From positions 21,125-85,124 of the forward strand of contig JBDRLW010000003.1 in the NCBI GenBank assembly GCA_043812655.1: a stretch of 64,000 nucleotides of DNA, given 5' to 3'. The number at the start of each line of letters is the position of its first letter. Positions within the stretch are counted from its first letter, which is position 1. A program made the position numbers and the translations under genes. This document shows positions 1 through 64,000 of the stretch, one piece after another. The stretch is from a bacterium (GTDB lineage: Bacteria > Margulisbacteria > WOR-1 > O2-12-FULL-45-9 > XYB2-FULL-48-7). The notes under the pieces were generated by a model. That model was not told the DNA's origin, did no database searches, and worked only from the letters and a program-made list of their open reading frames with translations.

Positions 1-132
1 GCCAGATATTTCTTATAAAATATACGGCGTAGAATAATACCAAGATGCCCCGGGAGCCAGGTTAAGCCAAAAATAATCCACTCGTATATTTCAGATAATA
101 GTATATATACAATCTTCACTTTTATTTTCTCC

Positions 133-1224
133 TTATAGATTCATATCGCCGTCGATTCCAGAGACCCATACACTTTTATTGGGCAATATATTATTAGGTG
201 ATTTTGACCAATAAGTCATGTGGTCAAAGCTTCTAATTATCGGTTTATAATCAAGCAATTCGTTCATTAATTCTGCTCGATAGCCGAACACCTCAAGGAT
301 CGCCATCGATTTTTCCTTGGCAATTTGATAGGCAGACCTGACCAGAAACTGGTAAACATCTATCCTCCCTGAAATAAATAAAAGGTCAGTTATTATCATC
401 CGTTTCTCCCCACCCTCTCCCCTTCCACAGGTTTTTAACATCAGATAACCAAGGATTTCACCGTTCTTATCTTTACAGACAAAGGAGCAGGCTTTTCCTT
501 TCAGCTTCGGCAGGTTAAAATGACGCCAATTCATAAATTCTTTAGTTCTTTCGTGGGTAATCCCCATATCTTTCTTTATCTGATCCCAAAACCGATCATA
601 TTCTTCCCCGAACTTTTCTACAGAATGTAAACTGAAATCTTTAGCTGGAGCTGTGATCATATGTCCCTTTAGCCTTAGAATAATGCTAAGTAGAAAAGCG
701 ACGATTCTCCCCACGGGGGTTGCAAACAGCTTGGCCGATCTGCTTTTGAGAAAAGCATATGTATCGACTATCCAGATGAATTTACGTTGGTATCCTACTA
801 TCGCCACTGGCGCCATTTTTAGTCTTTTACACATTAAGCTGGCGATTTTATTAGCTGTTGTATCCAATAACCAAACATCAGCATCTCGCTTACCAAACGC
901 ACGAAAAAGATCTAAACTATTTGACGATGCGGATGGATCTACCACCCAGGTAGAAACAGAATTTGCAGGATATAAATCTTCACCAGCTCTAAGCATTAGA
1001 GGGATATAGCTGATAAAGCCCTTAACTTCTTGCTGCTCATTCTCTAACACCCAACCAAGCAAGTCTTTTTCCGATCTAAACGGTGATTCCCAACGGTAAC
1101 GCCAGAGATCGGCAAACTCTTCGAATGAAGAACCTTTGACTTCAGGAAAAACTATTAAAGAAAGAGCCCACAAATCACTTAGATCTTCTTTCTTCGCTGC
1201 ACGTAATTTTATATTTTTATCCAT
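133..1224 (-). CDS. GNAT/FemAB-like (BioF2-type) acyltransferase, duplicated GNAT fold
   Basis: 363 aa. Two-lobed, acetyltransferase-like composition. Last gene of the minus-strand glycan operon. Family assignment by recognition only. Confidence 0.4.
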   Translation of the reverse strand: MDKNIKLRAAKKEDLSDLWALSLIVFPEVKGSSFEEFADLWRYRWESPFRSEKDLLGWVLENEQQEVKGFISYIPLMLRAGEDLYPANSVSTWVVDPSASSNSLDLFRAFGKRDADVWLLDTTANKIASLMCKRLKMAPVAIVGYQRKFIWIVDTYAFLKSRSAKLFATPVGRIVAFLLSIILRLKGHMITAPAKDFSLHSVEKFGEEYDRFWDQIKKDMGITHERTKEFMNWRHFNLPKLKGKACSFVCKDKNGEILGYLMLKTCGRGEGGEKRMIITDLLFISGRIDVYQFLVRSAYQIAKEKSMAILEVFGYRAELMNELLDYKPIIRSFDHMTYWSKSPNNILPNKSVWVSGIDGDMNL

Positions 1225-1229
1225 TTCAA

Positions 1230-2090
1230 TTATCCTATATACGCATATTTCAGGCGGGTTAAATGGTTTTTCTTATTCTTAAGCGCTCGAATAAAACTTG
1301 GACTAGTACTGCGATCAACTTGGTCTATCAGGCTTACTCCTGTTATTTTTGGAGAGACCAATGATATCCGATCAATAACCCTCTTCCCCTGATTAAAGGT
1401 CCCTCCATTGATCGTATAAATCCGATTAACTCTTTTTTTTACCCAATTCAAAGCACCAAAAGTATAAAGTCCGCACGGAAGGCTAAGATCATTGACATAT
1501 TCTAAATTATTATCGATAAAGAACTGCTTGTTGTTAGATAGTTCGCTTTCCCACTCAATCTTAGATTGCATAGTCATCGGCTGATGATGATGGCTATGCA
1601 AGCCTAAATGGACATTGTGATTATTTCCAAAGTCGCGCAGCTCTTTTAAATTAAAAGGCCGATAGAAGTCATTTTCCAGTTTGCTATAGAATTTTTTATG
1701 GTCATACCTAGAATACAACTCTCTTGAACTAGCTTCACCAAAGGGATATGCCGCTTCACAGTTTTCTTCCCATATATCCCAGATAAATGGCTTTCCGGTA
1801 ATAATATTGTATGAGTTAACAAACAAAATTAATGGGACCGCATATTCCTTGCAGATTGAAAGCACATTAATATTGTTATAATAACCATCGTCAAACGTAA
1901 TTACACAGTTATTATTATCATGTTTTAATTCCCAAGGTAGGCTAAAGCAATATTCACGCGCCAATAACTTTTCAAACAATTCCCTTAATTCGCTTTTTGA
2001 CACAAAAAGTTCTTGATGTGGACCATCGATTAATGCCCCATCTTCGTATATACAATGAAATAATATACAGATATTCTTCGCTAATTGCAT
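1230..2090 (-). CDS. polysaccharide deacetylase (NodB homology domain) family protein
   Basis: 'VITFDDGYYNN' resembles the NodB TFDDG catalytic motif. His-rich 'HLGLHSHHHQ' fits metal ligands. Start overlaps the upstream gene by a few nt, consistent with an operon. Confidence 0.5.
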   Translation of the reverse strand: MQLAKNICILFHCIYEDGALIDGPHQELFVSKSELRELFEKLLAREYCFSLPWELKHDNNNCVITFDDGYYNNINVLSICKEYAVPLILFVNSYNIITGKPFIWDIWEENCEAAYPFGEASSRELYSRYDHKKFYSKLENDFYRPFNLKELRDFGNNHNVHLGLHSHHHQPMTMQSKIEWESELSNNKQFFIDNNLEYVNDLSLPCGLYTFGALNWVKKRVNRIYTINGGTFNQGKRVIDRISLVSPKITGVSLIDQVDRSTSPSFIRALKNKKNHLTRLKYAYIG

Positions 2091-3991
2091 ATTAATAGTT
2101 CCCGGACCCGCTTAATGGCCTTCCCATCACAGAACGGATCGATTAATGGCGAACCTTTCGGAATGGGATTTTGGTATCCCCCCGATTTTACATTCATGAT
2201 TTCAATAATTTTCCGTTTTAGCTCTTCATAACTATGAGTTGTCACGCTGCCCATTTTGCCGTAAGGAGTATTACGGTATTTCCCTAACGGATCGTGCCAT
2301 ATAGCCGGCTTATTCGCACTCAGCGCCTCAAAGGTCGTGGATGTATAAGGAAAAGAAACAATCAAATCTGCCATGTTCATTAACTTGGCAGCGTCAGTTT
2401 GATTGGTGTATTGCTTGATCCGTTCATGGGTATACATTTTTTCATAAAGGGAAAGCAAGACCGGACTAAGGATCGGGTCAAGCTTGGCATGATAGTTTGG
2501 GTCACAAGCCTTTTTCTCCTTCAATAATATGGTTACGGCAGGAAAATCTTTTGCCAGCTTATAAAAATGCTCCGCAAAAGCGATCCCTTCACTATAGGAG
2601 GTAAAACTATTTCTGGTATATGTTGTATCAAATACCGATATAATAAACCGTTCATCACAGCTTCTGTGTTTATTACTTATCTGGCCAGCCCACAAACATC
2701 CCACTTCATGGGTCTGGTCAAATGAACCGTGATGTTGGCTATAAAAACGGCTGATACTTTTGTTCCAGGAAAGAAGATGATTATAATTAAGGTAAACCCA
2801 AAAAGGATGAAGAACCCCTAGATCCTTATTTTCATCCCCAAAATTACCAGAATTCATCGAATCAATAAAATACCAGGTTTCTATCCCTAATTCGTTTAAC
2901 GCAATGTTACGAGCGATGTGTTTAATTCCAAAATCACAATTAGTAATAAAATGTTTAAGTGAGATCGACCGCAGTACCTTTCCCCAGCGCAGATACTCTG
3001 CCAACGCAATTGATGCGCATTTTATTTCGCGACCATTCCTTATTGGTCTCTCAAGTATTGAAAGCCATAACAACTTTACCCATAATGAAACGTGAGAAAA
3101 ACCTCTTTTTATGCTTGGCAAAAAAAAGACATCCCCCTTCAGCTTATTAATTTGGCTCAGCTGCCCTGCATTAAGCGAAATGAGAGGCAAATACACGACC
3201 TCTTCTGCCTTGATATTGATGCCATCAACTAAAAAATCAGCCCTGCGATTGTTATTTCTCAATTGGCGATCCCCAAGAACCGCAAATCCAAACTTATATG
3301 AAGCCTTATGTTTTATTGCTTTTTGTCTTTGTATAGATAATAATCCGCTGACAATAGTTTGCAATGTTAATCTTGACATCGAAATAAAGCTCTGCTTGAT
3401 ACTGCTAAATACCCCAAGCAGATAACTGATGAATGGAAAAACAACTCTTCTATGCTCGTATATTTGTTGGCTACTCAGGCAAGTTAACTTGTGTAAATAT
3501 AAATATTCTGGGACATTTGATTCACAATAAAACACAATCGATTCGCAGGGAAACAGATGTTCGAGCTTATTGACCATCATATTAATCGAATAAGTCTTAC
3601 CAAGCTGATCACACAATTCCTTACGAAATATCTCTTCGGCTTTCTTTGAATTTAAGAAACTGCAGGTTGATTCAAATAGTTTCGTATGCGCTTCGCGATA
3701 CTTAGGAAAAATGCTCTCCACGGTTTTTACCGCCTTATCAGCAGCGCGAGGATACAGCTCTTGAGGATTGAAGCCTTTTGCGCCTATCAGCTGGATTCTC
3801 CCTTTTTCTATAAGCTTCAAAATATAATCCGGGAGTTCACGTGGATAAAAACGGGCTTTCCTTTTTTCTTCATGGTGATAGGCATGAAAGGGCTCAATTA
3901 CCAAGATCTTCCGGCCAAGAAACAAATACAAATGGATTATCCACTTGTGCCATTCTGTTGGAGACTCAAAAATGATCAATTTATTTTTCAT
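2081..3991 (-). CDS. putative glycosyltransferase; either a capsule-biosynthesis KpsC/KpsS-like enzyme or a Maf-like nonulosonic-acid transferase
   Basis: 636 aa soluble protein inside the glycan operon with no recognisable GT-A DxD motif. Size and context fit either a beta-Kdo-type transferase or a Maf-like transferase. Speculative. Confidence 0.3.
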   Translation of the reverse strand: MKNKLIIFESPTEWHKWIIHLYLFLGRKILVIEPFHAYHHEEKRKARFYPRELPDYILKLIEKGRIQLIGAKGFNPQELYPRAADKAVKTVESIFPKYREAHTKLFESTCSFLNSKKAEEIFRKELCDQLGKTYSINMMVNKLEHLFPCESIVFYCESNVPEYLYLHKLTCLSSQQIYEHRRVVFPFISYLLGVFSSIKQSFISMSRLTLQTIVSGLLSIQRQKAIKHKASYKFGFAVLGDRQLRNNNRRADFLVDGINIKAEEVVYLPLISLNAGQLSQINKLKGDVFFLPSIKRGFSHVSLWVKLLWLSILERPIRNGREIKCASIALAEYLRWGKVLRSISLKHFITNCDFGIKHIARNIALNELGIETWYFIDSMNSGNFGDENKDLGVLHPFWVYLNYNHLLSWNKSISRFYSQHHGSFDQTHEVGCLWAGQISNKHRSCDERFIISVFDTTYTRNSFTSYSEGIAFAEHFYKLAKDFPAVTILLKEKKACDPNYHAKLDPILSPVLLSLYEKMYTHERIKQYTNQTDAAKLMNMADLIVSFPYTSTTFEALSANKPAIWHDPLGKYRNTPYGKMGSVTTHSYEELKRKIIEIMNVKSGGYQNPIPKGSPLIDPFCDGKAIKRVRELLICN

Positions 3992-4887
3992 TATTTGTCA
4001 TAAGCTTTTGTCCTTGTATTTTTAAATCTTAGCAGACCATCTTTTATTCCTGGCAATCTACACGCAAAGAGTTCATTAAACTTTTTTAATGATAAGGAAA
4101 GATCTGGTTGCCGTTTCACCTTAAACGATCCGGGCAACATCTTCTCGGTAGTTATCTTGCTCGAATCTAGCCCAAATATTTCTGCCAAGGCTATCCCAAA
4201 TTCATATTTTGAACACCTCTCCGATCCGGCAATATTGATCTTTCCCTTGAAATCAGATTTGATAACCAGATCAATCGCCTCAATTAAAGCTGTAACCTCT
4301 ATTGGGGTAAAATAATAATCGGTAAATAGTCTAATATTTCCTTTCCTTTTAATCTCGCCATGCAACCATTCCGCAAAAGTTGGTTTATGGCTAGCATGGC
4401 TCCACCCATAGAAGTTCGTGCGTACCATAACGACGTCATCATGGACTTCCAAACAAATATTTTCTGCCTGGACTTTAGTCGCGCCGTAGTTGTTTATCGG
4501 AGCCGGAGTAGCGTCTTCGCTATAATAAGATTCTTTACCATCAAACAGATGGTCCGTTGAAATATGGATCATTCTCGTCCCATACCTGGCTGCCGCCCTT
4601 ACAATATTTTCAGCCGTCTGGACATTAATCTTGTAAGCAAGCTCTCTATTTACCTCGCATAGATCCAAATCAACCAATGCAACGGTATTAATAACAATCT
4701 GTGGTCTGGTTTTAGCAAAAAGCCCTTCAACTGTTTCCTTATCTGTTAAATCTGCCTGCCAATATGGCAATTCAGGAATAACAGGAGTTTCAGATAAGTC
4801 CGTTCCAATCATTTTGATCCCCTTGGCATTATAATATTGCGCTATATTGTTGCCTAAAAAACCATTTACTCCAGTCACCAGTATCAA
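3991..4887 (-). CDS. NAD(P)-dependent sugar nucleotide reductase/epimerase, dTDP-4-dehydrorhamnose reductase (RmlD)-like
   Basis: N-terminal Rossmann 'MILVTGVNGFLGNNI'. Catalytic 'YGATK' (YxxxK). Length about 298 aa, typical of the RmlD family. Confidence 0.55.
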   Translation of the reverse strand: MILVTGVNGFLGNNIAQYYNAKGIKMIGTDLSETPVIPELPYWQADLTDKETVEGLFAKTRPQIVINTVALVDLDLCEVNRELAYKINVQTAENIVRAAARYGTRMIHISTDHLFDGKESYYSEDATPAPINNYGATKVQAENICLEVHDDVVMVRTNFYGWSHASHKPTFAEWLHGEIKRKGNIRLFTDYYFTPIEVTALIEAIDLVIKSDFKGKINIAGSERCSKYEFGIALAEIFGLDSSKITTEKMLPGSFKVKRQPDLSLSLKKFNELFACRLPGIKDGLLRFKNTRTKAYDK

Positions 4888-4903
4888 TTTAGTCCGCCTC
4901 CTC

Positions 4904-5803
4904 TCAATCGTTTCGTCTTGCTACAACAAAAATGTTTCCTGCCGCGATCGGGAATGATATTGAACCAATCCCAATTTTCTTACAAAAACTTCTAATGATT
5001 GAACCTATTTTATTTTTTAAAAGCATTCTCATCCAATAATCAAGCGGGTAACTATTTTTAATATTCCCAACCTGAAGCACTTTAAGCCCCGCATTTTCAC
5101 ATAAGCGCTTTAAAGTATCCTTATTGAACAGGTATGTATGTTCGACATCAATTATGGGGGATTTCTCCCCCAAAACCATAGCTTGAAGGCCTTTTACATT
5201 ATGGGTAATAAAATAGACAATTCCTCCAGGCTTCAAAAGATCGCGGCAAATCTTAACTGTCTCAACAGGATCACTTAAATGATCCAGGGTCTGAAAAGAA
5301 CAAATTAAATCAAAATATTTGTTTTGATATATTCCTCGGTCAAAGAATCCTGAGTAAATATTCCCCTTGATATCTGAATTGGCCTTAGCCTTAGCGGCCA
5401 GACTGGGTTCGCATCCAAAGACCTCCTTAAATCCAGCCCCCAATAATTTCTCAAGAAAAAACCCACTGCTGCACCCAATTTCCAGCGCAACCCCATTATT
5501 TATCTTGCTTATGAATGGTTTTAAGTGCCGCAGATAATCTTTAGCAATTACCCCAACATACTCATCAAAGGTTACTCCGCTTTGAGAATACAATTTAGAT
5601 AAGCTATCATCACCAAGAATATTTCTTGAAAAAACAAGCCCGCACCTCTGACAACGAACGATCTTGTAGTGAAAATGCTCAGTAATTCTCCTCGCTGAAA
5701 ACACTTCAGGAGTCAGATTCTTCAGCTTAAAGGTTTGTGGATATAATTCAACAATCTCCTCATTATCCTTGCAAAACAAACAATGCTTTTTGACATAATT
5801 CAT
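4904..5803 (-). CDS. class I SAM-dependent methyltransferase with N-terminal Cys4 zinc ribbon (sugar C/O-methyltransferase-like)
   Basis: CxxC...CxxC ('CLFCKD...CQRCG') at the N-terminus. SAM motif I 'ALEIGCSSGFFLEKL'. The architecture matches sugar C-methyltransferases found in glycan clusters. Confidence 0.55.
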   Translation of the reverse strand: MNYVKKHCLFCKDNEEIVELYPQTFKLKNLTPEVFSARRITEHFHYKIVRCQRCGLVFSRNILGDDSLSKLYSQSGVTFDEYVGVIAKDYLRHLKPFISKINNGVALEIGCSSGFFLEKLLGAGFKEVFGCEPSLAAKAKANSDIKGNIYSGFFDRGIYQNKYFDLICSFQTLDHLSDPVETVKICRDLLKPGGIVYFITHNVKGLQAMVLGEKSPIIDVEHTYLFNKDTLKRLCENAGLKVLQVGNIKNSYPLDYWMRMLLKNKIGSIIRSFCKKIGIGSISFPIAAGNIFVVARRND

Positions 5804-5823
5804 ATTTATTAGCCTCCTTATGA

Positions 5824-7809
5824 CTAACGCTGGTTCTTAATAAAAGCATCAATCTCCTCGGGAGTATTAAAACACTTTCCTCCGTAACGGATTGATCTGC
5901 GAATATATTTTGGTCTTTTTTTCGTTTCTTCAAATATTTTTGAAAGATACTCCCCAATAATTGCGATCGCTAACATTTGTATTGAACCGAAAAATAAAAT
6001 GGCAATAATTATTGTCGAGAGTCCTTGTGAGACCGAATTAAAGAATATCTTTGATAGTATTTGCCATATTATTGCCATAAATGAAACCACGGCCAGGCTA
6101 CTACCAAGGTAACCCAAAAACTCTAACGGGACAAAACTAAATGAAAATATCGCTTTTTTTGCCCACCAAATATTTTTCCGCCAATTGTTTGTTGTTGTGC
6201 CAAACAACCTTTCCGGCCTTACATAATCAACCCCGATTTGCTTAAATCCAACCCAAGCCCTTAACCCTCTCAAATACTGGTCGGTTTCTGGAAGATTTAG
6301 CAGTTCATTAACAACTTTGCGATCAATTAGAGAAAAGTCTCCCGCATCTAAAGGGATAGGAATATATGAAACCCCTCGAAATATTTTATAAAACAACTTA
6401 TAAAACATGTTTAAGATTCTCGCAGATTCTCTTTTAACCCTCCGCCCATATACAACCTCAAATCCCTCTTGCCATTTATTAAATAATTCTGGGATAACTT
6501 CGGGAGGGTCCTGAAGATCTCCATCAAGTAAAATAACGGCATCACCGGAGGATATCTCCATCCCAGAAAGAAATGCGCTTTGAGAGCCAAAATTCCTAGA
6601 ATGCTCAATTGCAATCACATGATTGTCTTCATCCACAATTTTCAATAGCACTTCATTTGTATTATCTGGACTTGAATCATTAACAAATATAATTTCGTAA
6701 TCAACTTTAATTCCAGAAAATGACTTTGTTAGGCGCTCCCACATTACAGGGATAGCCTGAGCATCATTGTAACAAGCAACAATCGCAGATATTTTCTTAG
6801 GAATTGTTGCCGCCTTTTTAGCTTTCGGAATAAAAACAGATCGCTGATCCTTTGTCCAAGCAATTGTTTTCGAAAGCCCCTCTTTTAACGAAGCCTTTGC
6901 TTCCCAACCTAAGATCTCTTTTGCATAGGAAGGATCGCCATACCAATCTTTAACATCCCATCTTCTATTTTGCATCGTATTCCATTGGGGTTCTTCCTTC
7001 AGATCAAACAACTCTTTAATCTGTTGAACAATATCTCTCATTGTTGTTTTCTTCCCGGTGGCAATATTTAAGACACCACCAGGCAGTTTTTTTACCCCAA
7101 CACTAGCAGACAATATTATTGCTTCAATAACGTCATCTATGTATAAAAAATCGCGTGATATGTCAGGATTAACTAAAACAGGATATTTACCTTCCATGCC
7201 GTTTTCAATAAGTTTTGGAATTAATCGATCCGGTTCCTCCAGCGGGCCATAGACAGAATATAATCGCAGGCTTAACGTAGGGAGTTTTTTTACTCGACCA
7301 AAATACTTTACCATCAATGAAGAAGCAATCTTGGAAACAGCATAATGACTATTTGGGATTAAATCACCATCTTCTTTGGGCGCAGAAGCATTTAATCCAT
7401 ATTCAGAAGAGGAACCAGCCTGGATATAGGCAGAAAAGCCTTCACGAGCTGCCGCCTCAAGAATACAAGCAGTCGCGACAACGTTTGTGTTATAAATCAG
7501 ATTAAAACCACTTTCCTTGGAATAAGCTCCATATGCAGCCAAATTAATGATAGTTTTAAAGGAATACTTTTTTAAAACACTTGATGTTGATGAATGATTA
7601 TTGATATCTGTCCAAATGATATTGTCCGGTTTTATATCGACAAGCCGCCAAGGATGTCCTTTATCATGAGTTATGCCAAAACAATCATTCCGTACACTTA
7701 AGATTGCCTTAAACAGATTGGCCCCAATAAAGCCCCCAACTCCAAAAATAACAATCGGCCCATCTAAAGCCTTAATTTCACCTATCAATTGATCGCTAAA
7801 TATTTTCAT
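5824..7809 (-). CDS. fusion protein: N-terminal NAD-dependent sugar epimerase/dehydratase (ArnA C-terminal-domain-like) plus C-terminal GT2 polyprenyl-phosphate glycosyltransferase (ArnC/DPM1-like) with C-terminal TM helices
   Basis: Rossmann 'VIFGVGGFIGANL' and 'YAVSKIA' (YxxxK) at the N-terminus. GT2 signature 'IIFVNDSSPDNT' and DxD 'LDGDLQD'. Two C-terminal hydrophobic helices. Confidence 0.6.
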   Translation of the reverse strand: MKIFSDQLIGEIKALDGPIVIFGVGGFIGANLFKAILSVRNDCFGITHDKGHPWRLVDIKPDNIIWTDINNHSSTSSVLKKYSFKTIINLAAYGAYSKESGFNLIYNTNVVATACILEAAAREGFSAYIQAGSSSEYGLNASAPKEDGDLIPNSHYAVSKIASSLMVKYFGRVKKLPTLSLRLYSVYGPLEEPDRLIPKLIENGMEGKYPVLVNPDISRDFLYIDDVIEAIILSASVGVKKLPGGVLNIATGKKTTMRDIVQQIKELFDLKEEPQWNTMQNRRWDVKDWYGDPSYAKEILGWEAKASLKEGLSKTIAWTKDQRSVFIPKAKKAATIPKKISAIVACYNDAQAIPVMWERLTKSFSGIKVDYEIIFVNDSSPDNTNEVLLKIVDEDNHVIAIEHSRNFGSQSAFLSGMEISSGDAVILLDGDLQDPPEVIPELFNKWQEGFEVVYGRRVKRESARILNMFYKLFYKIFRGVSYIPIPLDAGDFSLIDRKVVNELLNLPETDQYLRGLRAWVGFKQIGVDYVRPERLFGTTTNNWRKNIWWAKKAIFSFSFVPLEFLGYLGSSLAVVSFMAIIWQILSKIFFNSVSQGLSTIIIAILFFGSIQMLAIAIIGEYLSKIFEETKKRPKYIRRSIRYGGKCFNTPEEIDAFIKNQR

Positions 7810-8710
7810 TAATCATTCCCTTTATTGCTTTAATTAGACCATTTCCAGCAAGGTTGTTTTCTTCCTGATGCCATTTTTGACTTCCTACCCTTCCAGAAGG
7901 GTATCCATTTGCATGAAGATTATGATACTTAATCGGATAACTTATTTTACCCAAAAGAAGCTGAGCAATTGTTTCATTCAATCCGCATTGGCCCTCATGT
8001 TCTTCAATCGTAATTAGCTTCTTCTTGTTTTCTAGACTTGATAAAAGAGCCTCAGGTATCTCATGAATGGGAAATAATCCCACGGACCAAAGCTCAATCT
8101 CGTCTAATAAGTTTTTTTCTTGTAAATCGAATAGATTTAATAATGTTGGCCCTGTTCCAATAATTACAATGCTTTTCCCTTCCTTGATTTTCCTCCATTG
8201 TTTAAATCGATCGATCGGAAAACTTAATTTTCTGGAATTATTTAGTCGCAGATAATTTGGGGCAGGATCGTTCATCATCATGCGCACAACGTCTTCAACA
8301 TCAGAAGCAATAAGGGGAACATAAACCCTCATATTCGGCAACACACGCATGACTGCAATATCTTCCAAAACATGATGTGTACATCCCATAATCCCGTACC
8401 CATAACCTCCGCCATTACCAACAATTTTAACCGGCAGGTTATGCAGGCAAACATCGTTCCTGATCTGTTCATATGGCCGCAAGACCGTAAAAGGCGCAAT
8501 AGAATAAACCCATGGAATAAATCCTTCATATGCCATCCCAGCGGCAACCGTAATCATATTTTGTTCCGCAATTCCTGCATTAATAAATTGACTCCCAAAA
8601 GCAACCCTAACTTCCTCTAAAGCCATATACCCCAGGTCTCCGGTTAAAAATATCATATTTAAATAATCTTCTTTTAAATTAATAATGCTGTTGGCAAGAT
8701 CAGTTCTCAT
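7796..8710 (-). CDS. transketolase C-terminal (pyrimidine-binding) subunit of a split transketolase
   Basis: 304 aa with transketolase Pyr-domain-like sequence, paired with the adjacent TPP-binding subunit. Split transketolases are common in glycan loci. Confidence 0.65.
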   Translation of the reverse strand: MRTDLANSIINLKEDYLNMIFLTGDLGYMALEEVRVAFGSQFINAGIAEQNMITVAAGMAYEGFIPWVYSIAPFTVLRPYEQIRNDVCLHNLPVKIVGNGGGYGYGIMGCTHHVLEDIAVMRVLPNMRVYVPLIASDVEDVVRMMMNDPAPNYLRLNNSRKLSFPIDRFKQWRKIKEGKSIVIIGTGPTLLNLFDLQEKNLLDEIELWSVGLFPIHEIPEALLSSLENKKKLITIEEHEGQCGLNETIAQLLLGKISYPIKYHNLHANGYPSGRVGSQKWHQEENNLAGNGLIKAIKGMINENI

Positions 8711-9533
8711 TTTTCGCTCCTAATCGTTCATATTCGGCGTCAAGATCGCTGCACGCTCGAGCATAGTTTTCTTCATTCATCGGCAAATAGTGCCAATCAA
8801 TGGTATTTTCCATATAACTTATACAATGGCCTTTAATTGTATTACAGATTATAACTTTGGGTAAACTTTTAGCCTTCCCATCACTTAAACACTGATCCTT
8901 CGCCGCTGACAAAGCATCAAAAGAATGGCCATTTGCTGATGCTACATAAAAACCAAATGATTCTAGTTTCATTTGTAATGGCTCCAAAGCCATGACCTCC
9001 TCAGTTCGTCCAAAACCTTGGATATTATTCCTATCTATCAACCAAATGATATTGTTCAATTTATGATGAGAAATAAACAGGGCAGCCTCCCAAATACTTC
9101 CTTCATCCAGCTCTCCATCCGAAGTAACACAAAAGAACATTCTATTTTCCCGCTTAATTTTTGACGCCAGAGCCCTCCCTGCCGAAAGTGACAAACCATG
9201 CCCTAAGCTGCCGGTCGCAAAAGGGATTCCCTTGATTTTATTAGCTGGTGGATGCGCTCCTAAGTAGGTCCCATTCTTATAAAATGAATTAATTTCTTCA
9301 TCCGATATTGTCCCACACTCCGCTAAAACAGAATAGAGCACCGCCGCCGCATGTCCCTTGGAAAGAATAAGACTATCACTTTCTTCCATCCATGCTAGCT
9401 TTAAGAATACTAATATCTCTGTGCATGAAAGCGAGCATCCAATGTGGCCAGCATTATTGTCACGATACATTTTAAGGAATCGCTTTTTAACAGAATGCAC
9501 CTTGTCAATATATTTACTTTTCCCTAAGCTCAT
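8700..9533 (-). CDS. transketolase N-terminal (TPP-binding) subunit of a split transketolase
   Basis: 277 aa. 'GHIGCSLSCTEIL' and 'SKGHAAAVLYSVL' match the transketolase N-terminal TPP-binding region. 'GSLGHGLSLSAG' is a TPP GDG-like motif. Confidence 0.7.
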   Translation of the reverse strand: MSLGKSKYIDKVHSVKKRFLKMYRDNNAGHIGCSLSCTEILVFLKLAWMEESDSLILSKGHAAAVLYSVLAECGTISDEEINSFYKNGTYLGAHPPANKIKGIPFATGSLGHGLSLSAGRALASKIKRENRMFFCVTSDGELDEGSIWEAALFISHHKLNNIIWLIDRNNIQGFGRTEEVMALEPLQMKLESFGFYVASANGHSFDALSAAKDQCLSDGKAKSLPKVIICNTIKGHCISYMENTIDWHYLPMNEENYARACSDLDAEYERLGAKNEN

Positions 9534-11086
9534 CTTTGCCCTACCTTATTATAGTCAAACGCCCACATCCCATTACCGCGCGTAGTTAATATCCCTACCT
9601 TCTTTTTAGTATCAAGAACTATATATCTGCCGCCAATATCCGCTAAAATGTAATCTAGATGCTTGCCAGATGAATAGTCAATAACATCTAAATACCCTTG
9701 TAAAAAATTGTTTACAAACAGTAATTTTCGACTCTCATCAACCGCAAGCGACCTGACAAACATATGAGTATTTATTCTTTTTGTCCACCCTCCTAAATTT
9801 AAATCGTATATATAGACATTCCCCCACTGCGCTGCAACAAAAAGCAAATTACTATCTTTTGCATACTCCATCCATGAAATAATGTTTGGGCCTCTAATCT
9901 TGTCATCATACTTATATTTAATCGCTCCCTTATCAAGGGGCAAGGTGATTTCTTTTATCAATGCCAACGACTTTCCATTTAAAATCATGACCAGCGGCTT
10001 ATCCGGAACAAAGATCGCTATGTTATTGTTTTTCAATATCCGAGCCCCCCAAATTAAATATGGGGCTTCTTTTTCAGCGATTATTGTCCCATTGACATTT
10101 ACGACTGAAATATATCCCGCTTCAGCCATGACAACAATTCTATTGTTTCGGTAGTCTAATAGGACTGAACCATAACCAGAACTCTTCAAGAGCTTCCTGC
10201 TCCAAACAAGCCTTTTACTTTTCAGATTCACTTTATTCAAAGATAAATCATATCGATCGTAATAATAAATGTAACCGTCAATTATAATGAAGTTATGCAA
10301 GTCATAGATACGCATATATGGCTTTGACTCAAGAGATTTATTGTCAAAATAGAATAATCCGCACAAGCCATCAAGTGCATAGTTATTAGAATAGTAAATC
10401 CCTTCATCGTTCAAGGAAGAGGCGTAAAATATATAATCAGAATAAGCCGGCAATCTTTCGCTGCTAATTGCGTCAGATACAATAAATAATTGGTAAAACA
10501 ACAAACAAACCATAAGCCCCAAGTAGATTATTGACGGAACAATGCTTAATTTCTGTGAATATTTAGCTATGATCTCTCTTTGTGATCGGTAGAAGAACAA
10601 GTCGCTTACTGGAAAGGCATAACGCATAAAAAGCTTAAATAGCCTTGTTTTCTCGATCGTTTTGCTAAACATATTTAACTGTGCATTTGCTAAAAAGAAA
10701 AGAAATAATATCATTGCTGACAACTTATTTTCTGGCCTAAAAGTCACAAAGAATAACAGAACGCTAAATATAATAAATGAGACGGAAACAACATCGTATA
10801 ATTCTAAAGATGACATTTTACCCTTAACATATCCCAATCCTTCCAGGATACTAAGATTTAAAAATAAATATATAATTACAAATATCGATGTTTTCACCTG
10901 AAAAAGATGCGTGCTCAATAAATGTCCTGTTAGCAGCGTTTTCATGACGGACCCATGGTAACCTTGCATCAAAATCATATTAACCACAAAGAGCTTGCTC
11001 AACATGAATAATGCTAGAATTGCGGTAATCAATACAGGAGTACGATATACAAACAATAATAATTTAATTTTACTCGTTTTACCCAT
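9530..11086 (-). CDS. integral membrane protein (about 5 N-terminal TM helices) with C-terminal beta-propeller-like repeat domain; function unknown
   Basis: N-terminal 200 aa strongly hydrophobic. The C-terminal ~300 aa is rich in Y/D/N/G repeats (YIYDLN, YLDVIDYSSG) suggestive of YVTN/WD-like blades. Operonic with the flippase. Confidence 0.4.
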   Translation of the reverse strand: MGKTSKIKLLLFVYRTPVLITAILALFMLSKLFVVNMILMQGYHGSVMKTLLTGHLLSTHLFQVKTSIFVIIYLFLNLSILEGLGYVKGKMSSLELYDVVSVSFIIFSVLLFFVTFRPENKLSAMILFLFFLANAQLNMFSKTIEKTRLFKLFMRYAFPVSDLFFYRSQREIIAKYSQKLSIVPSIIYLGLMVCLLFYQLFIVSDAISSERLPAYSDYIFYASSLNDEGIYYSNNYALDGLCGLFYFDNKSLESKPYMRIYDLHNFIIIDGYIYYYDRYDLSLNKVNLKSKRLVWSRKLLKSSGYGSVLLDYRNNRIVVMAEAGYISVVNVNGTIIAEKEAPYLIWGARILKNNNIAIFVPDKPLVMILNGKSLALIKEITLPLDKGAIKYKYDDKIRGPNIISWMEYAKDSNLLFVAAQWGNVYIYDLNLGGWTKRINTHMFVRSLAVDESRKLLFVNNFLQGYLDVIDYSSGKHLDYILADIGGRYIVLDTKKKVGILTTRGNGMWAFDYNKVGQR

Positions 11087-11128
11087 TTTTAATCTCCTCT
11101 AATTCTAGCAAATTCAGATAATGATCAA

Positions 11129-12661
11129 TCATGATATTCTACCTTCGATCTCATCCATCATTTCCTCTTCTTCAATTGCAAGACTAAAGCGGTTTAATGG
11201 CCGTCTGAAAGCCTGATTTAATACCCTTTTGAGAACAACAAAATCGGTCAGTCCCAAACCAATAACAGAATACACAACGAGCGCAAAGGCGGAAATTATC
11301 CAGGAAAGCAATAAGGATACTGGAAAAGCAAGGAAAACAAGTTTGGTTACAACCAGAATCCCTATCCCCAGCAAGGATACTAGCGTAATTTTCTTCCAAG
11401 GATATATAATCCTTAATATTTTCACCGACACCATTTCGGCAATAATAAATGTCAGCAAATATGCAAATACTGTCACCCAGGCAGCACCTAATATACCCCA
11501 TTTTGGGATTGCAAATATATTAAGTGCCACACTTGTGCCTCCGGCGATTAAAGTAATGATCGGAATAAGATAGGTGTGCTTTTTGAAAAACAATGGGCTG
11601 ACAGCAAACATATACAGGCCTCTAAATATACTCGAAAATACAAGGATCCCAGCTACTCCGGATGCCGCATAATAGGCCTGGGAAGCCATTACTTTAAGTA
11701 TCAGGCTGGAAAATAAAATAAAACCCAGAACCATTGCCAGCACTGCAACATACCAATAGCCGATAATATCCGCATTAATTGCGATAGCCTTATTTTCGTT
11801 TTTTTCTGCTGATTCAATAAAATATGGATTGTAAGCCATATTAAAACAACCAACCAGCAGCAATGGCACCGAAGCGATGCGGCTGGCTAGGGAAAATAGC
11901 CCGATATCAGAAAGAGGCACAAATTTCTCTAGTATAATTTGATTTGCCCCGGTAAACATGAAGGTGCCTAATGAATGAGGAATTAGAGGTAAAGAATAGG
12001 CTAAAGCCAGCGGAACAAAGCCCCAAACAAACCTCCTGCAAAACCAATCTCTAATCAACCAAAAAGCCACCAGGCAACCAATTAGGGCCGCCAATAAGTT
12101 TGCCCAGAAAAAACCCAACATCCCAACCTGTTTATAAACAACAAGGTAAACCGAAAGCAAAATAGTCGCTAGTAAAACAACGACATTTAAAACAAAGAAA
12201 TGTTTGGCCATTTGCATAACTTTAAAAATGGCTGTCGGCGCTTGATAAAGAGCAATCAGCACAACAGTAATCAAAGACAAACGAAAATAAGGTTGATAAG
12301 TTAACCCGCTATTAGGGTAGACAAAGCTAACAAGCTGATTACCAAAAAGCTCTAAAAGCAGGAAGCTAGCGATCATCATTGCAATCATTATTAAAATAAC
12401 TGTGCTTAGAAACTCCCTAGCCTTTTGTTTTTCACCTTTTGCTATAAACTGCAATACATATCTGGCAATCCCACTTTGGAGCTGCAAAGCAATAAATATT
12501 CCGACAATCGCCGTGAAAGAGCTTACCAAGCCAATAACGGCATATTCTGCCGGCGTCAAATATCTTGTATACAAAGGCAAAAGAAAAAAACCAGCTACAA
12601 GCGGCAGGATCAACGCAATTGTATAAATACCAGTATTAGTCAATATTTTCAGTTTTGACAT
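11129..12661 (-). CDS. wzx: oligosaccharide/polysaccharide flippase (Wzx, MOP superfamily)
   Basis: 510 aa with about 12-14 predicted TM helices. Composition typical of the Wzx/RfbX family. Located in the glycan operon. Confidence 0.6.
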   Translation of the reverse strand: MSKLKILTNTGIYTIALILPLVAGFFLLPLYTRYLTPAEYAVIGLVSSFTAIVGIFIALQLQSGIARYVLQFIAKGEKQKAREFLSTVILIMIAMMIASFLLLELFGNQLVSFVYPNSGLTYQPYFRLSLITVVLIALYQAPTAIFKVMQMAKHFFVLNVVVLLATILLSVYLVVYKQVGMLGFFWANLLAALIGCLVAFWLIRDWFCRRFVWGFVPLALAYSLPLIPHSLGTFMFTGANQIILEKFVPLSDIGLFSLASRIASVPLLLVGCFNMAYNPYFIESAEKNENKAIAINADIIGYWYVAVLAMVLGFILFSSLILKVMASQAYYAASGVAGILVFSSIFRGLYMFAVSPLFFKKHTYLIPIITLIAGGTSVALNIFAIPKWGILGAAWVTVFAYLLTFIIAEMVSVKILRIIYPWKKITLVSLLGIGILVVTKLVFLAFPVSLLLSWIISAFALVVYSVIGLGLTDFVVLKRVLNQAFRRPLNRFSLAIEEEEMMDEIEGRIS

Positions 12662-12673
12662 ATCTAAATCTCA

Positions 12674-13189
12674 TTATGGCTCGATCCTAAACATTATCTG
12701 TCGATCATTAACAATATGATCTGTAATAAATCCGACGTTCTTAAATAGTTTCTGCGAAGCTAGATTATCAACATCGACCCCCGCCTCTATTTTCTTCAGT
12801 TTTAATGAGAAAAACGCATAATTAATAACCTCTTTTAATGCTTCAGACGCATAACCCTTCCCCCAATATGCCTTGTCCCCGATCGCAATGCCAACCGTGC
12901 CAAACCCATTCTCCCGATCGATTGATGAAAACGTTATATTTCCGATATGCTTCTCGTTAGTTTTGTCAAAAACACCAAGTAGCAACCGCTCCTTAACCCC
13001 TTCATAGGATCGGACATAGGCTTGCACCATATCAATATCTTGTCTTATATCCTTAACCGATAGGAAGTGATTGACCTCAGGATCATTCAACCAATCGACA
13101 TAGCGTTGTGTAACATCAACAACCTTTAACGGCCTAAGATTGACTCTATTGCCGCTTATCATCTTATGCGGCATCCCTATAATATTCAT
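12674..13189 (-). CDS. GNAT family N-acyltransferase
   Basis: 171 aa. GNAT motif A-like 'VGIAIGDKAYWGKGYASEALKEVINYAF'. Confidence 0.6.
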   Translation of the reverse strand: MNIIGMPHKMISGNRVNLRPLKVVDVTQRYVDWLNDPEVNHFLSVKDIRQDIDMVQAYVRSYEGVKERLLLGVFDKTNEKHIGNITFSSIDRENGFGTVGIAIGDKAYWGKGYASEALKEVINYAFFSLKLKKIEAGVDVDNLASQKLFKNVGFITDHIVNDRQIMFRIEP

Positions 13190-13685
13190 GCGCCAACATG
13201 CTAATTATGATCGTATCCATATATTTGCCATCCCAAAAAGTCGCTTCTCTCATAATTCCTTCCTGAATAAAACCACATTTTAATGCGAGCTTAACCGCCC
13301 CCTCATTAAAAGCAAAAGCTTCCCCCCAAAGGCGGTGTAAATTATATTCACCAAACCCCTTCCTCTTAAAAAAATCATAGATTTCAATCCCTAAAGCAAC
13401 ATCTTCGGTAGGACTAATTGATTGACCAAGATAATACGAAATTTCCGCAGAACGATCTTTCCAATTAATATGCGTTAAGCCACAGAGCCCAACCGGCTTT
13501 TCATCCATCAGAATCAGGAACATGTCATCCACCTTAGAAGTAGAAACCCTTTCAAACCAGTTATTTTGGTTGACCATATTAAGAAGCCTATATTCGCGAC
13601 AATACTTCCTAACCTTTTCTTGATTCCTCCAATCTCTTAGTAATGGAAGGTCCTCCCTTTCCATTTGCCGATACTTAATATCCAT
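13164..13685 (-). CDS. GNAT family N-acyltransferase
   Basis: 173 aa, GNAT fold. 'IEIYDFFKRKGFGEYNLHRL' is motif-A-like. Overlaps the downstream GNAT gene, consistent with an operon. Confidence 0.55.
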   Translation of the reverse strand: MDIKYRQMEREDLPLLRDWRNQEKVRKYCREYRLLNMVNQNNWFERVSTSKVDDMFLILMDEKPVGLCGLTHINWKDRSAEISYYLGQSISPTEDVALGIEIYDFFKRKGFGEYNLHRLWGEAFAFNEGAVKLALKCGFIQEGIMREATFWDGKYMDTIIISMLAHEYYRDAA

Positions 13686-13705
13686 TTCATCCTCCTTTAA
13701 AATAA

Positions 13706-14404
13706 TTACAAACCGCCATCAATGGCTATTTTCGCTCCGTTGACATAAGGAGATCTGATTAAAAAATCAATTGCATTAACGATATTTGAGACTTTCCCAA
13801 ATGATTTTGACGGAATCTTATCTAAGATACTCTTTTGGTCATTTTCACTTAGCGTTTCAATTAAACCAACATCAAAATAACCCAACACCAACAAATTCGA
13901 AGTAATATTAAAACGCGCATATTCCTTTGCTAGGACACGTGACATACCAATCAGCCCAGTTTTAGTTGTGGAGTATGCAATGGTGCCTATCCGTCCCTCC
14001 ATGCCTACAACGGAAGAAACATGAACAATACGTCCCCAGCGTTCGTTAATCATAATAGGAAGCAAGGCCTTGGTCAGTAAAAAATCACCTTTTAAATTAG
14101 TTGCTAGCACTTTATCCCAATCAAGCTCGGAGTAATTAGCCGCCAATGCATCAATACTAGACGCTGCCAAATTAATTAAAGTAACTTTTTTTAGCTCACT
14201 TCTACGCTTCTCCACAAATGCATTTATAGCCGTAGAGTCAGTGATATCTAATTTTTCAATTGAAAACCCGTTCATCGCAATCACTTTTGGCTTGGTTTTA
14301 TTGTAAATCCCAATAACCTGATCCATTGCCAATAATTTGCTCAAGATTTCTTTTCCGATTCCACCAGACACACCGGTTAGAATGATCATTGATTTTCTCC
14401 CCAC
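13706..14404 (-). CDS. SDR family oxidoreductase, 3-oxoacyl-ACP reductase (FabG)-like
   Basis: 'ILTGVSGGIGKEI' matches TGxxxGIG. Catalytic 'YSTTKTGLIGMSRVLAKE' matches YxxxK. Confidence 0.65.
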   Translation of the reverse strand: MGRKSMIILTGVSGGIGKEILSKLLAMDQVIGIYNKTKPKVIAMNGFSIEKLDITDSTAINAFVEKRRSELKKVTLINLAASSIDALAANYSELDWDKVLATNLKGDFLLTKALLPIMINERWGRIVHVSSVVGMEGRIGTIAYSTTKTGLIGMSRVLAKEYARFNITSNLLVLGYFDVGLIETLSENDQKSILDKIPSKSFGKVSNIVNAIDFLIRSPYVNGAKIAIDGGL

Positions 14405-15351
14405 TTAATCAAACAACCGCCCCAAGACAAGCCTACTCCAAACCCAATTAACATAACTTGATCCCCCTTTTTTAGACGCTTCTGTTCGGCGGCATCCTTA
14501 AGGGCGATCGGAATTGAAGCGGAAACAGTATTACCAACCTTTTGACAATTGATAAAGACTTTTTCTTCTGGCAGCTGTAGTCGACGAATAATATTTTCCA
14601 TAACAAGCTTGCTGGCTTGGTGAAAAACAAATAAATCAATATCTTCAATGGTTTTCCCGGCTTTTTCTAATAAAGAATTAACACACTTGGGGACCCTATC
14701 CATAGTAAACATAAAGACCTTCGCCCCGTCCATGACCAACTTATCCCCTTCCTCTTTTCTAGCCCCGCTTGATGGAACAATTAAGCTACTAAAGCCAGAG
14801 CCGTCAGTCCCCAACTCAAAGGGGCCAAGCAAGTCAGCTTTGCTCTGGGCTAACACGATTGCGGCTCCTCCATCACTAAATAATGGTCGACAGGTTCGAT
14901 CTGATTTATCAATATATTTTGTATAAGTTTCACTGCAAACGATCAACCCTTTCCTTGCTATTCCGGCCTCTAGCATCGAACCACCAATGGCCAGAGCGTA
15001 AACAAAACCTGAGCAACCAAGATTGACGTCAAAAGCAGCACAATCCTTTTTAATCCCCAGACGATCCTGCAGAATACAAGCTGAAGTTGGCAAGGCATAG
15101 TCAGGTGATTGCGTAACCATAATAATAAAATCAATATCATGCCTTGAATGAACAGATGAAAACAACTTTTCCGACGCAATTAATGCCAGATCAACAGCTG
15201 TTTGCCCTGGCTCAGCTATATGACGGACATAAACACCTGTTTTCTTCTCAATATCATCAATCCGCCAATCCGGATTATCATTTTTAAGAACCTTCCCATC
15301 CTCAGTTTTTTCAGGAAGATAGTATTCAATTGCCTGTATCTCAACTTTCAT
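14386..15351 (-). CDS. 3-oxoacyl-ACP synthase III (KAS III, FabH-like)
   Basis: Active-site Cys context 'DVNLGCSGFVYAL' and 'FVFHQAS' (His). Asn region in 'GNTVSASIPIAL'. Length 321 aa. Confidence 0.7.
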   Translation of the reverse strand: MKVEIQAIEYYLPEKTEDGKVLKNDNPDWRIDDIEKKTGVYVRHIAEPGQTAVDLALIASEKLFSSVHSRHDIDFIIMVTQSPDYALPTSACILQDRLGIKKDCAAFDVNLGCSGFVYALAIGGSMLEAGIARKGLIVCSETYTKYIDKSDRTCRPLFSDGGAAIVLAQSKADLLGPFELGTDGSGFSSLIVPSSGARKEEGDKLVMDGAKVFMFTMDRVPKCVNSLLEKAGKTIEDIDLFVFHQASKLVMENIIRRLQLPEEKVFINCQKVGNTVSASIPIALKDAAEQKRLKKGDQVMLIGFGVGLSWGGCLIKWGENQ

Positions 15352-15371
15352 TATTGCCTACTTATAAATAT

Positions 15372-15617
15372 TTATATTAAGCTATTATCTTTCAAGATGT
15401 GCATAATCCCCTTAACCGAATTGGCCGTCGCCATCTCTTTTATTGCTGCGATCTTTCCATCAAAAAGCTCATCTAATGATGAAAGAATCGCCAAATGCCC
15501 TAAAGAATCCCATTCTTCCAACCCTCCGACCATGCTATCTAACGTCAATTTTTTACCTTTGAGGCTCAATGCCTTTTCCATCGCCGCTAACACTTCACTC
15601 TCTGTTTTATTTACCAT
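15372..15617 (-). CDS. acyl carrier protein-like (phosphopantetheine attachment)
   Basis: 81 aa acidic helical protein. 'LTLDSMVGGLEE' resembles the ACP DSL/DSM Ser attachment motif. Confidence 0.5.
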   Translation of the reverse strand: MVNKTESEVLAAMEKALSLKGKKLTLDSMVGGLEEWDSLGHLAILSSLDELFDGKIAAIKEMATANSVKGIMHILKDNSLI

Positions 15618-15635
15618 AACAAACCTCCTTATAAT

Positions 15636-16361
15636 CTAACTATTATAGGCAACATAAATATCAGTAAAACAAAGGACCAGGCCAAACTTCTCTGTAAATT
15701 GGACATATCCCCTTTGTTGCAGCGCTTTTAATGCCCCAAGATGTTCGCTCATCTCTTTGGGGAGCGGCCATACATCATGGGCTAAACGTTCAACATGTGA
15801 AAAATGATCGTTAGCAACTTTAACGATTTTATCTACATCAGAAAAGGAAATAATCGGGAAAAATAATCGGCCACCATGATTAAGATACTTTGCTGCTTGT
15901 TGAATTACTTGAACGATAAGAAATGTTCCATCCGCCCCAGCAACACAAGGAACATTGTTGAACCAAGGGGAAATTTTTGCCGCTTCTTCAGAAACCCCAG
16001 AAATATCATCAACAATGCAATCAAATTTTTCATCACTCCACGGCTCAAAAAGAGATCCGGCTCTTGCCTCCACAGGACAATTATACTTTTTAGCATTGAG
16101 ATTGACTGATTCAACCGCTTTTTCGCTCAGATCTGACGCATAGAGGGATCCTTCTATTAAGCCTAGTTTATGCAACGCTATTCCAACCGCGCCACAACCA
16201 CACCCAAGGTCAACCGTTTTTCCAGGGCTTTTAACATATCCCTTTACAGCCTTAACTAAACTTTGGCTAGTTCCAGTTGGAACAAATACTCCTGCCGGCA
16301 CATTTAACAATAATTCTTCGGATGGTCCATACTTAAAAGTATAGGAAGCCTGTTCTAGCAT
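15636..16361 (-). CDS. class I SAM-dependent methyltransferase
   Basis: SAM motif I 'VDLGCGCGAVGIAL'. Motif post-I acidic 'YASDLS'. Confidence 0.5.
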   Translation of the reverse strand: MLEQASYTFKYGPSEELLLNVPAGVFVPTGTSQSLVKAVKGYVKSPGKTVDLGCGCGAVGIALHKLGLIEGSLYASDLSEKAVESVNLNAKKYNCPVEARAGSLFEPWSDEKFDCIVDDISGVSEEAAKISPWFNNVPCVAGADGTFLIVQVIQQAAKYLNHGGRLFFPIISFSDVDKIVKVANDHFSHVERLAHDVWPLPKEMSEHLGALKALQQRGYVQFTEKFGLVLCFTDIYVAYNS

Positions 16362-16373
16362 ATTAATTCCCCC

Positions 16374-17402
16374 TCATATTGATTTCCAAGTTATCCACTC
16401 ATCAGCCTTAATGGATCTTTTTGTTTTTTTACCGACAACTTTATCAAAATATTTCGGCTGAATACCAAAACTTGGTCTTTTAACAATCAGCATTTCATCT
16501 TTAATAATTGTCCCTTTCGGGATTTCTGTTTTAGCGTGGATACTGCGGCGACCAATTTGATAATTCTCCATCTCACAAGCTCTTGGGCCAAGTTTTTTAC
16601 CTGACCCAATCGCTGCTTCAACCTCACGGATTTGGCTTACAAGCGCTTTTAATTCTTTCGGCTCAACAGCAAAGGGATGATCGGGCCCCTCCATCTTTTT
16701 ATCAAGCGTAAAATGCTTTTCGATTACTTTCGCTCCCATCGCAACGGCGGCAACAGAGATATGAATTCCCAAGGTATGATCTGATAAACCAGAAATAACA
16801 CCAAGAGAACCGCTAATATTCTTCATTGCGGATAAATTCATAATTTCGGCCTTTGCCGGATAAGCGGAAGCGCACTGCAGGAAAATAACTTTCTTATTCC
16901 CTGCGTTAATACAGGTTGAATAGGCATCTTTAATTTCTTGCATTTTTGCTAGACCGGTAGATATGATTATTGGTTTTTTTTTCTTTGCAATAAATTTGAT
17001 CAAGGGAATATCAACCAACTCAAAAGAGGCGATTTTATATAGATCCACGTATGGAGCTAGTTCATCAACCGCCTCCGCGTCAAAAGGAGTGGCAAAGAAC
17101 GTTACATTCTTTTTATTGCAATAGGCTTTAAGCTCAGGAATCCATTTACGCGGCAGTTCAATGTCTTTTATCATTCTCCATAAGTCTTTTTTGTAATAAG
17201 AATGACGTGGGACATTTTTAGAATACAGCTTTTCAGCTGAATAAATCTGAAACTTAACCGCATTTGCACCAGCCTCTGCTGCTTTATCGATCAGCTTTTT
17301 TGCAGTTCTTAAGCTCTTGTTATGATTTGCCCCAATATCTACAATAATAAAGCATGGATCGTCCCCGCCAATCATAATGTTTCCAACTTTAATTCTGTTC
17401 AT
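16374..17402 (-). CDS. N-acylneuraminate-9-phosphate/nonulosonic acid synthase family (NeuB/PseI/LegI-like) with C-terminal SAF domain
   Basis: 'IGGDDPCFIIVDIGANHNKSLRTAKKLIDKAAEAGANAVKFQIY' matches the NeuB N-terminal TIM-barrel signature. The C-terminal 'SAF'-like region has the 'IKDEML' pattern. Confidence 0.75.
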   Translation of the reverse strand: MNRIKVGNIMIGGDDPCFIIVDIGANHNKSLRTAKKLIDKAAEAGANAVKFQIYSAEKLYSKNVPRHSYYKKDLWRMIKDIELPRKWIPELKAYCNKKNVTFFATPFDAEAVDELAPYVDLYKIASFELVDIPLIKFIAKKKKPIIISTGLAKMQEIKDAYSTCINAGNKKVIFLQCASAYPAKAEIMNLSAMKNISGSLGVISGLSDHTLGIHISVAAVAMGAKVIEKHFTLDKKMEGPDHPFAVEPKELKALVSQIREVEAAIGSGKKLGPRACEMENYQIGRRSIHAKTEIPKGTIIKDEMLIVKRPSFGIQPKYFDKVVGKKTKRSIKADEWITWKSI

Positions 17403-17410
17403 GTTTGTCG

Positions 17411-18721
17411 TTAATCCAACCTCTTAAACCCTGCATGGCAAACCGGCCCCTTTAAACTAGACTCCACCTTAGCCGACTGAATGGCACTGGCTATAACAGC
17501 AAATGCTTCATCCACTGCAAAAAGATACTTATCTACAATCTCCGGCGAATGGGCAAAGGACGCGTAGAAAGAATTTGTCGCTAGGCACCCTTTTTCAAGC
17601 ATAATTTGGGTAAATAAGGTTTTTATGGCCAGAGCATTATCGTATTTGAACGAAAAATGACCCAATGGTGGAATTCCTTCAACAGAGATGATAATTCGAT
17701 GTTTTTTCGCCAAGTTGTCCCATCCCGCTTGGACCATTTTTCCAATCTTGATCAAATGCGCCGGCACATTTTCTTTTTGCATTTTCGCAATTGTTGCCAG
17801 AGCGGCCACCGGCCCAATTCTTTCTGTCCAGTATGTACTACTAATAAAGCTCTCCTGGGCCACCTGCATTACTGATTTTTTACCTATTATGGCGGCCATC
17901 GGAAATCCGTTACTGATCCCTTTGGCAAATACTGCGATATCCGGCTCAAACCCATATTTTAAATGTGCACCACCAACATTTAACCGCCAACCAGAACTTA
18001 CTTCGTCACAAATCATCACGATCCCCAGCTCCTTGGTTGTTTTTCTAATCGTTTCAATAAAACCAGGCTTCGGTTCATGATTCCTAACGGCTTCGGTAAC
18101 AACACCGGCAATTCTTCCCTTATATTTATTTAGGAGTGCCAAATATTCTTCTGTGTCATTGTAAATAAATGGTTTCGCTGTTCCCTTTAATCCTCTAGGT
18201 ACCCCTTTTGGGGAAAGCCCTGGCATTAAATGTCCGTCTAAGGCCGCATCATCCGCTAAGTTTGATGATAAGTACCAATCATGCCAACCGTGGTATCCTG
18301 AAAATAAGATAACATCCTTGTCAGCGGCCGCTCGAGCAATCCTGACCGCAATGCTCATCGCCTCTCCACCGGTTCGGGAATATCTAACCATCTCCGCCCA
18401 AGGATGTAATTCACATAAAAGTTCAGCTAACTCAACGTCTTCATAGCAATTTAAAGTTGTAGATGACCCTTTTGCAATAGCCTGAGTTACTGCGGCATTA
18501 ACATCGTCATCCGAATAACCCAAGATACTAGCGCCTACTCCCATAAAACTCATATCAATATATTTTTCACCATCAAGATCCCAAATCTCACACCCTTTTG
18601 CTTTTTCATAGTACGCAGGCCAGAGGTCGGGCAGATGCATCTCTGGTCTTTTTGATAAAAGTTGGGTTCCTCCAGGGATAATTGTCTTTGCTTTGTTATA
18701 TAAGTCTTGTGAAATCCCCAC
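17411..18721 (-). CDS. class III PLP-dependent aminotransferase (glutamate-1-semialdehyde aminomutase-like)
   Basis: 436 aa. 'GGTQLLSKRPE', 'RYSRTGGEAMSIAVRIARA' and 'CDEVSSGWR' are HemL/class-III-like motifs. Confidence 0.7.
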   Translation of the reverse strand: MGISQDLYNKAKTIIPGGTQLLSKRPEMHLPDLWPAYYEKAKGCEIWDLDGEKYIDMSFMGVGASILGYSDDDVNAAVTQAIAKGSSTTLNCYEDVELAELLCELHPWAEMVRYSRTGGEAMSIAVRIARAAADKDVILFSGYHGWHDWYLSSNLADDAALDGHLMPGLSPKGVPRGLKGTAKPFIYNDTEEYLALLNKYKGRIAGVVTEAVRNHEPKPGFIETIRKTTKELGIVMICDEVSSGWRLNVGGAHLKYGFEPDIAVFAKGISNGFPMAAIIGKKSVMQVAQESFISSTYWTERIGPVAALATIAKMQKENVPAHLIKIGKMVQAGWDNLAKKHRIIISVEGIPPLGHFSFKYDNALAIKTLFTQIMLEKGCLATNSFYASFAHSPEIVDKYLFAVDEAFAVIASAIQSAKVESSLKGPVCHAGFKRLD

Positions 18722-18723
18722 TA

Positions 18724-19653
18724 TTAGTTCCCCACCTTTGTTGCCATGCCTAGTTTTTCCTTATAGATGTCAATTAGGTGCTGGTAAATAAGATCTACTC
18801 TCTCATGTTGGAATGCTACAAAACTTAAATTTAATTTTTCGATTTTTTCCAGATCACCAATCGATTGACGAATTTCCTGAAAATTATTCAGACTATCAAC
18901 GCCAATAATGACTTTATCTACATATTTATTAAGTAAAACAAAATTAATACATAAAGCCACTTTTGAGATGTGTTCTTGGGTAGAAAGCCGGCTAAGCTCT
19001 TCCACCTTATCCTTAATGGCAATCAAGGGACCGGTAAATTCAGCCTGATTACGAAAAGCAATCCCTTGCAGGAAAACCGACCGCACATTGATCTCAATGC
19101 CTAAACCATGTAATTTCTCAAAATATGGCCCAAATCGCTGATCAAACACACTATAAGGGACCTGAACAATATCTAAATTAATGCCTTGTTCAAGAAGTAC
19201 ATCAAGCTCATCCGGCGAATAAATCGATAAACCAATTTTTTTTATCCTCCCTAGCTTTCTTAACTCTACAAGCTGCGGCCATAATCCCGGATTATCGATA
19301 TGATATTGATAATTATGGATCAAATAACCATAAAACGAATCAACCCCCAATGTATCTAGTGAAGTTTGAATTATCGCTTTAACTTCAGTAGCAGAAACGT
19401 TACCAGCTTTTGAGATAATACTAAAATATTTTTTATTAGCTTTAATATATTTTCCAATAACAGCCTCGCTCTCCCCATATAGGGCAGCCGTATCAAGCGT
19501 ATTTACCCCGGCTTGGGCTGCCACATCTAATATTTTAAAAACATCATCAATCGGGACTTTTCCCCGTTGATTATTAATCCCATAATCAAATCCAAATTGG
19601 GCGGTTCCTAAAGTTATCCTATTCATTACTTCCATATCCGCCCATGCCCCCAA
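18724..19653 (-). CDS. aldo/keto reductase
   Basis: 'LGTAQFGFDYG', 'LDTAALYGESE' and 'KIGLSIYSPDEL' are AKR signature regions. Confidence 0.65.
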   Translation of the reverse strand: MGAWADMEVMNRITLGTAQFGFDYGINNQRGKVPIDDVFKILDVAAQAGVNTLDTAALYGESEAVIGKYIKANKKYFSIISKAGNVSATEVKAIIQTSLDTLGVDSFYGYLIHNYQYHIDNPGLWPQLVELRKLGRIKKIGLSIYSPDELDVLLEQGINLDIVQVPYSVFDQRFGPYFEKLHGLGIEINVRSVFLQGIAFRNQAEFTGPLIAIKDKVEELSRLSTQEHISKVALCINFVLLNKYVDKVIIGVDSLNNFQEIRQSIGDLEKIEKLNLSFVAFQHERVDLIYQHLIDIYKEKLGMATKVGN

Positions 19654-20390
19654 TCCACCCCAATCTCTTCTACGGGTTTGCGAAGTTGCTTGTTTTTATC
19701 CCAATAATCAATAATTTCTTCGAGCTTAATCAGTCGATCCTTCCCCTTTAAGTCCCTATAGATGTAGCGACAAAACACTAAGTCTTCTGGGTAATCTACG
19801 GTTATCCGAATATCCGATCTTCTTAATTTTGATTCCGGACTTACCATCAAAACCTTAAAATCATCCTGATTATCAAAGATATAGGAGGTAATTAATTCTT
19901 TGTTGCGCTGTGTTCCATTCTTGTGGGATTTTTGCATCGATCCAAGGTCCATAATTGCAAAACTCGCCCCGTCAGGAAGCTCAGAAATGCTAGATAAGTG
20001 TAGCTTATCTTCAACGAACTTGGCAAATAACTCGTCGATTCGATCGTAATATAAATATGGGGATTCGGTTGAGTCAAGCAAGGCAACCTCAGTTCCAAAT
20101 TTTTTAGCCGCCTCAATAATCCTGCCAAGCATGTCTTCTTCACTGCCAAACATATAGTTCCATCCCTGTTTTTCGGCTAATTCGGCAAACCCATAATTTT
20201 GCTTCCCTTCTGCAATGGCTAGGCAGATTGAATCAACACTCTTAATCTGCTTAATGTGTTTAACTAGGTATTCAAGAATTGTTATCCTATTTTCAATGTC
20301 TAGAAATTGTAGGGGTTTCCCATACAAACGGGTTCCGCCCACCCGGCAAGGTAAAATAGCATCAAATTTAATGTTCTTCATTTTTTCCAT
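19626..20390 (-). CDS. cytidylyltransferase, acylneuraminate cytidylyltransferase family (SpsF/PseF/NeuA-like)
   Basis: N-terminal 'AILPCRVGGTRLYGKPL' matches the nucleotide-binding motif of SpsF/NeuA-type CMP-sugar synthetases. Length 254 aa. Confidence 0.55.
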   Translation of the reverse strand: MEKMKNIKFDAILPCRVGGTRLYGKPLQFLDIENRITILEYLVKHIKQIKSVDSICLAIAEGKQNYGFAELAEKQGWNYMFGSEEDMLGRIIEAAKKFGTEVALLDSTESPYLYYDRIDELFAKFVEDKLHLSSISELPDGASFAIMDLGSMQKSHKNGTQRNKELITSYIFDNQDDFKVLMVSPESKLRRSDIRITVDYPEDLVFCRYIYRDLKGKDRLIKLEEIIDYWDKNKQLRKPVEEIGVDWGHGRIWK

Positions 20391-20399
20391 TTATGAAAG

Positions 20400-21188
20400 T
20401 TAAAACAAGCTTTTTGAGATGCCTCCATCGATCTGGATCGTCGTTCCTGTTATACCACAAGCCTGTTCAGAGCATAAAAATGTAACCAAATCACCCAATT
20501 CTTTTGGTTCCTGGTATCTCCTTAGAGGTAGATCCTTTACCGCATTCTTTTCAAATTCTTCGACCGTAATATTTTGTTTTTTTGCCGCATTAGTCATTAG
20601 CTCAATTGCCCTGTCAGTTTTAAAAGCACCCGGACATATATTATTAATTGTAATATTATCTTTGATCAATTCCCTAGATAGAGATTTCGCCATACTAATA
20701 ACCCCAGTTCTAAAAACGTTTGAGAGGATTAGAGTTTCGGCTGGTTCTTTAACCGTTAGCGAGGTGGAATTTATAATTCTCCCCCATTTATTCTCCTTCA
20801 TCACCGGAATTACCAGGCGACACAGCCGAACAACATACATCAATAATGAATTAAAGGCTTTTTCCCACTCCTCATTCTTAAGATCAAAAAAGCTTCCTGG
20901 AGGTGGACCACCCGAATTATTCACTAATATATCAATTCGGCCAAACTTATTAAGGGTTTCCTTTACGATTCGCTCGTTATCAGTTTGCGATGACATATCT
21001 GCTTCTAAAGCTAAAACACTTACCCCAAGATCAGCCAGCTCTTTTCTGGTTGTATCTAGCGAGGGACGGTCATTTGCACAAATCGCTATGGCCACTCCTT
21101 CCTTGGCAAGTTGAAGAGCACACCCTTTACCCAAGCCCTTACTCGCTCCCCCAATTAACGCAACTCTGCCTTTTAATTTTAGATCCAT
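20400..21188 (-). CDS. SDR family oxidoreductase
   Basis: 'GRVALIGGASKGLGKG', 'NNSG' and a YxxxK region are classical SDR features. Confidence 0.65.
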   Translation of the reverse strand: MDLKLKGRVALIGGASKGLGKGCALQLAKEGVAIAICANDRPSLDTTRKELADLGVSVLALEADMSSQTDNERIVKETLNKFGRIDILVNNSGGPPPGSFFDLKNEEWEKAFNSLLMYVVRLCRLVIPVMKENKWGRIINSTSLTVKEPAETLILSNVFRTGVISMAKSLSRELIKDNITINNICPGAFKTDRAIELMTNAAKKQNITVEEFEKNAVKDLPLRRYQEPKELGDLVTFLCSEQACGITGTTIQIDGGISKSLF

Positions 21189-21190
21189 AA

Positions 21191-22207
21191 TTATTTACTC
21201 CTTAAGTCAGATGGCTTGATCTCTTCATCGCAATTAATATCTTGTAATGCAATTCGGCCGATAAGCTCCATAAACCTTAAAGGCTCAAGGCCAGTCCCCG
21301 GTCGTTTAAATTCAAGATCGCTCCGCTCAATCGCTTTCCCCTTAGGTATCTTTTTTGCAGCAACGATACTTCTACGCATAATCGAGCGATCAATCATTTC
21401 TCCAGGTGCTAACACCTTATTTTTAATATTCATACTTTCCTTCATTTTAACGGCTAAGCCAACGGCCTGCTTCATTTCCTCCGGCTCAAGACATACGTGC
21501 CAATCAGGTCCTTTTTCAGCGCGGGATAAAGCAATATGCTTGGAAACAATATCGGCTCCGGCAGCTACTGCAGCCGCCGGTCCCCAAATCGCGGAGGTAT
21601 GGTCAATATATCCGGCCGGGAGAGCATATTGCTCTTTAATCGCCGAAAGATAACCTAAAGAAGTATGTTCAATCTCAACCCCATGTTCACCGCTTGCCAT
21701 CGTATGTTGGCCATGCAACAGTGCAAATTCCGCCTTACCTAGGGTTCTTATCCGATTTAAAGCCCATTCAACTTCAGTCACATTAGCTAATGGTAGACTA
21801 AGGAAAAAGGGCAAGCCACTATCACGAACAGCATCGATCATATCTGGGTTGGTCAAATCGGATGCATTAATATTAAAGCCTGAGCAACCAGCTTTAGCCA
21901 ACGGCTCTACTAGTTTATGACTTAAAGTCGTTGCAATAAAGCCTAATCCCTTATTTTGCGCAGCTGCAATCAAGTCCCGATGCTGTTCGTCAGAAAATTC
22001 ACGCCCCAAATATAGTACATAGCCAGGGTTACTCTTTACATAAAAATCCCCTGCACGGGCTAATTGAAACTCAATCGCATCTGCTCCGGTCTTAGCAACG
22101 ACATCGACCATAGCCAAGGCTCTTGTAAAGTCTCCAAGATTTGCCTGACCTTCCTCTATCATAAAAAAAAGCTTATCGGCACCTATCTGTTTGTCCCCTA
22201 TTTGCAT
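21191..22207 (-). CDS. second NeuB-family nonulosonic acid synthase paralog (TIM barrel plus C-terminal SAF domain)
   Basis: 'GADKLFFMIEEGQANLGDFTRALAMVDVVAKTGADAIEFQL' is a NeuB-like N-terminus. The C-terminal SAF-like 'IAAKKIPKGKAIERSDLEFKRP' is present. Confidence 0.65.
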   Translation of the reverse strand: MQIGDKQIGADKLFFMIEEGQANLGDFTRALAMVDVVAKTGADAIEFQLARAGDFYVKSNPGYVLYLGREFSDEQHRDLIAAAQNKGLGFIATTLSHKLVEPLAKAGCSGFNINASDLTNPDMIDAVRDSGLPFFLSLPLANVTEVEWALNRIRTLGKAEFALLHGQHTMASGEHGVEIEHTSLGYLSAIKEQYALPAGYIDHTSAIWGPAAAVAAGADIVSKHIALSRAEKGPDWHVCLEPEEMKQAVGLAVKMKESMNIKNKVLAPGEMIDRSIMRRSIVAAKKIPKGKAIERSDLEFKRPGTGLEPLRFMELIGRIALQDINCDEEIKPSDLRSK

Positions 22208-23331
22208 CTAACCACCTTGTTAATTACCTCAATCACCCTAGCAATATCTTTATCGCTCATTTTCGGGAACATCGGGATGGAGAGCGCTTTTCCGTAGAAA
22301 TCTTCCGCCCTGGGGCATAAACCGGAAGTATATCCCAGTTTCTGATAATAAGGTTGAAGATAAACGGGAATATAGTGGACATTAACGATGATGTCGGCCG
22401 CCCGTAATTCGTTAAAAATTCGCTGTCGGTCCTTGACTATTAAAACATACAGATGATAGGCAGATCTTGCCTGCGCAGACTCATTAATAACGGTGATCCC
22501 AGCATTATGACTAAACGCTTCATTGTATATTAAAGCAATCTCTCGACGGCGGTCGACAAATTCATCCAATTTCGCTAGCTGACTAATCCCTAAAGCGCAC
22601 TGGAGATCACTCAGCCGGTAATTTAAACCCAACTCATTCATCTCATAGTACCAGACCCCGTCATTTTTTGTTAAGTATTTGTCATCCCGTGTTATGCCAT
22701 GAGACCTGAATAATTTCAATTTCTCGTATAATTCTTCATTATTAGTCAAGACCATCCCCCCCTCACCAGTCGTAATGTGCTTTACAGCATGAAAACTCAA
22801 GATCGTCATGTCAGAATATTTACATGAGCCGATCTTACTCGCTTTGTATTCCGCCCCCAGTGCGTGCGCTGCGTCTTCGATCACAATCAAATTATTAGCC
22901 CGAGCGATGGCCCAAATCTCTTCGAGATCGCACGGATTTCCCGCAAAGTGGATAGGAATAATGGCTTTTGTTCTGGCAGTTATTTTCTTCTGTATTTCTT
23001 GAGGATCGATATTAATGGCGTCGCCCTGGACATCGGCAAAGACCGGCCGGGCACCGCAATACATAACGCAATTAGCTGAAGCAACAAACGTTATGGGGGA
23101 AGTAATGACCTCGTCACCGGCGGTGATCCCAGCCGCTAAACAAGCAATATGCAAGGCCGAAGTGCCGCTGTTAACCGCGACCCCATATTTTGCGCCGCAA
23201 TATTCAGCAACTTTTGATTCGAACTCATTTACCAGGGGTCCCTGTGTGAGATTAGCCGACTTTAAAGCGGCCACGACCGCTTCAATATCATCATCGTCAA
23301 TCCACTGCGTGGCATAGGGTATCTTATCCAA
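22198..23331 (-). CDS. DegT/DnrJ/EryC1/StrS family PLP-dependent sugar aminotransferase (PseC/ArnB-like)
   Basis: 'AVNSGTSALHIA', 'DAAHALGA' and 'LSFHAVKHITTGEGG' (PLP-Lys region) are typical of DegT-family enzymes. Confidence 0.75.
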   Translation of the reverse strand: MDKIPYATQWIDDDDIEAVVAALKSANLTQGPLVNEFESKVAEYCGAKYGVAVNSGTSALHIACLAAGITAGDEVITSPITFVASANCVMYCGARPVFADVQGDAINIDPQEIQKKITARTKAIIPIHFAGNPCDLEEIWAIARANNLIVIEDAAHALGAEYKASKIGSCKYSDMTILSFHAVKHITTGEGGMVLTNNEELYEKLKLFRSHGITRDDKYLTKNDGVWYYEMNELGLNYRLSDLQCALGISQLAKLDEFVDRRREIALIYNEAFSHNAGITVINESAQARSAYHLYVLIVKDRQRIFNELRAADIIVNVHYIPVYLQPYYQKLGYTSGLCPRAEDFYGKALSIPMFPKMSDKDIARVIEVINKVVRCK

Positions 23332-23333
23332 GT

Positions 23334-24320
23334 TTAAGCCCCTATCATTTTATTGAGTTGCGGTATCGTAAGCCATTCATTGTTCGTGTCACTACTGTAA
23401 TAAAAATCCGCCTTGACCTTTTTACCCCGGGGATGATTGTTTGAGTCCCACCAGTTAAAGTCAGGTTCAATCACAAAACAATCATCAAGCTCTACCGTGT
23501 GCCTGGCGTCATCGGCCGAGATCATCACTTCGTGAAGCTTTTCACCCGCCCGGATGCCAATGAAGTTAACTTTACAATCAGGAGCGACGGCCTTTTTAAG
23601 GTCCATTATGTTCATGCTCGGAATCTTGGGAACAAAAACCTCTCCGCCGTGCATCCTCTCAAAATTCTTCAGTACAAACCTGACCCCCAGTTCCAGTGTT
23701 ATCCAAAACCGCGTCATCCGCTTATCGGTTATCGGGATAACCCCTTCTTTCATTTTCTCTCTAAAAAATGGAACCACACTCCCCCTGCTGCCTACTACAT
23801 TCCCATATCTAACAACCGCAAACCTGGTTCCTTGCAATCCCGAATATGAATTAGCGGCGGTAAATAATTTGTCAGAACAAAGCTTTGTCGCTCCGTAAAG
23901 GTTCACTGGATTACAAGCTTTATCAGTACTTAAGGCTATGACCTTTTTCACTTTGTGCTGCAGTGCCGTTTCGATAATGTTCATTGCTCCTAATACATTG
24001 GTTTTAATCGCTTCCGAGGGATTGTATTCCATAGAAGGGACGATCTTTAATGCGGCAGCATGAACAACATAATCAACCCCCGACATAGCTAAAGAAAGTC
24101 GTTCTTTATCCCGCACGTCTCCAATAAAAAATCGAACATTTTTGTCTTTTTCATAACCTTGCTGCATTTCAAATTGTTTCATCTCATCGCGGCTATAAAT
24201 AATTAGTTTTTTGGGCTTATATTCTTTCAATACTATTTCTATAAGTTTTTTACCGAACGAACCAGTTCCTCCTGTCACCAGTACAACCGCACCATCAAAA
24301 CAACCTTGCTTTTTATTCAT
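23334..24320 (-). CDS. UDP-N-acetylglucosamine 4,6-dehydratase (PseB/FlaA1/CapD short form)
   Basis: 'VLVTGGTGSFGKKL' Rossmann motif and 'YGATKLCSDKLF' (YxxxK). Length about 328 aa fits the PseB/FlaA1 family. Confidence 0.75.
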   Translation of the reverse strand: MNKKQGCFDGAVVLVTGGTGSFGKKLIEIVLKEYKPKKLIIYSRDEMKQFEMQQGYEKDKNVRFFIGDVRDKERLSLAMSGVDYVVHAAALKIVPSMEYNPSEAIKTNVLGAMNIIETALQHKVKKVIALSTDKACNPVNLYGATKLCSDKLFTAANSYSGLQGTRFAVVRYGNVVGSRGSVVPFFREKMKEGVIPITDKRMTRFWITLELGVRFVLKNFERMHGGEVFVPKIPSMNIMDLKKAVAPDCKVNFIGIRAGEKLHEVMISADDARHTVELDDCFVIEPDFNWWDSNNHPRGKKVKADFYYSSDTNNEWLTIPQLNKMIGA

Positions 24321-24540
24321 CTAATTTCTCAACCACCTTTTTATATGCTTTTTTTACCTTACTTGGGAGTGTCGGGTTCAACATTGCCAGTAATTCATGC
24401 CCAAGTATCCGATATTGGCCCCCGATCTTACCAGCGCGCAACACCCCCTTCTTTATTAAACGGCGGAAAGTGGAATCGGAGATCTTGAGCAGTTTTTGTG
24501 CTTCTTCCGAAGTATAAACTTCAGCTTCTTGAAGTATCAT
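24313..24540 (-). CDS. helix-turn-helix DNA-binding protein, excisionase/MerR-like family
   Basis: 75 aa. 'YTSEEAQKLLKISDSTFRRLIKKGVLRAGKIGGQYRI' matches the excisionase-family HTH pattern. Confidence 0.5.
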   Translation of the reverse strand: MILQEAEVYTSEEAQKLLKISDSTFRRLIKKGVLRAGKIGGQYRILGHELLAMLNPTLPSKVKKAYKKVVEKLDE

Positions 24541-24605
24541 GTTGCTATTATAAATAGGTATGCAAAACTTGTCAAGAGGCTATCAATAGTAGTCAACAGT
24601 AGTCA

Positions 24606-25514
24606 CTAATTGGCGGCTATCTTATGCCAATATTCTTGAATAAATAAGAAGAACACGCCAGCAAATAATCCGAGCGCCACCCCGATCATCACATTCAATT
24701 TAGTCCGTGGCCTACTCTTCGACTCTGGTTTTTCAGCTTTATCAACTACGGAAAAAGGTGGGATTTCTTTTGAAGCCTCAAGCTTGTTAGATTCCTTTTC
24801 CCGGCGCAACATAGTGTAAATAGAATTATATATCTCATAATCTCTTTGCAACCCACTTTGCCCCCCACCGAGAGGACTCCCTACAGAAGATAGCGGAACT
24901 AATTTCAATTTATCTTCAACTACTTTTAAATCCTTCTCCACTCGTGGCAACTCCTGTTCAATATATTTAAGTTTTTTTTGAGTTTCGGTAAAATTAAGCT
25001 CATTCCAATAATACTCTATAGCACTAATAAAACCATCGGCAACATCGGCCGCCAGCTGCGGTTCATTCGCTTCAACCTTAAGCTCTAAGATATTCCCATT
25101 CATTTTTGGCGGTTTCAGCATCCCTCTAACCGCTAAAACCAGATTTTTCCTTTTAAGTTTTGGGTTATCCCACCCTTTTATTCTTTTGGTTAGATCAAGA
25201 TCGTCAAGCACCTTAGCCGCTACTACTTTACTTTTTAAAAGTTCCGTAATGTCTCCCGCTCCTCCTCCTCCTCCTCCTCCTAAATTGACACCCAGCATGC
25301 TAGCCATCCCAGCATATTGCGATAAATTCCCGCCACCGCCCGAGCGGAATAAAAGAGTCGTTTTAGCTTCATAAACCAGCGGCTGCCTAAAGCTATAAAA
25401 TAAAGCCGCAATCGCAACAAATAATGTTACAAGCGCGATCGTTTTCCATTTTTTTAATATTACTTCAAGATATTCCCGCAAGTCAATTTCGTCGTCGTAA
25501 GATTCATTTGTCAT
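24606..25514 (-). CDS. wzz: polysaccharide chain-length determinant (Wzz/PCP family) with internal poly-Gly tract
   Basis: N-terminal 'REYLEVILKKWKTIALVTLFVAIAALFYSF' is a Wzz-like N-terminal TM segment. Central coiled region present. C-terminal TM 'IGVALGLFAGVFFLFI'. Confidence 0.6.
   Translation of the reverse strand: MTNESYDDEIDLREYLEVILKKWKTIALVTLFVAIAALFYSFRQPLVYEAKTTLLFRSGGGGNLSQYAGMASMLGVNLGGGGGGGAGDITELLKSKVVAAKVLDDLDLTKRIKGWDNPKLKRKNLVLAVRGMLKPPKMNGNILELKVEANEPQLAADVADGFISAIEYYWNELNFTETQKKLKYIEQELPRVEKDLKVVEDKLKLVPLSSVGSPLGGGQSGLQRDYEIYNSIYTMLRREKESNKLEASKEIPPFSVVDKAEKPESKSRPRTKLNVMIGVALGLFAGVFFLFIQEYWHKIAAN
25259..25283. repeat. (CCT)n trinucleotide tract encoding poly-Gly within wzz
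   Basis: 'tcctcctcctcctcctcctcct' read directly. It encodes the GGGGGGG run in the Wzz ORF. Confidence 0.7.
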
Positions 25515-25520
25515 CGTTTA

Positions 25521-25653
25521 GGCCTCCTTTAACTTATGAACTTAGGAACTAAAGAACGAAAAAACTTAGAAACTAAGGGACTAAAGAACTTAAAGACTTA
25601 AAACCAAGGGACTAAAAAACCAAAGAACTTAAAAAACAAAAGAACCTAGGAAC
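25521..25653. repeat. AAGAAC/ACTAAAGAAC-word-rich degenerate repeat (left inverted repeat of the TA/four-helix-bundle cassette)
   Basis: Read directly: 'gggactaaagaact...gggactaaaaaaccaaagaactt...aggaacttaagaac'. A reverse-complement copy lies at 27011-27050. Confidence 0.55.
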
Positions 25654-26052
25654 TTAAGAACTGCGAGTCATGCCATCCTTGCGAACTCTAGATGTAAAAG
25701 CTTTGAGTTGGCGGAAAATGTTTTCCGCTTTACTTAAGTACAATTTATGGTCAGCATCAATAATGTATCCATCGTCCAATGCCGCGTCCAAACAAGCCAC
25801 CACTTCACCAACCGAAGTTAAAGCTGTATTGAGAAATCTGCTAAAATCAACATCCGAATATCTTTCCGATCCTTCGGCAATATTTAGTAGGATTGAGTCC
25901 ATGGCTCGCCATAATTGTGAAGTTAAACAATATTGTTCTTCTTTAGGGAATTTTTTCTTGCTTAATTGTTTTAATCCAACCCTAAATTCGCGAGCATCTT
26001 TGTATACCGGAAACTCTCTAAATCTAAATACGCTTATTGTTTTTTCGTTCAT
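25654..26052 (-). CDS. four-helix-bundle protein (23S rRNA intervening-sequence protein family, PF05635/TIGR02436-like)
   Basis: 'FPKEEQYCLTSQLWRAMDSILLNIAEGSERYS' matches the conserved family core (FPKEE...L.SQ.RRAa.Si..NIAEG). Confidence 0.7.
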   Translation of the reverse strand: MNEKTISVFRFREFPVYKDAREFRVGLKQLSKKKFPKEEQYCLTSQLWRAMDSILLNIAEGSERYSDVDFSRFLNTALTSVGEVVACLDAALDDGYIIDADHKLYLSKAENIFRQLKAFTSRVRKDGMTRSS

Positions 26053-26067
26053 AAGTTCATAAGTTTA

Positions 26068-26736
26068 TCAGTTTATAAGTTCTTCAGTCTTTCCGTTCTT
26101 CATGATAAAATCAATTACCCGACCAAACGAATCATCAATGAACCGTTGGTCACGGTAAGTTATTAGTTGCTTTAGCTCTGGCTGATAAACATCTTTTATG
26201 AGTTGGCAACGCTCAAGCAATATTGGCAATTTCCCCTTAAAAACATCTAAATTCGCGATAAGCTTCTCCCTATCTTCATCTATCACTACTGCCAGGTCAA
26301 AAATATCCCGGCTTTTAAACTGTTCCGCCCGATAAAATATTTTTTTGACTATTATCTCCGGCGGGGTTTCAATGTTGATTTGATAACGTCCAACCTTCAT
26401 CTTTCCAATTGGCTCCTTGGTCAAATAAGGAGCGGCAATAAAATCAATAAAAACATCACCCTTTAACTTTATTTTGAGATAATTAGATTGTTCTTCCGCT
26501 CCAGCATAATCCTTGTCGCTTTCCACATGATCATTTAAACGTGGCGATAAACACGTTAAATATTGTACGTCGGTCAAAAAAATGTCTATGTCCTTACTGT
26601 AGCGGTGATGATAATAGGACATCAACGCCGTCCCTCCGCCAAACGACCATTTATTGACCGGTATTTGTGCTGATTCCAGGTAAGCAATAGCTTTCAATAA
26701 AATTTTTTCCCACTTTTCAGTTCTATTATTTAGCAT
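26068..26736 (-). CDS. nucleotidyltransferase, AbiEii/AbiGii toxin family (type IV TA toxin-like)
   Basis: 'WSFGGGTALMSYYHHRYSKDIDIFL' matches the AbiEii GGTAL...R.S.DID NTase core. Confidence 0.6.
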   Translation of the reverse strand: MLNNRTEKWEKILLKAIAYLESAQIPVNKWSFGGGTALMSYYHHRYSKDIDIFLTDVQYLTCLSPRLNDHVESDKDYAGAEEQSNYLKIKLKGDVFIDFIAAPYLTKEPIGKMKVGRYQINIETPPEIIVKKIFYRAEQFKSRDIFDLAVVIDEDREKLIANLDVFKGKLPILLERCQLIKDVYQPELKQLITYRDQRFIDDSFGRVIDFIMKNGKTEELIN

Positions 26737-27004
26737 ACTTGAAATACTCCTCGAACATAAGGTTGCGATAATATTTTCTCACGTTTTTTTTATAATAATT
26801 CAATGTTTGTAGCGCCGTCAACTTATGTTTCTTAATAAAACTCAGGATCGTGCTTAATGGTAATTCCGTAAAAAAAGCAAAGATATGGGCGTAATACTCG
26901 GCTTTCAATAAACCACTTCGAATGAGAGCGGCCGCCGTTTCCTCAGAAATCGGCTTTTTAACTGAAATATTGATAATGGAAAACAATGAATTATCTTTTT
27001 TCAT
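26726..27004 (-). CDS. small protein upstream of an AbiEii-like NTase; putative cognate antitoxin
   Basis: 92 aa, overlapping the NTase start. It shares a 'FIKKHKLTA'/'FAKKHGRQF' motif with the small ORF at 28692-28928. Confidence 0.3.
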   Translation of the reverse strand: MKKDNSLFSIINISVKKPISEETAAALIRSGLLKAEYYAHIFAFFTELPLSTILSFIKKHKLTALQTLNYYKKNVRKYYRNLMFEEYFKYAK

Positions 27005-27010
27005 TTTTTC

Positions 27011-27050
27011 AGTTCCTTCGTTCTTTGGTTCTTTAGTCCTTTGGTCTGTT
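27011..27050. repeat. right inverted repeat of the cassette (reverse complement of the AAGAAC-rich repeat)
   Basis: Its reverse complement 'gaacagaccaaaggactaaagaaccaaagaacgaaggaac' matches 25608-25650. Confidence 0.55.
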
Positions 27051-27161
27051 CTTCCTCTTCACCATTCATTATTCACGATTCACTTAATCCTTACCATGGC
27101 TCGACAGGCTCGCCATCCCAGCCATCCCGAGCTCAGTCGAGGGACTTACTACTTAATCTTT

Positions 27162-27995
27162 TTACTTCTTAATCACGCTATATAACGTCAAGCCAAGCAT
27201 GATCGTATTAACAAAGCCGGCAAAATCGGAAAAGTAAAAGAAATTCCCTGGGACATTAATCACATCGCCCCCTAGTATTTCCACATCATTTTTCGAGTCC
27301 CCATCATAAATGATCCTTGAGGCATTGATATATTTTTTATCAGGTTTTCCGTTTGCCTGCCTGGCAATTGTCACCGAGCCTAAAAGAGCCTTGGGGCTTG
27401 GCCCGCCGGCAAAGCTGATATAGTCAGACAACTTTTTACCTGGCAAATATTCAAACCGTCCAACCTTGTTCACTTCCCCATAAACGGAAACGTATTTTTT
27501 TTCGCCCATAAAAACCGGTTGGGCGCTATCCCCTGTCGCGTAGATATTAACCATTCTCGGTTGGATCAGCCGAAACGAAAAAACATATTTTTCCTTGTAC
27601 CCGCTTTTTATTTTTTTATCGATCGCTTTTTTGGCTTCAACAATAGAAAGTCCAAGCAGGTTGATCGCCCCAACTTTTGGGAAATAAATTGTCCCTCCCG
27701 GTTCAATCGTAAATATCTGATCGAGAGACATTTCATCTTCTCCAATGATCAGATTAGCAGAAACTATATCGCCAGGGCCAAGCTTATAGGTATTAACATC
27801 GATCGCGTCACCAACATAATCAGAAGTTACTGGCAAGCTAGAAGCTGGATTAGCCGCCGCATAAGCCCTTTTAACATCAGGAATTTGAAACCCCGAGTTT
27901 TTTAGATCATCCAAATTAACAGCAAAAATCGGAGAGCTCAATAAAATTATATTAATAACAAGAAAACTAGCTATATGCTTGATGATCTTTTTCAT
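27162..27995 (-). CDS. wza: polysaccharide export protein (Wza-like: Poly_export plus SLBB domains) with signal peptide
   Basis: N-terminal signal 'MKKIIKHIASFLVINIILLSSPIFA'. 'LGPGDIV' and 'IEPGGTIYFPKVG' are Poly_export/SLBB-like. Confidence 0.6.
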   Translation of the reverse strand: MKKIIKHIASFLVINIILLSSPIFAVNLDDLKNSGFQIPDVKRAYAAANPASSLPVTSDYVGDAIDVNTYKLGPGDIVSANLIIGEDEMSLDQIFTIEPGGTIYFPKVGAINLLGLSIVEAKKAIDKKIKSGYKEKYVFSFRLIQPRMVNIYATGDSAQPVFMGEKKYVSVYGEVNKVGRFEYLPGKKLSDYISFAGGPSPKALLGSVTIARQANGKPDKKYINASRIIYDGDSKNDVEILGGDVINVPGNFFYFSDFAGFVNTIMLGLTLYSVIKK

Positions 27996-28043
27996 AATCT
28001 CCCCCCCCCATTGATTTTATTTTACCAGATATTAGGCACATAT

Positions 28044-28688
28044 TTAGCCTGCCTCCTTGATCTTGTTGCGGAAAAAAGCGGCAATAGTCTTTGGTGCAGC
28101 CGGCTGTTCGCTTAGGTAACGAAGCTTTTCATCGACAACAATATCACCAGTAAATGCCAACTGCTCCAGGAACATCCGCTCGCTAAAGACCTCTCCATAT
28201 TTCTTTTTGGCTATATCAGTTATTTGATCAAGCGCGAGAAAATTATTTTTTACCATGACATAAAGATCAAAATAATCACGGTAATTACCGCGTCGGCCCA
28301 AAGCATATGCCTTGGTCGCCGCGATATCCTTGATCGATAATAACGGTAAATTTCCTGTTGTTTTCACCAATGGAAAAAGCGGTCGCCAATAATAATTCAA
28401 GAGCGTAATTTTAATATTGCCATCTAGAACTATTGTCAACTCATCAGCCGTATCGACTAGAGTGGTAAGATGATATTGGCGCAGTCCGCCCAGAAGTTTT
28501 CTTTTAACGGCAAAGGTAATATCCTTATCACGAAAAAGGTCGAAATCGAGTGACTCACGATGTCCTATCTGCAAAGCTAAAGCCGTACCACCGGCTAGAT
28601 AATAATCATGGCCTAATACTTTATTGAGCCTGGAAAAAACTGTCTTTCTTTCCGGATCAAGTATTTTCCAAAATAATTTTTTATTCAT
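28044..28688 (-). CDS. nucleotidyltransferase, AbiEii/AbiGii toxin family (second copy)
   Basis: 'YLAGGTALALQIGHRESLDFDLF' is the AbiEii NTase core motif. Confidence 0.6.
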   Translation of the reverse strand: MNKKLFWKILDPERKTVFSRLNKVLGHDYYLAGGTALALQIGHRESLDFDLFRDKDITFAVKRKLLGGLRQYHLTTLVDTADELTIVLDGNIKITLLNYYWRPLFPLVKTTGNLPLLSIKDIAATKAYALGRRGNYRDYFDLYVMVKNNFLALDQITDIAKKKYGEVFSERMFLEQLAFTGDIVVDEKLRYLSEQPAAPKTIAAFFRNKIKEAG

Positions 28689-28691
28689 TAT

Positions 28692-28928
28692 TTATGCAAA
28701 CAAAGCCTTAGCGAAAGGCAAGATACTTTTTCGGCTGAATTGCCTGCCATGTTTTTTGGCAAAATTATAGACCGATTTCCTTCCCAATTTCTTTGCCAAA
28801 TAACGCAAATGTTCCATCCTTCCTTTTTCCAAAGCCTGGAAGAGGATCGTATCCCTGTCCTTTTCCAGGGACATTTTATCAAAATCAGCAAACCATAAAA
28901 TTGACTTGAAATATAACGGCAGTCTCAT
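28692..28928 (-). CDS. small protein upstream of the second AbiEii-like NTase; putative cognate antitoxin
   Basis: 78 aa, 3 nt upstream of the NTase. It shares the KKH motif with the 26726-27004 product. Confidence 0.3.
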   Translation of the reverse strand: MRLPLYFKSILWFADFDKMSLEKDRDTILFQALEKGRMEHLRYLAKKLGRKSVYNFAKKHGRQFSRKSILPFAKALFA

Positions 28929-28932
28929 GATA

Positions 28933-30039
28933 TTATTTTACCAGATTTTCAAGATACTTTCCAATCGCCAAACAACTTGTCAACCCGGGACTCTCTATCC
29001 CAATCAAATTAATAAACCTTGGACAACCATTTTCTTTCTCTTCCTTGATCACAAAATCCCTAAACCCATCGTTTGGACCTTGAAGTTTTGGCCGCATTCC
29101 CGCTGTATCTGGCGCCAGCATCGCTTCATCGACCCAAGGCAAATAGGTTTTAACCGCTTGATAAAAATCTTTCCTTTTAGCTGGATCTACATCATAATAA
29201 ATTTTTTCGACATATTCAGTATCCGGCCCCAGTCTAATGTACCCATCAAGATCAAGAGTAGCATGCACTCCAAGCCCATGTCCCTGTTCATGCGGCACCG
29301 GATAAACCAGATGGTTTAATTTCCCTTTAGACCCAGTTACCCCGAAATAATCACCTTTACAATAATAGAGCCTGTAACCAAGCTTATCAATATCAAACCC
29401 GGCTAACTGCGCCATTTTATCGGCGTTTAAACCAGCACAGTTGATCACCCATTCACTCTGAATACTTTCCCCATTCTGATCAGTTAAAACATACCCATCC
29501 CCTTGTTTCTTTATCTCTTTTGTCTCGCTTCCAAACGCGAACATAACCCCGTTCTTCTCGGCTTTTTTATTTAAGCAATCCATTAAACCATGAGAATCAA
29601 TGATCCCCGTCGAACCGGAAAAAATACCGTTCAACGCAAAAACATTTGGTTCGAGAGCCAAAACATCTTCTTTTGTCAATAATCTTAGATCAGGGACCCC
29701 AACCGAAACAGCATTATTATAAATTGATTCTATTTTTTTGGCTTCAGCTTCGTTGGTTGAAATAATTATCTTGCCGCATTTTTTATGCTTCACACCATTT
29801 TCCGCACAAAACTGATATAAAAGTTTGTTACCTTGAAGACATAAAAGACTTTTCAATGAGTCTTTAGGATAATAAATCCCAGCGTGGATAACTTCACTAT
29901 TGCGGCTGCTAGTCTCTTGGCCAAAGCTATCATGCATCTCAAAAACTACGATATCGCCATCAATTTTTTGTGATAAGGCTTCGGCGATCGCAAGTCCAAT
30001 AACGCCGGCTCCAATTATTGATACTTTGACATTGTCCAT
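28933..30039 (-). CDS. FAD-dependent oxidoreductase (DAO family; L-2-hydroxyglutarate oxidase-like)
   Basis: 'VSIIGAGVIGLAIA' dinucleotide-binding motif. Length 368 aa. 'GLRP' and 'IGIESPGLTSCLAIG' at the C-terminus are typical of LhgO/DAO enzymes. Confidence 0.6.
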   Translation of the reverse strand: MDNVKVSIIGAGVIGLAIAEALSQKIDGDIVVFEMHDSFGQETSSRNSEVIHAGIYYPKDSLKSLLCLQGNKLLYQFCAENGVKHKKCGKIIISTNEAEAKKIESIYNNAVSVGVPDLRLLTKEDVLALEPNVFALNGIFSGSTGIIDSHGLMDCLNKKAEKNGVMFAFGSETKEIKKQGDGYVLTDQNGESIQSEWVINCAGLNADKMAQLAGFDIDKLGYRLYYCKGDYFGVTGSKGKLNHLVYPVPHEQGHGLGVHATLDLDGYIRLGPDTEYVEKIYYDVDPAKRKDFYQAVKTYLPWVDEAMLAPDTAGMRPKLQGPNDGFRDFVIKEEKENGCPRFINLIGIESPGLTSCLAIGKYLENLVK

Positions 30040-30041
30040 AT

Positions 30042-30461
30042 TTACCCCATCTGTCCCGCCTTCGGCGGGACATCTTCCCCTTGGTAAGGGGAAGAATATA
30101 AGGAATTATCAATCTTATCTCGAATACTAGCAATCACTTGTTCAAGATTATTAAAAACCTCTTCATTTGTAAAACGAATGAAATTGATTTCTAAACATTC
30201 TATCAATTTCTGTCGTGCTTTATCATAATTGCGTTGATTTCTACTAAGATGATAACCACCATCAATTTCAATTCCCAACCTGACTTCTGGTGAATAAAAA
30301 TCAATCACAAAACCCTTAATGCTATATTGTCTTCGGAACTTATGCCCATTAACTTTTCGTTTTCTTATTTGTTCCCATAATATTTTCTCGGCTTCCGTCA
30401 TATTCTTACGCAGTATTTGTCTTTTTTCTCGATCACGACTTCTATTATATATCTTTGTCAT
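30042..30461 (-). CDS. DUF559 endonuclease-domain protein (Vsr/PD-(D/E)xK-like)
   Basis: 'LRKNMTEAEKILWEQIR', 'FRRQYSIKGFVIDFY', 'LGIEIDGGYH' and 'YDKARQKLIECLEINFIRF' are the conserved DUF559 blocks. The C-terminal tail reads through a flanking inverted repeat. Confidence 0.65.
   Translation of the reverse strand: MTKIYNRSRDREKRQILRKNMTEAEKILWEQIRKRKVNGHKFRRQYSIKGFVIDFYSPEVRLGIEIDGGYHLSRNQRNYDKARQKLIECLEINFIRFTNEEVFNNLEQVIASIRDKIDNSLYSSPYQGEDVPPKAGQMG
30073..30093. repeat. inverted repeat flanking the DUF559 gene (left copy), containing palindrome CCCCTTGGTAAGGGG
   Basis: 'cttccccttggtaaggggaag' read directly. Its partner 'ctcccccttaccaagggggag' lies at 30497-30517. Confidence 0.65.
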
Positions 30462-30496
30462 AAACGCTGATTCTCCCCTATCTTTAACGCCGATAT

Positions 30497-30517
30497 CTCC
30501 CCCTTACCAAGGGGGAG
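30497..30517. repeat. inverted repeat flanking the DUF559 gene (right copy)
   Basis: Reverse complement of the core of the 30073-30093 repeat. Confidence 0.65.
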
Positions 30518-30539
30518 ATTATAGAGGGGGTAATCCATG

Positions 30540-33500
30540 TCACGAAGTGACAGAGGGGGTATGATAATCCTGCAGTGCCTTAACATCAAACCCTTTCTTC
30601 TTCGCGGCTTCAATGCCATTAACCGTAGCCTGGGCGCCAGAGATGGTGGTAATAAGAGGAATGTTATGCATAACCGCAGCGGAGCGGATCTTGGTTTCAT
30701 CAACCTTGGTCTGCTTGCCGCCAGGAGTATTTATTAGAAGTGAAATCTCCCCTTTATTAACTAAATCAAGAATGTCATTGCCACTTTCGCTTAATTTTTG
30801 AATAACTTCACAATCAATCCCGTTCTTCTTTAATACTCCGCCCGTCCCAGCCGTAGCCACAATGGAGAAGCCTAGGTCAGCCAATTTTTTAACAATATAA
30901 ACGATCGACCGCTTATCCCGGTTGTTGACCGAAACAAAGATCTTCCCCTTTAATGGTAAATTCTGCCCTGCCGCAATCTGCGACTTCATAAAAGCAGTCC
31001 CAAAATCGTTATCGATCCCCATCACTTCACCGGTTGAGCGCATCTCGGGACCCAAGATCGCATCGGCTCCAGGGAAACGATTAAACGGAAAGACCGCTTC
31101 TTTAACCGAGACATGTTTAGGCTCAACTTCGGTTAAAATCCCTTGCTGTTTTAGCGTTTTGCCAATCATCACCTTGGTCGCCACTTTGGCCCAAGGAACA
31201 CCGGTTGCCTTGGAGACAAAGGGAACGGTCCGTGAAGCCCGGGGATTGACCTCCAAAACATAGACCCGATCATTCTTGACCGCGAATTGGATATTCATTA
31301 AACCTTTAACTTTGAGCTCTTTAGCCATGGCATAAGTATTATGCTTAATGGTTTCAATGATATCGGCGCTTAAAGAAAATGGGGGTAATGAACAAGCGGA
31401 ATCTCCCGAATGGATCCCCGCTTCTTCGATATGCTCCATGATACCGCAAACCACCGTCTGCTTCCCATCAGAGACCGCGTCAACATCAACTTCGATCGCG
31501 TCTTCCAAAAACTTATCGACCAAAACTGGATGTTCAGGCGAAACTTGAACTGCTGTTGACATAAATTCATCTAGGTCTTTATCGTCATAAACAAGCCGCA
31601 TTGCCCGGCCGCCTAAGACGTACGAGGGCCGGACCAAACAAGGATAACCGATCTTTTTGGCGATCTTCCGCGCTTCCTTGGTTGAGTAAACGGTCCCGTT
31701 TGGCGCTTGATGCAATTTTAATTTTTTAAGCATGGCCGCGAAGCGTTTGCGGTCTTCCGCCCGGTCGATCTGCTTTGGGGAAGTCCCAATTATTCTTGCC
31801 CCTGCTTCTTTTAAAGGCAGAGCCAGATTCAACGGCGTTTGGCCGCCAAACTGGACAATGATCCCATCAGGCCTTTCTTTTTCAATGATACTTAGAACAT
31901 CTTCCCGCGTTAATGGTTCAAAATAAAGTTTGTCGGAAGTATCATAATCGGTCGAAACCGTTTCGGGGTTGGAATTGACCATGATCGATTCGATCCCTTC
32001 TTCCCGCAAGGCGAACGAGGCATGGACGCAGCAATAATCAAATTCGATCCCTTGCCCGATCCGATTCGGACCGCCGCCTAAGATCATTACCTTCTTTTTT
32101 TGGGTTCGCTTTACTTCATCTTCTTGCTCATAAGTCGAGTAATAATAAGGCGTGTAAGCTTCAAACTCAGCCGCGCAGGTATCGACCAGTTTATAAACTG
32201 GCGCGACCCCAAGCGCATTTCGCTTGGCATAAATTTCTTTTTCGGTTTTCCCGATCAAATAAGCCAGCTGTTTATCAGAAAATCCGCATTGCTTAGCTTG
32301 ATACAACAAATCTTTCTCTTCTAATATTCCCGGACCTTGGACCTTGATCCTGGTCTCTTCTTCTATTATCTCAACGATATTTTCTAAGAACCACGGATCA
32401 ACCTTGGTCAATTCATAGACCTTTTTTACCTGCATCCCCGTTTTAAGAGCGTGCTTAATATAGAAAATCCGGCGGTCATTGGGTGTCTTTAACTTTTCAA
32501 TTAATAATTCTTCTTTGATAAATTCTTTGCCGTCAGCCCCCAACCCCGCCCGGCCAACTTCGAGCGAGCGCAAACCTTTCTGCAGCGCTTCTTTAAATGT
32601 CCGCCCGATCGCCATCGTTTCACCAACCGACTTCATTGAGGTGCCGATTACAGCCGGAGTATCGGGGAACTTCTCAAACGTGAACCGGGGGATCTTCACT
32701 ACGCAATAATCGATCGACGGCTCAAACGAGGCCGGAGTTTCTTTGGTTATATCATTGGGGATTTCATCTAATGTATAGCCGACCGCCAACTTGGCCGCGA
32801 TCTTGGCGATCGGAAAACCGGTCGCTTTTGATGCCAAGGCTGACGAACGGGAAACTCGCGGATTCATTTCAATTATCACCATTCGCCCGGTATCTGGATG
32901 GACACCAAATTGGATATTGGAACCACCGGTTTCAACCCCGATCGCTCGGATCGCCGCTAGCGACTGGTCACGCATCTTTTGGTATTCTCTATCGGTTAAG
33001 GTTTGTGCTGGTGCCACAGTGATCGAATCACCAGTGTGAACCCCCATCGCGTCAAGATTCTCGATCGAACAGATAATGACAACATTATCTTTCTTGTCAC
33101 GCATCACCTCAAGTTCGTACTCTTTCCAACCAGTCAGGTCTTCTTCAATTAATACTTCGGAAGTCGGTGAAAGTTCCAGTCCTTTGCTCACTACTTCTTT
33201 ATATTCTTCCATCGTGTGGGCAACGCCAGAACCAGTGCCGCCAAGCGTAAAACTGGGACGAATAATAACTGGTAAACCAACACCATCGATCTTTTTTAGA
33301 GCTTCTTCAATCGTCTTGGCAAAAAAGCTCTTCGGAAGATCAAGCCCCGCTTCTTCCATCGCTTTTTTGAAGAGTTCTCGATTTTCCGCTTTTTTGATCG
33401 CTTTAACATCGGCCCCGATCATCTCGATCCCATATTTATCAAGGATCCCTGTTTCGGCAATCCCGATCGCGGTATTAAGCGCTGTTTGTCCGCCAATTGT

Positions 33501-33764
33501 CGGCAAGATCGCCTGCGGCCGCTCTTTTTCAATGATCTTGCAGCACATTTCCACCGTGATCGGTTCGATATAAGTCCGATGCGCCATTTCGGGGTCGGTC
33601 ATGATCGTGGCTGGGTTGGAATTAATTAAAACAATCTCATACCCTTCTTCGCGCAAGGCTTTACACGCCTGCGAACCAGAATAATCAAATTCGCAGGCCT
33701 GACCAATTATGATCGGCCCCGCGCCAATGATCATTATTTTTTTTATGTCCGTCCTCTTAGGCAT
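30540..33764 (-). CDS. carB: carbamoyl-phosphate synthase large subunit
   Basis: N-terminus '[34 protein letters not shown]' is the canonical CarB start. The ORF-track start 'MSRDM' extends into a repeat. Two ATP-grasp halves and an MGS-like C-terminus give about 1074 aa. Confidence 0.9.
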
Positions 33765-34890
33765 GTCTCGACTCACTTCGTTCGCTCGACATTAAACTTG
33801 CGAAGTCATTAAACAAGTAATGGGCATCATGCGGTCCTGGTCCCGCCTCCGGATGATATTGGACAGAAAAGATCGGTAAGGTTTTATGTTTCATCCCTTC
33901 AACTGTCTTATCATTTAAATTAATGTGGGTCAGCTCGACCGTTCCTTTGGGAATGGAATCGATATCAACAGCAAACCCATGGTTTTGGGCAGTGATAGCC
34001 ACTTTTCTCGTCTGCAAATCCATAACCGGTTGGTTGCCGCCATGATGGCCAAACTTTAATTTATAGGTCTTGCCGCCTAAAGCTAGCCCTAACAATTGGT
34101 GTCCCAAACAGATCCCAAAGATCGGTTTCTTCCCGATTAGTTGTTTAATATTTTTGATCGCGTAAGTCACCGCCGCTGGATCAGCTGGCCCGTTAGACAG
34201 GAATATCCCGTCTGGATTCATGGCCATGACTTTTTCCGCCGGAAAATCGGCGGGGACAACAGTGACTCGACAACCCGCCGCAACAAGATTATTTAGAATA
34301 CTAAACTTGATCCCATAATCATACGCCACCACATTAAATTCAGGCTTTCTACATTCATTGGTCATTGGAAATTGGTCATTGGTCATTTTCCACTCATGCG
34401 GCTCTTTACAAGTAACGGTCTTAACCAGATCAACCCCTTCAACTCCCTGACAATTTTTGGCTCTCCTTATCAAATGCCTTTCATTTAAATCAACTGTCGA
34501 GATTATTCCTTTCAAAGAACCCTTTGTCCGCAGCCGCCGAGTTAACATCCGGGTATCGATCCCTTCGATCCCCACGATCCCATATTTTTTAAGATAGTCG
34601 CCAAGCCCGCTGGTCGAGCGGAAATTTGAAGCTATCCTTGAATTTTCCCTGACAATAAAACCTTCGCATTGGGGGATGGTCGACTCCAGGTCTTCTTCAT
34701 TAACACCGTAATTGCCGATCAAGGGGTAAGTCATCGTTACGATCTGGCCTTTGTAGGAAGGATCGGTCAAGATTTCTTGATAACCAGAAAGAGAGGTATT
34801 GAAAACGATCTCCCCGCTCTTCTCACCCTCGGAGCCAAAAGAGCGACCATGAAAAACCGTCCCATCTTCTAAAGCTAAAACTGCTTTCAT
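33757..34890 (-). CDS. carA: carbamoyl-phosphate synthase small subunit (glutamine amidotransferase)
   Basis: '[19 protein letters not shown]' is the canonical CarA start, chosen over the longer track ORF. The GATase triad region 'GICLGHQLL' is present. The C-terminal residues run into the hairpin repeat. Confidence 0.85.
33764..33789. repeat. GC-rich hairpin repeat family 'GTCTCGACTCACTTCGTTCGCTCGAC' at the carA/carB junction
   Basis: Read directly. Related copies occur at 38584-38608 and, in reverse complement, within 63797-63838. Confidence 0.55.
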
Positions 34891-34974
34891 TTTGTCATAA
34901 AAAAAGCGCCTGGCAAAAAACTCCACGCGCTTAGTCCCATTAAAGCAAAATTATAACAGCTTTAAGTTGTCCGG

Positions 34975-35799
34975 TCAAACTGAGAAGATCTCAACCCCAC
35001 TATCAGCAGTTTCAACATAATAACTTCGACCATATTCTTTGCGGATCTCGCGTAATTTTTTATCATCAGCCGGGAAACCAAAGACGCTCGAGCCACTTCC
35101 CGACATCTGCGCAAAAGTACAACCCAATTCCAGCATTCGATCCTTAACTTTTTGAATGACCGGATATTTCTTTATCACTACAGATTCTAAATCGTTCTTA
35201 CTACCTTCATTTTTCATTTTGCATTTTTCATTTTTCATTTGACTCTCATCCCATGCGTCATATGCCCATTTTGTAGAGACCTCAACTTCAGGAATTACTA
35301 AAAGGTAATTACGCGTTTCGTTTAACGTATTACGCGTTACCCTTTCCCCCCGCCCCTTCACCGTACAATTCCCCCCCATAATGCAAAAAGGAACATCGGA
35401 ACCGATCTTAGCGCCTACGACCATTAGCTCTTCCTGGCTAAGCTTCTTACCATATATATTATTAAGGCCGACCAAAACCGCGGCGGCATCTGCCGAACCC
35501 CCAGCCAGCCCTGCCCCCACCGGGATCTGCTTCTCAATATATATCTTTATTCCGCTACTCCCTACCCCCTGCACCCTAAAAAACTCTTCTGCCGCCTTAT
35601 AAGCTAAATTCTTATTATTAGTTGGTAGCTGTAAATTGGTCGTAATGACTTCAATGCCGGAGTCAATTGGAGTTAATGTAAGAGTATCAAAAAGAGTGAC
35701 CGACTGCATGACCGACTCGAGTTCATGGTAGCTATCTTGGCGAGTCCCCAGGATTTTAAGCGAGAGGTTGATCTTGGCAAAAGCTTTAAGCTTCAGCAC
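34975..35799 (-). CDS. ispE: 4-(cytidine 5'-diphospho)-2-C-methyl-D-erythritol kinase
   Basis: 'KINLSLKILGTRQDSYHELESV' N-terminus and 'PVGAGLAGGSADAAAVLVGL' GHMP-kinase motif. It contains an extra in-frame tandem repeat 'KMKNEKCKMKNE'. Confidence 0.8.
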   Translation of the reverse strand: MLKLKAFAKINLSLKILGTRQDSYHELESVMQSVTLFDTLTLTPIDSGIEVITTNLQLPTNNKNLAYKAAEEFFRVQGVGSSGIKIYIEKQIPVGAGLAGGSADAAAVLVGLNNIYGKKLSQEELMVVGAKIGSDVPFCIMGGNCTVKGRGERVTRNTLNETRNYLLVIPEVEVSTKWAYDAWDESQMKNEKCKMKNEGSKNDLESVVIKKYPVIQKVKDRMLELGCTFAQMSGSGSSVFGFPADDKKLREIRKEYGRSYYVETADSGVEIFSV

Positions 35800-36075
35800 T
35801 TATTTGTTTTTGTTAAAAGCGATCATCAAGCGTGATTTCAAGCGGGCTGCTTTATTCGCATGGATGATCCCGCGTTCGGCCGCTTTATCAAGGATAGAAA
35901 CAACTTGCTTCAGTTTATCGGCCGCCTCGGCAATTTTACCAGTGATCGCGGTCCTGGCAGCCTTAATGGCTTTCTTTATGGTATCTTTTTCTTTGATATT
36001 GCGTGCGCGCCGCTTCTTGGTCTGGCGGACGTTCTTAATTCCTTTTCGTTTAACAACTTTTTTCTTTTCTGCCAT
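35800..36075 (-). CDS. rpsT: 30S ribosomal protein S20
   Basis: 'MAEKKKVVKRKGIKNVRQTKKRRARN...' is a typical S20 N-terminus. Start taken at the internal Met (MAEKK) rather than the longer track ORF. Confidence 0.85.
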   Translation of the reverse strand: MAEKKKVVKRKGIKNVRQTKKRRARNIKEKDTIKKAIKAARTAITGKIAEAADKLKQVVSILDKAAERGIIHANKAARLKSRLMIAFNKNK

Positions 36076-36110
36076 TTTTCTCCTCCTAAACAGGATCAAC
36101 TACAATTGAC

Positions 36111-37004
36111 ATGATAACACAAATAATAGTAAAATATCAAGCTAGATTGAGTATAAGCGATTGGTTTAAACGAAAAAAGCTGGCTCAGGAAGCCACCGCA
36201 ACCCGCGCCCGACTAGATATCCCCAATAATTTATGGGTCAAGTGCGGTCAGTGCGGTACGGCTATTTATAAGAAAGATCTGGAAGCCAACCAAAAAGTTT
36301 GCCCCAAATGTGAATTTCATTTTAAGGTGAGCTCGGCCGAAAGGATCGCCCAGTTATTTGAGCCGGAAAGTTTTGTGGAGATCAACCACGATATTACTTC
36401 GAAAAACTTCCTTGATTTCTCCGACACTAAAAATTACACCGCCAGGATCGATGGATCGATCGCTAAATCAGGGCTGAAAGACGCCATCGTTACCGGCACC
36501 GGCAAGATCGGCCAGCATGAAGTCGCCTTTGGCGGGATGGATTTTTCTTTCATGGGGGGAAGCATGGGTTCGGTCGTCGGGGAGAAAATTGCCCGATTGA
36601 TAGAGGTCGCTGTTGAGCAGAAGATCCCGGTCATTATTGTCTCAACCTCCGGCGGGGCCAGGATGCAGGAAAGCATAATGTCGCTGATGCAAATGGCTAA
36701 AACTTCCGCTGCCCTGGGACGCCTGCGGGAAAACGGCCTCCCCTATATTTCAATTTTAACCGACCCAACAACCGGCGGCGTTTCCGCCAGCTACGCCATG
36801 CTGGGCGATATTAATATCGCGGAACCGGGCGCTCTTATCTGTTTTGCCGGTCCCCGGGTAATTGAACAAACGATCAGGCAAAAACTCCCGCCCGGTTTTC
36901 AACGGGCTGAATTCTTGCAAGAGCACGGGATGATCGACGTAGTGTGCTCAAGAAAACATTTAAAAGAAACATTAACAAGAATATTAAAATTCTTTAAAAA
37001 TTAG
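36111..37004 (+). CDS. accD: acetyl-CoA carboxylase carboxyltransferase subunit beta
   Basis: 'SDWFKRKK' N-terminus. Zn ribbon 'CGQCGTAIYKKDLEANQKVCPKCEFH'. 'GGMDFSFMGGSMGSVVGEK' is the CT-beta motif. The true start may be the TTG at about 36147. Confidence 0.85.
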   Translation: MITQIIVKYQARLSISDWFKRKKLAQEATATRARLDIPNNLWVKCGQCGTAIYKKDLEANQKVCPKCEFHFKVSSAERIAQLFEPESFVEINHDITSKNFLDFSDTKNYTARIDGSIAKSGLKDAIVTGTGKIGQHEVAFGGMDFSFMGGSMGSVVGEKIARLIEVAVEQKIPVIIVSTSGGARMQESIMSLMQMAKTSAALGRLRENGLPYISILTDPTTGGVSASYAMLGDINIAEPGALICFAGPRVIEQTIRQKLPPGFQRAEFLQEHGMIDVVCSRKHLKETLTRILKFFKN

Positions 37005-37018
37005 GTAACGATGGAACC

Positions 37019-37080
37019 TGAGAATGAAATTCTCGGTTCCATAGAAAACCGGAACCGCGACTTTTAGTCGCAGGTTCCGA
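37019..37080. repeat. double-hairpin intergenic element (terminator-like) between accD and accA; inverted copy upstream of rho
   Basis: Two hairpins, 'ggaacctgagaatgaaattctcggttcc' and 'ccgcgacttttagtcgcagg'. The reverse-complement version is at 38856-38930. Confidence 0.5.
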
Positions 37081-37094
37081 ATAAAGGAATTAAA

Positions 37095-38066
37095 ATGGCA
37101 AAAATAAATAATAACAAACCAAAACTCCTCCTCGAAAAACCGCTGGAGGAGCTTTACGCTAAGATCGAAAAATTAAAAGTCCTTCAGGAATCCGGCAAAA
37201 TGGACATGACCGAGGAGATCAAAATGCTGGAGAAAAGGATCGAAAATACCCGTAAAGAAATATTCTCCAAGATTACGCCGATCCAATGCGTCCAAGTTGC
37301 CCGTTACATTATGAGACCGACTACGCTTGATTATATCGATCTGCTATTTAAAGACTTTGTTGAACTCCATGGCGATCGTAATTTTTCTGACGATCCAGCT
37401 TTAGTTACCGGGATCGCCAATCTCGATGGCCGCTCGGTCATTGTGATGGGCCACCAAAAAGGCCATTCAACCAAAGAAAATATTGCCCGCAATTTTGGGA
37501 TGGCAAATCCTGAAGGCTACCGCAAAGCCCTCCGGCTAATGCGCCTGGCCGAGCGTTACAACAAGCCGATCATTTCTTTTGTTGATACGCCGGGAGCATA
37601 TTGCGGTTTAGGCGCTGAAGAACGTGGCCAAGCCGAAGCGATCGCTAAAAACCTTCGGGAAATGGCAGAGCTGACTGTCCCCTTTATTTCCATTATTACT
37701 GGTGAGGGTGGCTCTGGAGGGGCGCTAGGAATAGCGATGGGAAATAAAGTTTTGATGCTTGAATATTCAATTTATTCGGTGATCTCCCCCGAAGGCTGCG
37801 CCTCGATCCTTTTCCGTGACGCATCACGCGCTAATGAAGCGGCTAATGCGATGAGGATCACCGCGCCAGACCTGCTTGAACTCGGGGTAATTGATGAAGT
37901 GATCAAAGAACCGATCGGCGGCGCGCACAACGATCCGGCCTTTATGGCCAAAAATATCAAGGCCGCCATTTTAAAACATCTAGAACCGCTTCTCTCCCTC
38001 TCTCACCGCGAGCTAATAGCCGACCGGTACAACAAATACCGGAAGATGGGAATTTTTAACGGATAA
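37095..38066 (+). CDS. accA: acetyl-CoA carboxylase carboxyltransferase subunit alpha
   Basis: 'ARHPQRP'-like 'VARYIMRPTTLDYI', 'DTPGAYCGLGAEERGQAEAIA' and 'GEGGSGGALG' are canonical AccA motifs. Confidence 0.9.
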   Translation: MAKINNNKPKLLLEKPLEELYAKIEKLKVLQESGKMDMTEEIKMLEKRIENTRKEIFSKITPIQCVQVARYIMRPTTLDYIDLLFKDFVELHGDRNFSDDPALVTGIANLDGRSVIVMGHQKGHSTKENIARNFGMANPEGYRKALRLMRLAERYNKPIISFVDTPGAYCGLGAEERGQAEAIAKNLREMAELTVPFISIITGEGGSGGALGIAMGNKVLMLEYSIYSVISPEGCASILFRDASRANEAANAMRITAPDLLELGVIDEVIKEPIGGAHNDPAFMAKNIKAAILKHLEPLLSLSHRELIADRYNKYRKMGIFNG

Positions 38067-38080
38067 ATATTTGGTAAATG

Positions 38081-38260
38081 CCGCGGAGAGGAATTGAACC
38101 TCCATGGGTTTAACCCCGCTAGCTCCTGAAGTCCCGCTTCATTAATATTTTATCATAATGACTTGCGGGATCCCGACGATTACATTATTATCATATCTTA
38201 ATGACCGTCGGGACTAGTGCGCCCGCCTTCGGCGGGTAAATCTGCCAGATAATAAACTTG
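38081..38260 (-). pseudogene. 5'-truncated tRNA-Leu-like pseudogene carrying two short hairpin insertions
   Basis: Minus strand reads TGGCAGA, then insert tttacccgccgaaggcggg, then CGCACTAG, then an 88-nt insert with the tcccgacg...cgtcgggatccc hairpin, then CTTCAGGAGCTAGCGGGGTTAAACCCATGGAGGTTCAATTCCTCTCCGCGGCA. Confidence 0.5.
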
Positions 38261-38270
38261 CTTCTTCAAA

Positions 38271-38354
38271 TGCCCAGGAGAGGAATTGAACCTCCATGGG
38301 TTTAACCCCGCTAGCTCCTGAAGCTAGTGCGTCTGCCAGTTCCGCCACCTGGGC
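38271..38354 (-). tRNA. tRNA-Leu (anticodon CAG)
   Basis: The reverse complement folds as a class II tRNA. Acceptor GCCCAGG/CCTGGGC, anticodon loop TTCAGGA, long variable arm, T-loop TTCAATT. Confidence 0.85.
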
Positions 38355-38424
38355 ATTTGAAGGTGGAAATATTCTCTCATAAATTGACTGCTGATTCAAG
38401 ATATTTTTCTGAAAAAAAAGGAGA

Positions 38425-38486
38425 TAGTTCCGCTTTACCCGCCACAGGTGGGTTTACCCGCCGCAGGCGGGCATAGCGGCATAAAA
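38425..38486. repeat. duplicated tRNA-Leu 5' end (GCCGCTATG) followed by hairpin element CCCGCC-N-GGCGGG-TAAA
   Basis: Minus-strand read: TGCCGCTATG, then cccgcctgcggcgggtaaa, then cccacctgtggcgggtaaagcgg. Confidence 0.45.
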
Positions 38487-38571
38487 TGCCGCTGGCCGGA
38501 GTTGAACCGGCACGGGGGTTAACCCCACTTGATTTTGAGTCAAGCGCGTCTGCCAATTCCACCACAGCGGC
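38487..38571 (-). tRNA. tRNA-Leu (anticodon CAA)
   Basis: The reverse complement is GCCGCTGTGGTGGAATTGGCAGACGCGCTTGACTCAAAATCAAGTGGGGTTAACCCCCGTGCCGGTTCAACTCCGGCCAGCGGCA. The anticodon loop CTCAAAA gives CAA. Confidence 0.85.
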
Positions 38572-38700
38572 ATTTCGACTCCGTCTCGACTCACTGCGTT
38601 CGCTCGACGTCGCTCAATGCCGAGAGAAGCCGAGACATTCCACTTTACCCGCCTGCCTACCGGCAGGCAAGCCGTAGGCGGGCACAGCGGCACGACAACT
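38572..38700. repeat. composite repeat upstream of tRNA-Leu(CAA): CTCGAC-family hairpin plus duplicated tRNA 5' end interrupted by palindromic hairpin CCCGCCTACGGCTTGCCTGCCGGTAGGCAGGCGGG-TAAA
   Basis: Minus-strand read: TGCCGCTGTG, then cccgcctacggcttgcctgccggtaggcaggcgggtaaa, then GTGGAAT, then gtctcg...cgagac, then the intact tRNA. The same palindrome in opposite orientation is at 44720-44760. Confidence 0.5.
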
Positions 38701-38855
38701 ATGGTGAGTATAGCAAAATAATTAAAGCTTGACAATAAACTATCTTATAATGTATTATAAAGATGTCCCAATAAACGACCACATTTTACAATTTTTTCTT
38801 AATGACAACAAAATTAACAATTTCTCAATCAAACAAAAACAAGTTTATCTAACCT

Positions 38856-38930
38856 GCGACTAAAAGTCGCGGTTTCGTTTATCCAAATGGAACCGAGGCT
38901 TTCAGCCTCAGGTTCCAAAACAAATCACTC
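38856..38930. repeat. double-hairpin element (inverted copy of the 37019-37080 element) in the rho leader
   Basis: 'cctgcgactaaaagtcgcgg' and 'ggaaccgaggctttcagcctcaggttcc' are reverse complements of the accD-accA element hairpins. Confidence 0.5.
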
Positions 38931-38942
38931 GAGGAGGAAGAA

Positions 38943-40187
38943 ATGGATATTGTAGAGTTAGAAGGTAAGACCCTGCCCCAATTATACGAGGTCGCCAAAG
39001 GTTTGAACATTGCCAACCTGCGGCAATTAAAAAAGCACGACCTGGTTTTTAAGATCCTCGAAGCCCAGACCGAAAAGAACGGCCACATTTTCACCAAAGG
39101 GATCCTAGAGATCCTGCCCGAAAATTATGGTTTCTTGCGGACCGGCGGCTATCTCCCCAGCCGGGAAGACGTTTATGTTTCGCAAACCCAGATCCGCCGC
39201 TTTGATATGCAAAACGGTGATTTTGTCACCGGCCAGGTCCGGCCGCCTAAAGAGGGCGAAAAATATTATAGTTTGCTGAAGATCGAAGCGATCAACGGCG
39301 AAAATCCGGAAGGGGCGAGACAGCGCATACCATTTGACAGCTTAACACCAATTTTCCCCAACCGCCGCTTTGGTTTGGAATTTCCCGGTTGCCCCATGGC
39401 TTGCCGGTTGATTGACATGGTCGCGCCGATCGGCGCCGGCCAAAGAGCAATGATCGTCTCGCCGCCAAAGGCCGGTAAAACCACGGTCTTGAAAAATATC
39501 GCTAACTCGATCACTGAAAATTTCCCTGAAACCCTGATCAAAGTCTTACTGGTTGATGAACGGCCGGAAGAAGTGACCGATATGCAAAGGTCAGTTAAAG
39601 GCGAAGTCGTTGCTTCAACTTTTGATGAGCCGCCGGAGGACCACATTAGGATCGCCGAATTATTACTGGAAGCTTGCAAACGCTTAGTTGAAGCAGGCAA
39701 AGATGTCGTAATCCTCCTTGATTCGATCACCCGCTTAGCTCGGGCTTACAATTTAGTTACCCCACCCTCCGGCCGGACGCTGTCCGGCGGTCTTGACCCG
39801 ACTTGTCTCCACCGGCCAAAGCGCTTCTTCGGCGGCGCGCGGAATATTGAAGAAGGCGGCAGTTTAACGATCATCGCTACTGCTCTAGTTGAAACCGGCT
39901 CCAGGATGGACGATATTATTTATGAAGAGTTCAAAGGAACAGGTAATATGGAACTCCACCTCAACCGTAAGCTGGCTGACCGGAGAATTTTCCCAGCGAT
40001 CGACGTGCGGCTCTCCGGCACCAGGCGCGAAGAGCTCCTAATGGACGATAAGGAACTGAAAAAGATGTGGCTCTTGCGCAAAGTGATGGACAATTACGAG
40101 GCGGTTGAAGCGACCGAACAATTAATTGAACGGCTCAAAACCTTTAAGACTAATAAGCAGTTCTTTGATTCGGCTGATGTAAAGTAA
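38943..40187 (+). CDS. rho: transcription termination factor Rho
   Basis: N-terminal '[18 protein letters not shown]' Rho-N. Walker A '[18 protein letters not shown]'. 'Q-loop/R-loop' regions. Length 414 aa. Confidence 0.9.
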
Positions 40188-41049
40188 TTTGATTTAACTT
40201 TCCAAATTGAAACAATTCAACTTGCGAAGCAGGTTTTTCAGTACCATTTTCATCTTGTATAACAAATAATTGGCTTTCTGGATATGGCACTTTCCCCCAG
40301 GCGAATTGGAGCTTTTGGAAATAGGCAACTCCTTTATTTCTTAACAATTCCTTTTCTCCCCTTGATTTGAACGCATTATTATTTAATAACCTATAAATAA
40401 AACTATAAGCATAAGCAGAGGCGAAAAATTCGGTCGTAAATTTAGACGTCTGTCTTCCAACTTGTTCGACAATTTTTAAATACCCAAGCTGACAAATTAA
40501 TGCTACGGCTAAGTTGATCGCCTCAATTTTTTCAGTATTTTTAAAACTGCTGCGCAACAAGATAGCTTTGGTTGGTTTTCTCCTTTCACGGGAAGGATCA
40601 ATCGCCCCATTCTTTTCCAGGCAATATTTAATGTTCTGTATTACCGTTCCGGAAATTGGCAGAAACCCTTGACGATTCTCCATTGCTTCCCCCAAATAGG
40701 TTGAAAAACCAACGTAGCGGCAATAGGATTTCAAATCCATCCGATAAAACACTTCCGCCTTTTCAACAATATCTAATATTTCTTTGGGCAAATTCCCTGC
40801 GCGTAAAATCAGGACGGTATCACCAATACTCTGTTCAGCAGGCCGCATAGCTTGCCTTAATTCAGAAAAACTCAAGCCGTGTTTCCTTTGCGCTGGGGAA
40901 AGCCTAACTATCCGAAAATCCAGTGTCCTTTCCACTAATGAAATGTCTCTTCCTTGCCCGGGCAGTCTCTCAATTTGAATTTGCGATGCTTGAACAGCCC
41001 CGTTTTTCCCCCAACGTATTCTACCTTTGCCGCTTATTCTTGTATTCAT
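40150..41049 (-). CDS. hypothetical protein (no recognisable motif), operonic with the upstream PEP-utilizing enzyme
   Basis: 299 aa. Starts 2 nt after the stop of 41051-43396. No P-loop and no obvious catalytic motif. Confidence 0.4.
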   Translation of the reverse strand: MNTRISGKGRIRWGKNGAVQASQIQIERLPGQGRDISLVERTLDFRIVRLSPAQRKHGLSFSELRQAMRPAEQSIGDTVLILRAGNLPKEILDIVEKAEVFYRMDLKSYCRYVGFSTYLGEAMENRQGFLPISGTVIQNIKYCLEKNGAIDPSRERRKPTKAILLRSSFKNTEKIEAINLAVALICQLGYLKIVEQVGRQTSKFTTEFFASAYAYSFIYRLLNNNAFKSRGEKELLRNKGVAYFQKLQFAWGKVPYPESQLFVIQDENGTEKPASQVELFQFGKLNQITLHQPNQRTAY

Positions 41050-41050
41050 A

Positions 41051-43396
41051 TTATTTTATTCCCTCGATCATGCTAATGCTTTTGGCTTTTTTCCTTACGT
41101 TTAAATAACTCACCGGCCTTGGTGACTTAACTAATTCTCCAATAACGGTCCTGGTATCATAATGCTTGCTTTTTTGAGCTAAGCGAACTAATAACTTTCT
41201 AACTTCCATCGCATTTTTTTGATCCAATAAAGCTTCAATTAATGGCTTTTTTAATTTCCGCTCAAATTTTTTCCATTCCCCATAATGAAAATATGATAAC
41301 AAATACTTTATCTGGTTTTGCCAGGCAGGATTCATGCTCAACGAATCTATCCCCATTAAAGTTAATACTAACGCTCCTAATGGGTCTCTAGCCATTTCCC
41401 CGCAAAAACCAATTCTACCTTTATGCCTTTCTTGATATAACTTTGTTAATAACCCATGAGCTGCTAATTTTTCTTTTTCCGAAACTTTACTAGCCGATAA
41501 AAAGGCCGTAAAATCAGCTTCAGGCTCTTTCATGATTATATAAGCATCTCTAGTTACCTTTAACAAATATCCATGTTTCTGCAGCTCATTTTTCAGCGGT
41601 TCAGACCAGCTGGCAATTTCTTCCACCTTTATGGAACCCTTAACGCCTTTAATCGCCTCAAATATATACCCTAATACTTTTGGTGACAGCCAATCATATT
41701 CCATTCCGGTCATTAGTTTTGCTCGATCATCAATCTCTAATACCGCGGCAGTTAGATCATTGCCCCCAATAGAAAACACCTGGCATTTTTGGGCGATCGC
41801 TTCAATATTTTCTACTGCTTCTGGCGTCTCAACCATAGCGCCAAGCTGAATGAATTGGCTGACACGTCGCTGATCAATAGTGTAATCGGTAATTAAATCA
41901 GTCTCATATTTTTTTACTAAATGTGCGACTTGCTCAACCTGTTCAGGGGTCCGGATCATTGGGATAATAACAGAAACCTTTTTCCCTGCTAAACCATCTT
42001 CATCTGGATAATATTTCAGACGATCACAAGCAATCAATAGATCCCTGATCTGATCCCTTAAAATGGCTTTCCCTTTGTCAACTTGTAGCAAAAAATCAAC
42101 CCCTCTTTTCCCTTGCGTAAAATCATCAAAAGTGCTTTCCGCTTTTGGATACTTATCCTTATCCACGTCAAAAAAGCGAAAAACAATATCTGTCGTTGCT
42201 TCAATAGCATTAATAAATTGTCTTATTAAAGACGGATTTGTTGGTCTCCCCAGCGTATAATGATCTTCCGTGCGATAAAGACCAACTTCTTGAGTCTGCG
42301 CCCCCTCACTCCCCATATTTTCCATGATCTTTGGCAACGGTAAACGTTGATCATCTCCAGATAACCCTGTCCAGTGTGTGTCTGCATACTTCTTTGCTTG
42401 AGCCATCGCATCACCGATCTCTTTATTCATTAAACTAATATTGCGATCATCAACATTCACCACAACTTGTCCTGTATGGGGGTTCATTATTACTTTTACT
42501 TCCGGATCTATGTGCGCAAATACTTTTTTGGCTTCTGACATCAAAACTACAGGAATCCCGCGATTAAATGCCAATAAATATGGATGGCTTGCCAAACCCA
42601 TAAATTGATGGTCAAAAATAAAGCCTCTCGCCCCAAGATGAACATGAGATTGAATCTCTCCCCAAGCAAGATAATCAGCTACTAAATAATAACCTGTTTG
42701 CTGTATGGGACAATTAACGCCATCAATATGCGCCAATAATCGGGGCAAATACAACTCTGCGTCCTTGTATTGCTCCTGTTGCCGCATGTGTATTGGGACT
42801 TGGCTATTAAATATAATCCTTAACTCTTTTAACTTCCTATATATTGAAGCTCGATCATTAGGTTCTACCAGTTTTTTTTCTTGTAACAATCTTGATTTAT
42901 CCACAACATCTCTTTCTGTCTTATTAAACAAATCAACTGAAACCTGAAGAAAAGCCTTAAAAGAAGCAACAAATTGCGGCCATACCGTTTCAAATGCTTG
43001 ATGGGCAGAAATATTCTGCTGTTCAATCATCATTTTAGATTGTGTAGCCGCTTCTTTAATCACATAACCAAAGGCCTCATCTTTTTTATATGCTTCAACC
43101 AATGAATCTATTTTTTTAAGTTCATCCTCTTTTTTAATCGGCAGTAATTGATTATTCGTACCGCAAACAACCTGATCGATCAATAGACAACTGGGTAAAA
43201 CATAAGCTGGGTTTTTATCTAGAGGTATTTGTTTCTCTGGTGGAGGCAAAACTCCATTCCCTCGACCAGTAAAAGTCAAATTTTTTGTAAGTGGCCGGCG
43301 CTTTGAAAATGAATGGTTTTCTTTTCGTACTACTCCGTTTATTATCTTACTAAGGGTCATATTAATACTCCTGATCATTAAATAGCATTCAACCAC
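41051..43396 (-). CDS. PEP-utilizing enzyme, PTS enzyme I (PtsI/PtsP)-like, with a novel ~230-aa N-terminal extension
   Basis: Mobile His domain 'LGARGFIFDHQFMGLASHPYLLAFNRGIPVVLMSE'. EIC TIM-barrel blocks 'LYRTEDHY', 'FRFFDVDKDKYP', 'IIPMIRTPEQV', 'GAMVETPEAV', 'FSIGGNDLTAAVLEIDDR' and 'FCGEMARDP'. Confidence 0.6.
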   Translation of the reverse strand: MVECYLMIRSINMTLSKIINGVVRKENHSFSKRRPLTKNLTFTGRGNGVLPPPEKQIPLDKNPAYVLPSCLLIDQVVCGTNNQLLPIKKEDELKKIDSLVEAYKKDEAFGYVIKEAATQSKMMIEQQNISAHQAFETVWPQFVASFKAFLQVSVDLFNKTERDVVDKSRLLQEKKLVEPNDRASIYRKLKELRIIFNSQVPIHMRQQEQYKDAELYLPRLLAHIDGVNCPIQQTGYYLVADYLAWGEIQSHVHLGARGFIFDHQFMGLASHPYLLAFNRGIPVVLMSEAKKVFAHIDPEVKVIMNPHTGQVVVNVDDRNISLMNKEIGDAMAQAKKYADTHWTGLSGDDQRLPLPKIMENMGSEGAQTQEVGLYRTEDHYTLGRPTNPSLIRQFINAIEATTDIVFRFFDVDKDKYPKAESTFDDFTQGKRGVDFLLQVDKGKAILRDQIRDLLIACDRLKYYPDEDGLAGKKVSVIIPMIRTPEQVEQVAHLVKKYETDLITDYTIDQRRVSQFIQLGAMVETPEAVENIEAIAQKCQVFSIGGNDLTAAVLEIDDRAKLMTGMEYDWLSPKVLGYIFEAIKGVKGSIKVEEIASWSEPLKNELQKHGYLLKVTRDAYIIMKEPEADFTAFLSASKVSEKEKLAAHGLLTKLYQERHKGRIGFCGEMARDPLGALVLTLMGIDSLSMNPAWQNQIKYLLSYFHYGEWKKFERKLKKPLIEALLDQKNAMEVRKLLVRLAQKSKHYDTRTVIGELVKSPRPVSYLNVRKKAKSISMIEGIK

Positions 43397-43464
43397 ATAT
43401 TTATCGCCTTATTATTCAATTAATTTCACTTCTTTTTGGCTTTCTAGCCTGTTATAATCAAGTT

Positions 43465-44706
43465 ATGTTTGGAATAAATGAAGTCGAGAGAGAAATAGGG
43501 TCAAGGGTCCAGGGTCCAAGGTCCAGAAGAATTAGCAGCATCTCCATCGATTCCCGCACTGTCCAACCCGGTGAACTATTTATCCCGATCAAAGGGGAGA
43601 AATTTGATGGGAATAAGTTTATTAAAGACGCTCTAGCCAAAGGGGCTTTTGTCGTCGAAACAAAAGACGGGCTAACCGCCCTGCACCAGCTCGCCGCTTA
43701 CCACCGCAGTAAATTTGATCTTCCGGTCATCGCCATCACCGGCAGTGTGGGGAAAACGACGACCAAAGACATGCTTGCCTCGATCCTCTCCCAAGCGATG
43801 CCAACCTTAAAGAACGAACAGAACTATAATAATGAAATAGGCGTCCCCCTCACCCTCCTTAAGCTGACCAAAAAGCATAAAGCCGCGGTAATTGAGATGG
43901 GCATGCAGGGAAAGGGAGAAATTGAGCTTTTGGCCAAGATCGCCAGGCCAACTATCGCCATTGTTACCAATATCGGCGAAGCCCACCTTGAACAACTGGG
44001 GACTAAAGCTAATATTGCCAAAGCTAAAGCCGAAGTCTTTAAATTCCTAAAAAAAGAAGATTGGGTGGTGATCAACGCGGATGATGAATACTACGAACAT
44101 TTAGTAGCCAGGGTCCAGGGTCCAGGGGCCAGGGTAAAAACCTTTGGTATTATTGAGAAGGCTGACATTAGAACAAAAGAATTGACGGGGATCAATCTGC
44201 CGCTGCCCGGCGAACACAACATTTATAACGCCCTGGCGGCGATCGCGGTGGCGAAAATCTTAAAAATTAAAAAGCCAGCCATTAAAAAAGGGCTGGAAAC
44301 TTTTAAGCCTTCCAGCAAGCGGATGGAAGTGATCAACCGGCCAGACGGGACAAAGATCATTAACGATACCTATAACGCTAATCCCCAATCAATGGCGGCA
44401 ACCCTAAAAGTCTTAGCCGGTATTGAGCGGCCAAATGTAAAAAGGATCGCAGTCTTGGGAAGTATGCTGGAACTTGGCAAACGCTCCAAAGCCGCTCATG
44501 CCAAGATAATTAAACTGGCCAAACAATTAAAGATCGACAAAGTCTTAACTTTTGGCGAATTCTGGCCAAGCCTGGCTCCAGCGGAAAAAACCAAAAAGAA
44601 CTTAATAAAAAAATTACGGCAATTAATAGCGCCTCGTGATATAATTTTAATCAAGGGCTCCCGGGGAATGAGGATGGAAGACGTGGTCGACGCGATCAGA
44701 ACTTAA
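43465..44706 (+). CDS. murF: UDP-N-acetylmuramoyl-tripeptide--D-alanyl-D-alanine ligase
   Basis: 'SIDSRTVQPGELFIPIKGEKFDGNKF', P-loop 'ITGSVGKTTTKDM', 'NADDEY', 'EHNIYNALAA' and 'INDTYNANPQSM'. Confidence 0.85.
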   Translation: MFGINEVEREIGSRVQGPRSRRISSISIDSRTVQPGELFIPIKGEKFDGNKFIKDALAKGAFVVETKDGLTALHQLAAYHRSKFDLPVIAITGSVGKTTTKDMLASILSQAMPTLKNEQNYNNEIGVPLTLLKLTKKHKAAVIEMGMQGKGEIELLAKIARPTIAIVTNIGEAHLEQLGTKANIAKAKAEVFKFLKKEDWVVINADDEYYEHLVARVQGPGARVKTFGIIEKADIRTKELTGINLPLPGEHNIYNALAAIAVAKILKIKKPAIKKGLETFKPSSKRMEVINRPDGTKIINDTYNANPQSMAATLKVLAGIERPNVKRIAVLGSMLELGKRSKAAHAKIIKLAKQLKIDKVLTFGEFWPSLAPAEKTKKNLIKKLRQLIAPRDIILIKGSRGMRMEDVVDAIRT

Positions 44707-44709
44707 CGT

Positions 44710-44774
44710 GCCGCGGTGGCCCGCCTACGGCTTGCCTGCCGGTAGGCAGGCGGGTAAATGGAACTGGCTGGCAC
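44710..44774 (+). pseudogene. tRNA-Leu 5' fragment (GCCGCGGTGG...GAACTGGCTGGCAC) interrupted in the D-arm by palindromic hairpin element
   Basis: GCCGCGGTGG, then cccgcctacggcttgcctgccggtaggcaggcgggtaaatg, then GAACTGGCTGGCAC. The acceptor 5' strand is complementary to the ...CCGCGGCA end at 45013. Confidence 0.45.
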
Positions 44775-44803
44775 TTACATCCCGAAGTTGAATGCAATTT
44801 TTT

Positions 44804-44887
44804 GCCGAGGTGGTGGAACTGGCAGACACACCAGCTTGAGGGGCTGGCGCCGTTAAAAGCGTAGGAGTTCAAATCTCCTCCTCGGCA
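44804..44887 (+). tRNA. tRNA-Leu (anticodon GAG)
   Basis: GCCGAGGTGGTGGAACTGGCAGACACACCAGCTTGAGGGGCTGGCGCCGTTAAAAGCGTAGGAGTTCAAATCTCCTCCTCGGCA. Class II cloverleaf with anticodon loop TTGAGGG. Confidence 0.85.
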
Positions 44888-44913
44888 TAAAAATTGCTTT
44901 CAAATTCAGAGAT

Positions 44914-45013
44914 GGAGGTTCTCCCGACGGACATTATAATAGAATAATGATGAAATCGTCGGGATCCCGATTTCCGCCAAAGGCGGAACATCGGGAAAGT
45001 CCTCTCCGCGGCA
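44914..45013 (+). pseudogene. tRNA-Leu 3' fragment (T-arm plus acceptor, GGAGGTTC...CCTCTCCGCGGCA) with a hairpin element inserted in the T-loop
   Basis: GGAGGTTC, then tcccgacggacattataatagaataatgatgaaatcgtcgggatccc-gatttccgccaaaggcggaacatcggga, then aagtCCTCTCCGCGGCA. The same 3' end sequence as the 38081 fragment. Confidence 0.45.
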
Positions 45014-45016
45014 TTA

Positions 45017-45664
45017 TTAATTTGCCTTTTTTCTTAATCCCGAAACTGTTGTAAAACTATACCCCTTTTTCTTTAGATCTTTGATCATTATTGGCAGGGC
45101 CTCGACTATTTGCCGGCTATTATCATGCATCAACACTACCGAGCCATTCCGCACCAGGGAAGTAACCCTTTTGGCGATCGAAGCCGCCGTTCGCATCCCC
45201 TTTTTTGGCTGGTAGAAATCGTCAGCGTTCGCGTTCCATAACACGATCTCATAGCCCGCTTTTTCGATCAGCTTTCTTTTAGAATATGGTAATCGCCCGT
45301 GCGGCGGGCGGAAAAGAACAACCTTTTTATTAGTAGCCTTCATGATCAAAAGGGAAGTCTCTCTAATCTCTGCCAGCGTTTTCTTATCATCCATCTGGTC
45401 CAAGGACGTATGGCTGTAGGTGTGGTTCCCGATCTCGTGCCCGTCCGCGCTTGCCTGGCTGACAAACTGCGGATTATCCTTAACTTTCCAGCCGATCACA
45501 AAAAAGGTCACCGGGACATTTTCCTTTTTCAGTATAGGCAAGAGCTTATCGATGACGCCAGGCGTTGGCCCATCGTCAAAAGTTAAAGCAACCTGCTTTT
45601 TCGCGCTCGCGGAAAAAGCTAAACATAATGCCAAGATCAAGATAATGGATATTTTTCTTACCAT
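45017..45664 (-). CDS. secreted polysaccharide deacetylase (NodB homology domain)
   Basis: Signal peptide 'MVRKISIILILALCLAFSASA'. 'LTFDDGP' catalytic motif. 'HTYSH' and 'FRPPHG' are NodB motifs. Confidence 0.75.
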   Translation of the reverse strand: MVRKISIILILALCLAFSASAKKQVALTFDDGPTPGVIDKLLPILKKENVPVTFFVIGWKVKDNPQFVSQASADGHEIGNHTYSHTSLDQMDDKKTLAEIRETSLLIMKATNKKVVLFRPPHGRLPYSKRKLIEKAGYEIVLWNANADDFYQPKKGMRTAASIAKRVTSLVRNGSVVLMHDNSRQIVEALPIMIKDLKKKGYSFTTVSGLRKKAN

Positions 45665-45807
45665 ATAATAAAACCAGTTTTCATTATAGCACTATAATAA
45701 AATAAACATTGATCCCTCATTACTCATTACTCATCCCTCCCTTGCTTCTATAAAAAGTATTCGGTATAATCAAAACAATTGTTAAATCGATCGGTGGTAA
45801 ATTAAAT

Positions 45808-47283
45808 ATGGTTACTATGTGGACAAAAGAAACCTTAAAACAGCTTATTAAAGAAAAATTGAACGGCGATCTTTTTATTGTCGCTTCAAACCGCGAGCCG
45901 TATATCCATAAAAGCGGCCCTGAAGGGATCGAATGCATTAACCCGGCGAGCGGCTTGACCTTGGCGCTTGACCCGGTCTTGCGAGCCAGCGGCGGCGTTT
46001 GGGTCGCGCACGGCAGCGGCGATGCCGACCGCAAGGTCGTGGACGAAAAATGCCGCGTGCAGGTCCCTCCCAAAGACCCAAAATATGCCTTAAGAAGGGT
46101 CTGGCTAAATAAGGCCGAAGAAACCGGTTACTATTACGGTTTTTCCAATGAAACTCTTTGGCCGCTCTGCCATATTGTTTACACCAAGCCAAATTTCGAT
46201 GAGTCGGACTGGCTCCACTATAAAGCTGTCAACGAAAAATTCGCCAAAACTATTTTGGATGAGGTTGGCGACCGAAAAGCTTTTGTTTTTATCCAGGACT
46301 ATCACCTCACGCTGGTACCAAAGATGTTAAGGGATGCTAATCCAGAGATTAAATCCGCCCTTTTCTGGCATATCCCCTGGCCAAACCCGGAAGCCTTCCG
46401 CATCAATCCCTGGAAAGAAGAAATATTGTGGGGAATGCTGGGCGCCGACTTGCTTGGTTTTCATATCCACTATCATGTCGACAATTTTTTAAAGACGGTT
46501 GACCAGACCCTAGAGGTCAGGGTCGATAAGGTCGGGACATCTGTGGTTTCCGGCGGCCGGGAAACATTGGTCAAGCCTTTTCCCATCAGCGTTGACTATG
46601 CACAGATCCAAAAAGATGCCAACGCCCCCGAAACTAAACAATTGACCAGCAAACTTAAGAAAGAATATAACCTTGGCTCGCAATTTATCGGGATCGGCAC
46701 GGACCGGATCGATTACACCAAAGGGATCGTCGAGCGGTTTAACGCCGTTGATAAATTATTCGAAAAGTACCCGGAATACGTTGGTAAATTCACCTTTATC
46801 CAAGCGGGCGTCCTAAGCCGGATCCACATCCAAAAATATAAAGACCTCAATGATGACATTAACGCGACCGTTGAGCGGATCAACTGGAAATACAGCAGTG
46901 ACAGCTGGCAGCCGATCGTCATGATCAGGCGGCATTTCACCCAGAAAGAATTAATGGCTTTGTACCAGATGGCCGATGTTTGCCTCGTTTCTTCACTGCA
47001 TGACGGGATGAACCTGGTGGCCAAAGAATATGTCGCGGCGGCTGACGCCAGCAAAGGGATGCTGGTCCTGTCACAATTCACCGGGGCGGCAAGAGAATTG
47101 ACGGATGCTATCTTGATCAACCCTTACGCTCCAGATAGCTTTGCCGAAGCGATCAAGTCCGCGATCGAAATGCCGCAGGAAGAAAGGGAACGGCGGATGA
47201 ATAAAATGAAAGAAGACGTCGCCGAGAATAATATTTACAAGTGGGCCGGCAAGATCATTCAGTCCCTCCTCAGGCTCTCCTGA
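45808..47283 (+). CDS. otsA: alpha,alpha-trehalose-phosphate synthase (GT20)
   Basis: 'FIQDYHLTLVPKMLR' and 'LFWHIPWPNPEAFRINPWKEEIL' are canonical OtsA blocks. 'VNPYAPDSFAEAI' matches the C-terminal motif. Confidence 0.85.
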   Translation: MVTMWTKETLKQLIKEKLNGDLFIVASNREPYIHKSGPEGIECINPASGLTLALDPVLRASGGVWVAHGSGDADRKVVDEKCRVQVPPKDPKYALRRVWLNKAEETGYYYGFSNETLWPLCHIVYTKPNFDESDWLHYKAVNEKFAKTILDEVGDRKAFVFIQDYHLTLVPKMLRDANPEIKSALFWHIPWPNPEAFRINPWKEEILWGMLGADLLGFHIHYHVDNFLKTVDQTLEVRVDKVGTSVVSGGRETLVKPFPISVDYAQIQKDANAPETKQLTSKLKKEYNLGSQFIGIGTDRIDYTKGIVERFNAVDKLFEKYPEYVGKFTFIQAGVLSRIHIQKYKDLNDDINATVERINWKYSSDSWQPIVMIRRHFTQKELMALYQMADVCLVSSLHDGMNLVAKEYVAAADASKGMLVLSQFTGAARELTDAILINPYAPDSFAEAIKSAIEMPQEERERRMNKMKEDVAENNIYKWAGKIIQSLLRLS

Positions 47284-48292
47284 CTATAAATAACAGATAC
47301 CAGCTGCCGATAACAGTTAGGATGATCAATAATGAATTCCAAGAAAACCGCATAAATAATTTCTCTTTTGACTTATTAATGATCGCAACAATGACCAGGC
47401 AAAGGCAGATCACGCCGGCCAGCGCGGTTAAGATGTTCAGGCTGGAGACCGCGCTTAGTAATGGCGCCTGGCGGTAAAACGGGTCAATTACCGAGATCAG
47501 GGCGATGTTAAAAAGAACAGACCCTAAAAGGCTGCTGATAGCCATATCCGGCGCCCCCATCCGCATGGCTGAAGTGGAAACGGTCAACTCCGGCAAAGTC
47601 GTGATCAGCGACAAGATTATGCTGCCGACGAACGTAGCTCCCAATCCGGTCTGGATCGCCAAACTATTGCCCAGGGTTGAAAGCCAGATGCCAGCCACCA
47701 CCACTAGCGCGCCAAAAAAAACGAATTTAGCCAAAACTGAAGCAACTTTCTCTTTGGTGTAGATATTTTCGACCTCAAGTATTTTCCCCTTCTCAAAAAT
47801 AAATATTTGCCTTTGGCCGATCAAATAAATGATGATGACCGCCAGTGTAAATACGTGCCCATTGACTATTGAAGAAAAGAAGATCCCCAGGCAAACTAAG
47901 CCCAACAGTAAAATGGCAAAACCGGCCGATAGAACGTGGCCAAGGTCAAGCTTGCTAAAAACCGACTTGTTCTTGTAAAGGTAATCCATAAAAGCGACCA
48001 GCAGCAAGTTCATCAGGCAAGCGCCAAGAAGATTCCCCACCCCCAGGTCTGGCTTGCCGACAAAAGTCGCGGCGCTCAAGCTATTTGAAAGTTCGGGGAG
48101 AGAAGTGATCGTAGCGAGCAGAACGATCCCGATCCAGCTTCGGCTCAAATTTAATTTTTCGGCCAGGATATCGGCATACTTGGTCAGTAAACTGGCCGCG
48201 ACAAAGATGATCCCGGCACAAAGAAATAATTCTAAAAACAGGGGCATATAAGGATGATACTTAATATTAGCCTTTTTGTCCAACGTAAACAT
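47270..48292 (-). CDS. Ca2+/cation antiporter (CaCA family, YrbG-like) membrane protein
   Basis: About 10 TM helices. Two alpha-repeat motifs 'GNSLPELSNSL' and 'GSIILSLITTLPELTVS'. Confidence 0.6.
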   Translation of the reverse strand: MFTLDKKANIKYHPYMPLFLELFLCAGIIFVAASLLTKYADILAEKLNLSRSWIGIVLLATITSLPELSNSLSAATFVGKPDLGVGNLLGACLMNLLLVAFMDYLYKNKSVFSKLDLGHVLSAGFAILLLGLVCLGIFFSSIVNGHVFTLAVIIIYLIGQRQIFIFEKGKILEVENIYTKEKVASVLAKFVFFGALVVVAGIWLSTLGNSLAIQTGLGATFVGSIILSLITTLPELTVSTSAMRMGAPDMAISSLLGSVLFNIALISVIDPFYRQAPLLSAVSSLNILTALAGVICLCLVIVAIINKSKEKLFMRFSWNSLLIILTVIGSWYLLFIVRRA

Positions 48293-49364
48293 GTGCTATA
48301 CTAAAAAAGGAGGTGTTGATTTGTCTGATTTATACAATATATTAAGCAATCGCCTTTATTTGGTCGCGGGAATAACTTATCTATTTTGGATATTGTTTTG
48401 CTGGATCTTTGTCGGGTATTTTAACCAGTTTGTCGGCAAGCTGGTAAGGAAGACTGAATCCAGGATCGACGATGTCTTGTTGCGTGAGGCAAAGCTTCCG
48501 CTCTGGTTAACCCTGATCGTCCTCGGGTTCTTTGTTGTTTCCAAGACTGTGGGGCTCCCAAACCAGGTAGCGCTCCGGGTCGAGCGTATTACCGGGCTCA
48601 CGATCGTTTTTGTCCTTATTTATTTCATCGCCAGGCTGCTATTGAACATGGCCAAGTTGGCGGCGGAAAAAAATGCCGGGATAAGGAATATCATGCCCAC
48701 TTTTTCGCGGCTGGCAAATTTAGTCGTCTGGGGAACTGGCCTTCTGATGCTGATGGATATTTTTGGGATCTCCGTAACGCCGGTCTTGGCTTCTTTGGGC
48801 ATCGCGGGTTTGGCTGTTGGTTTGGCCCTCCAAGATACGCTCAGTAATTTTTTTGCCGGTATTTATATTTCCGTCAGCCAGCCAGTGAGGCTCGGTGATT
48901 ATATTCAGCTGGAAAATGGCCTGAACGGCTACATAACGAATATTGGCTGGCGCGAAACCAGGATCAAGACCTTGCCCAATAATATGGTCATCGTCCCTAA
49001 TTCAAAATTATCCCAGTCGATCGTCACTAATTATTATCTGCCTCAGGCCGAAATGGCCTGTTTGGTGCAAGTCGGCGTTAGTTATGACAGTGATCTGGCC
49101 AAAGTGGAAAAAGTTACGGTTGAAGTCGGCCGTGAAGTTTTACAGAAAGTCTCCGGCGGAGTAAAGTCGTTCGAGCCTTTTATCCGCTACCATACATTCG
49201 CTGATTTCAGCATTAATTTTACGGTGATCTTGCGGGTCCTTGAATTTACAGACAAGTATTTAGTGACCCACGAATTCATCAAGGCCTTGCATCAGCGATA
49301 TAAACAGGAAGGCATCCAGATACCTTTCCCGATCAGGGATATAAACATCAAAAAAAGCGGATAA
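48276..49364 (+). CDS. mechanosensitive ion channel family protein (MscS)
   Basis: N-terminal TM helices followed by the MscS beta-domain 'PVRLGDYIQLENGLNGYITNIGWRETRIKTLPNNMVIVPNSKL'. Confidence 0.7.
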   Translation: MSNVNMCYTKKGGVDLSDLYNILSNRLYLVAGITYLFWILFCWIFVGYFNQFVGKLVRKTESRIDDVLLREAKLPLWLTLIVLGFFVVSKTVGLPNQVALRVERITGLTIVFVLIYFIARLLLNMAKLAAEKNAGIRNIMPTFSRLANLVVWGTGLLMLMDIFGISVTPVLASLGIAGLAVGLALQDTLSNFFAGIYISVSQPVRLGDYIQLENGLNGYITNIGWRETRIKTLPNNMVIVPNSKLSQSIVTNYYLPQAEMACLVQVGVSYDSDLAKVEKVTVEVGREVLQKVSGGVKSFEPFIRYHTFADFSINFTVILRVLEFTDKYLVTHEFIKALHQRYKQEGIQIPFPIRDINIKKSG

Positions 49365-49368
49365 AAGC

Positions 49369-50745
49369 TCAAGAAGATTCAGTTTTTGCCAAATACTTTT
49401 TTGGGATCTCCCCGGCCAGTGCCAGCGCCACTTTGGTCAGTAAAGGTCCGATAAGTTCATAGATGATCACCGATGACAGGACGATGGTGATGATCACCGC
49501 TCCGATCTCCGGAAGTTTGGCCTCCACTGACATTGACACTCCGATCGCTACCCCAGCTTGCGGGATCAAGCTGATACCTAAGTATTTTTGGACAGGGGCC
49601 GGCTCTTCAGTTAACCTGGCGCTCCAAAACGCGCCAATAAATTTACCAATGACCCGGGAAATAATATAGACAACGCCGACCAAGCCGATCTGGTTCAAGA
49701 GGCCAAGGTGTAACATCGCTCCGGAGATCACAAAAAAAGCGACGTAAAAAGGCGGACCGGTTAATTTTAGGCCATCCAGCACTTTCCGCCCTTTGGTCGA
49801 GATATTAACAATCGTGGCGCCAACCGCCATTGTCGTCAAAAGCGGAGAAAGATTAAAAGTAGTGGCCGCGCCAACGCTAAACAGGACCCCTCCCAAGATG
49901 ACCATTAGTTGCTCATTATCGTTTTTAGTCGACTGCTCCCAAAGGTTAAGAGCGTAACCGATCAATATCCCAAAGGCCAACGATCCAATGATCACCCAGA
50001 ACGGTTCAATGAAAAAAGTGATAGTGCTAAGCAGGTCCAGAGGATTTGCCCTGGCGGCAACGATCATTTTAGTTATAGAAAAGAATATATGGAAAAGCAG
50101 CAAGCAAAAGATATTGTTTAAGGCCACGACCGCGAGTAAGACATCCGTTAACCTTCCCCGGCTGCGATATTCCCTGACGACCATCAGGGTTGCCGCCGGC
50201 GCGGTGGCGGTGGCGATCGCCCCGATCAAAAGCGCAATATGCAAAGGCTGGCCTAGCATGAACATTGCCCCTCCTACTATTAAAAAGGCGCCTAAAACTT
50301 CGGCGAGCGCGATGTAAATAACTTTAGGCCCGACAGCAATAAAGTGTTTAAGCTCAAATTCCGCGCCGATCGCTAAAATTATCAGGCCAAGCGTAAATTC
50401 GCTGATCACTGTCACATTGCTGATCGTTTCGCTGGTCATTAAACCCAGGACTGAAGGGCCGATCAAAATGCCGGCGACCAGGTAGCCGGTCACTTTCGGT
50501 ATTTTAATATTTTGGGCAAGCTCTCCCATGATCAGGCCAAAGAGCAAAGTCAGCGCGACCGCCATGATGCTGTTCATCGGACGGAAAAAACGAGTGGCCA
50601 GAAAACCCAGGACAAGGATAAAGCCGATGATAATAATAAAATCGCCGGTTTGCGGCAGACGCCGGATGGTCTTTAAATAATTGCGCAGCCGTTTTAAGCG
50701 GTCGATCATGCCGTCAATTATAAACACAATTAACGGCCAGGGCAA
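49369..50745 (-). CDS. cation:proton antiporter (CPA family Na+/H+ or K+/H+ exchanger)
   Basis: 458 aa with about 12 TM. Sodium/hydrogen exchanger family-like composition. C-terminus lacks a TrkA domain. Confidence 0.65.
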   Translation of the reverse strand: MPWPLIVFIIDGMIDRLKRLRNYLKTIRRLPQTGDFIIIIGFILVLGFLATRFFRPMNSIMAVALTLLFGLIMGELAQNIKIPKVTGYLVAGILIGPSVLGLMTSETISNVTVISEFTLGLIILAIGAEFELKHFIAVGPKVIYIALAEVLGAFLIVGGAMFMLGQPLHIALLIGAIATATAPAATLMVVREYRSRGRLTDVLLAVVALNNIFCLLLFHIFFSITKMIVAARANPLDLLSTITFFIEPFWVIIGSLAFGILIGYALNLWEQSTKNDNEQLMVILGGVLFSVGAATTFNLSPLLTTMAVGATIVNISTKGRKVLDGLKLTGPPFYVAFFVISGAMLHLGLLNQIGLVGVVYIISRVIGKFIGAFWSARLTEEPAPVQKYLGISLIPQAGVAIGVSMSVEAKLPEIGAVIITIVLSSVIIYELIGPLLTKVALALAGEIPKKYLAKTESS

Positions 50746-50776
50746 ATGTTTTTAATTTCTGTTATAATAACTGGCA

Positions 50777-51496
50777 ATGCGCTACCTATTATTGCTTGAT
50801 TACGATGGCACCTTGGCCCCGATAAAAAAACACCCAAAACTCGCCCGTCTTTCTCCGCCCAGAAAAACATTTTTGCGCCAGCTGGCTAAACATCCAAAAA
50901 TAAAGATCGCGGTGATCTCAGGCCGAAAGTTGTCAGACCTAAAAAAAATGATCGGCCTCCCCAAGATCATCTATGTCGGCAACCATGGGTTTGAGATCGA
51001 AATTAATGGGAAACATAAAACCCACCCTGCCGCCAGAAAGATCATCCCGACTCTCAAGCGGATCAAGGCGATCTTAGCCAATAAGCTCAAAGTTAAAGGG
51101 GCCTGGGTTGAAGATAAAGACCTGACCCTGACCATTCATTACCGCCAAGCAGCCAAGAAGAGGTTAAAAGAATTTTATCAGCTATTTGATCAATTAACTA
51201 AACCCTGGCAAGGAAAAATAAAGATTACCAAAGGCAAAAAGGTCTTCGAGATCCGCTCACCCTTTGACTGGGATAAGGGAAAAGCGGTAGAATGGCTGAT
51301 CGCTAAATTAAAAATGGAAAATTACCTGCCGATCTATATTGGCGATGATAAAACGGATGAGGATGCCTTCATCGTTTTAAAAGGCAGGGGCAAGACGATT
51401 CACGTTGGCAACGGAAAGACCCTAGCTGAAACGCGGGTTAAAAATATTAGCGGCGTTTACGGTTATTTAAGAGGACTTTATAATGATGCGAGCTAA
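50777..51496 (+). CDS. otsB: trehalose-6-phosphate phosphatase (HAD-IIB)
   Basis: 'LLLDYDGTLAPI' HAD motif I with DxD. 'YIGDDKTDEDAF' motif IV. Confidence 0.75.
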   Translation: MRYLLLLDYDGTLAPIKKHPKLARLSPPRKTFLRQLAKHPKIKIAVISGRKLSDLKKMIGLPKIIYVGNHGFEIEINGKHKTHPAARKIIPTLKRIKAILANKLKVKGAWVEDKDLTLTIHYRQAAKKRLKEFYQLFDQLTKPWQGKIKITKGKKVFEIRSPFDWDKGKAVEWLIAKLKMENYLPIYIGDDKTDEDAFIVLKGRGKTIHVGNGKTLAETRVKNISGVYGYLRGLYNDAS

Positions 51497-52178
51497 GGCT
51501 CCTTTTACTTTCTATACCTCATCACAGCTAGTTGAGATCACTGGCCGAAAAGCCGCGACCCTGAAAGAATTTCTGGGAACCATCAAAGAGATCGAAGAGC
51601 CTTCGATCTTCTACCATGTCCACCATGCCTTCCGGGAGCACCAGTTCGCGCCCGGCCTTTATACCAACGACTTCGCGCATTGGGTCGCCGATGAATTAAA
51701 TGAAAAAGCCCTGGCCGAAAAACTGGCCAACATTAACCTCAAGGATTACTTGGAAATAAACTCCCTGCGGGCAAAGATCGTTGAAATAATCACCAACCAT
51801 TTAAAGACCAATCCCGATGACAACAGCAACCTTGTAGCCAAGCATAAGTTTTATTTCTGTAAAAATGTTGGGGTTGTCATGAAGACCAAATGCGCCGCCT
51901 GGGACCTGGAAGAGTTTTGTGAGATGCTGCGCCGGGTCGGCCTCCGCTCCCTTTTCTTCCATTTTTTTGAGGCCCGCCTAAGGCTGGGGCATAAGACCAA
52001 TGACTTTTCCGATTGGATCAAATTTAATTTTAATAACGACAAGCTAGCGCGGCAGATCGAAGCTTTGGACCCCTATTTATACACGATGGACCAGCTCCGG
52101 GACCAGATCATCAGTTTGATCCAAGGAAAAAAAGAGGATCTGGTCAGCAAAATAATAAAATGGCTAAAAATAGGATAG
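51483..52178 (+). CDS. hypothetical protein, conserved-looking, embedded in the trehalose locus
   Basis: 231 aa, no recognisable motif. Overlaps both neighbours, consistent with translational coupling between otsB and the treT-like gene. Confidence 0.4.
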   Translation: MMRAKAPFTFYTSSQLVEITGRKAATLKEFLGTIKEIEEPSIFYHVHHAFREHQFAPGLYTNDFAHWVADELNEKALAEKLANINLKDYLEINSLRAKIVEIITNHLKTNPDDNSNLVAKHKFYFCKNVGVVMKTKCAAWDLEEFCEMLRRVGLRSLFFHFFEARLRLGHKTNDFSDWIKFNFNNDKLARQIEALDPYLYTMDQLRDQIISLIQGKKEDLVSKIIKWLKIG

Positions 52179-53389
52179 AAGAATATTCAAAGATAATCCG
52201 GCCGCAAAATTTTGATGAGATCATGCTTTTGGCCGAAAAAGTCAAGGGCCGGCGCATTAAGATGGTCAACGCGACCGCGGTCGGCGGAGGAGTGGCGGAA
52301 ATATTGACCCGCGTCGTCCCGCTTTTTAACGATCTTGGGATCAAGACAAAATGGGAAGTCATTAAAGGGAGCGGTGAATTCTTTGGAGTAACTAAAGCTT
52401 TTCATAACGCCCTCCATGGGAGTAAAGCTGATATTACCGAACAAATGTTGAATATTTTCAACGAAACCACGAAAGCCAATATTGCCGAAATGAATTTTGA
52501 AGAAGATGTTATCATCATTCATGACCCCCAGCCCGCTGGTCTGATTGAAGCCAAAGAAAGATCAAAAGCCAAATGGGTCTGGCGTTGTCATATCGATACT
52601 TCCCACCCGCAAGCTGATGTCTGGGGTTTTCTCAAGAATTACGTCGGGAAATATGACGCTTCTATCTTTTCGACGCCTTGGTTCGCTAAAGAACTGCCGA
52701 TACCGCAATATTTTATTTATCCGGCGATCGACCCTCTCGCCGAAAAAAACCGCGATTTGCCGGCCCACGAAGTGAACGCGATCATGCAAAAATACAAGCT
52801 CGACCGGTCCCGCCCGATCATTACCCAGGTCTCAAGATTCGATTATTTAAAAGACCCTCTGGGAGTGATCGAAACATATAAACTAGTAAAAAAACATCTT
52901 AATTGCCAGCTGGTGCTGGCTGGCGGCGGAGCCAGCGATGATCCCGAGGGCGGCCAGGTCTTAAATGCGGTCCAAGAAGCGGCCAAAGGGGATCCTGACA
53001 TCCATATTTTATTGCTCCCGCCGTTCGCTGACCTGGAAATTAACGCCCTGCAACGGGCTTCGACCGTGATCTTGCAAAAATCGCTGCGGGAAGGCTTTGG
53101 CTTAACCGTCACCGAAGCTTTATGGAAGGCCAAACCGGTAGTAGCTTCAGCCGTTGGAGGGATAACTCTTCAGGTTATCCATAATTTTACCGGAATGCTG
53201 GTCCATTCAATTGAAGGCGCGGCCTATCAGATCCGATATTTGATCAATAACCCTCAAGTTGCCAAAAAGTTGGGAGAATATGGCAGGGAACATGTCAGGG
53301 AAAAATTCCTGATAACCAGGAAGATCCGGAATTATTTGCTCCTGCTTATTGCCTTAGAAAACCCCGGGAAAGATGTTATCCAGTTGTAA
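52160..53389 (+). CDS. GT4 glycosyltransferase, trehalose glycosyltransferring synthase (TreT)-like
   Basis: 'VNATAVGGGVAEIL' near the N-terminus resembles the TreT 'STxxGGGVAEIL' motif. C-terminal GT-B EX7E region 'EGFGLTVTEALWKAKPVVAS'. Confidence 0.55.
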   Translation: MAKNRIEEYSKIIRPQNFDEIMLLAEKVKGRRIKMVNATAVGGGVAEILTRVVPLFNDLGIKTKWEVIKGSGEFFGVTKAFHNALHGSKADITEQMLNIFNETTKANIAEMNFEEDVIIIHDPQPAGLIEAKERSKAKWVWRCHIDTSHPQADVWGFLKNYVGKYDASIFSTPWFAKELPIPQYFIYPAIDPLAEKNRDLPAHEVNAIMQKYKLDRSRPIITQVSRFDYLKDPLGVIETYKLVKKHLNCQLVLAGGGASDDPEGGQVLNAVQEAAKGDPDIHILLLPPFADLEINALQRASTVILQKSLREGFGLTVTEALWKAKPVVASAVGGITLQVIHNFTGMLVHSIEGAAYQIRYLINNPQVAKKLGEYGREHVREKFLITRKIRNYLLLLIALENPGKDVIQL

Positions 53390-53442
53390 TGCCATATGGG
53401 GTTGACGGGTGCAAGTTTTTTGTTTATGATACCGATAAATAA

Positions 53443-54180
53443 ATGGAGGAGCATTTGACTTTTAAGCTCGCGCAAATTGATGCCACCTTCCCTCGCCTGC
53501 AACCGGATAATAGTACGCAAACCAACTCGAACCAATCATTCGACGAGAAATTAAAATTCGCCCAAGCCCGGCTGGGCGGGATCTTTGGCCAATTCGGTCC
53601 TTTTTTTTCTTATCCGCCGAATTTATACTTTTCTTTTGAACAACCAGAAAGTGACTATAAAACTTACGAGATCCCGGAACAATATAAGGCCCAGACGGAA
53701 AAAAACAATGATGCGGCTAAAGATATCAGTACCAGGAACGATCATACTCCCCATATTTTTGAATCTTTGCCGACACAAACCATCAGCAAACAAACGCTTC
53801 AACAGCTGTTAACCCAAACCGGTTGGCTGGTGCCAAATATGGAAGCCTCACCTAGCATGTTCCAAGCCTTCCTTGACGGGAAATTAGCCCCTAAGCTTGA
53901 TATGCAATCGCTGATCGACCAAATAGCCGAACAAGTTAAAATGGTCAAAGGGAAAGGAAAAACAGAATTATCGATGACGCTTAAACCGGCCGAGCTGGGA
54001 GACATCTTATTAACATTGACATCTAACGCCGGCGCGGTTTCGATCCAGATCCAGGCAACCCAAGAAACAAAGAAATTAATCGACGCTAAAAAAGAAGAGC
54101 TTGAACGGGCGCTAAAAAGCGCTAAAATAGAGCTGGCCCAATTAAAGATCATGGAGGTGAAGCCGTATGTCGATGTTTGA
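53443..54180 (+). CDS. fliK: flagellar hook-length control protein FliK-like (Flg_hook domain)
   Basis: C-terminal 'LKPAELGDILLTLTSNAGAVSIQIQATQETKKLIDAKKEELERALKSA' matches the Flg_hook consensus (L.P.eLG.v.v.l....v.v.f.a....). Confidence 0.5.
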   Translation: MEEHLTFKLAQIDATFPRLQPDNSTQTNSNQSFDEKLKFAQARLGGIFGQFGPFFSYPPNLYFSFEQPESDYKTYEIPEQYKAQTEKNNDAAKDISTRNDHTPHIFESLPTQTISKQTLQQLLTQTGWLVPNMEASPSMFQAFLDGKLAPKLDMQSLIDQIAEQVKMVKGKGKTELSMTLKPAELGDILLTLTSNAGAVSIQIQATQETKKLIDAKKEELERALKSAKIELAQLKIMEVKPYVDV

Positions 54181-54988
54181 TGTCATGTCCCAGGCCAAAA
54201 ACGCGATCGATGCTTATAACCAAGCCCTGCAGGTCAACTCGGCTAATATCGCCGGCATGAATGTCCCCGGCTTCAAACGGATTGACGCTTCTTTCCAAAC
54301 TATTTTTGAAAGAGTCCTCTCCCAGGGAACGGCGGCAAGCAATAATATGGGTGGAACTAATCCGCGGCAAGAAGGATCCGGCATCTCTCTTTCCAGTGTT
54401 GCCGTTGATTTTTCCAACGGCCAAACAACGACCGGCGCACCGCTTGATTTAGCCATTTCCGGTTCAGGGTTGTTCGTTGTCTCTCCCGACGGCGGCAATA
54501 CTTATTTGTATTCCAGGGTCGGTAATTTCCAGATCAATAGTGCTGGCAATTTAACTTCAAATGGGATGCAGGTTTACGGCTTTAATTCTTCCGGTGCGGT
54601 CACTCCGATCACCGGCCTTCCTTCCGGCAATAAGTCTAATTACCAGTGGCAGCCAGATGGAACACTAGAATATACTTCAGACGGCGGCACCACATACACT
54701 TCAACCGGTTACAAGATCGCCTTAACTTACTTTGCTAATCCTGGCGGTCTAGCACAGGCTCAAGGTTCATCTTTTAGGGAAACCATTGCCTCCGGTTCTC
54801 CCGCCACCTTTGGAAATCCTGGCGGAGTTTATGGTACAGTGAGCGGCGGCTTTATCGAACAATCAAATGTTGTTTACCTGACCGAAACTATCAATTCTCT
54901 TGAATTGCAAAAAGCGCTCAACGGTAATTTAACAGTAATAAAAATGGCGTCGGACTTGATCACCAGTTTCATCCAAAAGTTAGGATAA
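54167..54988 (+). CDS. flagellar hook/rod protein (FlgE/FlgG family)
   Basis: N-terminal 'VNSANIAGMNVPGFKR' Flg_bb_rod motif. 'DLAISGSGLFVV' hook-like. C-terminal 'IEQSNVVYLTETINSLELQKALNGN' Flg_bbr_C. Confidence 0.65.
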   Translation: MSMFDVMSQAKNAIDAYNQALQVNSANIAGMNVPGFKRIDASFQTIFERVLSQGTAASNNMGGTNPRQEGSGISLSSVAVDFSNGQTTTGAPLDLAISGSGLFVVSPDGGNTYLYSRVGNFQINSAGNLTSNGMQVYGFNSSGAVTPITGLPSGNKSNYQWQPDGTLEYTSDGGTTYTSTGYKIALTYFANPGGLAQAQGSSFRETIASGSPATFGNPGGVYGTVSGGFIEQSNVVYLTETINSLELQKALNGNLTVIKMASDLITSFIQKLG

Positions 54989-54997
54989 GCTATATAA

Positions 54998-56218
54998 ATG
55001 GCTGAAAGAACTGCCGGTAAACCGGAAATTAGCTCGCAAAAAAGGGCGATAAAACTACCGCCGGCGATCGGTGATTGGACCACCTATCACCCTCCGCAGA
55101 TCCTGGTCAAAAAAGTTAAGACCGGGCTTTACGGTTTTGACCGCTTATCCGAAGAAGAATTGGATCATGTCCTCCTTATCCACTACCGTTTTATCGAACA
55201 ATTGTTCAAGCAATTCAAGACCGACCTGCGGCTGGGCATTGAATTTTTCTCTTGCCAGGTAGAACAAACTACTTACCTGAATTTTTTAAGGAAGATCACT
55301 GACCCTGTCACCCAGGGAAAAATTAAACTTGAAGGGTTCCACGATCCGGTCCAGCTATTTTTTGACCTTAATCTCACTAACTCCCTGATCAACCACGCGC
55401 TTGGCAGCAGCGACCTAGAACCAATAAACCGGTCTTTAACCGAAGCCGAAACAGTAGTCTTAACGACCGCTTTGAACGAATATCTCCCCCACTACACTAA
55501 AAACTTTGAACAACCGACCCTCGCGGCTGAATATGTCCTGGTCAGTTCGCCCGATGTAACCCTCGACCAATCGATCAGCCCGGCTTCAACTTTTGTTTTC
55601 TTTTTGGCTGAAGTAGCACTGAACGATAACCCGGCCGGTAAAATTATCTTTGGCTACCCGGTCGCTTTGCTAAAAAACCTGCTTAAGACTTACCAGGAAA
55701 AGACCGCGGTCAAGCCGCTTAATTTCAACCGTTTAAGTTCCGCCGCCTTGAATAAGATCAAAGTCCCAGCCAAGGCGATCTTGGGGACCACGACACTTTT
55801 AATGTCCGAACTTCACTCGCTGGAGGTCGGAGACGTAGTTTCGCTCGATACCGCGATCAACTCGCCGGTAACTTTGTCGCTTGGCAACTTGCTTAAAGTT
55901 TTATGCCAGCCCGGCCAAATAAATAAAAAGAAATCGGTCCGGATCGCCGGCTTTGAAGCTGAAGAAAAATTAGAGCTTGAACCACCGTTGCAATTCCCTG
56001 AAGCAGAGGAGGAACAAGGCATAGGTGAAGACACAGGCGTAGGCGTGGGCATAGGAGAGACAGAAGACCAAGCCGAAGAAAATGAGACAGAGGTTTTACC
56101 GGAAGAAGAAGAGGAAGAATTCAAAGAAGAAGACCTCTTCCCCGAAGATTTTGAAGAAGACTTAAGCGAAGAAGAAGAAGAAGAAGAAGAAGAAGAAGAA
56201 GAAAAGGAGGGTTCATAA
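54998..56218 (+). CDS. fliM: flagellar motor switch protein FliM-like with C-terminal poly-Glu tail
   Basis: 'DRLSEEELDHVLLIHYRF' resembles the FliM 'LSQDEIDALL' region. Position precedes fliN. Acidic EEEEEEEEEEEE tail. Confidence 0.5.
   Translation: MAERTAGKPEISSQKRAIKLPPAIGDWTTYHPPQILVKKVKTGLYGFDRLSEEELDHVLLIHYRFIEQLFKQFKTDLRLGIEFFSCQVEQTTYLNFLRKITDPVTQGKIKLEGFHDPVQLFFDLNLTNSLINHALGSSDLEPINRSLTEAETVVLTTALNEYLPHYTKNFEQPTLAAEYVLVSSPDVTLDQSISPASTFVFFLAEVALNDNPAGKIIFGYPVALLKNLLKTYQEKTAVKPLNFNRLSSAALNKIKVPAKAILGTTTLLMSELHSLEVGDVVSLDTAINSPVTLSLGNLLKVLCQPGQINKKKSVRIAGFEAEEKLELEPPLQFPEAEEEQGIGEDTGVGVGIGETEDQAEENETEVLPEEEEEEFKEEDLFPEDFEEDLSEEEEEEEEEEEEKEGS
56168..56206. repeat. (GAA)13 trinucleotide microsatellite at the 3' end of fliM, immediately upstream of the fliN ribosome-binding site
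   Basis: 'gaagaagaagaagaagaagaagaagaagaagaagaagaa' read directly, followed by 'aaggagg' and ATG at 56218. Confidence 0.85.
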
Positions 56219-56508
56219 TGGAAGTGCAAAATGTTAAATTTCCCGACCTGCCGGAAGGTGAAAAGGGAGAAAAGATGGAGGCCAGGGCGCTGGGTGACGT
56301 CCCGGTAATGGTCACTGTCGAACTGGGCGGCGCCCAATTATCGCTCAAAGAGATCCTTGATTTTTCCGAAGGGTCTATTGTTGAGCTCAATCGCTTGGCT
56401 GGAGAACCGCTCGACCTGAAGGTCGGCGGCCAGGTGGTGGCACAGGGAGAAGTTGTGGCGGTTGACGATTATTATGGTTTGCGGATCACTAACGTGGTGA
56501 TGAAGTGA
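56218..56508 (+). CDS. fliN: flagellar motor switch protein FliN (SpoA domain)
   Basis: 'VPVMVTVELGGAQLSLKEILDFSEGSIVELNRLAGEPLDLKVGGQVVAQGEVVAVDDYYGLRITNVV' is the canonical FliN C-terminal domain. Confidence 0.8.
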   Translation: MEVQNVKFPDLPEGEKGEKMEARALGDVPVMVTVELGGAQLSLKEILDFSEGSIVELNRLAGEPLDLKVGGQVVAQGEVVAVDDYYGLRITNVVMK

Positions 56509-56795
56509 CGACAGAGACCCTGGTGCTACAATCGTCCCCGATCATTACGACCGGCTATATTATGCAAGTGTTTCTTTCCCTTTTGATCGTCGTGGCCCTG
56601 ATCTACGTCGGCGCCAAGTATCTTTTGCCCAAGTTCAAGGTTGACAGCCGAAGTAAGCTGATCAAGATCGTCGACCGCGTCTACCTGGAGCCGCAAGTTA
56701 GCGCTTACATATTAAAGGTCGGCAAAAAAGCCTGGCTCTTGGCGGTTAGCAATAAACAGATCACCAAAATTGACCAGGTCGAAGAGGAGTTTTAA
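56505..56795 (+). CDS. fliO: flagellar biosynthesis protein FliO/FliZ-like (single TM)
   Basis: 96 aa with one TM 'VFLSLLIVVALIYVGAKYLL'. Position between fliN and fliP. Confidence 0.45.
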   Translation: MTTETLVLQSSPIITTGYIMQVFLSLLIVVALIYVGAKYLLPKFKVDSRSKLIKIVDRVYLEPQVSAYILKVGKKAWLLAVSNKQITKIDQVEEEF

Positions 56796-57460
56796 TGGCA
56801 CCGCTTGATTTTAACCAGCTCCTCGCTTCGCCCCAATTTTCTAACAGCATCAATGTGATCCTCTCGCTCGCTATGATCTCGCTGATCCCTTTCTTTTTGG
56901 TCTCTGTCACTTCATTCTTGCGGATCATTATTGTTTTCTCGCTTTTGCGGACAGCGATCGGCACCCAGCAAGTCCCGCCCAGCTCTGTTCTGCTTGGGCT
57001 AGCGCTTTTCATGACGGTTTTTATCATGTCGCCGGTCTGGCAGGAGATCAACACTAACGCAGTTATCCCTTACAACACTAAAAAGATCTCGCAGGCCAAA
57101 GCCTTTGAAGTCGGCTCAAAACCACTGATGCAATTCATGCTCAAACAGACCAGGGAAAAAGATCTAGCGCTTTTTGTCCAGTTCTCCAAGATCCCGCCGC
57201 CCAAAACCGCCGACCAAGTCCCGTTCTATGTTCTAGTCCCGTCCTTTATGATCTCGGAGCTTAAAACCGCTTTCCAGATCGGCTTTTTGCTCTTTATCCC
57301 ATTTGTTATTATTGACCTGGTCGTCGCTAATATTTTACTGTCACTCGGCATGTTCATGTTGTCGCCAGTCATGGTCTCCCTTCCTTTCAAGATCCTTTTA
57401 TTTGTCCTGGTCGACGGTTGGAATTTGATCACCCGCGGCCTGCTGATGAGTTTTAAATGA
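56795..57460 (+). CDS. fliP: flagellar type III export apparatus protein FliP
   Basis: 'LLRTAIGTQQVPP', 'LALFMTVFIMSPV' and 'GFLLFIPFVIIDLVVANILLSLGMFMLSP' are FliP family signatures. Confidence 0.85.
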   Translation: MAPLDFNQLLASPQFSNSINVILSLAMISLIPFFLVSVTSFLRIIIVFSLLRTAIGTQQVPPSSVLLGLALFMTVFIMSPVWQEINTNAVIPYNTKKISQAKAFEVGSKPLMQFMLKQTREKDLALFVQFSKIPPPKTADQVPFYVLVPSFMISELKTAFQIGFLLFIPFVIIDLVVANILLSLGMFMLSPVMVSLPFKILLFVLVDGWNLITRGLLMSFK

Positions 57461-57726
57461 ACCAAGATTTTGCCGTAAATGTTTTGTATCAGGCCATTTA
57501 TCTGACGCTCCTTATTTCCGCTCCAGCCGTCGGCATTGGCCTCTTGGTCGGTTTTATTATCAGCCTCTTCCAGGCGGTTACCCAGATCCAAGAGCAAACG
57601 CTAACCTTTGTCCCTAAAGTGATCTCGGTTTTATTAATGATCGCTTTTACTTCGCCTTGGATCTTTTCCATGATCGTTGATTTTACCAACACCCTCTGGA
57701 GCGCTATTCCTAACATGGCCAAATGA
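57457..57726 (+). CDS. fliQ: flagellar export apparatus protein FliQ
   Basis: 89 aa. 'LISLFQAVTQIQEQTLTFVPK' matches the FliQ consensus. Confidence 0.85.
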   Translation: MNQDFAVNVLYQAIYLTLLISAPAVGIGLLVGFIISLFQAVTQIQEQTLTFVPKVISVLLMIAFTSPWIFSMIVDFTNTLWSAIPNMAK

Positions 57727-58496
57727 TCATCTCGAGCATCCAGCTAACGGCTGGACTTTTGATCCTAGCCCGGATCGCCGGCGTTTTTATCCAAGCCCCA
57801 TTGTTTAGTTCCAGAAGCTTCCCCATGCAAGCCAAAACGGCTTTCGCAATTTGGCTGGCTGCCCTGCTCTGGTTCGTTACTCCTATTTCGCCAGGATTGC
57901 CAACTGATTTTTTTTCATTCGTTATCGCTTTAACGTTTGAAGTTATTATCGGCTACTTGATCGGTTTTGTCTGTTATATCATTTTTATCGCCCTGCAATC
58001 AGGCGGCGAAATTATCGACCTGCAAATGGGGTTATCCGTCGCGTCGGCCCTTGACCCGGTCTTTGGCGCGGTCATTTCGGTCATTGGCCGCTTGATCTTT
58101 TTTGTCACACTGCTTATTTTTATTACTTTAGACGGGCACCACCTGCTCCTTTCCGCTTTTCATCAAAGCTTCACACTTATTCCAGCCGGGAAGATCCCTA
58201 ACCTTATGTCTTACGACTTATTTAACCAGCTGATGGGCCTCGGAACAATGCTCTGGTTAACCGCGATCAAGATCGCCGCCCCCATTATCCTTTTAATATT
58301 TTTGGCCGATTTTACGTTTGGCATCGTTTCGCGCGTCGCTCCTCAAGTTAATGTCTTCATGTTAGGTTTCCAGATCAAGCCGATCTTGGGTCTTTTTGCT
58401 ATTTCCCTCCTTAGCCCCTTTCTGTTAAGATACGTAGAGAAATTAATTGAAGTGATGGGGTCAGAAGTCCTCAAACTTCTAACCATTATCAAATAG
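57723..58496 (+). CDS. fliR: flagellar export apparatus protein FliR
   Basis: 257 aa polytopic protein. 'GLSVASALDP' and 'LIPAG' resemble FliR motifs. Confidence 0.8.
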   Translation: MIISSIQLTAGLLILARIAGVFIQAPLFSSRSFPMQAKTAFAIWLAALLWFVTPISPGLPTDFFSFVIALTFEVIIGYLIGFVCYIIFIALQSGGEIIDLQMGLSVASALDPVFGAVISVIGRLIFFVTLLIFITLDGHHLLLSAFHQSFTLIPAGKIPNLMSYDLFNQLMGLGTMLWLTAIKIAAPIILLIFLADFTFGIVSRVAPQVNVFMLGFQIKPILGLFAISLLSPFLLRYVEKLIEVMGSEVLKLLTIIK

Positions 58497-58508
58497 AAGG
58501 AGAGAAAA

Positions 58509-59609
58509 ATGGCCGAAGGCGGCGATAAATCAGAAGAACCAACGCCCCACCGCCTGCGCGAAGCCCGGGAAAAGGGCCAGGTCGCCAAAAGCAAGGAAAT
58601 TACGACTGCTTTTCTGCTTCTTCTTTCCTATTTTATTTTCCGCTATTTAGGCGAATTTATGTGGCGCAACCTAGTGGAAATGGCCCAAGGAATATTCCAG
58701 CTTATTCCACAGGCTAAAGAGTTCAACCTTTCTTTTGCCGGTTATGTTATGCTGATCGGCCTGCGGGCCATGGCGTTTGTCCTCCTCCCTATTTTAGGGT
58801 CGGTTTTTCTCATCGGTTTTTTAGCGGAGGCGCTGCAAACCGGTTTGGTCTTTGCCGCTGATCCCCTAAGCCCAAAAATAGAAAGGATCAACCCGCTCGA
58901 AGGGTTTAAGCGGATGTTTTCAATCCAAGGGTTTGTTGAGCTTTTAAAATCTCTTTTAAAGATCATCATTGTTTTCTATATCTCTTGGTACGCTTGTAAA
59001 GATGACCTCCCTTACATTATTGTTTTGATCGAAGCCCATCCTTGGGACGCGCTCGTCTTGGGCGGTGACATTGCCTACCGGATCGCGATCAGGGTCGGCA
59101 TGTTCTATATTGCCATCGCCATCCTGGATTATTTTTACAAACGCTGGGAATACATGCGTAATCTCAAGATGACCAAACAGGAAGTGAAGGAAGAATATAA
59201 GCGGCTGGAAGGAGACCCAATGGTCAAGCAAAGGATGCGCGACCTCCAGCGCCAGGTAGCCCAACAGCGGATGATGTCGGCTGTGCCCAAAGCGGACGTG
59301 GTCGTCACCAACCCCACCCATTTGGCGATCGCCTTAAAATACGACGTCGCAAAAATGAAAGCGCCGGTCGTTTTAGCCAAGGGGGAAAGAAAGATCGCGG
59401 AAGAAATCCGGCGCATTGCCGAAGCCCATGAAATAAGCATTGTCAGGAATGAAGTTCTAGCCCGGTCAATTTATAAAACGACCAGAGTTAACCAAGAAGT
59501 TCCCGCCGATCTTTACCAGGCGATCGCTGAAGTCCTAGCGTACGTTTACAAGATTAAAAGAGACAGGGAAGCCAGGAAAAAAGCGTCTATTGCCCTGGCT
59601 CCCAGGTAG
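58509..59609 (+). CDS. flhB: flagellar export apparatus protein FlhB
   Basis: 'MAEGGDKSEEPTPHRLREAREKGQVAKSKE' N-terminus. NPTH autocleavage site 'VVVTNPTHLAIAL'. Confidence 0.85.
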   Translation: MAEGGDKSEEPTPHRLREAREKGQVAKSKEITTAFLLLLSYFIFRYLGEFMWRNLVEMAQGIFQLIPQAKEFNLSFAGYVMLIGLRAMAFVLLPILGSVFLIGFLAEALQTGLVFAADPLSPKIERINPLEGFKRMFSIQGFVELLKSLLKIIIVFYISWYACKDDLPYIIVLIEAHPWDALVLGGDIAYRIAIRVGMFYIAIAILDYFYKRWEYMRNLKMTKQEVKEEYKRLEGDPMVKQRMRDLQRQVAQQRMMSAVPKADVVVTNPTHLAIALKYDVAKMKAPVVLAKGERKIAEEIRRIAEAHEISIVRNEVLARSIYKTTRVNQEVPADLYQAIAEVLAYVYKIKRDREARKKASIALAPR

Positions 59610-59629
59610 GTATATAATCGAGGGAAATC

Positions 59630-61717
59630 ATGGCAGCACCTGGACTTGACCTAAGGGATATCCGCAAACTTTTCTCGACCGGCGATTTCATGGTTGCCGG
59701 CGTTCTTGTTGTCATTATCGCTTTGATGCTGGTTCCCCTTCCCCCTTTCTTCCTGGATATTTTACTCACGATGAACATTGCTTTTTCACTTGTCATATTA
59801 CTAGTGGCAATGTATCTAAAAGAGCCGCTGGAATTCGCCTCCTTCCCCTCGATCCTCTTGATAGTTACGGTCTTGCGCTTGGCCCTTAACATCGCGGCTT
59901 CCCGGCTCATCCTTTCTAATGCTTATGCCGGCCAAGTGGTCGAGGCTTTCGGTAATTTCGTCGTCGGCGGAAATTATATCGTTGGCACGATCATTTTTAT
60001 CATCATTACGATCGTTAATTTCGTTGTCATCACCAAAGGTTCGGAGCGGGTAGCCGAAGTTGCCGCCCGGTTCACCTTGGACGCGATGCCCGGCAAACAA
60101 ATGTCGATCGATGCCGATCTCAACGCCGGACTGATCGACGCGACCGAAGCCCGGGGAAGACGGCGGAAGATAGAACAAGAGGCAACTTTCTTTGGCAGTA
60201 TGGACGGTGCCAATAAATTTGTCCGTGGAGACTCTATTGCCGGCATCATTATCGTCATAGTAAATATTTTGGGTGGTGTCCTGGTCGGCTGGCTTCAGCT
60301 AGGGATGGCTCCGCTGGAAGCCCTCTCAATCTATGCCCTGTTGACCATTGGCGCCGGGCTGATCGCCCAGGTTACCGCCCTGCTTATCTCGATCGGCACC
60401 GGTTTAGTCATTACCAAATCTGCCTCGGAGCTTAGCCTTGGCAACGACGTCTCCAAACAACTTTTTGCCCAGCCAAGAGCTTTCGCTTTCGTCTGTCTGA
60501 TCCTTGGCATCTTTGCGATGATCCCGGGATTGCCAACTGTCCCCTTTTTAATAATGGCGTCAGCTTCCGGCGCCTTAGCGCTTGTCTTACTGCGCGCCCA
60601 ATCGGCGTCAGAAGAAGCAAAGGTCGTGACCGAAGAGGTCTCCGCCAAAGATGTCCTGAAAAAACCGGAAAGCATCCTTGGCACGCTCGGGCTTGATCCG
60701 CTCTCCCTAAAAGCGGGGCGTAATTTGATCCCGCTGATCGACCCTGGCCAAAAAGGCCCGCTGCTTGAGCGGATCACTTTGATCCGTTACAACATCGGCC
60801 AGGAGCTTGGGTTTGTCATCCCCGGAGTCCGGGTCATGGATGACCTGAGCCTGCCGCCGCAGCAGTATACCGTTGAGATCCGAGGGACCAAAGTCTCGAA
60901 CGGTGAAGCTTATGTCGGCAGCCATCTAATTGATATGTCGCTCGCCCAAGCCAAGGCCAAAAAACTTTCTGGCATTGAAGCCAAGGACCCATTATCAAAT
61001 GACCTGGTCACTTGGGTGCCGGATGATCTTCTTCCCCAACTGCAAAAGCTGGGGATCACCGCTAAGCCACCAGTTGATGTCATCTCCGACCATTTCTCGG
61101 AGATCGTAAAGCGTTACGCCGACGAAATAATGACGAGGCAAAATGTCCAGTCGCTCATTGAATTAGTTAAAAATAATAATGCCGCGATCGTCCGCGAGCT
61201 TATCCCCGACCTCTTATCTCTCGGCCAAGTGCATAAAGTCTTGCAGCTCTTGGTCAGGGAGCGCGTTTCTATCCGCGACCTGTCAACGATCCTTGAACGT
61301 TTAGCTGATTATGCCCATCTTTCAAGAGATATTAATATTTTGGCCGAATACGTCAGGCAATCGCTGGCAAGGCAAATATGCGAAGCTTACACGGATAAGA
61401 AAGGGGTTATTACGGTCGTCACCATCGATCCGGGCTTGGAAGAAACCTTGATCGGTTCGATCCACCAATCAGAGTATGGTTCTTTCTTGGCGGTCGATCC
61501 CAATGTCGGCGAAAAGATATTGGTCCAAATTTCCGGCCACATCCAAAACTTTAAACGCTTAAAACTTAAGCCGGTCATCCTTTGCTCCCCAAGATTACGG
61601 CCGCACTTTAAACGCTTTATAGAAAGAAGCTATCCTGACCTGGCCGTCCTTTCTTATAATGAAATTGTCCCGCAAGTCAAAGTCCAATCGATCGGCATGA
61701 TCGGGGTCGAGTCATAA
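59630..61717 (+). CDS. flhA: flagellar export apparatus protein FlhA
   Basis: 695 aa. 'FVVITKGSERVAEVAARFTLDAMPGKQMSIDADL' and 'RGRRRKIEQEA' match the FHIPEP conserved region. C-terminal cytoplasmic domain present. Confidence 0.9.
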   Translation: MAAPGLDLRDIRKLFSTGDFMVAGVLVVIIALMLVPLPPFFLDILLTMNIAFSLVILLVAMYLKEPLEFASFPSILLIVTVLRLALNIAASRLILSNAYAGQVVEAFGNFVVGGNYIVGTIIFIIITIVNFVVITKGSERVAEVAARFTLDAMPGKQMSIDADLNAGLIDATEARGRRRKIEQEATFFGSMDGANKFVRGDSIAGIIIVIVNILGGVLVGWLQLGMAPLEALSIYALLTIGAGLIAQVTALLISIGTGLVITKSASELSLGNDVSKQLFAQPRAFAFVCLILGIFAMIPGLPTVPFLIMASASGALALVLLRAQSASEEAKVVTEEVSAKDVLKKPESILGTLGLDPLSLKAGRNLIPLIDPGQKGPLLERITLIRYNIGQELGFVIPGVRVMDDLSLPPQQYTVEIRGTKVSNGEAYVGSHLIDMSLAQAKAKKLSGIEAKDPLSNDLVTWVPDDLLPQLQKLGITAKPPVDVISDHFSEIVKRYADEIMTRQNVQSLIELVKNNNAAIVRELIPDLLSLGQVHKVLQLLVRERVSIRDLSTILERLADYAHLSRDINILAEYVRQSLARQICEAYTDKKGVITVVTIDPGLEETLIGSIHQSEYGSFLAVDPNVGEKILVQISGHIQNFKRLKLKPVILCSPRLRPHFKRFIERSYPDLAVLSYNEIVPQVKVQSIGMIGVES

Positions 61718-61964
61718 ATGTTTACAATTCCCCCCGCCTTTGCTACAATATCAAGGCCTTGACAATACGACGGATAGACCAATCAAAATCAAAAGAGTTA
61801 CGGAAGATCGGCCGCGCCGGCATAGAAGATGCCCCGCCAGCCGGTATCTCTCCAGTTTTACGGGCTTCCTGGCGCTTTGCCAGGGACACAGCCGAAAGAT
61901 TTAATAAGGAACTGCTAAACGACCGGACAAAAGAATTCCTTAAAAGTTTAGCTAGAAAGTTCTC

Positions 61965-62555
61965 ATGACCACGCGCCGTGAAGTTGAAGACCGCATAGTC
62001 TCCCTTATCCGCGAACAATTCCTAAAGCATAGCGATGAAACGCTTGAAAAATATAAGAACCAGATCAATGCTACCGTTAGATGGTATGTCTCCACCCTGC
62101 CCCGCCATATCGCTTCTTCGGAGGCGCATGACCTGGAATCGGAAGCCAAGATCGCGTTCGTCGAATGTTTAAAGACCTGGGACCCGCGGAAAGGCAATTT
62201 GTGGACGTATGTCTCGGTCCGCCTCAAAGGCTCGATGCAGGATTACCTCCGCAAGCGCGGCGGCGACCCGGTGGCCGGCCTGTACGAATTCGTCGCTTCG
62301 GCCGCCAATGTCTACATGGCTTTTAACAAGAAGAATATTGTCCATGAAGAAGTCGATAAGCTCTCAAACCTGGATTCGGTCATGAAAGACTTTTCAAACA
62401 AAGAAAAAACCGTGCTGGAAAATTATTATCAGAATGACAAGACCTTTAAAGAGATAGGCAAAGAGATCGGCCTTTCCGAATCGCAAGTTTCGCGCATTTG
62501 CAAAGAAGCCACTCTCAAATTGAAAAAAGGTTTAAAAGCCGAAGACGAAGAATAA
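61965..62555 (+). CDS. sigma-70 family RNA polymerase sigma factor, FliA/WhiG-like (short form)
   Basis: The region-2-like 'IAFVECLKTWDPRKGNLWTYVSVRLKGSMQDYLRK' and the region 4 HTH 'TFKEIGKEIGLSESQVSRICKEATLKLKK' are both present. 196 aa. Lies downstream of flhA. Confidence 0.6.
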   Translation: MTTRREVEDRIVSLIREQFLKHSDETLEKYKNQINATVRWYVSTLPRHIASSEAHDLESEAKIAFVECLKTWDPRKGNLWTYVSVRLKGSMQDYLRKRGGDPVAGLYEFVASAANVYMAFNKKNIVHEEVDKLSNLDSVMKDFSNKEKTVLENYYQNDKTFKEIGKEIGLSESQVSRICKEATLKLKKGLKAEDEE

Positions 62556-62557
62556 TT

Positions 62558-62581
62558 GGGGCCCCCAGGATCAGAGGCCCC
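62558..62581. terminator. GC-rich hairpin, candidate bidirectional terminator between the sigma factor gene (+) and the Cys-rich peptide gene (-)
   Basis: 'GGGGCCcccaggatcagaGGCCCC', a 6-bp GC stem, sits right after the stop at 62555. Confidence 0.5.
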
Positions 62582-62601
62582 AATCGCTAGTCACTCCCCA
62601 G

Positions 62602-62826
62602 TTATTTCACGCAATGAGTTTTACTTTTGTGACAATTTTTTGGACAACCGCAATCACGGCATTTTTTAGCAGGATCGCATTTGGTTTTGTCACAAGTTTG
62701 GCAGAGCTTCACTGGACAATTGCCGGCCTGGCATTTGGCAAGAACTGGTTCTTTTACCGCGGCCAGAGCAACGCTTCCGCCTAAGATCAAAGCCAAGAGA
62801 AGTGAAGACAATATCGTTTTTTTCAT
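62602..62826 (-). CDS. small secreted cysteine-rich protein (12 Cys in about 50 mature residues)
   Basis: Signal peptide 'MKKTILSSLLLALILGGSVALAAV'. Mature part 'CQAGNCPVKLCQTCDKTKCDPAKKCRDCGCPKNCHKSKTHC'. Confidence 0.45.
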   Translation of the reverse strand: MKKTILSSLLLALILGGSVALAAVKEPVLAKCQAGNCPVKLCQTCDKTKCDPAKKCRDCGCPKNCHKSKTHCVK

Positions 62827-62876
62827 AAGAGACCTCCTAAATTTTATTTGATCAGGATCAGTACAAATGGCTGGTC

Positions 62877-63188
62877 TTAAGCTAAAGGCGGGCCATTGGG
62901 AGGGTGCAAGATCTTATTTTGCACCGAAGAATAGAGAGGAGCTATTTCTCTGACTTTAAAAAGAGCCGAAATTTTTAAGATCGGCATGGCTTTATTCGAA
63001 GCGGCAAGGCTAGTTAAATGCAGCGTTGGCGTTTCAAATTGGCTATCGGCTACTTTATCTTGCGCCGACTCCATCGAGCATTGGTTGGTTTCATGATGGC
63101 AACAATTACAATGGGTTTGCGTATAACAGACCGGCTGGCTAATTAAAAAAAACGGCAAAAGATAGGCAAGGCACATCTTTTTAAGCAT
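62877..63188 (-). CDS. putative secreted protein with Cys/His cluster
   Basis: Hydrophobic N-terminus 'MCLAYLLPFFLISQPVCY' and a 'HCNCCHHETNQC' cluster. Weak ORF support. Confidence 0.3.
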   Translation of the reverse strand: MLKKMCLAYLLPFFLISQPVCYTQTHCNCCHHETNQCSMESAQDKVADSQFETPTLHLTSLAASNKAMPILKISALFKVREIAPLYSSVQNKILHPPNGPPLA

Positions 63189-63307
63189 GTTATAAGTGTA
63201 GGCATTAAAACTGATAAAAGCAAGGGTTTACAGACAAATCTTGAGTTGTTTAATGATGATCAATGTTGTCGCTGCCAATCTTTTAGTGTAAAATGATGAC
63301 TTATCAT

Positions 63308-63380
63308 GCGGGAGTAGCTCAGCTGGTAGAGCTTCTGCTTCCCAAGCAGACGGTCGCGGGTTCGAACCCCGTCTCCCGCT
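63308..63380 (+). tRNA. tRNA-Gly (anticodon CCC)
   Basis: GCGGGAGTAGCTCAGCTGGTAGAGCTTCTGCTTCCCAAGCAGACGGTCGCGGGTTCGAACCCCGTCTCCCGCT. Anticodon loop TTCCCAA. Confidence 0.85.
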
Positions 63381-63388
63381 TTTTTATT

Positions 63389-63459
63389 GGCGGCATGGCC
63401 GAGTGGTTAGGCAGCGGTCTGCAAAACCGTTTACTCCAGTTCAAATCTGGATGCCGCCT
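63389..63459 (+). tRNA. tRNA-Cys (anticodon GCA)
   Basis: GGCGGCATGGCCGAGTGGTTAGGCAGCGGTCTGCAAAACCGTTTACTCCAGTTCAAATCTGGATGCCGCCT. Anticodon loop CTGCAAA. Confidence 0.85.
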
Positions 63460-63482
63460 TGTGTTATAATTATTGTATTGAT

Positions 63483-63649
63483 GCGCGCTTAGTCCCGACG
63501 ATTCGACTTGCGTCGAATGTCGGGATCCCGATTTCCGCTGTAAGCGGAACATCGGGACTCAGCTGGTTAGAGTACTTGTCCCGATGGTCATTAGAATAGA
63601 TAGTAATGGAATCATCGGGATCCCGAGGCTGAAGCTACCATTATTGCGC
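63483..63649 (+). pseudogene. duplicated tRNA-Val 5' fragments (acceptor plus D-arm) interrupted by two 'TCCCGACG...CGTCGGGATCCC' hairpin elements
   Basis: GCGCGCTTAG, then insert 1, then TCAGCTGGTTAGAGTACTTG, then insert 2 (63579-63645), then the intact tRNA-Val. Confidence 0.45.
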
Positions 63650-63723
63650 GCGCGCTTAGCTCAGCTGGTTAGAGTACTTGCTTGACAGGCAAGGGGTCAC
63701 AGGTTCGAAACCTGTAGCGCGCA
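63650..63723 (+). tRNA. tRNA-Val (anticodon GAC)
   Basis: GCGCGCTTAGCTCAGCTGGTTAGAGTACTTGCTTGACAGGCAAGGGGTCACAGGTTCGAAACCTGTAGCGCGCA. Anticodon loop TTGACAG. Confidence 0.85.
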
Positions 63724-63745
63724 ATAATGGATTAGTTTACTCGGG

Positions 63746-63851
63746 ACTTGACAGGTGCCTTGACTTAGCTCGGCACAGGCAAGGGGTCACAGGTTCGCCT
63801 GCCCCGAGCGAGGAACGAAGTGACGAGTCGAGGGGAAACCTGTAGCGCGCA
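63746..63851 (+). pseudogene. tRNA-Val 3' fragment copy (anticodon loop to acceptor) with insertions in the anticodon loop and T-loop
   Basis: CTTGACAGG, then tgccttgacttagctcggca, then CAGGCAAGGGGTCACAGGTTCG, then cctgccccgagcgaggaacgaagtgacgagtcgagggg, then AAACCTGTAGCGCGCA. The T-loop insert is the reverse complement of the CTCGAC-family repeat. Confidence 0.45.
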
Positions 63852-64000
63852 TTTTTATTACCCCGCTCGCTGGAAGGCGTAAAACTCTCCACCATTAAAA
63901 CAACCCCTATCTGTAAAATCTCTTGGTGGGAAAAGTCGGTCATTACTGCAACGACAAGAAATTATCCAGGTCCCCGGTTTTAATTCCAATAAAGCTTTTC

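Follow-up and report, generated by a model that had tools for sequence, protein, structure and literature searches.

Organization of the locus

The window, that is, the whole 64-kb stretch of DNA that was analysed, carries a single, tightly packed operon on the minus strand, of which pseB is the first gene. Five of its open reading frames had been singled out in the original prediction as a KAS III, an ACP-like protein, a FabG-like ketoreductase (KR) and two GNATs. All five lie on the minus strand at the coordinates then given, and their identities are borne out by the list of open reading frames, the profile matches and a predicted fold. A methyltransferase gene is situated just outside the segment described at that time. 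The features needed for the description are the following.

24547 to 24575, minus strand: candidate promoter of the operon, reading TTGACA-17-TATAAT without a mismatch, within the gap of 285 bp upstream of pseB
23334 to 24320, minus strand: pseB (TIGR03589, 521 against a cutoff of 407.75)
22198 to 23331, minus strand: pseC (TIGR03588, 528.9 against a cutoff of 423.5)
17411 to 18721: class III aminotransferase, the second amine-forming enzyme of the operon
16374 to 17402, minus strand: NeuB/PseI-type nonulosonic acid synthase (PF03102, 3.5e-87), immediately upstream of the cassette
15636 to 16361, minus strand: SAM-dependent methyltransferase of the HemK/PrmA/RsmC fold class
15372 to 15617, minus strand: a dedicated acyl carrier protein (81 aa) from a divergent family, assigned by profile and predicted fold, with Ser38 as the predicted phosphopantetheine site
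14386 to 15351, minus strand: KAS III, a FabH-like condensing enzyme (PF08541 and PF08545; triad Cys113, His244, Asn274)
13706 to 14389, minus strand: FabG-like 3-oxoacyl reductase (SDR/KR; PF00106, 9.8e-35); the listed open reading frame runs to GTG 14404
13164 to 13685, minus strand: GNAT1, a PseH-like N-acyltransferase (PF13420, 1.8e-13; TIGR03585, 1.7e-20)
12674 to 13189, minus strand: GNAT2, a GNAT of the RimL/Acetyltransf_3 type (PF13302, 1.7e-25)
11129 to 12661, minus strand: Wzx-type flippase (PF01943, 1e-16), immediately downstream of GNAT2
1230 to 2090: polysaccharide deacetylase-like gene

The genes overlap or abut, as had been described: the stop codon of the KAS III gene overlaps the start of the KR gene, and the other gaps measure 12-20 nt. 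The overlap has the form ATGA and contains ATG 14389, which is probably the start of the KR, the listed GTG at 14404 being too far upstream. An AGGAGG Shine-Dalgarno sequence is found upstream of both the ACP and the GNAT1 genes, 7-8 nt before the former. Judged by its sequence, this is an operon with translational coupling. The candidate promoter agrees with the consensus at 12 of 12 positions, which is a consensus match alone and no evidence of function. The GC content of the locus is lower than that of its flanks. The arrangement can hardly be due to chance, given that dozens of independent contigs show this same gene set.

The surroundings are those of a nonulosonic-acid and flippase operon, in agreement with the original prediction. 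PseB and PseC are recognized at the equivalog level, and genes of the NeuB, cytidylyltransferase and Wzx types are present. PseB and PseC presumably supply UDP-4-amino-4,6-dideoxy-beta-L-AltNAc, the acyl acceptor. The NeuB/PseI-type synthase scores 312 with the PseI model TIGR03586 and 352 with TIGR03569, both below cutoff. The operon also contains a second NeuB-like gene, an aldo-keto reductase, the class III aminotransferase and a further SDR, and no PseG-like gene was found in the 64-kb window by tblastn with queries from E. coli and from L004, another locus with the cassette. Because of this missing gene and the additional ones, the final sugar may not be simple Pse.

Condensing enzyme and ketoreductase

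For the KAS III, the score with the NCBIfam subfamily model NF006829 exceeds the threshold (286.9 bits, cutoff 249), and that with the narrower fabH model TIGR00747, also of the subfamily type, falls below it (254 against a cutoff of 292.1). Its C113, H244 and N274 align with C112, H244 and N274 of E. coli FabH, to which it is 31% identical, and this Cys-His-Asn triad is invariant in 93 of 93 KAS III homologues. Leu87 takes the place of Phe87 of the E. coli enzyme. The best solved relative is the KAS III of Burkholderia pseudomallei (3gwa, 257 bits); E. coli FabH gives 149 bits. The gene resides in a glycan operon and not in a plsX-fabH-fabD-fabG-acpP cluster. The sequence does not reveal the specificity for the primer, and hence not the chain length either.

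The KR shares 33% identity with E. coli FabG, and the TGxxxGIG motif, the catalytic Ser and the Tyr-x3-Lys motif all align. It falls below the cutoff of every FabG model (for TIGR01830, 166.6 against 297.75).

The acyl carrier protein

The 81-aa protein has no match in Pfam even at E<=10, PF00550 included, and none in NCBIfam at E<=0.01, ACP models included. Despite failing these family models, it is, by its profile and its predicted structure, an acyl carrier protein. A profile built from 28 homologues matches solved ACPs (2lml at 8.5e-6 and 2kwl at 8.9e-4). The AF2 model (pLDDT 87) is a four-helix bundle with helices at residues 6-17, 38-51, 60-64 and 68-77, so that Ser38 is placed at the N-terminus of helix 2. 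When this model was compared with known structures using Foldseek, 49 of the 50 matches listed were ACPs or complexes with an ACP subunit (TM 0.55-0.72).

The assignment had been made to depend on a conserved ACP serine being visible in an alignment, and such a serine is present. The sequence W-D-S-L-G is invariant in the alignment of the carrier proteins, and D37-S38 is retained in all 87 non-redundant homologues. With hhalign, D37-S38-L39 falls onto D35-S36-L37 of E. coli AcpP, in a match that is itself weak (probability 28%, E 6e-4).

The methyltransferase

The product of the fourth core gene has a class I SAM fold of the "MTS" type. It lacks the (N/D)PPY motif, the position of which is occupied by I-V-D-D-I-S-G, or more generally by (I/V)-D-D-(I/V)-(S/A)-G. 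Among 41 homologues D119 and G122 do not vary; D118 and S121 are kept in at least 90%. Profile matches to solved methyltransferases end before the C-terminal half of the protein. Because the gene is constantly linked with those for the ACP, KAS III and KR, the enzyme most likely acts on the acyl group or its amide, and not on a particular sugar.

The GNAT acyltransferases

GNAT1 matches the PseH model TIGR03585 over positions 2-154 of 156 with 73.7 bits, below the cutoff of 93.1; GNAT2 reaches 30.2 bits with the same model. The genomic context is the one expected of a PseH, with pseB, pseC and a NeuB/PseI-type synthase encoded in the same operon. Solved PseH was absent from the phmmer matches of the two GNATs, the best of which were SpeG-type GNATs. 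No sequence similarity was detected between GNAT1 and GNAT2, and the usual pyrophosphate-binding loop can be read in both. GNAT1 could use acetyl-CoA as canonical PseH does, the sequence not distinguishing between an acyl-ACP and an acyl-CoA donor.

Orthologues of GNAT1 adjoin the cassette in two other loci, L010 (68%) and L001 (57%). In L009 and L010, the closest relatives, no counterpart of GNAT2 was found next to the cassette, and GNAT2 would be an accessory specific to this locus. There is a weak similarity (23% identity, E 6e-6) between GNAT2 and the GNAT domain that E. coli O165 carries as a fusion with PseG. GNAT2 may be responsible for another N-acylation, or it may be an ordinary PseH that transfers acetyl groups.

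Conservation of the cassette

The unit that is conserved consists of the methyltransferase, ACP, KAS III and KR. The original prediction had grouped the KAS III, ACP and KR with both GNATs. The first three and GNAT1 do recur together; GNAT2 does not, and the methyltransferase had been missed. In a metagenome scan anchored on the methyltransferase, the ACP, KAS III and KR were all present in 18 of 18 informative non-redundant loci, in five different core gene orders. A KAS III pattern scan of species-representative genomes returned 36 loci, none of them from Pseudomonas; at loci with a KAS III of at least 55% identity, the methyltransferase accompanied it in 11 of 13 and the ACP in 13 of 13.

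The nearest relatives of the KAS III, at 55-76% identity, belong to MAGs of WOR-1, Verrucomicrobia, Nitrospinia, Gammaproteobacteria, Nitrospiraceae, Spirochaetota, Bacteroidota and Planctomycetia. Each of these relatives adjoins the same methyltransferase or ACP, and usually sugar genes as well. Overall, the MAGs in which the cassette is found are assigned to nine or more phylum-level groups, SAR11 among them, and the methyltransferase has 232 representatives at the 50% identity level. No member of the family was found among plasmids. The four-gene cassette is thus widespread in uncultured bacteria.

The transferase that adjoins the cassette varies, being a GNAT, a hexapeptide/PglD-like protein or an AAC(3)-like protein. 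Such interchangeability is to be expected if it is the cassette that provides a sugar N-acyltransferase with its acyl donor. In 9 of the 18 informative loci a GNAT is found no more than 6 kb from the cassette, and in 5 no acyltransferase can be recognized within this distance. A NeuB-type gene lies within the same distance in 12 loci and is lacking there in 6. One locus, L006, combines the cassette with a gene set of the NDP-4-amino-6-deoxyhexose type instead of NeuB-type genes. L004 carries the full PseF/PseG/GNAT/NeuB set, its sole GNAT being directly beside the cassette with no other transferase.

Proposed function

Taken together, the sequence evidence makes it fairly probable that the genes form a self-contained acyl-donor cassette within a pseudaminic-acid-type polysaccharide operon. 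The product would be a short 3-hydroxyacyl-ACP, probably C4 and possibly methylated. In the proposed pathway, the carrier protein would be phosphopantetheinylated on Ser38 and loaded with malonate by two enzymes encoded elsewhere. The KAS III would then condense malonyl-ACP with a primer that is a short acyl-CoA, most likely acetyl-CoA, and the resulting acetoacetyl-ACP would be reduced by the FabG-like KR to (R)-3-hydroxybutanoyl-ACP. Neither a dehydratase nor an enoyl reductase was found among the scanned operon open reading frames that match a family, which makes the 3-hydroxyacyl stage the logical end product. The PseH-like GNAT1 would transfer the acyl group to the 4-amino group of UDP-4-amino-4,6-dideoxy-AltNAc, and this amino group would become N7 of the nonulosonic acid after the NeuB-type condensation. 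The sugar would finally be CMP-activated, built into the repeat unit and flipped by Wzx.

The product may differ from plain 3-hydroxybutanoyl, because bacteria reported to make Pse5Ac7(3Hb) need neither a dedicated cassette nor a methyltransferase. It is conceivable, though we offer this tentatively, that methyltransferase, ACP, KAS III and KR constitute an undescribed, horizontally mobile cassette, from which a methylated short beta-hydroxy or beta-keto acyl group is passed via the non-canonical ACP to interchangeable sugar N-acyltransferases. The methylation would be performed by a HemK-fold enzyme that has lost NPPY, with 3-methoxybutanoyl, a 2-methyl derivative and an N-methyl amide as candidate products. 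If so, it would represent a new class of nonulosonic-acid or amino-sugar decoration in environmental bacteria.

Alternative explanations

The GNATs could instead be ordinary acetyl-CoA enzymes carrying out PseH-type N-acetylation, with the acyl group of the cassette attached elsewhere, for example as an O-acyl group, on the amine formed by the class III aminotransferase, or through an acyltransferase activity of the KAS III-like enzyme. PseH, the best family match of GNAT1, is an acetyl-CoA enzyme, and the pyrophosphate-binding loop is intact in both GNATs. The five loci lacking a recognisable acyltransferase near the cassette would also be accommodated, and the second amine-forming enzyme and the polysaccharide deacetylase-like gene are available in the window. 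It is nevertheless unlikely that the acyl group goes elsewhere, as in L004 the single GNAT has no other transferase to share the task with, and unrelated N-acyltransferase families replace one another beside the cassette, which argues that the adjacent one uses its product. The full condensing triad in all of the KAS III homologues speaks against a role as acyltransferase.

An apparent resemblance in gene content (methyltransferase, GNAT, ACP and ketosynthase) to polyketide loading modules of the CurA/AprA type raises another alternative, in which a GNAT would decarboxylate malonyl-ACP, the methyltransferase would modify the product, and the outcome would be a small lipid or polyketide and not a sugar substituent. 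The six loci without a NeuB-type gene within 6 kb fit such a role; even so, we regard it as quite improbable. Judged by indirect evidence, there is hardly any likelihood that the KAS III, KR and carrier are housekeeping proteins that initiate type II fatty acid synthesis and are found in a glycan operon by chance; the original prediction had named this case, for the KAS III/KR pair, as one that would contradict it. The catalytic residues of the KAS III and KR are intact and NF006829 is passed, but both enzymes fall short of the narrower FabH and FabG cutoffs (TIGR00747, 254 vs 292; TIGR01830, 167 vs 298) and the carrier matches no ACP model. A tblastn search of the 64-kb window with PlsX, FabH, FabD, FabG, AcpP, FabF and PseG-like queries from E. 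coli or L004 returned only the KAS III and SDRs, leaving fabD, fabF, plsX and acpP without a match there. Furthermore, the close relatives of the KAS III are scattered across phyla, at identities far above the one shared with E. coli FabH, and the lowered GC content of the locus likewise argues against a housekeeping set.

Comparison with known systems

The original prediction had cited producers of N-(3-hydroxybutanoyl) Pse as a precedent, and this holds for the product but not for the mechanism. The O-antigen cluster of E. coli O165 and the psaABCGHF genes of A. baumannii encode the same pathway (PseB, PseC, a PseH-type GNAT, PseI and PseF) and are reported to make Pse5Ac7(R)3Hb, that is, N7-(3-hydroxybutanoyl) pseudaminic acid. 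They do so without a KAS III, KR, ACP or methyltransferase, the donor having to come from general metabolism; in E. coli O165 it is plausibly the FAS intermediate (R)-3-hydroxybutanoyl-ACP. The E. coli O165 GNAT, being fused to PseG, resembles GNAT2 and not GNAT1.

The initiation of type II fatty acid synthesis by FabH, FabG and AcpP has the same chemistry, folds and catalytic residues as the proposed condensation and reduction. The cassette differs in that its enzymes are only 31-33% identical to those of E. coli, its carrier lies outside PF00550, FabD, FabZ, FabI and FabF do not accompany it, and it is found in glycan loci with a patchy distribution across phyla.

A dedicated supply of a short hydroxy-acyl group exists for anthrose in Bacillus anthracis (antABCD) and for the perosamine tetronate of Vibrio cholerae O1 (rfbKLMNO, including an ACP). 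In both, an unusual hydroxy-acyl group is N-linked to a 4-amino-6-deoxy sugar, as is proposed for the cassette. Anthrose is made by a route of the enoyl-CoA hydratase type with a CoA donor, and the V. cholerae substituent by one of the acyl-CoA-ligase type. To our knowledge, neither route involves condensation by a KAS III, and neither has a HemK-like methyltransferase linked to it.

ACP and FabG-like genes also occur among pse or other glycan genes in islands for flagellin glycosylation, in Aeromonas (group II) and in Enterobacteriaceae, where their role has been taken to be the addition of an acyl or lipid component (PMC7874193, PMC4875605). Besides the ACP and FabG, these sets comprise an AMP-dependent ligase and LuxC/LuxE, by which a pre-made fatty acid is activated and reduced, whereas a KAS III and a HemK-like methyltransferase are absent from them.

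By analogy, the closest precedent, and a genetic one for the proposed scheme, is the viosamine island of P. syringae pv. tabaci (vioA, vioM, vioT, vioS, vioB and vioR as well as acp), where vioS encodes a KAS III, vioR a KR, vioB an acetyltransferase and vioM a methyltransferase (PMC3927599). Likened by gene content, the two have the same parts clustered with amino-sugar genes: a KAS III, a KR, a small ACP, an N-acyltransferase and a methyltransferase. VioM, with 241 aa, is of the same length as the methyltransferase encoded at 15636-16361. The island produces N-(3-hydroxy-1-oxobutyl)-2-O-methyl-viosamine; deletion of vioR abolishes the sugar, and that of vioM lowers the mass of each glycan by 14 Da (PMC3927599). 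The acyl acceptor of the island is dTDP-viosamine, destined for flagellin, whereas the polysaccharide operon described here, of the Wzx type, would have a Pse-type nonulosonic acid in that role. The transferase VioB bears the name viosamine acetyltransferase, where the present locus has a GNAT, and in P. syringae O-2 of the sugar is the assigned position of the methyl group, unlike the methylation of the acyl group or amide proposed here. Since none of the 36 loci in the KAS III scan comes from Pseudomonas, the viosamine-island and cassette enzymes are at best distant relatives. Homologues of the viosamine island are also found in the flagellin glycosylation island of P. aeruginosa PAK (PMC3927599).

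Organization of the locus

Judging from its sequence, the region most likely encodes a dedicated acyl-donor cassette for N-acylation of a sugar of the pseudaminic acid (Pse) type. The functional unit most likely consists of a methyltransferase (MT), an 81-aa acyl carrier protein (ACP), a KAS III and a FabG-like reductase (KR, of the SDR type), together with one adjacent transferase, GNAT1. The N-acyl groups on nonulosonic acids and amino sugars set antigenicity, phage receptor specificity and immune recognition, and the source of the acyl group is still a gap for most such decorations. The locus points to a compact, portable four-gene cassette, which appears to equip a glycan pathway with a dedicated source of acyl groups.

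The original prediction of an acyl cassette for sugar N-acylation is partly supported. Its choice of ACP, KAS III and KR holds, but not the unit that it proposed, which had two GNATs and missed the MT gene lying just outside its coordinates. All five of its open reading frames (ORFs) were found in place, and the GNAT, SDR and KAS III identities were upheld by Pfam and NCBIfam.

Features of the cassette region and of the operon start (window positions)
12674-13189, minus strand, GNAT2 (Pfam/NCBIfam GNAT)
13164-13685, minus strand, GNAT1 (Pfam/NCBIfam GNAT)
13706-14404, minus strand, SDR/KR (Pfam/NCBIfam SDR; mechanical ORF with a GTG start at 14404)
14386-15351, minus strand, KAS III (Pfam/NCBIfam KAS III)
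15372-15617, minus strand, 81-aa carrier protein (ORF call)
15636-16361, minus strand, methyltransferase of the MTS/PrmA/HemK type, 18 nt upstream of the ACP gene
24547-24575, minus strand, TTGACA-17-TATAAT, a perfect sigma-70 consensus in the 285-bp gap between a Wzz-like gene and pseB

Nearly all genes in the initial 30 kb of the window are on the minus strand, and the GC content there is 0.36-0.45, compared with 0.44-0.51 over most of the remainder. Read directly from the DNA, the intergenic gaps are 12-20 nt long. The stop codon of KAS III and the likely KR start, ATG 14389, share an ATGA overlap; this ATG is probably the true start, the mechanical GTG at 14404 being too long. The 81-aa gene and GNAT1 are preceded by AGGAGG ribosome-binding sites. 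The sigma-70 consensus is the sole 12/12 match within 11-25.8 kb and is a likely promoter of a glycan operon of about 24 kb. Given the short gaps, the overlap, the ribosome-binding sites and this consensus, the genes appear to belong to a single long operon that extends downstream from pseB (24320).

Wza-like and Wzz-like genes are situated upstream of the operon. Its members PseB and PseC both exceed their equivalog cutoffs and are followed by a block (16374-22207, minus strand) of a divergent NeuB-like gene, an SDR, a CTP_transf_3-type cytidylyltransferase, an aldo-keto reductase, a class III (GSA-aminomutase-like) aminotransferase and a second synthase of the NeuB/PseI type. The MT gene precedes the other five genes of the cassette region, after which the operon continues with a Wzx flippase, a large membrane protein, a split transketolase and glycosyltransferases. 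By its predicted gene content this is a Wzx-type polysaccharide locus centred on a pseudaminic-acid-like sugar. The block that separates pseC from the cassette has a syntenic equivalent in a WOR-1 MAG (L010, 1159-6986) and in a metagenome contig (L051). Given this block, and with no PseG-like gene found within the 64-kb window, the nonulosonic acid may be more elaborate than Pse. A similar pair of aldo-keto reductase and class III aminotransferase is listed for the Aeromonas group I islands.

The transketolase of the same operon, past the flippase, has its N- and C-terminal halves encoded by separate genes (7796-9533, minus strand). Also downstream of the flippase is a fused NAD-epimerase/dehydratase-GT2 protein (5824-7809, minus strand). 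A 518-aa protein (9530-11086, minus strand), to which no family could be assigned, has an N-terminal half that is hydrophobic as judged by eye and a faint beta-propeller match in its C-terminal half. From its position it might be the polymerase or another membrane protein of the pathway.

Genes for flagellar export are found at a distance of 30 kb, on the opposite strand. The segment 50777-61717 (plus strand) encodes trehalose genes (an otsB-like phosphatase and a TreT-like synthase) followed by FlgG-like, FliM, FliP, FliR, FlhB and FlhA proteins, and the gene content indicates that the organism is probably flagellated. Flagellin therefore stays a possible target of the Pse-type sugar, despite the Wzx, Wzz and Wza-type genes of the operon.

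The carrier protein, ketoacyl synthase and reductase

The 81-aa protein has no Pfam or NCBIfam match, even at E<=10, and a single-sequence PDB search was insignificant. A homology search gave 31 relatives, nearly all 78-86 aa long, in whose alignment W36-D37-S38-L39-G40 is invariant. The profile of this alignment matches solved ACPs (2lml at 8.5e-6, 2kwl at 8.9e-4, then many AcpP entries). The AlphaFold model is a confident four-helix bundle (pLDDT 87) with Ser38 opening helix 2, and 49 of the 50 Foldseek matches listed are ACP structures or complexes with an ACP subunit. In hhalign the D-S-L motif aligns with D35-S36-L37 of E. coli AcpP, at a low probability of 28%. The conserved serine on which the original prediction depended is present: D37 and S38 are invariant in 87/87 non-redundant sequences from all loci gathered. 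On this profile and predicted structure, the 81-aa protein is assigned as a carrier protein of a divergent family, a nature that the single-sequence searches, being insignificant, did not reveal.

The KAS III scores above the cutoff of the NCBIfam subfamily model for KAS III. Its Cys113, His244 and Asn274 align with the catalytic triad of E. coli FabH, and this Cys-His-Asn triad is invariant in 93/93 relatives. Among solved structures, a second KAS III of Burkholderia pseudomallei (3gwa) is the best relative, scoring 257 bits, as against 149 bits for E. coli FabH. Because Leu87 replaces Phe87 of E. coli FabH, the primer size is not readable from the sequence. For the SDR, alignment with E. coli FabG (33% identity) matches both the cofactor motif and Ser/Tyr/Lys. 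Since neither a dehydratase nor an enoyl reductase was matched among the operon ORFs scanned, chain processing should stop at the 3-hydroxy stage. In two MAG loci (L042, 8001-8967; L015, 1477-2779) the KAS III is split into two ORFs, which may reflect a frameshift, misassembly or a decaying cassette.

These catalytic residues would also be expected if the three proteins were the housekeeping FabH, FabG and ACP of the organism. The evidence against this is indirect. The KAS III fails the narrower fabH model TIGR00747, the SDR falls below the cutoff of every FabG model, and the carrier protein falls outside PF00550. Whereas the canonical E. coli cluster has fabD, fabF, plsX and acpP, none of these was found in the window by tblastn with E. 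coli PlsX, FabD, FabF and AcpP. Identity between phyla reaches 55-76%, always in the same cassette context, but is only 31% to E. coli FabH, and the GC content of the island is below that of its flanks. The ORFs of 406-409 aa and 245 aa at 52-56 kb, suspected to encode FabF and FabG, proved for the most part to be genes for trehalose and flagellar functions; no family matched the 245-aa ORF.

Linkage to a methyltransferase

Contigs encoding homologues of the ACP carry the GNAT, KAS III, KR and ACP genes in varied order, always with a methyltransferase of 240 aa. The linkage was quantified by two independent surveys. In the one anchored on KAS III, one genome per species was scanned, giving 36 loci. 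The loci with at least 55% KAS III identity number 13 (9 new and 4 found earlier) and come from WOR-1 (76% and 73%), Verrucomicrobia, Nitrospinia, Methylobacter, Nitrospiraceae, Spirochaetota, Bacteroidota and Planctomycetia MAGs. The ACP gene adjoins KAS III in all 13, KR is present in nearly all and MT in 11/13. The MT-ACP-KAS-KR set is still present at 37-40% identity, in loci from SAR11/Pelagibacter. A group of planctomycetes, more distant still, has ACP-KAS-SDR and lacks the methyltransferase. The survey anchored on MT covered metagenome contigs and gave 80 loci, 68 of them non-redundant, of which 18 were informative, having at least 3.3 kb on both sides. ACP, KAS III and KR are all on the same strand as MT in 18/18. 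Five core orders were found: MT-ACP-KAS-KR, KAS-KR-MT-ACP, KR-MT-ACP-KAS, ACP-KR-MT-KAS and MT-KR-ACP-KAS. Conserved content combined with shuffled order is strong genomic evidence that the four proteins work together. The cassette is common in uncultured lineages, including WOR-1/Saganbacteria, Verrucomicrobia, Nitrospinia and SAR11.

The MT family has 232 representatives at the 50% identity level (E<=1e-30), and the entries looked up are all metagenomic or MAG-derived. In databases its members (P0032-P0301) are named "predicted RNA methylase", "precorrin-6B methylase 2", "release factor glutamine methyltransferase", "PrmA" or "TrmK", so that the cassette is mis-annotated as an RNA, release-factor or precorrin methylase plus FabH/FabG. 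The names appear to stem from the shared SAM-binding half and are probably wrong. Since MT accompanies ACP, KAS and KR across different sugar contexts, we infer that it would act on the acyl unit or its amide and not on a specific sugar. A BioC-like role, O-methylation of malonyl-ACP, was set aside, as the closest structural neighbours are mostly N-methyltransferases. Four small soluble proteins and a GNAT offer a testable handle on the acyl route from ACP to nucleotide sugar, and on the role of a HemK-fold MT without NPPY.

Several cassette loci have B12-binding radical SAM genes in or near them (L043, 6333-7706; L008, 4350-5888; L001, 17122-18666); in L043, from SAR11, the gene sits between MT and ACP. 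These genes hint that the acyl group or the sugar may be modified further.

Comparison with known systems

Among known systems, the viosamine island of P. syringae pv. tabaci is by analogy the nearest precedent; it contains the KAS III vioS, the reductase vioR, a 69-aa ACP, the acetyltransferase vioB and the 241-aa methyltransferase vioM and, with vioA and vioT, produces N-(3-hydroxy-1-oxobutyl)-2-O-methyl-viosamine on flagellin (PMC3927599). The sugar is lost in a vioR deletion, a vioM deletion reduces each glycan by 14 Da, and the P. aeruginosa PAK island has homologues of all seven genes (PMC3927599). The parts list is alike by description; in the window, however, the presumed acceptor is Pse-type and the transferase a GNAT. 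Matches to the MT in a plasmid collection were all PrmC-like, and no Pseudomonas name occurs among the 120 MT homologues listed. The ten MT cluster representatives of 241-242 aa that were looked up stem from metagenomes or MAGs. The general idea has been seen before: there is this genetic precedent, and FAS-like genes have repeatedly been noted in glycosylation islands. The gain is thus incremental. The flagellin glycosylation islands of Aeromonas (PMC7874193) and Enterobacteriaceae (PMC4875605) have a different FAS-like set, namely ACP, FabG, AMP-ligase and LuxC/LuxE. The sfmABCDE genes of S. oneidensis were rejected as the same module: they include an SDR, a methyltransferase and a NeuB-like gene, but KAS III and ACP are not listed. 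No functional study of C. jejuni fabH2/acpP2 was found in the literature.

The N-(3-hydroxybutanoyl)-Pse product to which the original prediction appealed is real, but its reported producers lack a dedicated cassette. E. coli O165 is reported, in the reference list of PMC7685785, to carry Pse5Ac7(R)3Hb. Its cluster consists solely of pseB-pseC-pseF-pseG(GNAT fusion)-pseI, and KAS III, KR, ACP and methyltransferase are all absent from 10979-16408 of the O165-family cluster of E. coli 2012C-4227 (L126). The annotated pseG of the latter encodes 512 aa, and its C-terminal GNAT domain weakly resembles GNAT2 of the window (23% identity, E 6e-6), not GNAT1. A. baumannii is credited with Pse5Ac7RHb from psaABCGHF alone (PMC9676051). 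A dedicated cassette is therefore unneeded for plain 3-hydroxybutanoylation, which leaves room here for a different acyl group, such as a methylated one; the product may be other than plain 3-hydroxybutanoyl. A literature search for methoxybutanoyl and 2-methyl-3-hydroxybutanoyl sugar substituents gave nothing on nonulosonic acids among the papers listed, the sole glycoconjugate among them being 3-methoxybutyryl on rhizobial lipid A.

Acyltransferases and sugar context

The acyltransferase near the cassette is the part that varies. Among the 18 informative loci, a GNAT occurs within 6 kb in 9, a hexapeptide/PglD-like enzyme in 2, an AAC(3)-like enzyme in 1 and an Acetyltransf_9-like protein in 1; no recognisable acyltransferase was found in that range in the other 5/18. 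Pfam scans of the neighbours uphold these family calls. Clear orthologues of GNAT1 adjoin the cassette in L010, a WOR-1 locus with full synteny (68%), and in L001, a marine metagenome locus (57%). In L009 and L010, the closest relatives, GNAT2 has no counterpart next to the cassette. The two GNATs have no detectable mutual similarity and were rejected as tandem paralogues.

Of the informative loci, 12/18 have a NeuB-type gene no more than 6 kb from the cassette. In L006 the cassette instead adjoins a nucleotidyltransferase, a 4,6-dehydratase-type gene and DegT aminotransferases, and it is thus portable between amino-sugar pathways. Such portability fits a supplier of acyl donors for whichever N-acyltransferase adjoins.

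Downstream of the cassette in L001, positions 7906-12144 encode a FemAB-like protein, a PLP enzyme, a second 81-aa ACP paralogue, a second SDR and an Acetyltransf_9-like protein, which looks like a second ACP-based module without KAS III. In L012, from Nitrospinia, the cassette is flanked upstream by a DUF4910/DUF2172/HTH_47 protein (1484-2803) and downstream by an aminoglycoside-3-N-acetyltransferase-like protein (5538-6404). The same kind of flanking pair is found in L039, from Pelagibacteraceae (5704-6996 and 9609-10445), and the pairing thus recurs in two distant lineages.

What the first reader, a model, noticed from the sequence alone, without database searches (positions are those of the whole stretch)
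16374..24320. Nonulosonic-acid pathway with two NeuB-family synthase paralogs and an unusual enzyme set
A PseB/CapD-type 4,6-dehydratase (23334-24320) and a DegT aminotransferase (22198-23331) are followed by two separate NeuB-family synthases (21191-22207 and 16374-17402). An SpsF/NeuA-like cytidylyltransferase, two SDRs, an aldo-keto reductase and a class-III (GSA-like) aminotransferase lie between them. Canonical Pse or Leg pathways need one synthase and have no AKR or class-III aminotransferase. No PseG-like UDP-sugar hydrolase or PseH-adjacent arrangement is evident. The locus may make two different ulosonic acids, or a further-modified one, for example with an extra amino or reduced group.
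Basis: partly seen in the sequence, partly recalled or inferred. Interest (0 to 1): 0.65.

Follow-up and report, generated by a model that had tools for sequence, protein, structure and literature searches.

The report
Pseudaminic-acid operon with a tailoring cassette
This is a real surface-sugar operon that most likely makes one pseudaminic-acid-type nine-carbon sugar and then edits it; the apparent "second synthase" belongs to a widespread, uncharacterised enzyme family that has lost the residues needed to act as a synthase.

Summary
They open a 24-gene minus-strand polysaccharide operon. PseB and PseC pass NCBI's curated equivalog cut-offs. NeuB2 (16374-17402) keeps every PEP, metal and sugar-binding residue, so I take it as the working synthase. 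NeuB1 (21191-22207) keeps the NeuB fold, the metal histidines and the acetamido-binding arginine. Its whole family has replaced the PEP-site residues K53, K129, S132 and S213 and the catalytic residue E234. NeuB1 never replaces a canonical synthase, and an SDR follows it in 15 of 17 loci. It occurs fused to the aldo-keto reductase or to a GNAT. The reductase, the SpsF-like cytidylyltransferase and the class-III aminotransferase form a widespread unit linked by gene fusions. The same parts occur in Aeromonas flagellin islands and the Legionella serogroup 6/12 LPS cluster. They also match the domain set of Acinetobacter EpaA/EpaB, which 8-epimerises pseudaminic acid. Best model: one Pse-type sugar is made, CMP-activated, then oxidised and aminated or epimerised, probably at C8. 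This is a new variant of a known kind. The chemistry of NeuB1/SDR and of the reductase/aminotransferase pair is inferred, not shown.

The parts
23334..24320 (-). PseB, the inverting UDP-GlcNAc 4,6-dehydratase; first gene of the operon
   Evidence: TIGR03589 521 bits (cut-off 408); Polysacc_synt_2 341 bits
22198..23331 (-). PseC, a DegT-type aminotransferase that makes UDP-4-amino-4,6-dideoxy-L-AltNAc
   Evidence: TIGR03588 529 bits (cut-off 424)
21191..22207 (-). NeuB1: divergent NeuB-fold protein (TIM barrel plus SAF) with a remodelled donor site; probably not a PEP-dependent synthase
   Evidence: NeuB_NnaB 186 bits and PseI 134 bits, both far below cut-off. K53E, K129N, S132A, S213I and E234S, with H215, H236, E25, Q55, D247 and R314 kept. 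AlphaFold pLDDT 93, TM 0.83-0.84 to PseI and NeuB. The NeuB1 clade has 199/200 bootstrap support.
20400..21188 (-). SDR1: classical 262-aa SDR, the constant partner of NeuB1
   Evidence: adh_short_C2 165 bits. It directly follows NeuB1 in 15 of 17 loci. It is 60% identical to the SDR that follows the AKR::NeuB1 fusion in L026.
19626..20390 (-). SpsF-like cytidylyltransferase, the only one in the window; presumed CMP-nonulosonate synthetase
   Evidence: CTP_transf_3 25 bits. PDB 6OEW cytidylyltransferase 33 bits, with the SpsF-type N-terminal motif. 64-69% identical to the same gene in L005 and L006. Nine NeuB1 loci have this type and no NeuA-type PseF.
18724..19653 (-). Aldo-keto reductase of the Pse-locus family
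   Evidence: Aldo_ket_red 112 bits. 1522 representatives at E<=1e-30; fusions with CT, GNAT and NeuB1 exist. 42% identical to the L023 reductase, which sits in a PseB-PseC-AKR-CT-AT3-PseG locus.
17411..18721 (-). Class-III (GSA-aminomutase-like) PLP aminotransferase
   Evidence: Aminotran_3 139 bits; PRK06209 245 bits, below its cut-off of 486. More than 8000 homologues, 64-73% identical across phyla. CT::AT3 fusions exist. Catalytic Lys motif FAKGISNG.
16374..17402 (-). NeuB2: canonical nonulosonate synthase, Pse-related but just below both equivalog cut-offs
   Evidence: NeuB_NnaB 352 bits (cut-off 400) and PseI 312 bits (cut-off 340). 208 bits to both C. jejuni PseI 8H2C and B. subtilis SpsE 1VLI. 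Nearly all key residues present; position E25 is Asp. Forms a clade with L006 and L009 at 196/200, sister to the PseI type.
15636..16361 (-). HemK/MTS-type methyltransferase, part of the conserved acyl block
   Evidence: MTS 52 bits. The block MT-ACP-FabH-FabG-GNAT is conserved in L006 and L007.
15372..15617 (-). Small ACP-like protein
   Evidence: No Pfam hit, but it has a WDSL motif and is 53-54% identical to the ORF at the same position in L006 and L007.
14386..15351 (-). FabH-like KAS III
   Evidence: PRK09352 287 bits (cut-off 249)
13706..14404 (-). FabG-like 3-oxoacyl-ACP reductase. Together with FabH and the ACP-like protein it is the likely source of a 3-hydroxybutyryl N-acyl group.
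   Evidence: TIGR01830 167 bits, below cut-off; adh_short
13164..13685 (-). GNAT1, a PseH-like N-acyltransferase
   Evidence: TIGR03585 PseH 73.7 bits (cut-off 93.1)
12674..13189 (-). GNAT2, candidate acyltransferase for the amino group added by the tailoring enzymes
   Evidence: Acetyltransf_3 91 bits. Homologues sit next to AT3 in L003 and L004, are fused to NeuB1 in L005 and P0003, and follow the synthase in L026.
11129..12661 (-). Wzx-type flippase
   Evidence: Polysacc_synt 62 bits
2081..3991 (-). PFTS-motif polysaccharide biosynthesis protein, candidate nonulosonate transferase
   Evidence: TIGR04417 124 bits (cut-off 100); a weak BFO_1060 match. A PFTS_polysacc gene also follows the synthase and GNAT in L026.
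24606..25514 (-). Wzz chain-length determinant, upstream of the operon
   Evidence: Wzz 54 bits and GNVR 46 bits

Best explanation
The interval is the front half of one polysaccharide operon. It builds a single pseudaminic-acid-type nonulosonic acid and then tailors it.

Steps supported by curated models:
1. PseB and PseC convert UDP-GlcNAc to UDP-4-amino-4,6-dideoxy-L-AltNAc.

Steps inferred:
2. The PseH-like GNAT1 acylates N4, possibly with 3-hydroxybutyrate from the ACP/FabH/FabG block.
3. UDP is removed by an enzyme I could not identify.
4. NeuB2, which keeps the PEP, metal and sugar ligands, condenses the hexose with PEP.
5. The SpsF-like cytidylyltransferase makes the CMP-sugar.
6. The aldo-keto reductase oxidises a side-chain hydroxyl, most likely C8 by analogy with the Epa and Ela systems. 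The class-III aminotransferase turns that ketone into an amine, and GNAT2 acylates it. The result would be a 5,7,8-triamino sugar like the one known chemically from Tenacibaculum maritimum.
7. NeuB1 and its partner SDR1 are not a second synthase. They form a PEP-independent tailoring pair. My preferred guess is that NeuB1 uses its retained metal site and acetamido-binding arginine to hold the alpha-acetamido-ketone and epimerise the neighbouring carbon. SDR1 would then set or reset the hydroxyl.
For: - PseB and PseC pass the equivalog cut-offs.
- NeuB2 has nearly all the key residues and is equally close to PseI and SpsE.
- NeuB1 has the signature K53E, K129N, S132A, S213I and E234S, with H215, H236, D247 and R314 kept. 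This holds in 17 of 17 locus copies and in roughly 104-118 of 120 database homologues. E25, E134 and E234 are the proposed catalytic residues, and R314 is reported as essential (PMC8208679).
- NeuB1 has the full NeuB fold and forms a separate clade at 199/200.
- In 16 of 17 loci a canonical synthase accompanies NeuB1, and where tested it is usually a bona fide PseI at 439-512 bits.
- NeuB1 is followed by SDR1 in 15 of 17 loci.
- Gene fusions tie the parts together: AKR::NeuB1, GNAT::NeuB1, GNAT::AKR and AKR::CT, CT::AT3.
- Loci with AKR-CT-AT3 but no NeuB1 have a normal PseI-type synthase, and at least L023 and L022 have PseG. This suggests the trio acts after condensation.
- Functional precedent comes from genetics plus NMR of the capsule. 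EpaA (CT plus AKR) and EpaB (a 262-aa SDR) turn Pse5Ac7Ac into 8ePse5Ac7Ac (PMC12053666). ElaA is proposed to oxidise C8 of CMP-Leg and ElaC to reduce it (PMC13656337).
- Chemical precedent: a 5-acetamido-7-(3-hydroxybutyramido)-8-amino nonulosonic acid has been described (PMC3210612).
- Non-NeuA cytidylyltransferases are reported to serve Leg and Pse pathways, namely SpsF (PMC7439481, abstract only) and FlmC (PMC7591256).
Against: - No enzyme here was assayed.
- The site of oxidation and amination (C8, C4 or elsewhere) is inferred only by analogy.
- I could not obtain the EpaA, EpaB or Ela sequences, so that resemblance rests on domain content alone.
- No UDP-sugar hydrolase (PseG) is present in the 64 kb, which leaves a gap in the pathway.
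- NeuB2 is below the PseI cut-off and forms its own clade. Its substrate may therefore not be the standard hexose, which would fit tailoring before condensation.
- The aminotransferase family is 60-73% identical across very different loci. That is odd if its substrate carries variable N-acyl groups.
- Several NeuB1-SDR1 loci have no reductase or Gfo-type oxidase within 10 kb, so SDR1 would have to do both redox steps there.
- I found no Tenacibaculum homologue among the top hits.
Confidence: 0.55

Rival explanations
1. One reading: both NeuB paralogues are working synthases, and the locus makes two different ulosonic acids. NeuB1 would use an unusual acceptor or donor.
For: Both ORFs are intact, with NeuB plus SAF domains. 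NeuB1 keeps the metal ligands, E25, D247 and R314. Some loci carry three NeuB paralogues and two cytidylyltransferases, for example L001. Conserved Arg69, Tyr56 and Tyr66 in a NeuB1-specific segment could in principle rebuild a donor site.
Against: The PEP ligands K53, K129, S132 and S213 and the catalytic E234 are replaced family-wide. There is only one cytidylyltransferase in the window. NeuB1 is the only NeuB-family gene in just one of 17 loci. Its fusions to a reductase and a GNAT point to tailoring steps.
Confidence: 0.12
2. An Epa-like 8-epimerisation only. SDR1, the cytidylyltransferase and the reductase convert CMP-Pse to CMP-8-epi-Pse. The aminotransferase and NeuB1 do something unrelated, such as making an N-acyl or amino-acid substituent.
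For: The domain set is identical to EpaA plus EpaB: CTP_transf_3, Aldo_ket_red and a 262-aa adh_short_C2 SDR (PMC12053666). Vibrio B9-25K2 has a CT::AKR fusion plus a dehydrogenase and makes a PseAc2 variant of different configuration (PMC7371886).
Against: SDR1 tracks NeuB1, not the reductase. It occurs in at least seven loci that lack the reductase. Where a reductase-associated SDR exists (L013, B. thuringiensis plasmid) it is a different SDR, 26-27% identical. The aminotransferase is fused to the cytidylyltransferase in two lineages, so it works on the same sugar.
Confidence: 0.15
3. Tailoring happens before condensation. After UDP release, NeuB1 binds the open-chain 2-acetamido hexose. The reductase or SDR1 oxidises C5-OH, the aminotransferase aminates it and GNAT2 acetylates it. 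The unusual NeuB2 then condenses this triamino hexose with PEP.
For: NeuB2 is neither a bona fide PseI nor a NeuB, and it forms its own clade with L006 and L009, both of which have the aminotransferase next to it. NeuB-family proteins bind the open-chain aldehyde form. AKR::NeuB1 and GNAT::NeuB1 fusions exist.
Against: Most loci with AKR-CT-AT3, or with NeuB1, have an ordinary PseI-type synthase. The fusions of reductase and aminotransferase to the cytidylyltransferase argue for work at the CMP-sugar stage. The proposed Ela mechanism acts on CMP-sugars (PMC13656337).
Confidence: 0.12
4. NeuB1 is a decaying or non-catalytic duplicate, perhaps a scaffold.
For: It has lost canonical catalytic and PEP residues.
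Against: It is intact, with 53-69% identity across phyla. It has about 60 invariant positions, including new ones at the old active site (E46, N114, D117, H168). It has a confident full fold and fixed synteny with SDR1.
Confidence: 0.04

Closest known systems
Canonical CMP-pseudaminic acid pathway (PseB, PseC, PseH, PseG, PseI, PseF of Helicobacter and Campylobacter)
   Same: PseB and PseC are equivalog-level matches. A PseH-like GNAT, a PseI-related synthase with the full active site, and a cytidylyltransferase are all present.
   Different: There is no PseG and no NeuA-type PseF in the window. The synthase is below the PseI cut-off. Five extra enzymes are inserted between pseC and the synthase: NeuB1, SDR1, the reductase, the class-III aminotransferase and an SpsF-type cytidylyltransferase.
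EpaA/EpaB of Acinetobacter baumannii prophages (Pse5Ac7Ac to 8-epi-Pse5Ac7Ac; PMC12053666)
   Same: Same three domains: CTP_transf_3, Aldo_ket_red and a 262-aa adh_short_C2 SDR. They are encoded side by side and act on a Pse sugar.
   Different: Here the cytidylyltransferase and reductase are separate genes that overlap by 28 nt. The SDR is tied to NeuB1 rather than to the reductase, and an aminotransferase is added. I could not test sequence similarity to EpaA or EpaB.
ElaABC and AciA-E of A. baumannii KL49/KL12/KL73 (C8 and C7/C8 epimers of legionaminic acid; PMC13656337, PMC5595891)
   Same: Same logic: activate with CMP, oxidise C8, then reduce with a face-selective SDR.
   Different: The Ela oxidase is a Gfo/Idh/MocA protein, not an aldo-keto reductase. 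The substrate is a Leg-type sugar. There is no aminotransferase, and no NeuB-like protein is reported.
Aeromonas polar-flagellin glycosylation islands, group I (pseB-pseC-AKR-pseF-class III aminotransferase-pseG...pseI; PMC7874193), and the L. pneumophila serogroup 6/12 LPS cluster (PMC3694923)
   Same: The same reductase, cytidylyltransferase and aminotransferase sit inside a Pse-type cluster. The gene order matches the metagenomic loci L023 and L025, which are 42%/70% and 31%/68% identical to the window's reductase and aminotransferase.
   Different: Those clusters have one synthase and usually PseG, and no NeuB1-SDR pair is described for them. The function of the extra genes is unknown there too.
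N. meningitidis NeuB (1XUZ) and C. jejuni PseI (8H2C) synthases
   Same: NeuB1 has the same two-domain fold (TM 0.83-0.84), the two metal histidines, E25, Q55, D247 and R314.
   Different: NeuB1 has K53E, K129N, S132A, S213I and E234S, plus a rebuilt N184-Y186 loop (HGQHTMASGEHG). It is only 25-28% identical to the canonical enzymes.
8-amino nonulosonic acid of the Tenacibaculum (Flexibacter) maritimum O-antigen (PMC3210612)
   Same: Its predicted chemistry matches this locus: a Pse-like manno-configured sugar carrying N-acetyl, N-3-hydroxybutyryl and an 8-amino group.
   Different: Only the chemical structure is known. I could not show that T. maritimum carries these genes.

Membership tests
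CMP-pseudaminic acid pathway | PseB, the inverting UDP-GlcNAc 4,6-dehydratase | tested here: met
   TIGR03589 521 bits, cut-off 408
CMP-pseudaminic acid pathway | PseC aminotransferase | tested here: met
   TIGR03588 529 bits, cut-off 424
CMP-pseudaminic acid pathway | PseH N-acetyltransferase | tested here: inconclusive
   GNAT at 13164-13685 scores 73.7 bits against TIGR03585, cut-off 93.1
CMP-pseudaminic acid pathway | PseG UDP-sugar hydrolase | tested here: not met
   No Pfam or NCBIfam hit in the locus. tblastn with eight PseG or PseG-like proteins finds nothing in the 64 kb at E<=0.1. It could lie elsewhere in the genome.
CMP-pseudaminic acid pathway | PseI synthase | tested here: inconclusive
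   NeuB2 scores 312 bits against TIGR03586 (cut-off 340) and 352 bits against the NeuB model (cut-off 400). Nearly all catalytic residues are present, and it is the sister clade to the PseI type.
CMP-pseudaminic acid pathway | PseF (NeuA-type CMP-Pse synthetase) | tested here: not met
   No NeuA-type gene in the window. An SpsF-type cytidylyltransferase is present instead.
NeuB/PseI/LegI nonulosonate synthases (for NeuB1) | TIM barrel plus C-terminal SAF domain | tested here: met
   Pfam NeuB 126 bits and SAF 35 bits. AlphaFold pLDDT 93; TM 0.83-0.84 to 8H2C and 1XUU.
NeuB/PseI/LegI nonulosonate synthases (for NeuB1) | Divalent-metal ligands H215 and H236, and the acetamido-binding R314 | tested here: met
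   H203, H224 and R302 are invariant in the family
NeuB/PseI/LegI nonulosonate synthases (for NeuB1) | PEP-binding residues K53, K129, S132 and S213 | tested here: not met
   These positions are E, N, A and I in the window copy. The same classes of residue occur in 17 of 17 locus copies, and the canonical 'SDH' motif occurs in 0 of 120 homologues. The assignment of these residues to PEP binding is from my knowledge of the 1XUZ structure paper.
NeuB/PseI/LegI nonulosonate synthases (for NeuB1) | Catalytic glutamates E25, E134 and E234 (PMC8208679) | tested here: not met
   E25 is kept, E134 is Asp and E234 is Ser/Thr (115 of 120)
NeuB/PseI/LegI nonulosonate synthases (for NeuB1) | Curated equivalog score | tested here: not met
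   186 bits (cut-off 400) and 134 bits (cut-off 340)
Epa-type nonulosonate C8 epimerisation module | Cytidylyltransferase, aldo-keto reductase and adh_short_C2 SDR encoded together beside or with a Pse pathway | tested here: met
   Domains at 19626-20390, 18724-19653 and 20400-21188; description of EpaA/EpaB in PMC12053666
Epa-type nonulosonate C8 epimerisation module | Sequence homology to EpaA and EpaB themselves | not tested
There was no hit in the phage collection.
Epa-type nonulosonate C8 epimerisation module | Conversion of Pse to its 8-epimer | not testable with these tools
   Needs NMR of the product
AKR-CT-class III aminotransferase add-on of Pse loci (Aeromonas group I type) | The three genes lie adjacent, inside a cluster with pseB, pseC and a synthase | tested here: met
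   The window order is CT-AKR-AT3. L023 and L025 have PseB-PseC-AKR-CT-AT3, and their AT3 is 68-70% identical to the window's.

The most novel reading that the evidence does not exclude
NeuB1 would found a new enzyme class derived from nonulosonate synthases. It would be a metal-dependent, PEP-independent enzyme that recognises an alpha-acetamido carbonyl the way NeuB recognises ManNAc. Working with its partner SDR, and with the reductase to which it is sometimes fused, it would epimerise or otherwise rework the carbon next to a keto group on a (CMP-)nonulosonic acid. Together with the aminotransferase, this would yield a triamino sugar and/or a stereoisomer of pseudaminic acid that has not yet been described. 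It would be made by many uncultured phyla.
Probability: 0.25. Interest if true: 0.75.

Novelty: new variant of a known kind. Interest (0 to 1): 0.55.

Why it matters
Nonulosonic acids decorate capsules, O-antigens and flagella, and they shape immune recognition and phage sensitivity. The genes that create their many isomers and derivatives are known in only a few cases.

The reductase / cytidylyltransferase / aminotransferase trio seen here is among the most common unexplained additions to pseudaminic-acid loci. It also occurs in Aeromonas and Legionella pneumophila. A clear, testable model of oxidising and then aminating the CMP-sugar would therefore apply well beyond this metagenome-assembled genome.

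The NeuB1 family shows that annotation as an 'N-acetylneuraminate synthase family protein' cannot be read as 'second sialic-acid synthase'. Counting NeuB genes overestimates sugar diversity and hides a probable new activity.

Tried and rejected
- A megablast of the interval against plasmids found no match.
- A protein search with the reductase against phage genomes, aimed at finding EpaA, found no match.
- A look-up of the window's own NeuB1 in the contig index found it is not on record. The source is known only as 'MAG: bacterium', on a contig of 111,579 bp.
- Rfam finds only six tRNAs in the window.
- I searched for PseG, NeuA-type PseF, Gfo-type oxidase and the WbpG/HisH/HisF amidino genes in the window. 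All are absent, except for a weak HisH-like hit inside carA.
- I tried to link the locus to Tenacibaculum maritimum, the producer of an 8-amino sugar. The O-antigen paper gives no relevant gene detail. No Tenacibaculum protein appeared among the top 120 aminotransferase homologues, even with a Bacteroidota query.
- I looked for the protein family of AciC, a possible C7 epimerase, in the held papers and found nothing.
- I considered NeuB1 as a PseG substitute and rejected the idea, because five NeuB1 loci also carry a PseG or PseG-like gene.
- I considered SDR1 as the EpaB equivalent and judged it doubtful, because SDR1 follows NeuB1 and not the reductase.
- The structure prediction gives no coordinates, so I could not inspect the active-site geometry.

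Full report
**What is in the sequence.** The window comes from a metagenome-assembled genome. The NeuB1 and aminotransferase proteins are 100% identical to NCBI entries named 'MAG... [bacterium]' on a 111,579-bp contig.

From about 28 kb down to the left end, every real gene is on the minus strand and belongs to a polysaccharide locus:
- a Wza-like exporter (27162-27995);
- Wzz (24606-25514);
- after a 285-nt gap, 24 tightly packed ORFs from pseB to coordinate 133, with gaps of -28 to +42 nt.

To the right of 30 kb lie housekeeping genes (carAB, accAD, rho). The locus has a lower G+C content (0.36-0.42) than most of the rest of the window (0.44-0.51).

There are three corrections:
- only one SDR lies between the two NeuB genes;
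- a PseH-like GNAT exists downstream, at 13164-13685;
- the operon continues with a methyltransferase, an ACP-like protein (WDSL motif), FabH, FabG, two GNATs, Wzx, a split transketolase, an SDR::GT2 fusion and a PFTS-motif protein.

**The two NeuB paralogues are not equivalent.** NeuB2 (16374-17402) scores 352 bits against the NeuB model and 312 bits against the PseI model, just under both curated cut-offs. It is equally close to C. jejuni PseI and B. subtilis SpsE, at 208 bits each. It retains nearly every key residue of the N. meningitidis enzyme; only position E25 is Asp.

NeuB1 (21191-22207) scores only 186 and 134 bits. I aligned it to the 1XUU sequence as printed by HMMER and across 34 sequences. 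It keeps E25, Q55, S154, the metal ligands H215 and H236, D247 and R314. It has K53E, K129N, S132A, S213I and E234S, and a rebuilt loop in place of N184-Y186.

The same pattern holds in all 17 locus copies. Simple motif counts over the 120 best database homologues agree:
- K53 to E/D: 111 of 120;
- S213 to I/V: 118 of 120;
- the canonical 'SDH' motif: 0 of 120;
- E234 to S/T: 115 of 120;
- the K-R-P-G motif kept: 119 of 120.

E25, E134 and E234 are the proposed catalytic residues, and R314 is reported as essential (PMC8208679). The assignment of K53, K129, S132 and S213 to PEP binding is from my knowledge of the 1XUZ structure paper.

NeuB1 is not decaying. Homologues are 53-69% identical across Omnitrophota, WOR-1, Deltaproteobacteria, Bacteroidota, Verrucomicrobiota and Clostridia. 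The AlphaFold model is confident (pLDDT 93) and superposes on PseI and NeuB at TM 0.83-0.84. In a neighbour-joining tree NeuB1 forms its own clade at 199/200. NeuB2 groups with its counterparts in L006 and L009 at 196/200, next to the PseI-type enzymes.

**Comparative context.** I compared 16 genome loci holding a NeuB1 relative, plus contexts fetched by protein identity.
- NeuB1 is immediately followed by SDR1 in 15 of 17 loci.
- An SpsF-like cytidylyltransferase is next to the pair in about ten.
- A canonical synthase is present in 16 of 17.
- PseB and PseC are present in most.
- In six loci the canonical partners (seven proteins) are bona fide PseI, at 439-512 bits.
- L006, a WOR-1 MAG, is syntenic with the window from pseB to GNAT1 at 59-73% identity.
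- Nine loci have only the SpsF-type cytidylyltransferase, three have only a NeuA-type PseF, and two have both. The SpsF-type enzyme can therefore serve as the CMP-sugar synthetase, and NeuB1-SDR1 does not depend on which type is present.

This fits B. subtilis SpsF in the sps legionaminic acid pathway (PMC7439481, abstract only). It also fits Caulobacter FlmC, a cytidylyltransferase-like protein unrelated to PseF that completed a six-enzyme Pse pathway in E. coli (PMC7591256).

**The reductase / cytidylyltransferase / aminotransferase unit.** The aminotransferase family is very large and unusually uniform. It has more than 8000 homologues, nearly all of 436 aa, that are 60-73% identical across bacterial phyla and an archaeon. 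The reductase family has 1522 representatives at E<=1e-30.

Homologues that lack NeuB1 sit in the order PseB-PseC-AKR-CT-AT3-PseG...GNAT...NeuB (L023, L025). That is the order reported for Aeromonas flagellin glycosylation islands of subgroup IA (PMC7874193). The same parts occur in three other places:
- the L. pneumophila serogroup 6/12 LPS cluster (PMC3694923);
- a Pseudosulfitobacter plasmid;
- a Vibrio Pse cluster (PMC7371886).

In L023, L025 and the plasmid the synthase is of the ordinary PseI type. This argues that the extra enzymes act after condensation.

Gene fusions link all the parts:
- CT::AT3 in two lineages;
- AKR::CT, and CT::AKR in EpaA (PMC12053666);
- GNAT::AKR;
- AKR::NeuB1, in which the NeuB part carries the NeuB1 signature and is followed by SDR1, CT and AT3;
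- GNAT::NeuB1.

**Mechanistic reading.** The only functional data for such parts come from Acinetobacter. EpaA (cytidylyltransferase plus aldo-keto reductase) together with EpaB (a 262-aa SDR) converts Pse5Ac7Ac to its 8-epimer, shown by genetics and NMR of the capsule (PMC12053666). In the Ela system, a cytidylyltransferase, a Gfo/Idh/MocA oxidase proposed to act on C8 of CMP-Leg, and an SDR that reduces the 8-ketone are required for the 8-epimer (PMC13656337).

By analogy I propose the following sequence, all of it inferred:
1. The SpsF-like enzyme makes the CMP-sugar.
2. The reductase, running in the oxidative direction, makes the 8-ketone.
3. The class-III aminotransferase converts the ketone to an 8-amino group.
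4. GNAT2 acylates the new amine.

A natural product of exactly this kind is known from Flexibacter (Tenacibaculum) maritimum: 5-acetamido-7-(3-hydroxybutyramido)-8-amino-3,5,7,8,9-pentadeoxynonulosonic acid (PMC3210612). The ACP/FabH/FabG/GNAT1 block of this operon would supply its 3-hydroxybutyryl group.

A further lead comes from A. hydrophila AH-1, whose island is of 'group I or III'. Its flagellin carries a Pse-like glycan of 403 Da, and some fragments are one mass unit off those of a di-N-acetyl Pse-type reference sugar from A. caviae (PMC4691044). An odd nominal mass implies an odd number of nitrogens. That is my inference, and I did not confirm the subgroup.

For NeuB1 the evidence excludes little beyond a classical synthase role. 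My preferred hypothesis starts from how NeuB holds its substrate. It holds the carbonyl on the metal and the neighbouring acetamido group on R314. An 8-keto-7-acetamido or 4-keto-5-acetamido nonulosonate presents the same motif. NeuB1 could therefore epimerise the adjacent carbon, with SDR1 doing the redox step or steps. This is untested.

**What remains open.**
- No PseG is present in the 64 kb.
- NeuB2 is not a textbook PseI, which keeps alive the rival in which tailoring precedes condensation.
- I could not compare sequences with EpaA, EpaB or the Ela proteins.

**Verdict.** The finding is real. Its 'extra amino or reduced group' reading is the better supported one, and the 'two synthases' reading is not supported. 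The locus is a new variant of a known kind. It combines a widespread, known-but-unexplained add-on with a NeuB-derived family that I did not find described in the literature searched.

Noticed in passing
window 25654-28688 (-): Two AbiEii-type toxin genes (26068-26736 and 28044-28688), each followed by a small ORF, plus a 23S rRNA intervening-sequence protein (25654-26052), are wedged between the Wza-like exporter and wzz inside the polysaccharide locus.
   Followed up: no
window 7796-9533 (-): A split transketolase pair (N-terminal TPP half at 8700-9533; pyrimidine and C-terminal half at 7796-8710) lies inside the sugar operon. This suggests a two-carbon transfer onto a sugar. I did not explain it.
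   Followed up: no
window 5824-7809 (-): A 661-aa fusion of an NAD-dependent epimerase/dehydratase domain with a GT2 domain of the PgfS/ArnC type, which acts on polyprenyl phosphate.
   Followed up: no
window 2081-3991 (-); L026 15369-17070: A PFTS-motif protein (TIGR04417 124 bits) also follows the synthase and GNAT genes in L026. It is a candidate nonulosonate transferase.
   Followed up: partly
window 3991-4887 (-); L026 3981-6131; L005 3915-4772: An RmlD-like reductase recurs in these loci. It is fused to PseC in L026 and L027 (716 aa) and lies next to PseC in L005. Its role in a Pse pathway is unclear.
   Followed up: partly
L001/L002 (Deltaproteobacteria MAG) 3600-21000: This locus has three NeuB paralogues (one of NeuB1 type, one of NeuB2 type, one further divergent) and two cytidylyltransferases. 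It also has a class-III aminotransferase, a PseG-like gene, a formyltransferase and a PIG-L deacetylase in one block.
   Followed up: partly
L021 (B. thuringiensis plasmid p1) 6342-10717: A NeuB-like gene with an intermediate signature (K53T and S213C, with K129 and E234 kept) is paired with an SDR 41% identical to SDR1. A reductase plus a second SDR lie alongside, next to Pse genes. This is a cultured, tractable system.
   Followed up: partly
homologues of window 17411-18721: The class-III aminotransferase family is nearly fixed at 436 aa and is 60-73% identical across many bacterial phyla and an Aenigmatarchaeota MAG. That is unusually flat conservation for a polysaccharide-locus gene.
   Followed up: partly
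window 1-30000 versus 30000-64000: The polysaccharide locus has a G+C content of 0.36-0.42, against 0.44-0.51 for most of the housekeeping part. This is consistent with horizontal acquisition.
   Followed up: no
window 41051-43396 (-): A 781-aa protein matches only the PEP-binding domain of PEP-utilising enzymes (108 bits), plus a faint HpcH/HpaI hit. It is not part of the sugar locus.
   Followed up: no

What the first reader, a model, noticed from the sequence alone, without database searches (positions are those of the whole stretch)
25515..27075. Three-gene cassette (four-helix-bundle protein, AbiEii-like NTase, small partner) bounded by inverted AAGAAC-rich repeats, inserted between wza and wzz
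The exporter gene wza (27162-27995) is separated from wzz and the rest of the same-strand glycan operon by a 1.5-kb block. The block is flanked by sequences that are reverse complements of one another, 25578-25650 and 27011-27050, with the shared core 'GGACTAAAGAACCAAAGAAC'. It encodes an AbiEii-family nucleotidyltransferase with a small overlapping upstream ORF, a likely type IV toxin-antitoxin pair. It also encodes a PF05635-type four-helix-bundle protein, a family of unknown function typically found in intervening sequences. A third patch of the same word composition separates the 4HB gene from the NTase (26041-26100). This looks like a small mobile or insertion cassette that has landed inside a surface-polysaccharide operon.
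Basis: seen in the sequence. Interest (0 to 1): 0.6.

Follow-up and report, generated by a model that had tools for sequence, protein, structure and literature searches.

The report
Repeat-bracketed selfish genes inside glycan operon
A 1.6-kb block of selfish genes sits between two sugar-export genes, and its small four-helix-bundle gene is wrapped in mirror-image runs of 8-base repeats, the same wrapping seen around this gene family in many unrelated bacteria, which suggests a widespread hairpin-type insertion element like the intervening sequences of ribosomal RNA.

Summary
Three patches of a degenerate 8-nt tandem repeat occur nowhere else in the 64-kb window: A 25531-25666, B 26039-26100 and C 27005-27050. 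A is inverted relative to B and C.

The block is an insertion. In 15 of 15 related loci wza is followed directly by wzz, and the wza stop overlaps the wzz ribosome-binding site.

The unit is not a three-gene transposon. In about 60 loci from Saganbacteria, Omnitrophota, CPR, Planctomycetota, Bacteroidota and cultured cyanobacteria, PF05635 four-helix-bundle (4HB) genes alone are bracketed by inverted arrays of 7- or 8-nt units.
- The repeat word differs between lineages, but the downstream array is always the complement of the upstream one.
- The word tracks the protein across phyla.
- The purine-rich arm is 5' on the sense strand in 43 of 50 loci.
- The gene points the same way as both neighbours in 35 of 41 loci.

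This is the architecture of a 23S rRNA intervening sequence, here between cistrons.

In the window, the AbiEii-like nucleotidyltransferase (NTase) and its 92-aa partner are a separate module clipped at both ends. They interrupt the 5' arm (C+B) of one long hairpin whose 3' arm is A.

RNase III-type processing is inferred, not shown. I found no paper describing the general link between 4HB genes and these arrays.

The parts
27162..27995 (-). wza-like polysaccharide export gene. It is the host gene upstream of the insert.
   Evidence: Pfam Poly_export + SLBB. In 15 of 15 relatives it is directly followed by wzz.
27051..27161 (-). Spacer at the 5' edge of the insert. It holds 7-nt-period units (GATTAAG/TGAATNN on the coding strand; TRF 27058-27083) interrupted by a 46-nt GC-rich hairpin at 27098-27144.
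   Evidence: The hairpin is single-copy in the window. This sequence is absent from the wza/wzz junction of relatives.
27005..27050 (-). Array C: about 5 units of NNAAGAAC on the coding strand. It forms the outer part of the 5' arm.
   Evidence: In the MFE fold, 27040..27009 pairs with A 25544..25576 (29 bp). Duplex energy is -50.5 kcal/mol against -26 +/- 3.7 for shuffles.
26726..27004 (-). Small 92-aa partner ORF of the NTase, a putative antitoxin of unassigned family.
   Evidence: It is conserved next to NTase homologues in L092, L094, L095 and L096 (36-63% identity). It has no Pfam, NCBIfam or PADLOC match. The single-sequence AF2 model is all-helical but has low confidence.
26068..26736 (-). 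AbiEii-family nucleotidyltransferase. Its last ~10 residues (KNGKTEELIN) are encoded by array B.
   Evidence: PF08843 at 4.5e-12 and PADLOC AbiEii. The C-terminus differs from all homologues. DNA homology to L092 ends about 6 codons before the native stop.
26039..26100 (-). Array B: about 7 units of NNAAGAAC / AACTTATG on the coding strand. It forms the inner part of the 5' arm and contains the 4HB start codon.
   Evidence: In the MFE fold, 26100..26039 pairs with A 25584..25645 (47 bp). Duplex energy is -46.4 kcal/mol against -22.6 +/- 4.1 for shuffles.
25654..26052 (-). Four-helix-bundle protein gene (PF05635 / TIGR02436). It lies in the loop of the hairpin.
   Evidence: PDB 2gsc matches at E 8e-12. 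Homologues are 63-81% identical across several phyla.
25531..25666 (-). Array A: about 17 units of GTTCTTNN on the coding strand. It is the 3' arm and contains the 4HB stop codon (GTTCTTAA).
25515..25530 (-). Retained Shine-Dalgarno region of wzz (AAAGGAGG, 7 nt before the ATG). It marks the 3' edge of the insert.
   Evidence: In relatives the wza stop overlaps this SD (TAGGAGG...ATG).
24606..25514 (-). wzz-like chain-length determinant gene. It is the host gene downstream of the insert.
   Evidence: Pfam Wzz + GNVR.
28044..28928 (-). Second, unrelated AbiEii NTase (28044-28688) with a 78-aa partner (28692-28928), inserted between the FAD oxidoreductase gene and wza.
   Evidence: PF08843 at 8e-14 and a weak DUF6922 match. 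The two NTases share only the active-site motif. This pair is absent from relatives' operons.

Best explanation
The 1.65-kb block between the wza stop codon and the wzz ribosome-binding site is a composite of two independent selfish modules.

Module 1 is an intervening-sequence-like hairpin element.
- It carries a PF05635 four-helix-bundle ORF.
- The 5' flank is a purine-rich array of 8-nt units (NNAAGAAC). The 3' flank is the complementary array (GTTCTTNN).
- In the sense transcript the two arrays pair into a long imperfect stem, with the ORF in the loop and its start and stop codons inside the stem.
- By analogy with 23S rRNA intervening sequences, I infer that the stem is cut by RNase III without religation. 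This is harmless between cistrons, between tRNAs, or at rRNA helix tips.
- That would let the element sit in operons while riding on host transcription.

Module 2 is an AbiEii-type nucleotidyltransferase with a conserved ~90-aa partner, a toxin-antitoxin-like pair.
- It lies inside the 5' arm and splits it into C and B.
- It has lost its own promoter and its last ~6 codons to the arrays.

wzz keeps its own Shine-Dalgarno sequence, so the operon stays functional.

Shown here: the anatomy, the insertion status, the complementarity, the family-wide association, the strand polarity and the co-orientation with neighbours.
Inferred: RNA-level pairing, RNase III processing, and the order of the insertion events.

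The confidence of 0.55 is for the whole statement. I put the anatomy and composite-insertion part at about 0.85 and the RNA-processing mechanism at about 0.4.
For: Insertion:
- 15 of 15 relatives have wza and wzz adjacent, with the wza stop overlapping the wzz SD and no arrays.

One interrupted hairpin:
- The MFE of the whole insert gives nested stems: C 27040..27009 with A 25544..25576 (29 bp), and B 26100..26039 with A 25584..25645 (47 bp). The two A segments are 7 nt apart.
- Duplex energies lie about 6 sd below shuffled arms.

Family-wide architecture:
- 4HB flanks show an inverted match of score >=12 in 35 of 61 loci, against 6 of 300 control ORFs and 8.3% of mismatched locus pairs.
- Exact 4-mer chains of at least 3 units occur in 29 of 61 upstream and 39 of 61 downstream flanks. 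All but one have period 7 or 8. Controls show about 6%.
- 49 of 86 arrays lie within 150 nt of a 4HB ORF, a zone that is 13% of the sequence.
- Words differ between lineages (AAGAAC, GAGAAAC, GAAAAAC, TGACAAT, TCAGGAG, AAGGGCT, TAGCT), yet the 3' array is always the complement of the 5' array.
- The same holds on plasmids of cultured Nostoc and Aulosira.

Arrays travel with the ORF:
- Word similarity tracks protein identity, also between phyla.
- The protein is 63-81% identical across phyla.

Sense-strand function:
- The 5' arm is purine-rich in 43 of 50 loci (p = 2e-7).
- The arms end a median 9 nt before the ATG and start a median 5 nt after the stop.
- The gene is co-oriented with both neighbours in 35 of 41 loci, against 1 in the opposite orientation.

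Precedent:
- The Coxiella IVS has a 28-bp terminal stem cut by RNase III and 2-3 tandem heptamers upstream of its S23p ORF (PMC4990558).

The TA pair is a separate module:
- The pair occurs alone with its own TGTTGTATAAT promoter in L094 and L096.
- Homology to L092 starts at the ATG and stops ~6 codons before the native stop.
- No NTase neighbours the 4HB gene in the other 61 loci.
Against: - No transcript data exist, and RNase III cleavage is purely by analogy.
- The G:U versus A:C mismatch test is only marginal (83 vs 57, p = 0.055), so a DNA-level role of the inverted arrays is not excluded.
- The repeats are periodic, so many pairing registers are possible. The best ungapped match of B is to the far end of A (25531-25565), which would not nest with the C:A match.
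- The 581-nt 4HB unit as a whole does not fold better than shuffles (z = -1.3).
- The loci are phylogenetically related, so the counts are not independent events.
- One cyanobacterial case has direct rather than inverted arrays (L100).
- NTase-then-4HB adjacency recurs in L092, which a pure coincidence model explains only weakly.
- No mechanism of DNA mobility is identified.
Confidence: 0.55

Rival explanations
1. The three genes form one mobile cassette whose ends are the inverted AAGAAC-rich repeats (C and A), and it moves as a unit like a small transposon or MITE-like element.
For: - C and A are 92% complementary over 26 nt.
- The site is empty in 15 relatives.
- The same gene trio (small ORF, NTase, 4HB) occurs in L092 at a different position of a similar operon.
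- The TA pair is more similar between the window and L092 (62-68%) than the surrounding operon genes are (40-56%).
Against: - No transposase, integrase or recombinase is present in or near the block.
- No target-site duplication was seen.
- The L092 trio has a non-orthologous 4HB (36% identity), a different repeat word and no array upstream of the small ORF.
- Arrays bracket the 4HB gene alone in about 60 other loci.
- The TA pair occurs alone without arrays.
Confidence: 0.13
2. The arrays work as double-stranded DNA sites for a multimeric protein, and their inverted arrangement reflects protein geometry rather than RNA pairing. Candidate proteins are the pentameric 4HB protein itself or a nucleoid or regulator protein. 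The regulator idea was proposed for the paired octa- and heptanucleotide arrays of Geobacter metallireducens.
For: - Typical arrays have 4-6 units, close to the five subunits of the 2gsc-type pentamer (pentamer cited in PMC4990558).
- The repeat word tracks the protein clade.
- The Geobacter paper read such pairs as global-regulator or IHF/HU sites (PMC2700814).
- The G:U test does not clearly favour RNA.
Against: - The strong sense-strand polarity of the purine-rich arm (43 of 50) and the co-orientation with the operon are not needed for a dsDNA site.
- An 8- or 7-nt period does not match the DNA helical repeat.
- ORF-less pairs whose arms directly abut (L016 3096-3215) look like hairpins.
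- The classical IVS stem is an RNase III substrate.
Confidence: 0.15
3. The NTase, the small ORF and the 4HB protein form one three-component toxin-antitoxin or defence system, with the 4HB protein as a functional partner of the NTase.
For: - An NTase directly followed by a 4HB gene occurs twice with non-orthologous 4HB proteins (the window and L092).
- In WOR-1 loci the 4HB gene sits among MNT/HEPN and HicAB modules.
Against: - None of the other 61 4HB loci has an AbiEii NTase next to the 4HB gene.
- NTase pairs occur without a 4HB gene.
- No profile similarity was found between the 4HB protein and a HEPN partner.
- No PADLOC model matches the 4HB protein.
Confidence: 0.06
4. The patches are ordinary slippage-prone, AT-rich intergenic low-complexity sequence with no relation to each other or to the genes.
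For: The units are degenerate, at 64-85% identity. The whole-unit fold z-score is weak.
Against: - They are unique in 64 kb.
- The core sequence has 3 hits against 0.01 expected.
- Duplex energies lie about 6 sd below shuffles.
- The same architecture recurs around homologous genes in unrelated phyla.
Confidence: 0.02

Closest known systems
23S rRNA intervening sequences carrying an S23p/PF05635 ORF (Leptospira, Coxiella, Brucella, Xanthomonas)
   Same: - The ORF family is the same: PF05635, with PDB 2gsc at E 8e-12.
- The ORF lies in the loop of a stem formed by complementary termini.
- Short tandem repeats lie just upstream of the ATG. Coxiella has GACAGAT x2-3 with variable copy number (PMC4990558).
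- The distribution is sporadic and looks horizontally transferred.
[quoted passage not shown]
   Different: - Here the element lies between protein-coding cistrons, and in other loci between tRNA genes, not in rRNA helix 25 or 45.
- The arms are long periodic arrays of 5-17 units rather than a unique 28-bp stem.
- The 5' arm carries a toxin-antitoxin-like cargo.
- The protein is strongly conserved, whereas the Coxiella ORF is decaying.
- Processing by RNase III is untested.
Paired tandem octa- and heptanucleotide arrays of Geobacter metallireducens (classes 1-3 'global regulator sites', PMC2700814) and cyanobacterial STRR heptamer repeats (STRR from my own knowledge: Mazel et al. 1990)
   Same: - Tandem 7- or 8-nt units, 3-5 or more per array.
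- They occur in pairs on opposite strands.
- They lie between co-transcribed genes such as nifD/nifK and proB/proA.
- One Geobacter word (MTYCTGA) matches the word flanking 4HB genes in Nostoc, Aulosira and Cytophagales loci.
   Different: - The Geobacter pairs were described without an ORF, or with IS110 elements between the arms, and were interpreted as protein-binding sites.
- I found no paper linking either kind of repeat to PF05635 genes in the searchable library.
- I could not examine the Geobacter genome itself.
AbiE type IV toxin-antitoxin / abortive infection system (AbiEi + AbiEii)
   Same: - The toxin-like gene has the PF08843 AbiEii nucleotidyltransferase domain with the GGG...DxD motif.
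- It is bicistronic, with an 11-nt overlap with an upstream small gene.
- The two-gene module is conserved and inserted sporadically between housekeeping genes.
   Different: - The upstream partner is about 90 aa, all-helical, and matches neither AbiEi nor any other family.
- The NTase belongs to a rare, distant subfamily (51 database hits).
- In this copy the module has lost its promoter and its native C-terminus.
REP/REPIN elements with their RAYT genes; MITEs
   Same: - Short hairpin-forming repeats are dispersed between genes.
- A protein gene is itself flanked by the repeats.
- ORF-less copies with the same word occur in the same genome (L016, L001).
   Different: - The 4HB protein has no recognisable transposase or nuclease fold.
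- The arms are periodic arrays.
- No evidence of copy-number amplification is available from one 64-kb window.
Avd accessory proteins of diversity-generating retroelements
   Same: Same Pfam superfamily. A weak bAvd hit appears on a neighbouring paralogue in L010. Avd is a small, basic, pentameric four-helix bundle that binds nucleic acid and a reverse transcriptase.
   Different: No reverse transcriptase and no template/variable repeat pair lie in the block or its flanks.

Membership tests
PF05635 / TIGR02436 four-helix-bundle (23S rRNA IVS protein) family | The profile HMM match exceeds the curated cut-off. | tested here: met
   PF05635 89.7 bits against 33.8. TIGR02436 84.1 bits against 24.
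PF05635 / TIGR02436 four-helix-bundle (23S rRNA IVS protein) family | Sequence relationship to solved four-helix-bundle pentamers. | tested here: met
   PDB 2gsc at E 7.9e-12 and 2rld at E 5.6e-4. The oligomeric state was not modelled.
Classical intervening sequence (IVS) element | The insert is bounded by complementary termini that form a stem with the ORF in the loop. | tested here: met
   The same holds for 35-50 of about 60 homologous loci.
Classical intervening sequence (IVS) element | The element is located in a 23S (or 16S) rRNA helix. | tested here: not met
   It lies between wza and wzz. No rRNA or any Rfam family is found in 24000-29500.
Classical intervening sequence (IVS) element | The element is excised from the transcript by RNase III without religation. 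| not testable with these tools
AbiE (type IV TA / abortive infection) | An AbiEii nucleotidyltransferase toxin (PF08843) is present. | tested here: met
   46.8 bits against 22.5. PADLOC AbiEii models match at 2e-5. The GGGTAL...DIDIF motif is invariant in homologues.
AbiE (type IV TA / abortive infection) | An AbiEi antitoxin (winged-helix transcriptional autorepressor) is encoded upstream. | tested here: not met
   The 92-aa partner has no Pfam, NCBIfam or PADLOC match. The AF2 model has low confidence.
AbiE (type IV TA / abortive infection) | The NTase is toxic and the partner neutralises it. | not testable with these tools
   This needs an expression assay.
Transposon / IS / MITE bounded by terminal inverted repeats | A transposase or recombinase is present, or multiple dispersed copies with identical ends. 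| tested here: not met
   No such gene is in the block. The arrays are unique in the window. The only other trio (L092) has different ends.
Transposon / IS / MITE bounded by terminal inverted repeats | A target-site duplication lies at the insert boundaries. | tested here: inconclusive
   No clear duplication appears at TAA|AAAGATT...GTTAA|AGGAGG. The relatives are too distant (41-60% identity) to define the exact junction.
Paired tandem hepta-/octanucleotide arrays (Geobacter classes 1-3; cyanobacterial STRR) | At least 3 tandem 7- or 8-nt units, occurring as pairs on opposite strands between co-directional genes. | tested here: met
.

The most novel reading that the evidence does not exclude
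PF05635 four-helix-bundle genes together with their inverted 7/8-nt arrays would form a widespread, autonomous class of minimal mobile element.
- The pentameric protein would recognise its own tandem units, one unit per subunit, with a clade-specific word.
- It would drive spread or maintenance of ORF-containing and ORF-less hairpins into positions where RNA continuity is dispensable: rRNA helix tips, tRNA spacers and intercistronic junctions.
- This would unify rRNA intervening sequences, cyanobacterial STRR repeats and the Geobacter 'global regulator sites' as one phenomenon.
- It would also give the family its first function.
Probability: 0.12. Interest if true: 0.85.

Novelty: new variant of a known kind. 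Interest (0 to 1): 0.6.

Why it matters
PF05635 is a very large family that has had no function since its discovery in rRNA intervening sequences in the early 1990s. Cyanobacterial heptamer repeats and the paired octamer and heptamer arrays of Geobacter have been unexplained for just as long.

The data here give one testable architecture for these proteins outside rRNA:
- The genes are bracketed across phyla by complementary periodic arrays whose word travels with the protein.
- The arms have a fixed sense-strand polarity.
- The genes sit in the sense orientation inside operons.

This suggests why such inserts are tolerated: cleavage without ligation is harmless between cistrons.

For annotation, the finding warns of three things. 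Array-encoded N- or C-terminal extensions of neighbouring genes are artefacts or recent chimeras. A '4HB next to NTase' arrangement is not a system. Surface-polysaccharide operons can be peppered with such passengers without being disrupted.

Tried and rejected
- Exact-protein look-up of the window 4HB gene found no contig on record.
- Rfam at E<=1 found nothing in 24000-29500.
- The promoter/terminator scan found no more sites than shuffles, and none marking the insert edges.
- A viral-contig scan for 4HB relatives found none, so phage carriage is unsupported.
- Structure prediction of the small ORF was unhelpful.
- Profile comparisons found no relation between small1 and small2 or between the 4HB protein and a HEPN domain. 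The idea that 4HB is a HEPN-like partner of the NTase was therefore dropped.
- A first periodicity detector was too strict for degenerate arrays (>=75% self-identity over 32 nt). It was replaced by 4-mer chains.
- The G:U versus A:C asymmetry test, meant to separate RNA from DNA pairing, was inconclusive.
- Literature: six full-text searches found no paper linking PF05635 genes to flanking tandem arrays outside rRNA. The Elhai 2008 paper on cyanobacterial small repeats is not held.
- Considered and rejected: a CRISPR-like array (no spacers, 8-nt period) and a phase-variation tract controlling wzz (the arrays are intergenic and the SD is retained).
Full report
**1. What is in the sequence**

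All genes in 24.3-30.1 kb lie on the minus strand. Family scans give the following.
- wzz 24606-25514: Wzz + GNVR.
- A four-helix-bundle (4HB) protein 25654-26052: PF05635 89.7 bits, TIGR02436 84.1 bits, PDB 2gsc at E 8e-12.
- An AbiEii-family nucleotidyltransferase (NTase) 26068-26736: PF08843 46.8 bits.
- An 11-nt-overlapping 92-aa ORF 26726-27004 with no family match.
- wza 27162-27995: Poly_export + SLBB.

The 'AAGAAC-rich' patches are three degenerate tandem arrays with an 8-nt period.
- A 25531-25666: about 17 units.
- B 26039-26100: about 7 units. It contains the NTase stop and the 4HB start.
- C 27005-27050: about 5 units. It ends at the small-ORF ATG.

On the coding (minus) strand, C and B read NNAAGAAC and A reads GTTCTTNN. 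No other array of this kind exists in the 64-kb window.

**2. It is an insertion**

A metagenome scan with Wza returned 15 loci at 23-60% identity.
- In every one, wzz follows wza directly, and none has a 4HB, NTase or small ORF between them.
- In the closer relatives the wza stop codon overlaps the wzz Shine-Dalgarno sequence (TAGGAGG...ATG, 7-15 nt) and there are no arrays.
- In the window, 1.65 kb (25515/25531-27161) sits exactly between the wza stop and a retained AAAGGAGG.
- The second AbiEii pair at 28044-28928 is likewise absent from relatives, so wza is flanked by two independent passenger insertions.

**3. The arrays belong to the 4HB gene family, not to the trio**

Homologues of the 4HB protein are 63-81% identical in Saganbacteria/WOR-1, Omnitrophota, many CPR lineages, Dehalococcoidia and others. 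That is far more than housekeeping proteins of such distant hosts would be.

Reading their flanks shows the same bracket again and again. A purine-rich array lies upstream and its reverse complement lies downstream, with period 8 in close relatives and period 7 in more distant ones.

The word changes between lineages:
- AAGAAC/GTTCTT
- GAGAAAC/GTTTCTC
- GAAAAAC/GTTTTTC
- TGACAAT/ATTGTCA
- TCAGGAG/CTCCTGA
- AAGGGCT/AGCCCTT
- TAGCT/AGCTA, for a second paralogue in the same CPR contig

The two sides always match each other.

Quantitatively:
- The best inverted match between 120-nt flanks scores >=12 in 35 of 61 4HB ORFs. The comparison values are 6 of 300 control ORFs, 1 of 61 after shuffling, and 8.3% for upstream flanks paired with another locus's downstream flank.
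- Chains of at least 3 exact 4-mers occur in 29 of 61 upstream and 39 of 61 downstream flanks, all but one with period 7 or 8, against about 6% of controls.
- 49 of 86 arrays in 333 kb lie within 150 nt of a 4HB ORF, a zone covering 13% of the sequence.
- Word similarity rises with protein identity, also for pairs from different phyla. The arrays therefore travel with the ORF.
- Three of four 4HB genes examined on plasmids of cultured cyanobacteria show the same inverted heptamer brackets. One, between cas6 and cas4, has direct arrays.
- ORF-less hairpins with the resident word also occur (L001; L016 3096-3215).

**4. Polarity and context**

- The purine-rich arm is 5' on the sense strand in 43 of 50 loci (p = 2e-7).
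- The 5' arm ends a median 9 nt before the ATG, and the 3' arm starts a median 5 nt after the stop, often including it.
- The 4HB gene points the same way as both neighbours in 35 of 41 resolvable loci, and opposite to both in only one.
- Several units lie between tRNA genes.

These features fit a function in the sense transcript that depends on read-through transcription. A direct test of RNA against DNA pairing, using G:U-compatible versus A:C mismatches, gave 83 vs 57 against an expected ratio of 1.09 (p = 0.055). That result is suggestive only.

**5. The NTase pair is a separate module lodged in the 5' arm**

- The NTase belongs to a rare AbiEii subfamily (51 hits).
- It is always preceded by an 88-94-aa partner.
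- In L094 and L096 the pair stands alone between housekeeping genes with a TGTTGTATAAT promoter and no arrays.
- In the window, DNA and protein homology to the closest relative (L092) starts at the small-ORF ATG. It stops about 6 codons before the native NTase stop, and the last ten residues (KNGKTEELIN) are array-encoded.

Folding the whole insert as RNA gives a nested two-tier stem.
- C 27040..27009 pairs with A 25544..25576 (29 bp).
- B 26100..26039 pairs with A 25584..25645 (47 bp).
- The two A segments are 7 nt apart.
- Duplex energies are -50.5 and -46.4 kcal/mol, against -26 +/- 4 and -23 +/- 4 for shuffled arms.

The simplest reading is one long hairpin element (5' arm C+B, loop = 4HB ORF, 3' arm A) whose 5' arm is interrupted by a clipped TA-like module. 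Because the arrays are periodic, other registers are possible. One is B with 25531-25565 at 86%.

**6. The trio in L092**

The closest NTase homologue lies in a similar operon but at another junction: FAD oxidoreductase-[small-NTase-4HB]-HTH-wza-wzz.
- Its TA pair is 62-68% identical to the window's, more than wza (56%), wzz (43%) or the oxidoreductase (40%).
- Its 4HB is only 36% identical and carries a different 7-nt word (GACCNNN/NNNGGTC).
- There is no array upstream of the small ORF.
- None of the other 61 4HB loci has an AbiEii gene beside the 4HB gene.

I therefore treat the adjacency as co-accumulation of passengers at permissive operon junctions. A functional link is kept as a low-probability rival.

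**7. Mechanism proposed**

Shown:
- an ORF-in-loop hairpin architecture conserved by word-level covariation
- sense polarity
- operon co-orientation
- horizontal spread

Inferred by analogy with the classical IVS: the arms pair in the transcript and are cut by RNase III without religation. The Coxiella IVS has a 28-bp terminal stem cut by RNase III in vitro, tandem heptamers upstream of the S23p ATG, and cleavage that removes the SD (PMC4990558).

Such cleavage is harmless where RNA continuity is not needed, at rRNA helix tips, tRNA spacers and intercistronic junctions. These are the places where these units are found. In the window this would separate the wza, TA, 4HB and wzz segments while wzz keeps its own SD. 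How the DNA moves is unknown.

**8. Relation to what is known**

- The Geobacter metallireducens genome paper catalogued 24 + 21 + 8 pairs of inverted tandem octa-/heptanucleotide arrays between genes. It read them as regulator or IHF sites, and IS110 elements often lie between the arms. It also catalogued 49 intragenic or intergenic (GGACCGG)x4 arrays (PMC2700814).
- Its class 3 word (MTYCTGA) is the word around 4HB genes in Nostoc, Aulosira and Cytophagales loci.
- Cyanobacterial STRR heptamers (my own knowledge) look like the same material.
- Six full-text searches found no paper connecting these arrays to PF05635 genes outside rRNA. The library is incomplete, so prior description cannot be excluded.

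**9. Verdict**

An insertion, yes. A three-gene transposon with terminal repeats, no.
- The locus is a new variant of a known kind: an IVS-type 4HB hairpin element in an mRNA operon, carrying a clipped AbiEii-like pair in one arm.
- The local event is ordinary passenger DNA.
- The family-wide array architecture is the part worth following up.

Noticed in passing
window 34355-34387 (carA), 35206-35240 (ispE), 43497-43526 and 44108-44135 (murF): Tandem heptamer arrays of 4-5 units lie in frame inside conserved housekeeping genes. They are (TGACCAA)n in carA, giving '[11 protein letters not shown]'; (ATGAAAA)n in ispE, giving 'MKNEKCKMKNE'; and (AGGGTCC)n twice in murF, giving 'RVQGPRSR' and 'RVQGPGAR'. 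They resemble the intragenic (GGACCGG)x4 elements reported in Geobacter metallireducens and cyanobacterial STRR units.
   Followed up: partly
window 27051-27161: The wza/small-ORF spacer holds 7-nt-period units (GATTAAG, TGAATNN). They are interrupted by a 46-nt GC-rich hairpin (27098-27144, CTCGAC...GTCGAG) flanked by GATTAAGT on both sides, like a tiny element inserted into a heptamer array. The hairpin is single-copy in the window.
   Followed up: partly
window 28044-28928: A second, unrelated AbiEii NTase (214 aa) with a 78-aa partner (weak DUF6922 match) is packed between the FAD oxidoreductase gene and wza. It has no arrays and is absent from relatives' operons. A homologue occurs in a Saganbacteria MAG (L019).
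   Followed up: partly
window 28001-28009: A run of nine C (G9 on the coding strand) lies directly in front of the wza ribosome-binding site (GGGGGGGGGAGATTATG). It could be a slippage tract affecting wza translation.
   Followed up: no
window 25259-25281: A perfect (CTC)x7.7 repeat inside wzz encodes a run of glycines (GGGGGGG) in the periplasmic part of the protein.
   Followed up: no
window 30042-30560: A DUF559 / MTES_1575-type endonuclease-like gene lies here. Short G-rich words appear at its 3' end and in the next spacer, read in ORF translations as PYQGED, PLTKGK and PYQGGDYRGG. This may be another small repeat family.
   Followed up: no
L016 3096-3215; L001 about 620-790; L021 1107-1266: ORF-less hairpins are made of the same array words as the resident 4HB element, for example AAGAAC x11 directly followed by GTTCATAA x4. 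In L016 the hairpin lies between MNT/HEPN and HicAB toxin-antitoxin modules.
   Followed up: partly
L100 (Pseudanabaena galeata plasmid pPg_01) 1492-1851: A 4HB gene between cas6 and cas4 is flanked by direct rather than inverted heptamer arrays, (AGCTAAA)x16 upstream and (AGCCAAA)x10 downstream. This is an exception to the inverted rule.
   Followed up: no
L059-L064: Several 4HB units with their arrays sit immediately next to or between tRNA genes. The flanks show tRNA 3' ends such as GGTTCGATTCC.
   Followed up: no
proteins P0010, P0024, P0107: Public gene calls for some 4HB homologues carry N-terminal extensions such as 'MNLKTEEPENRKTD'. These are simply the upstream AAGAAC array translated and are probably mis-called starts.
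   Followed up: no
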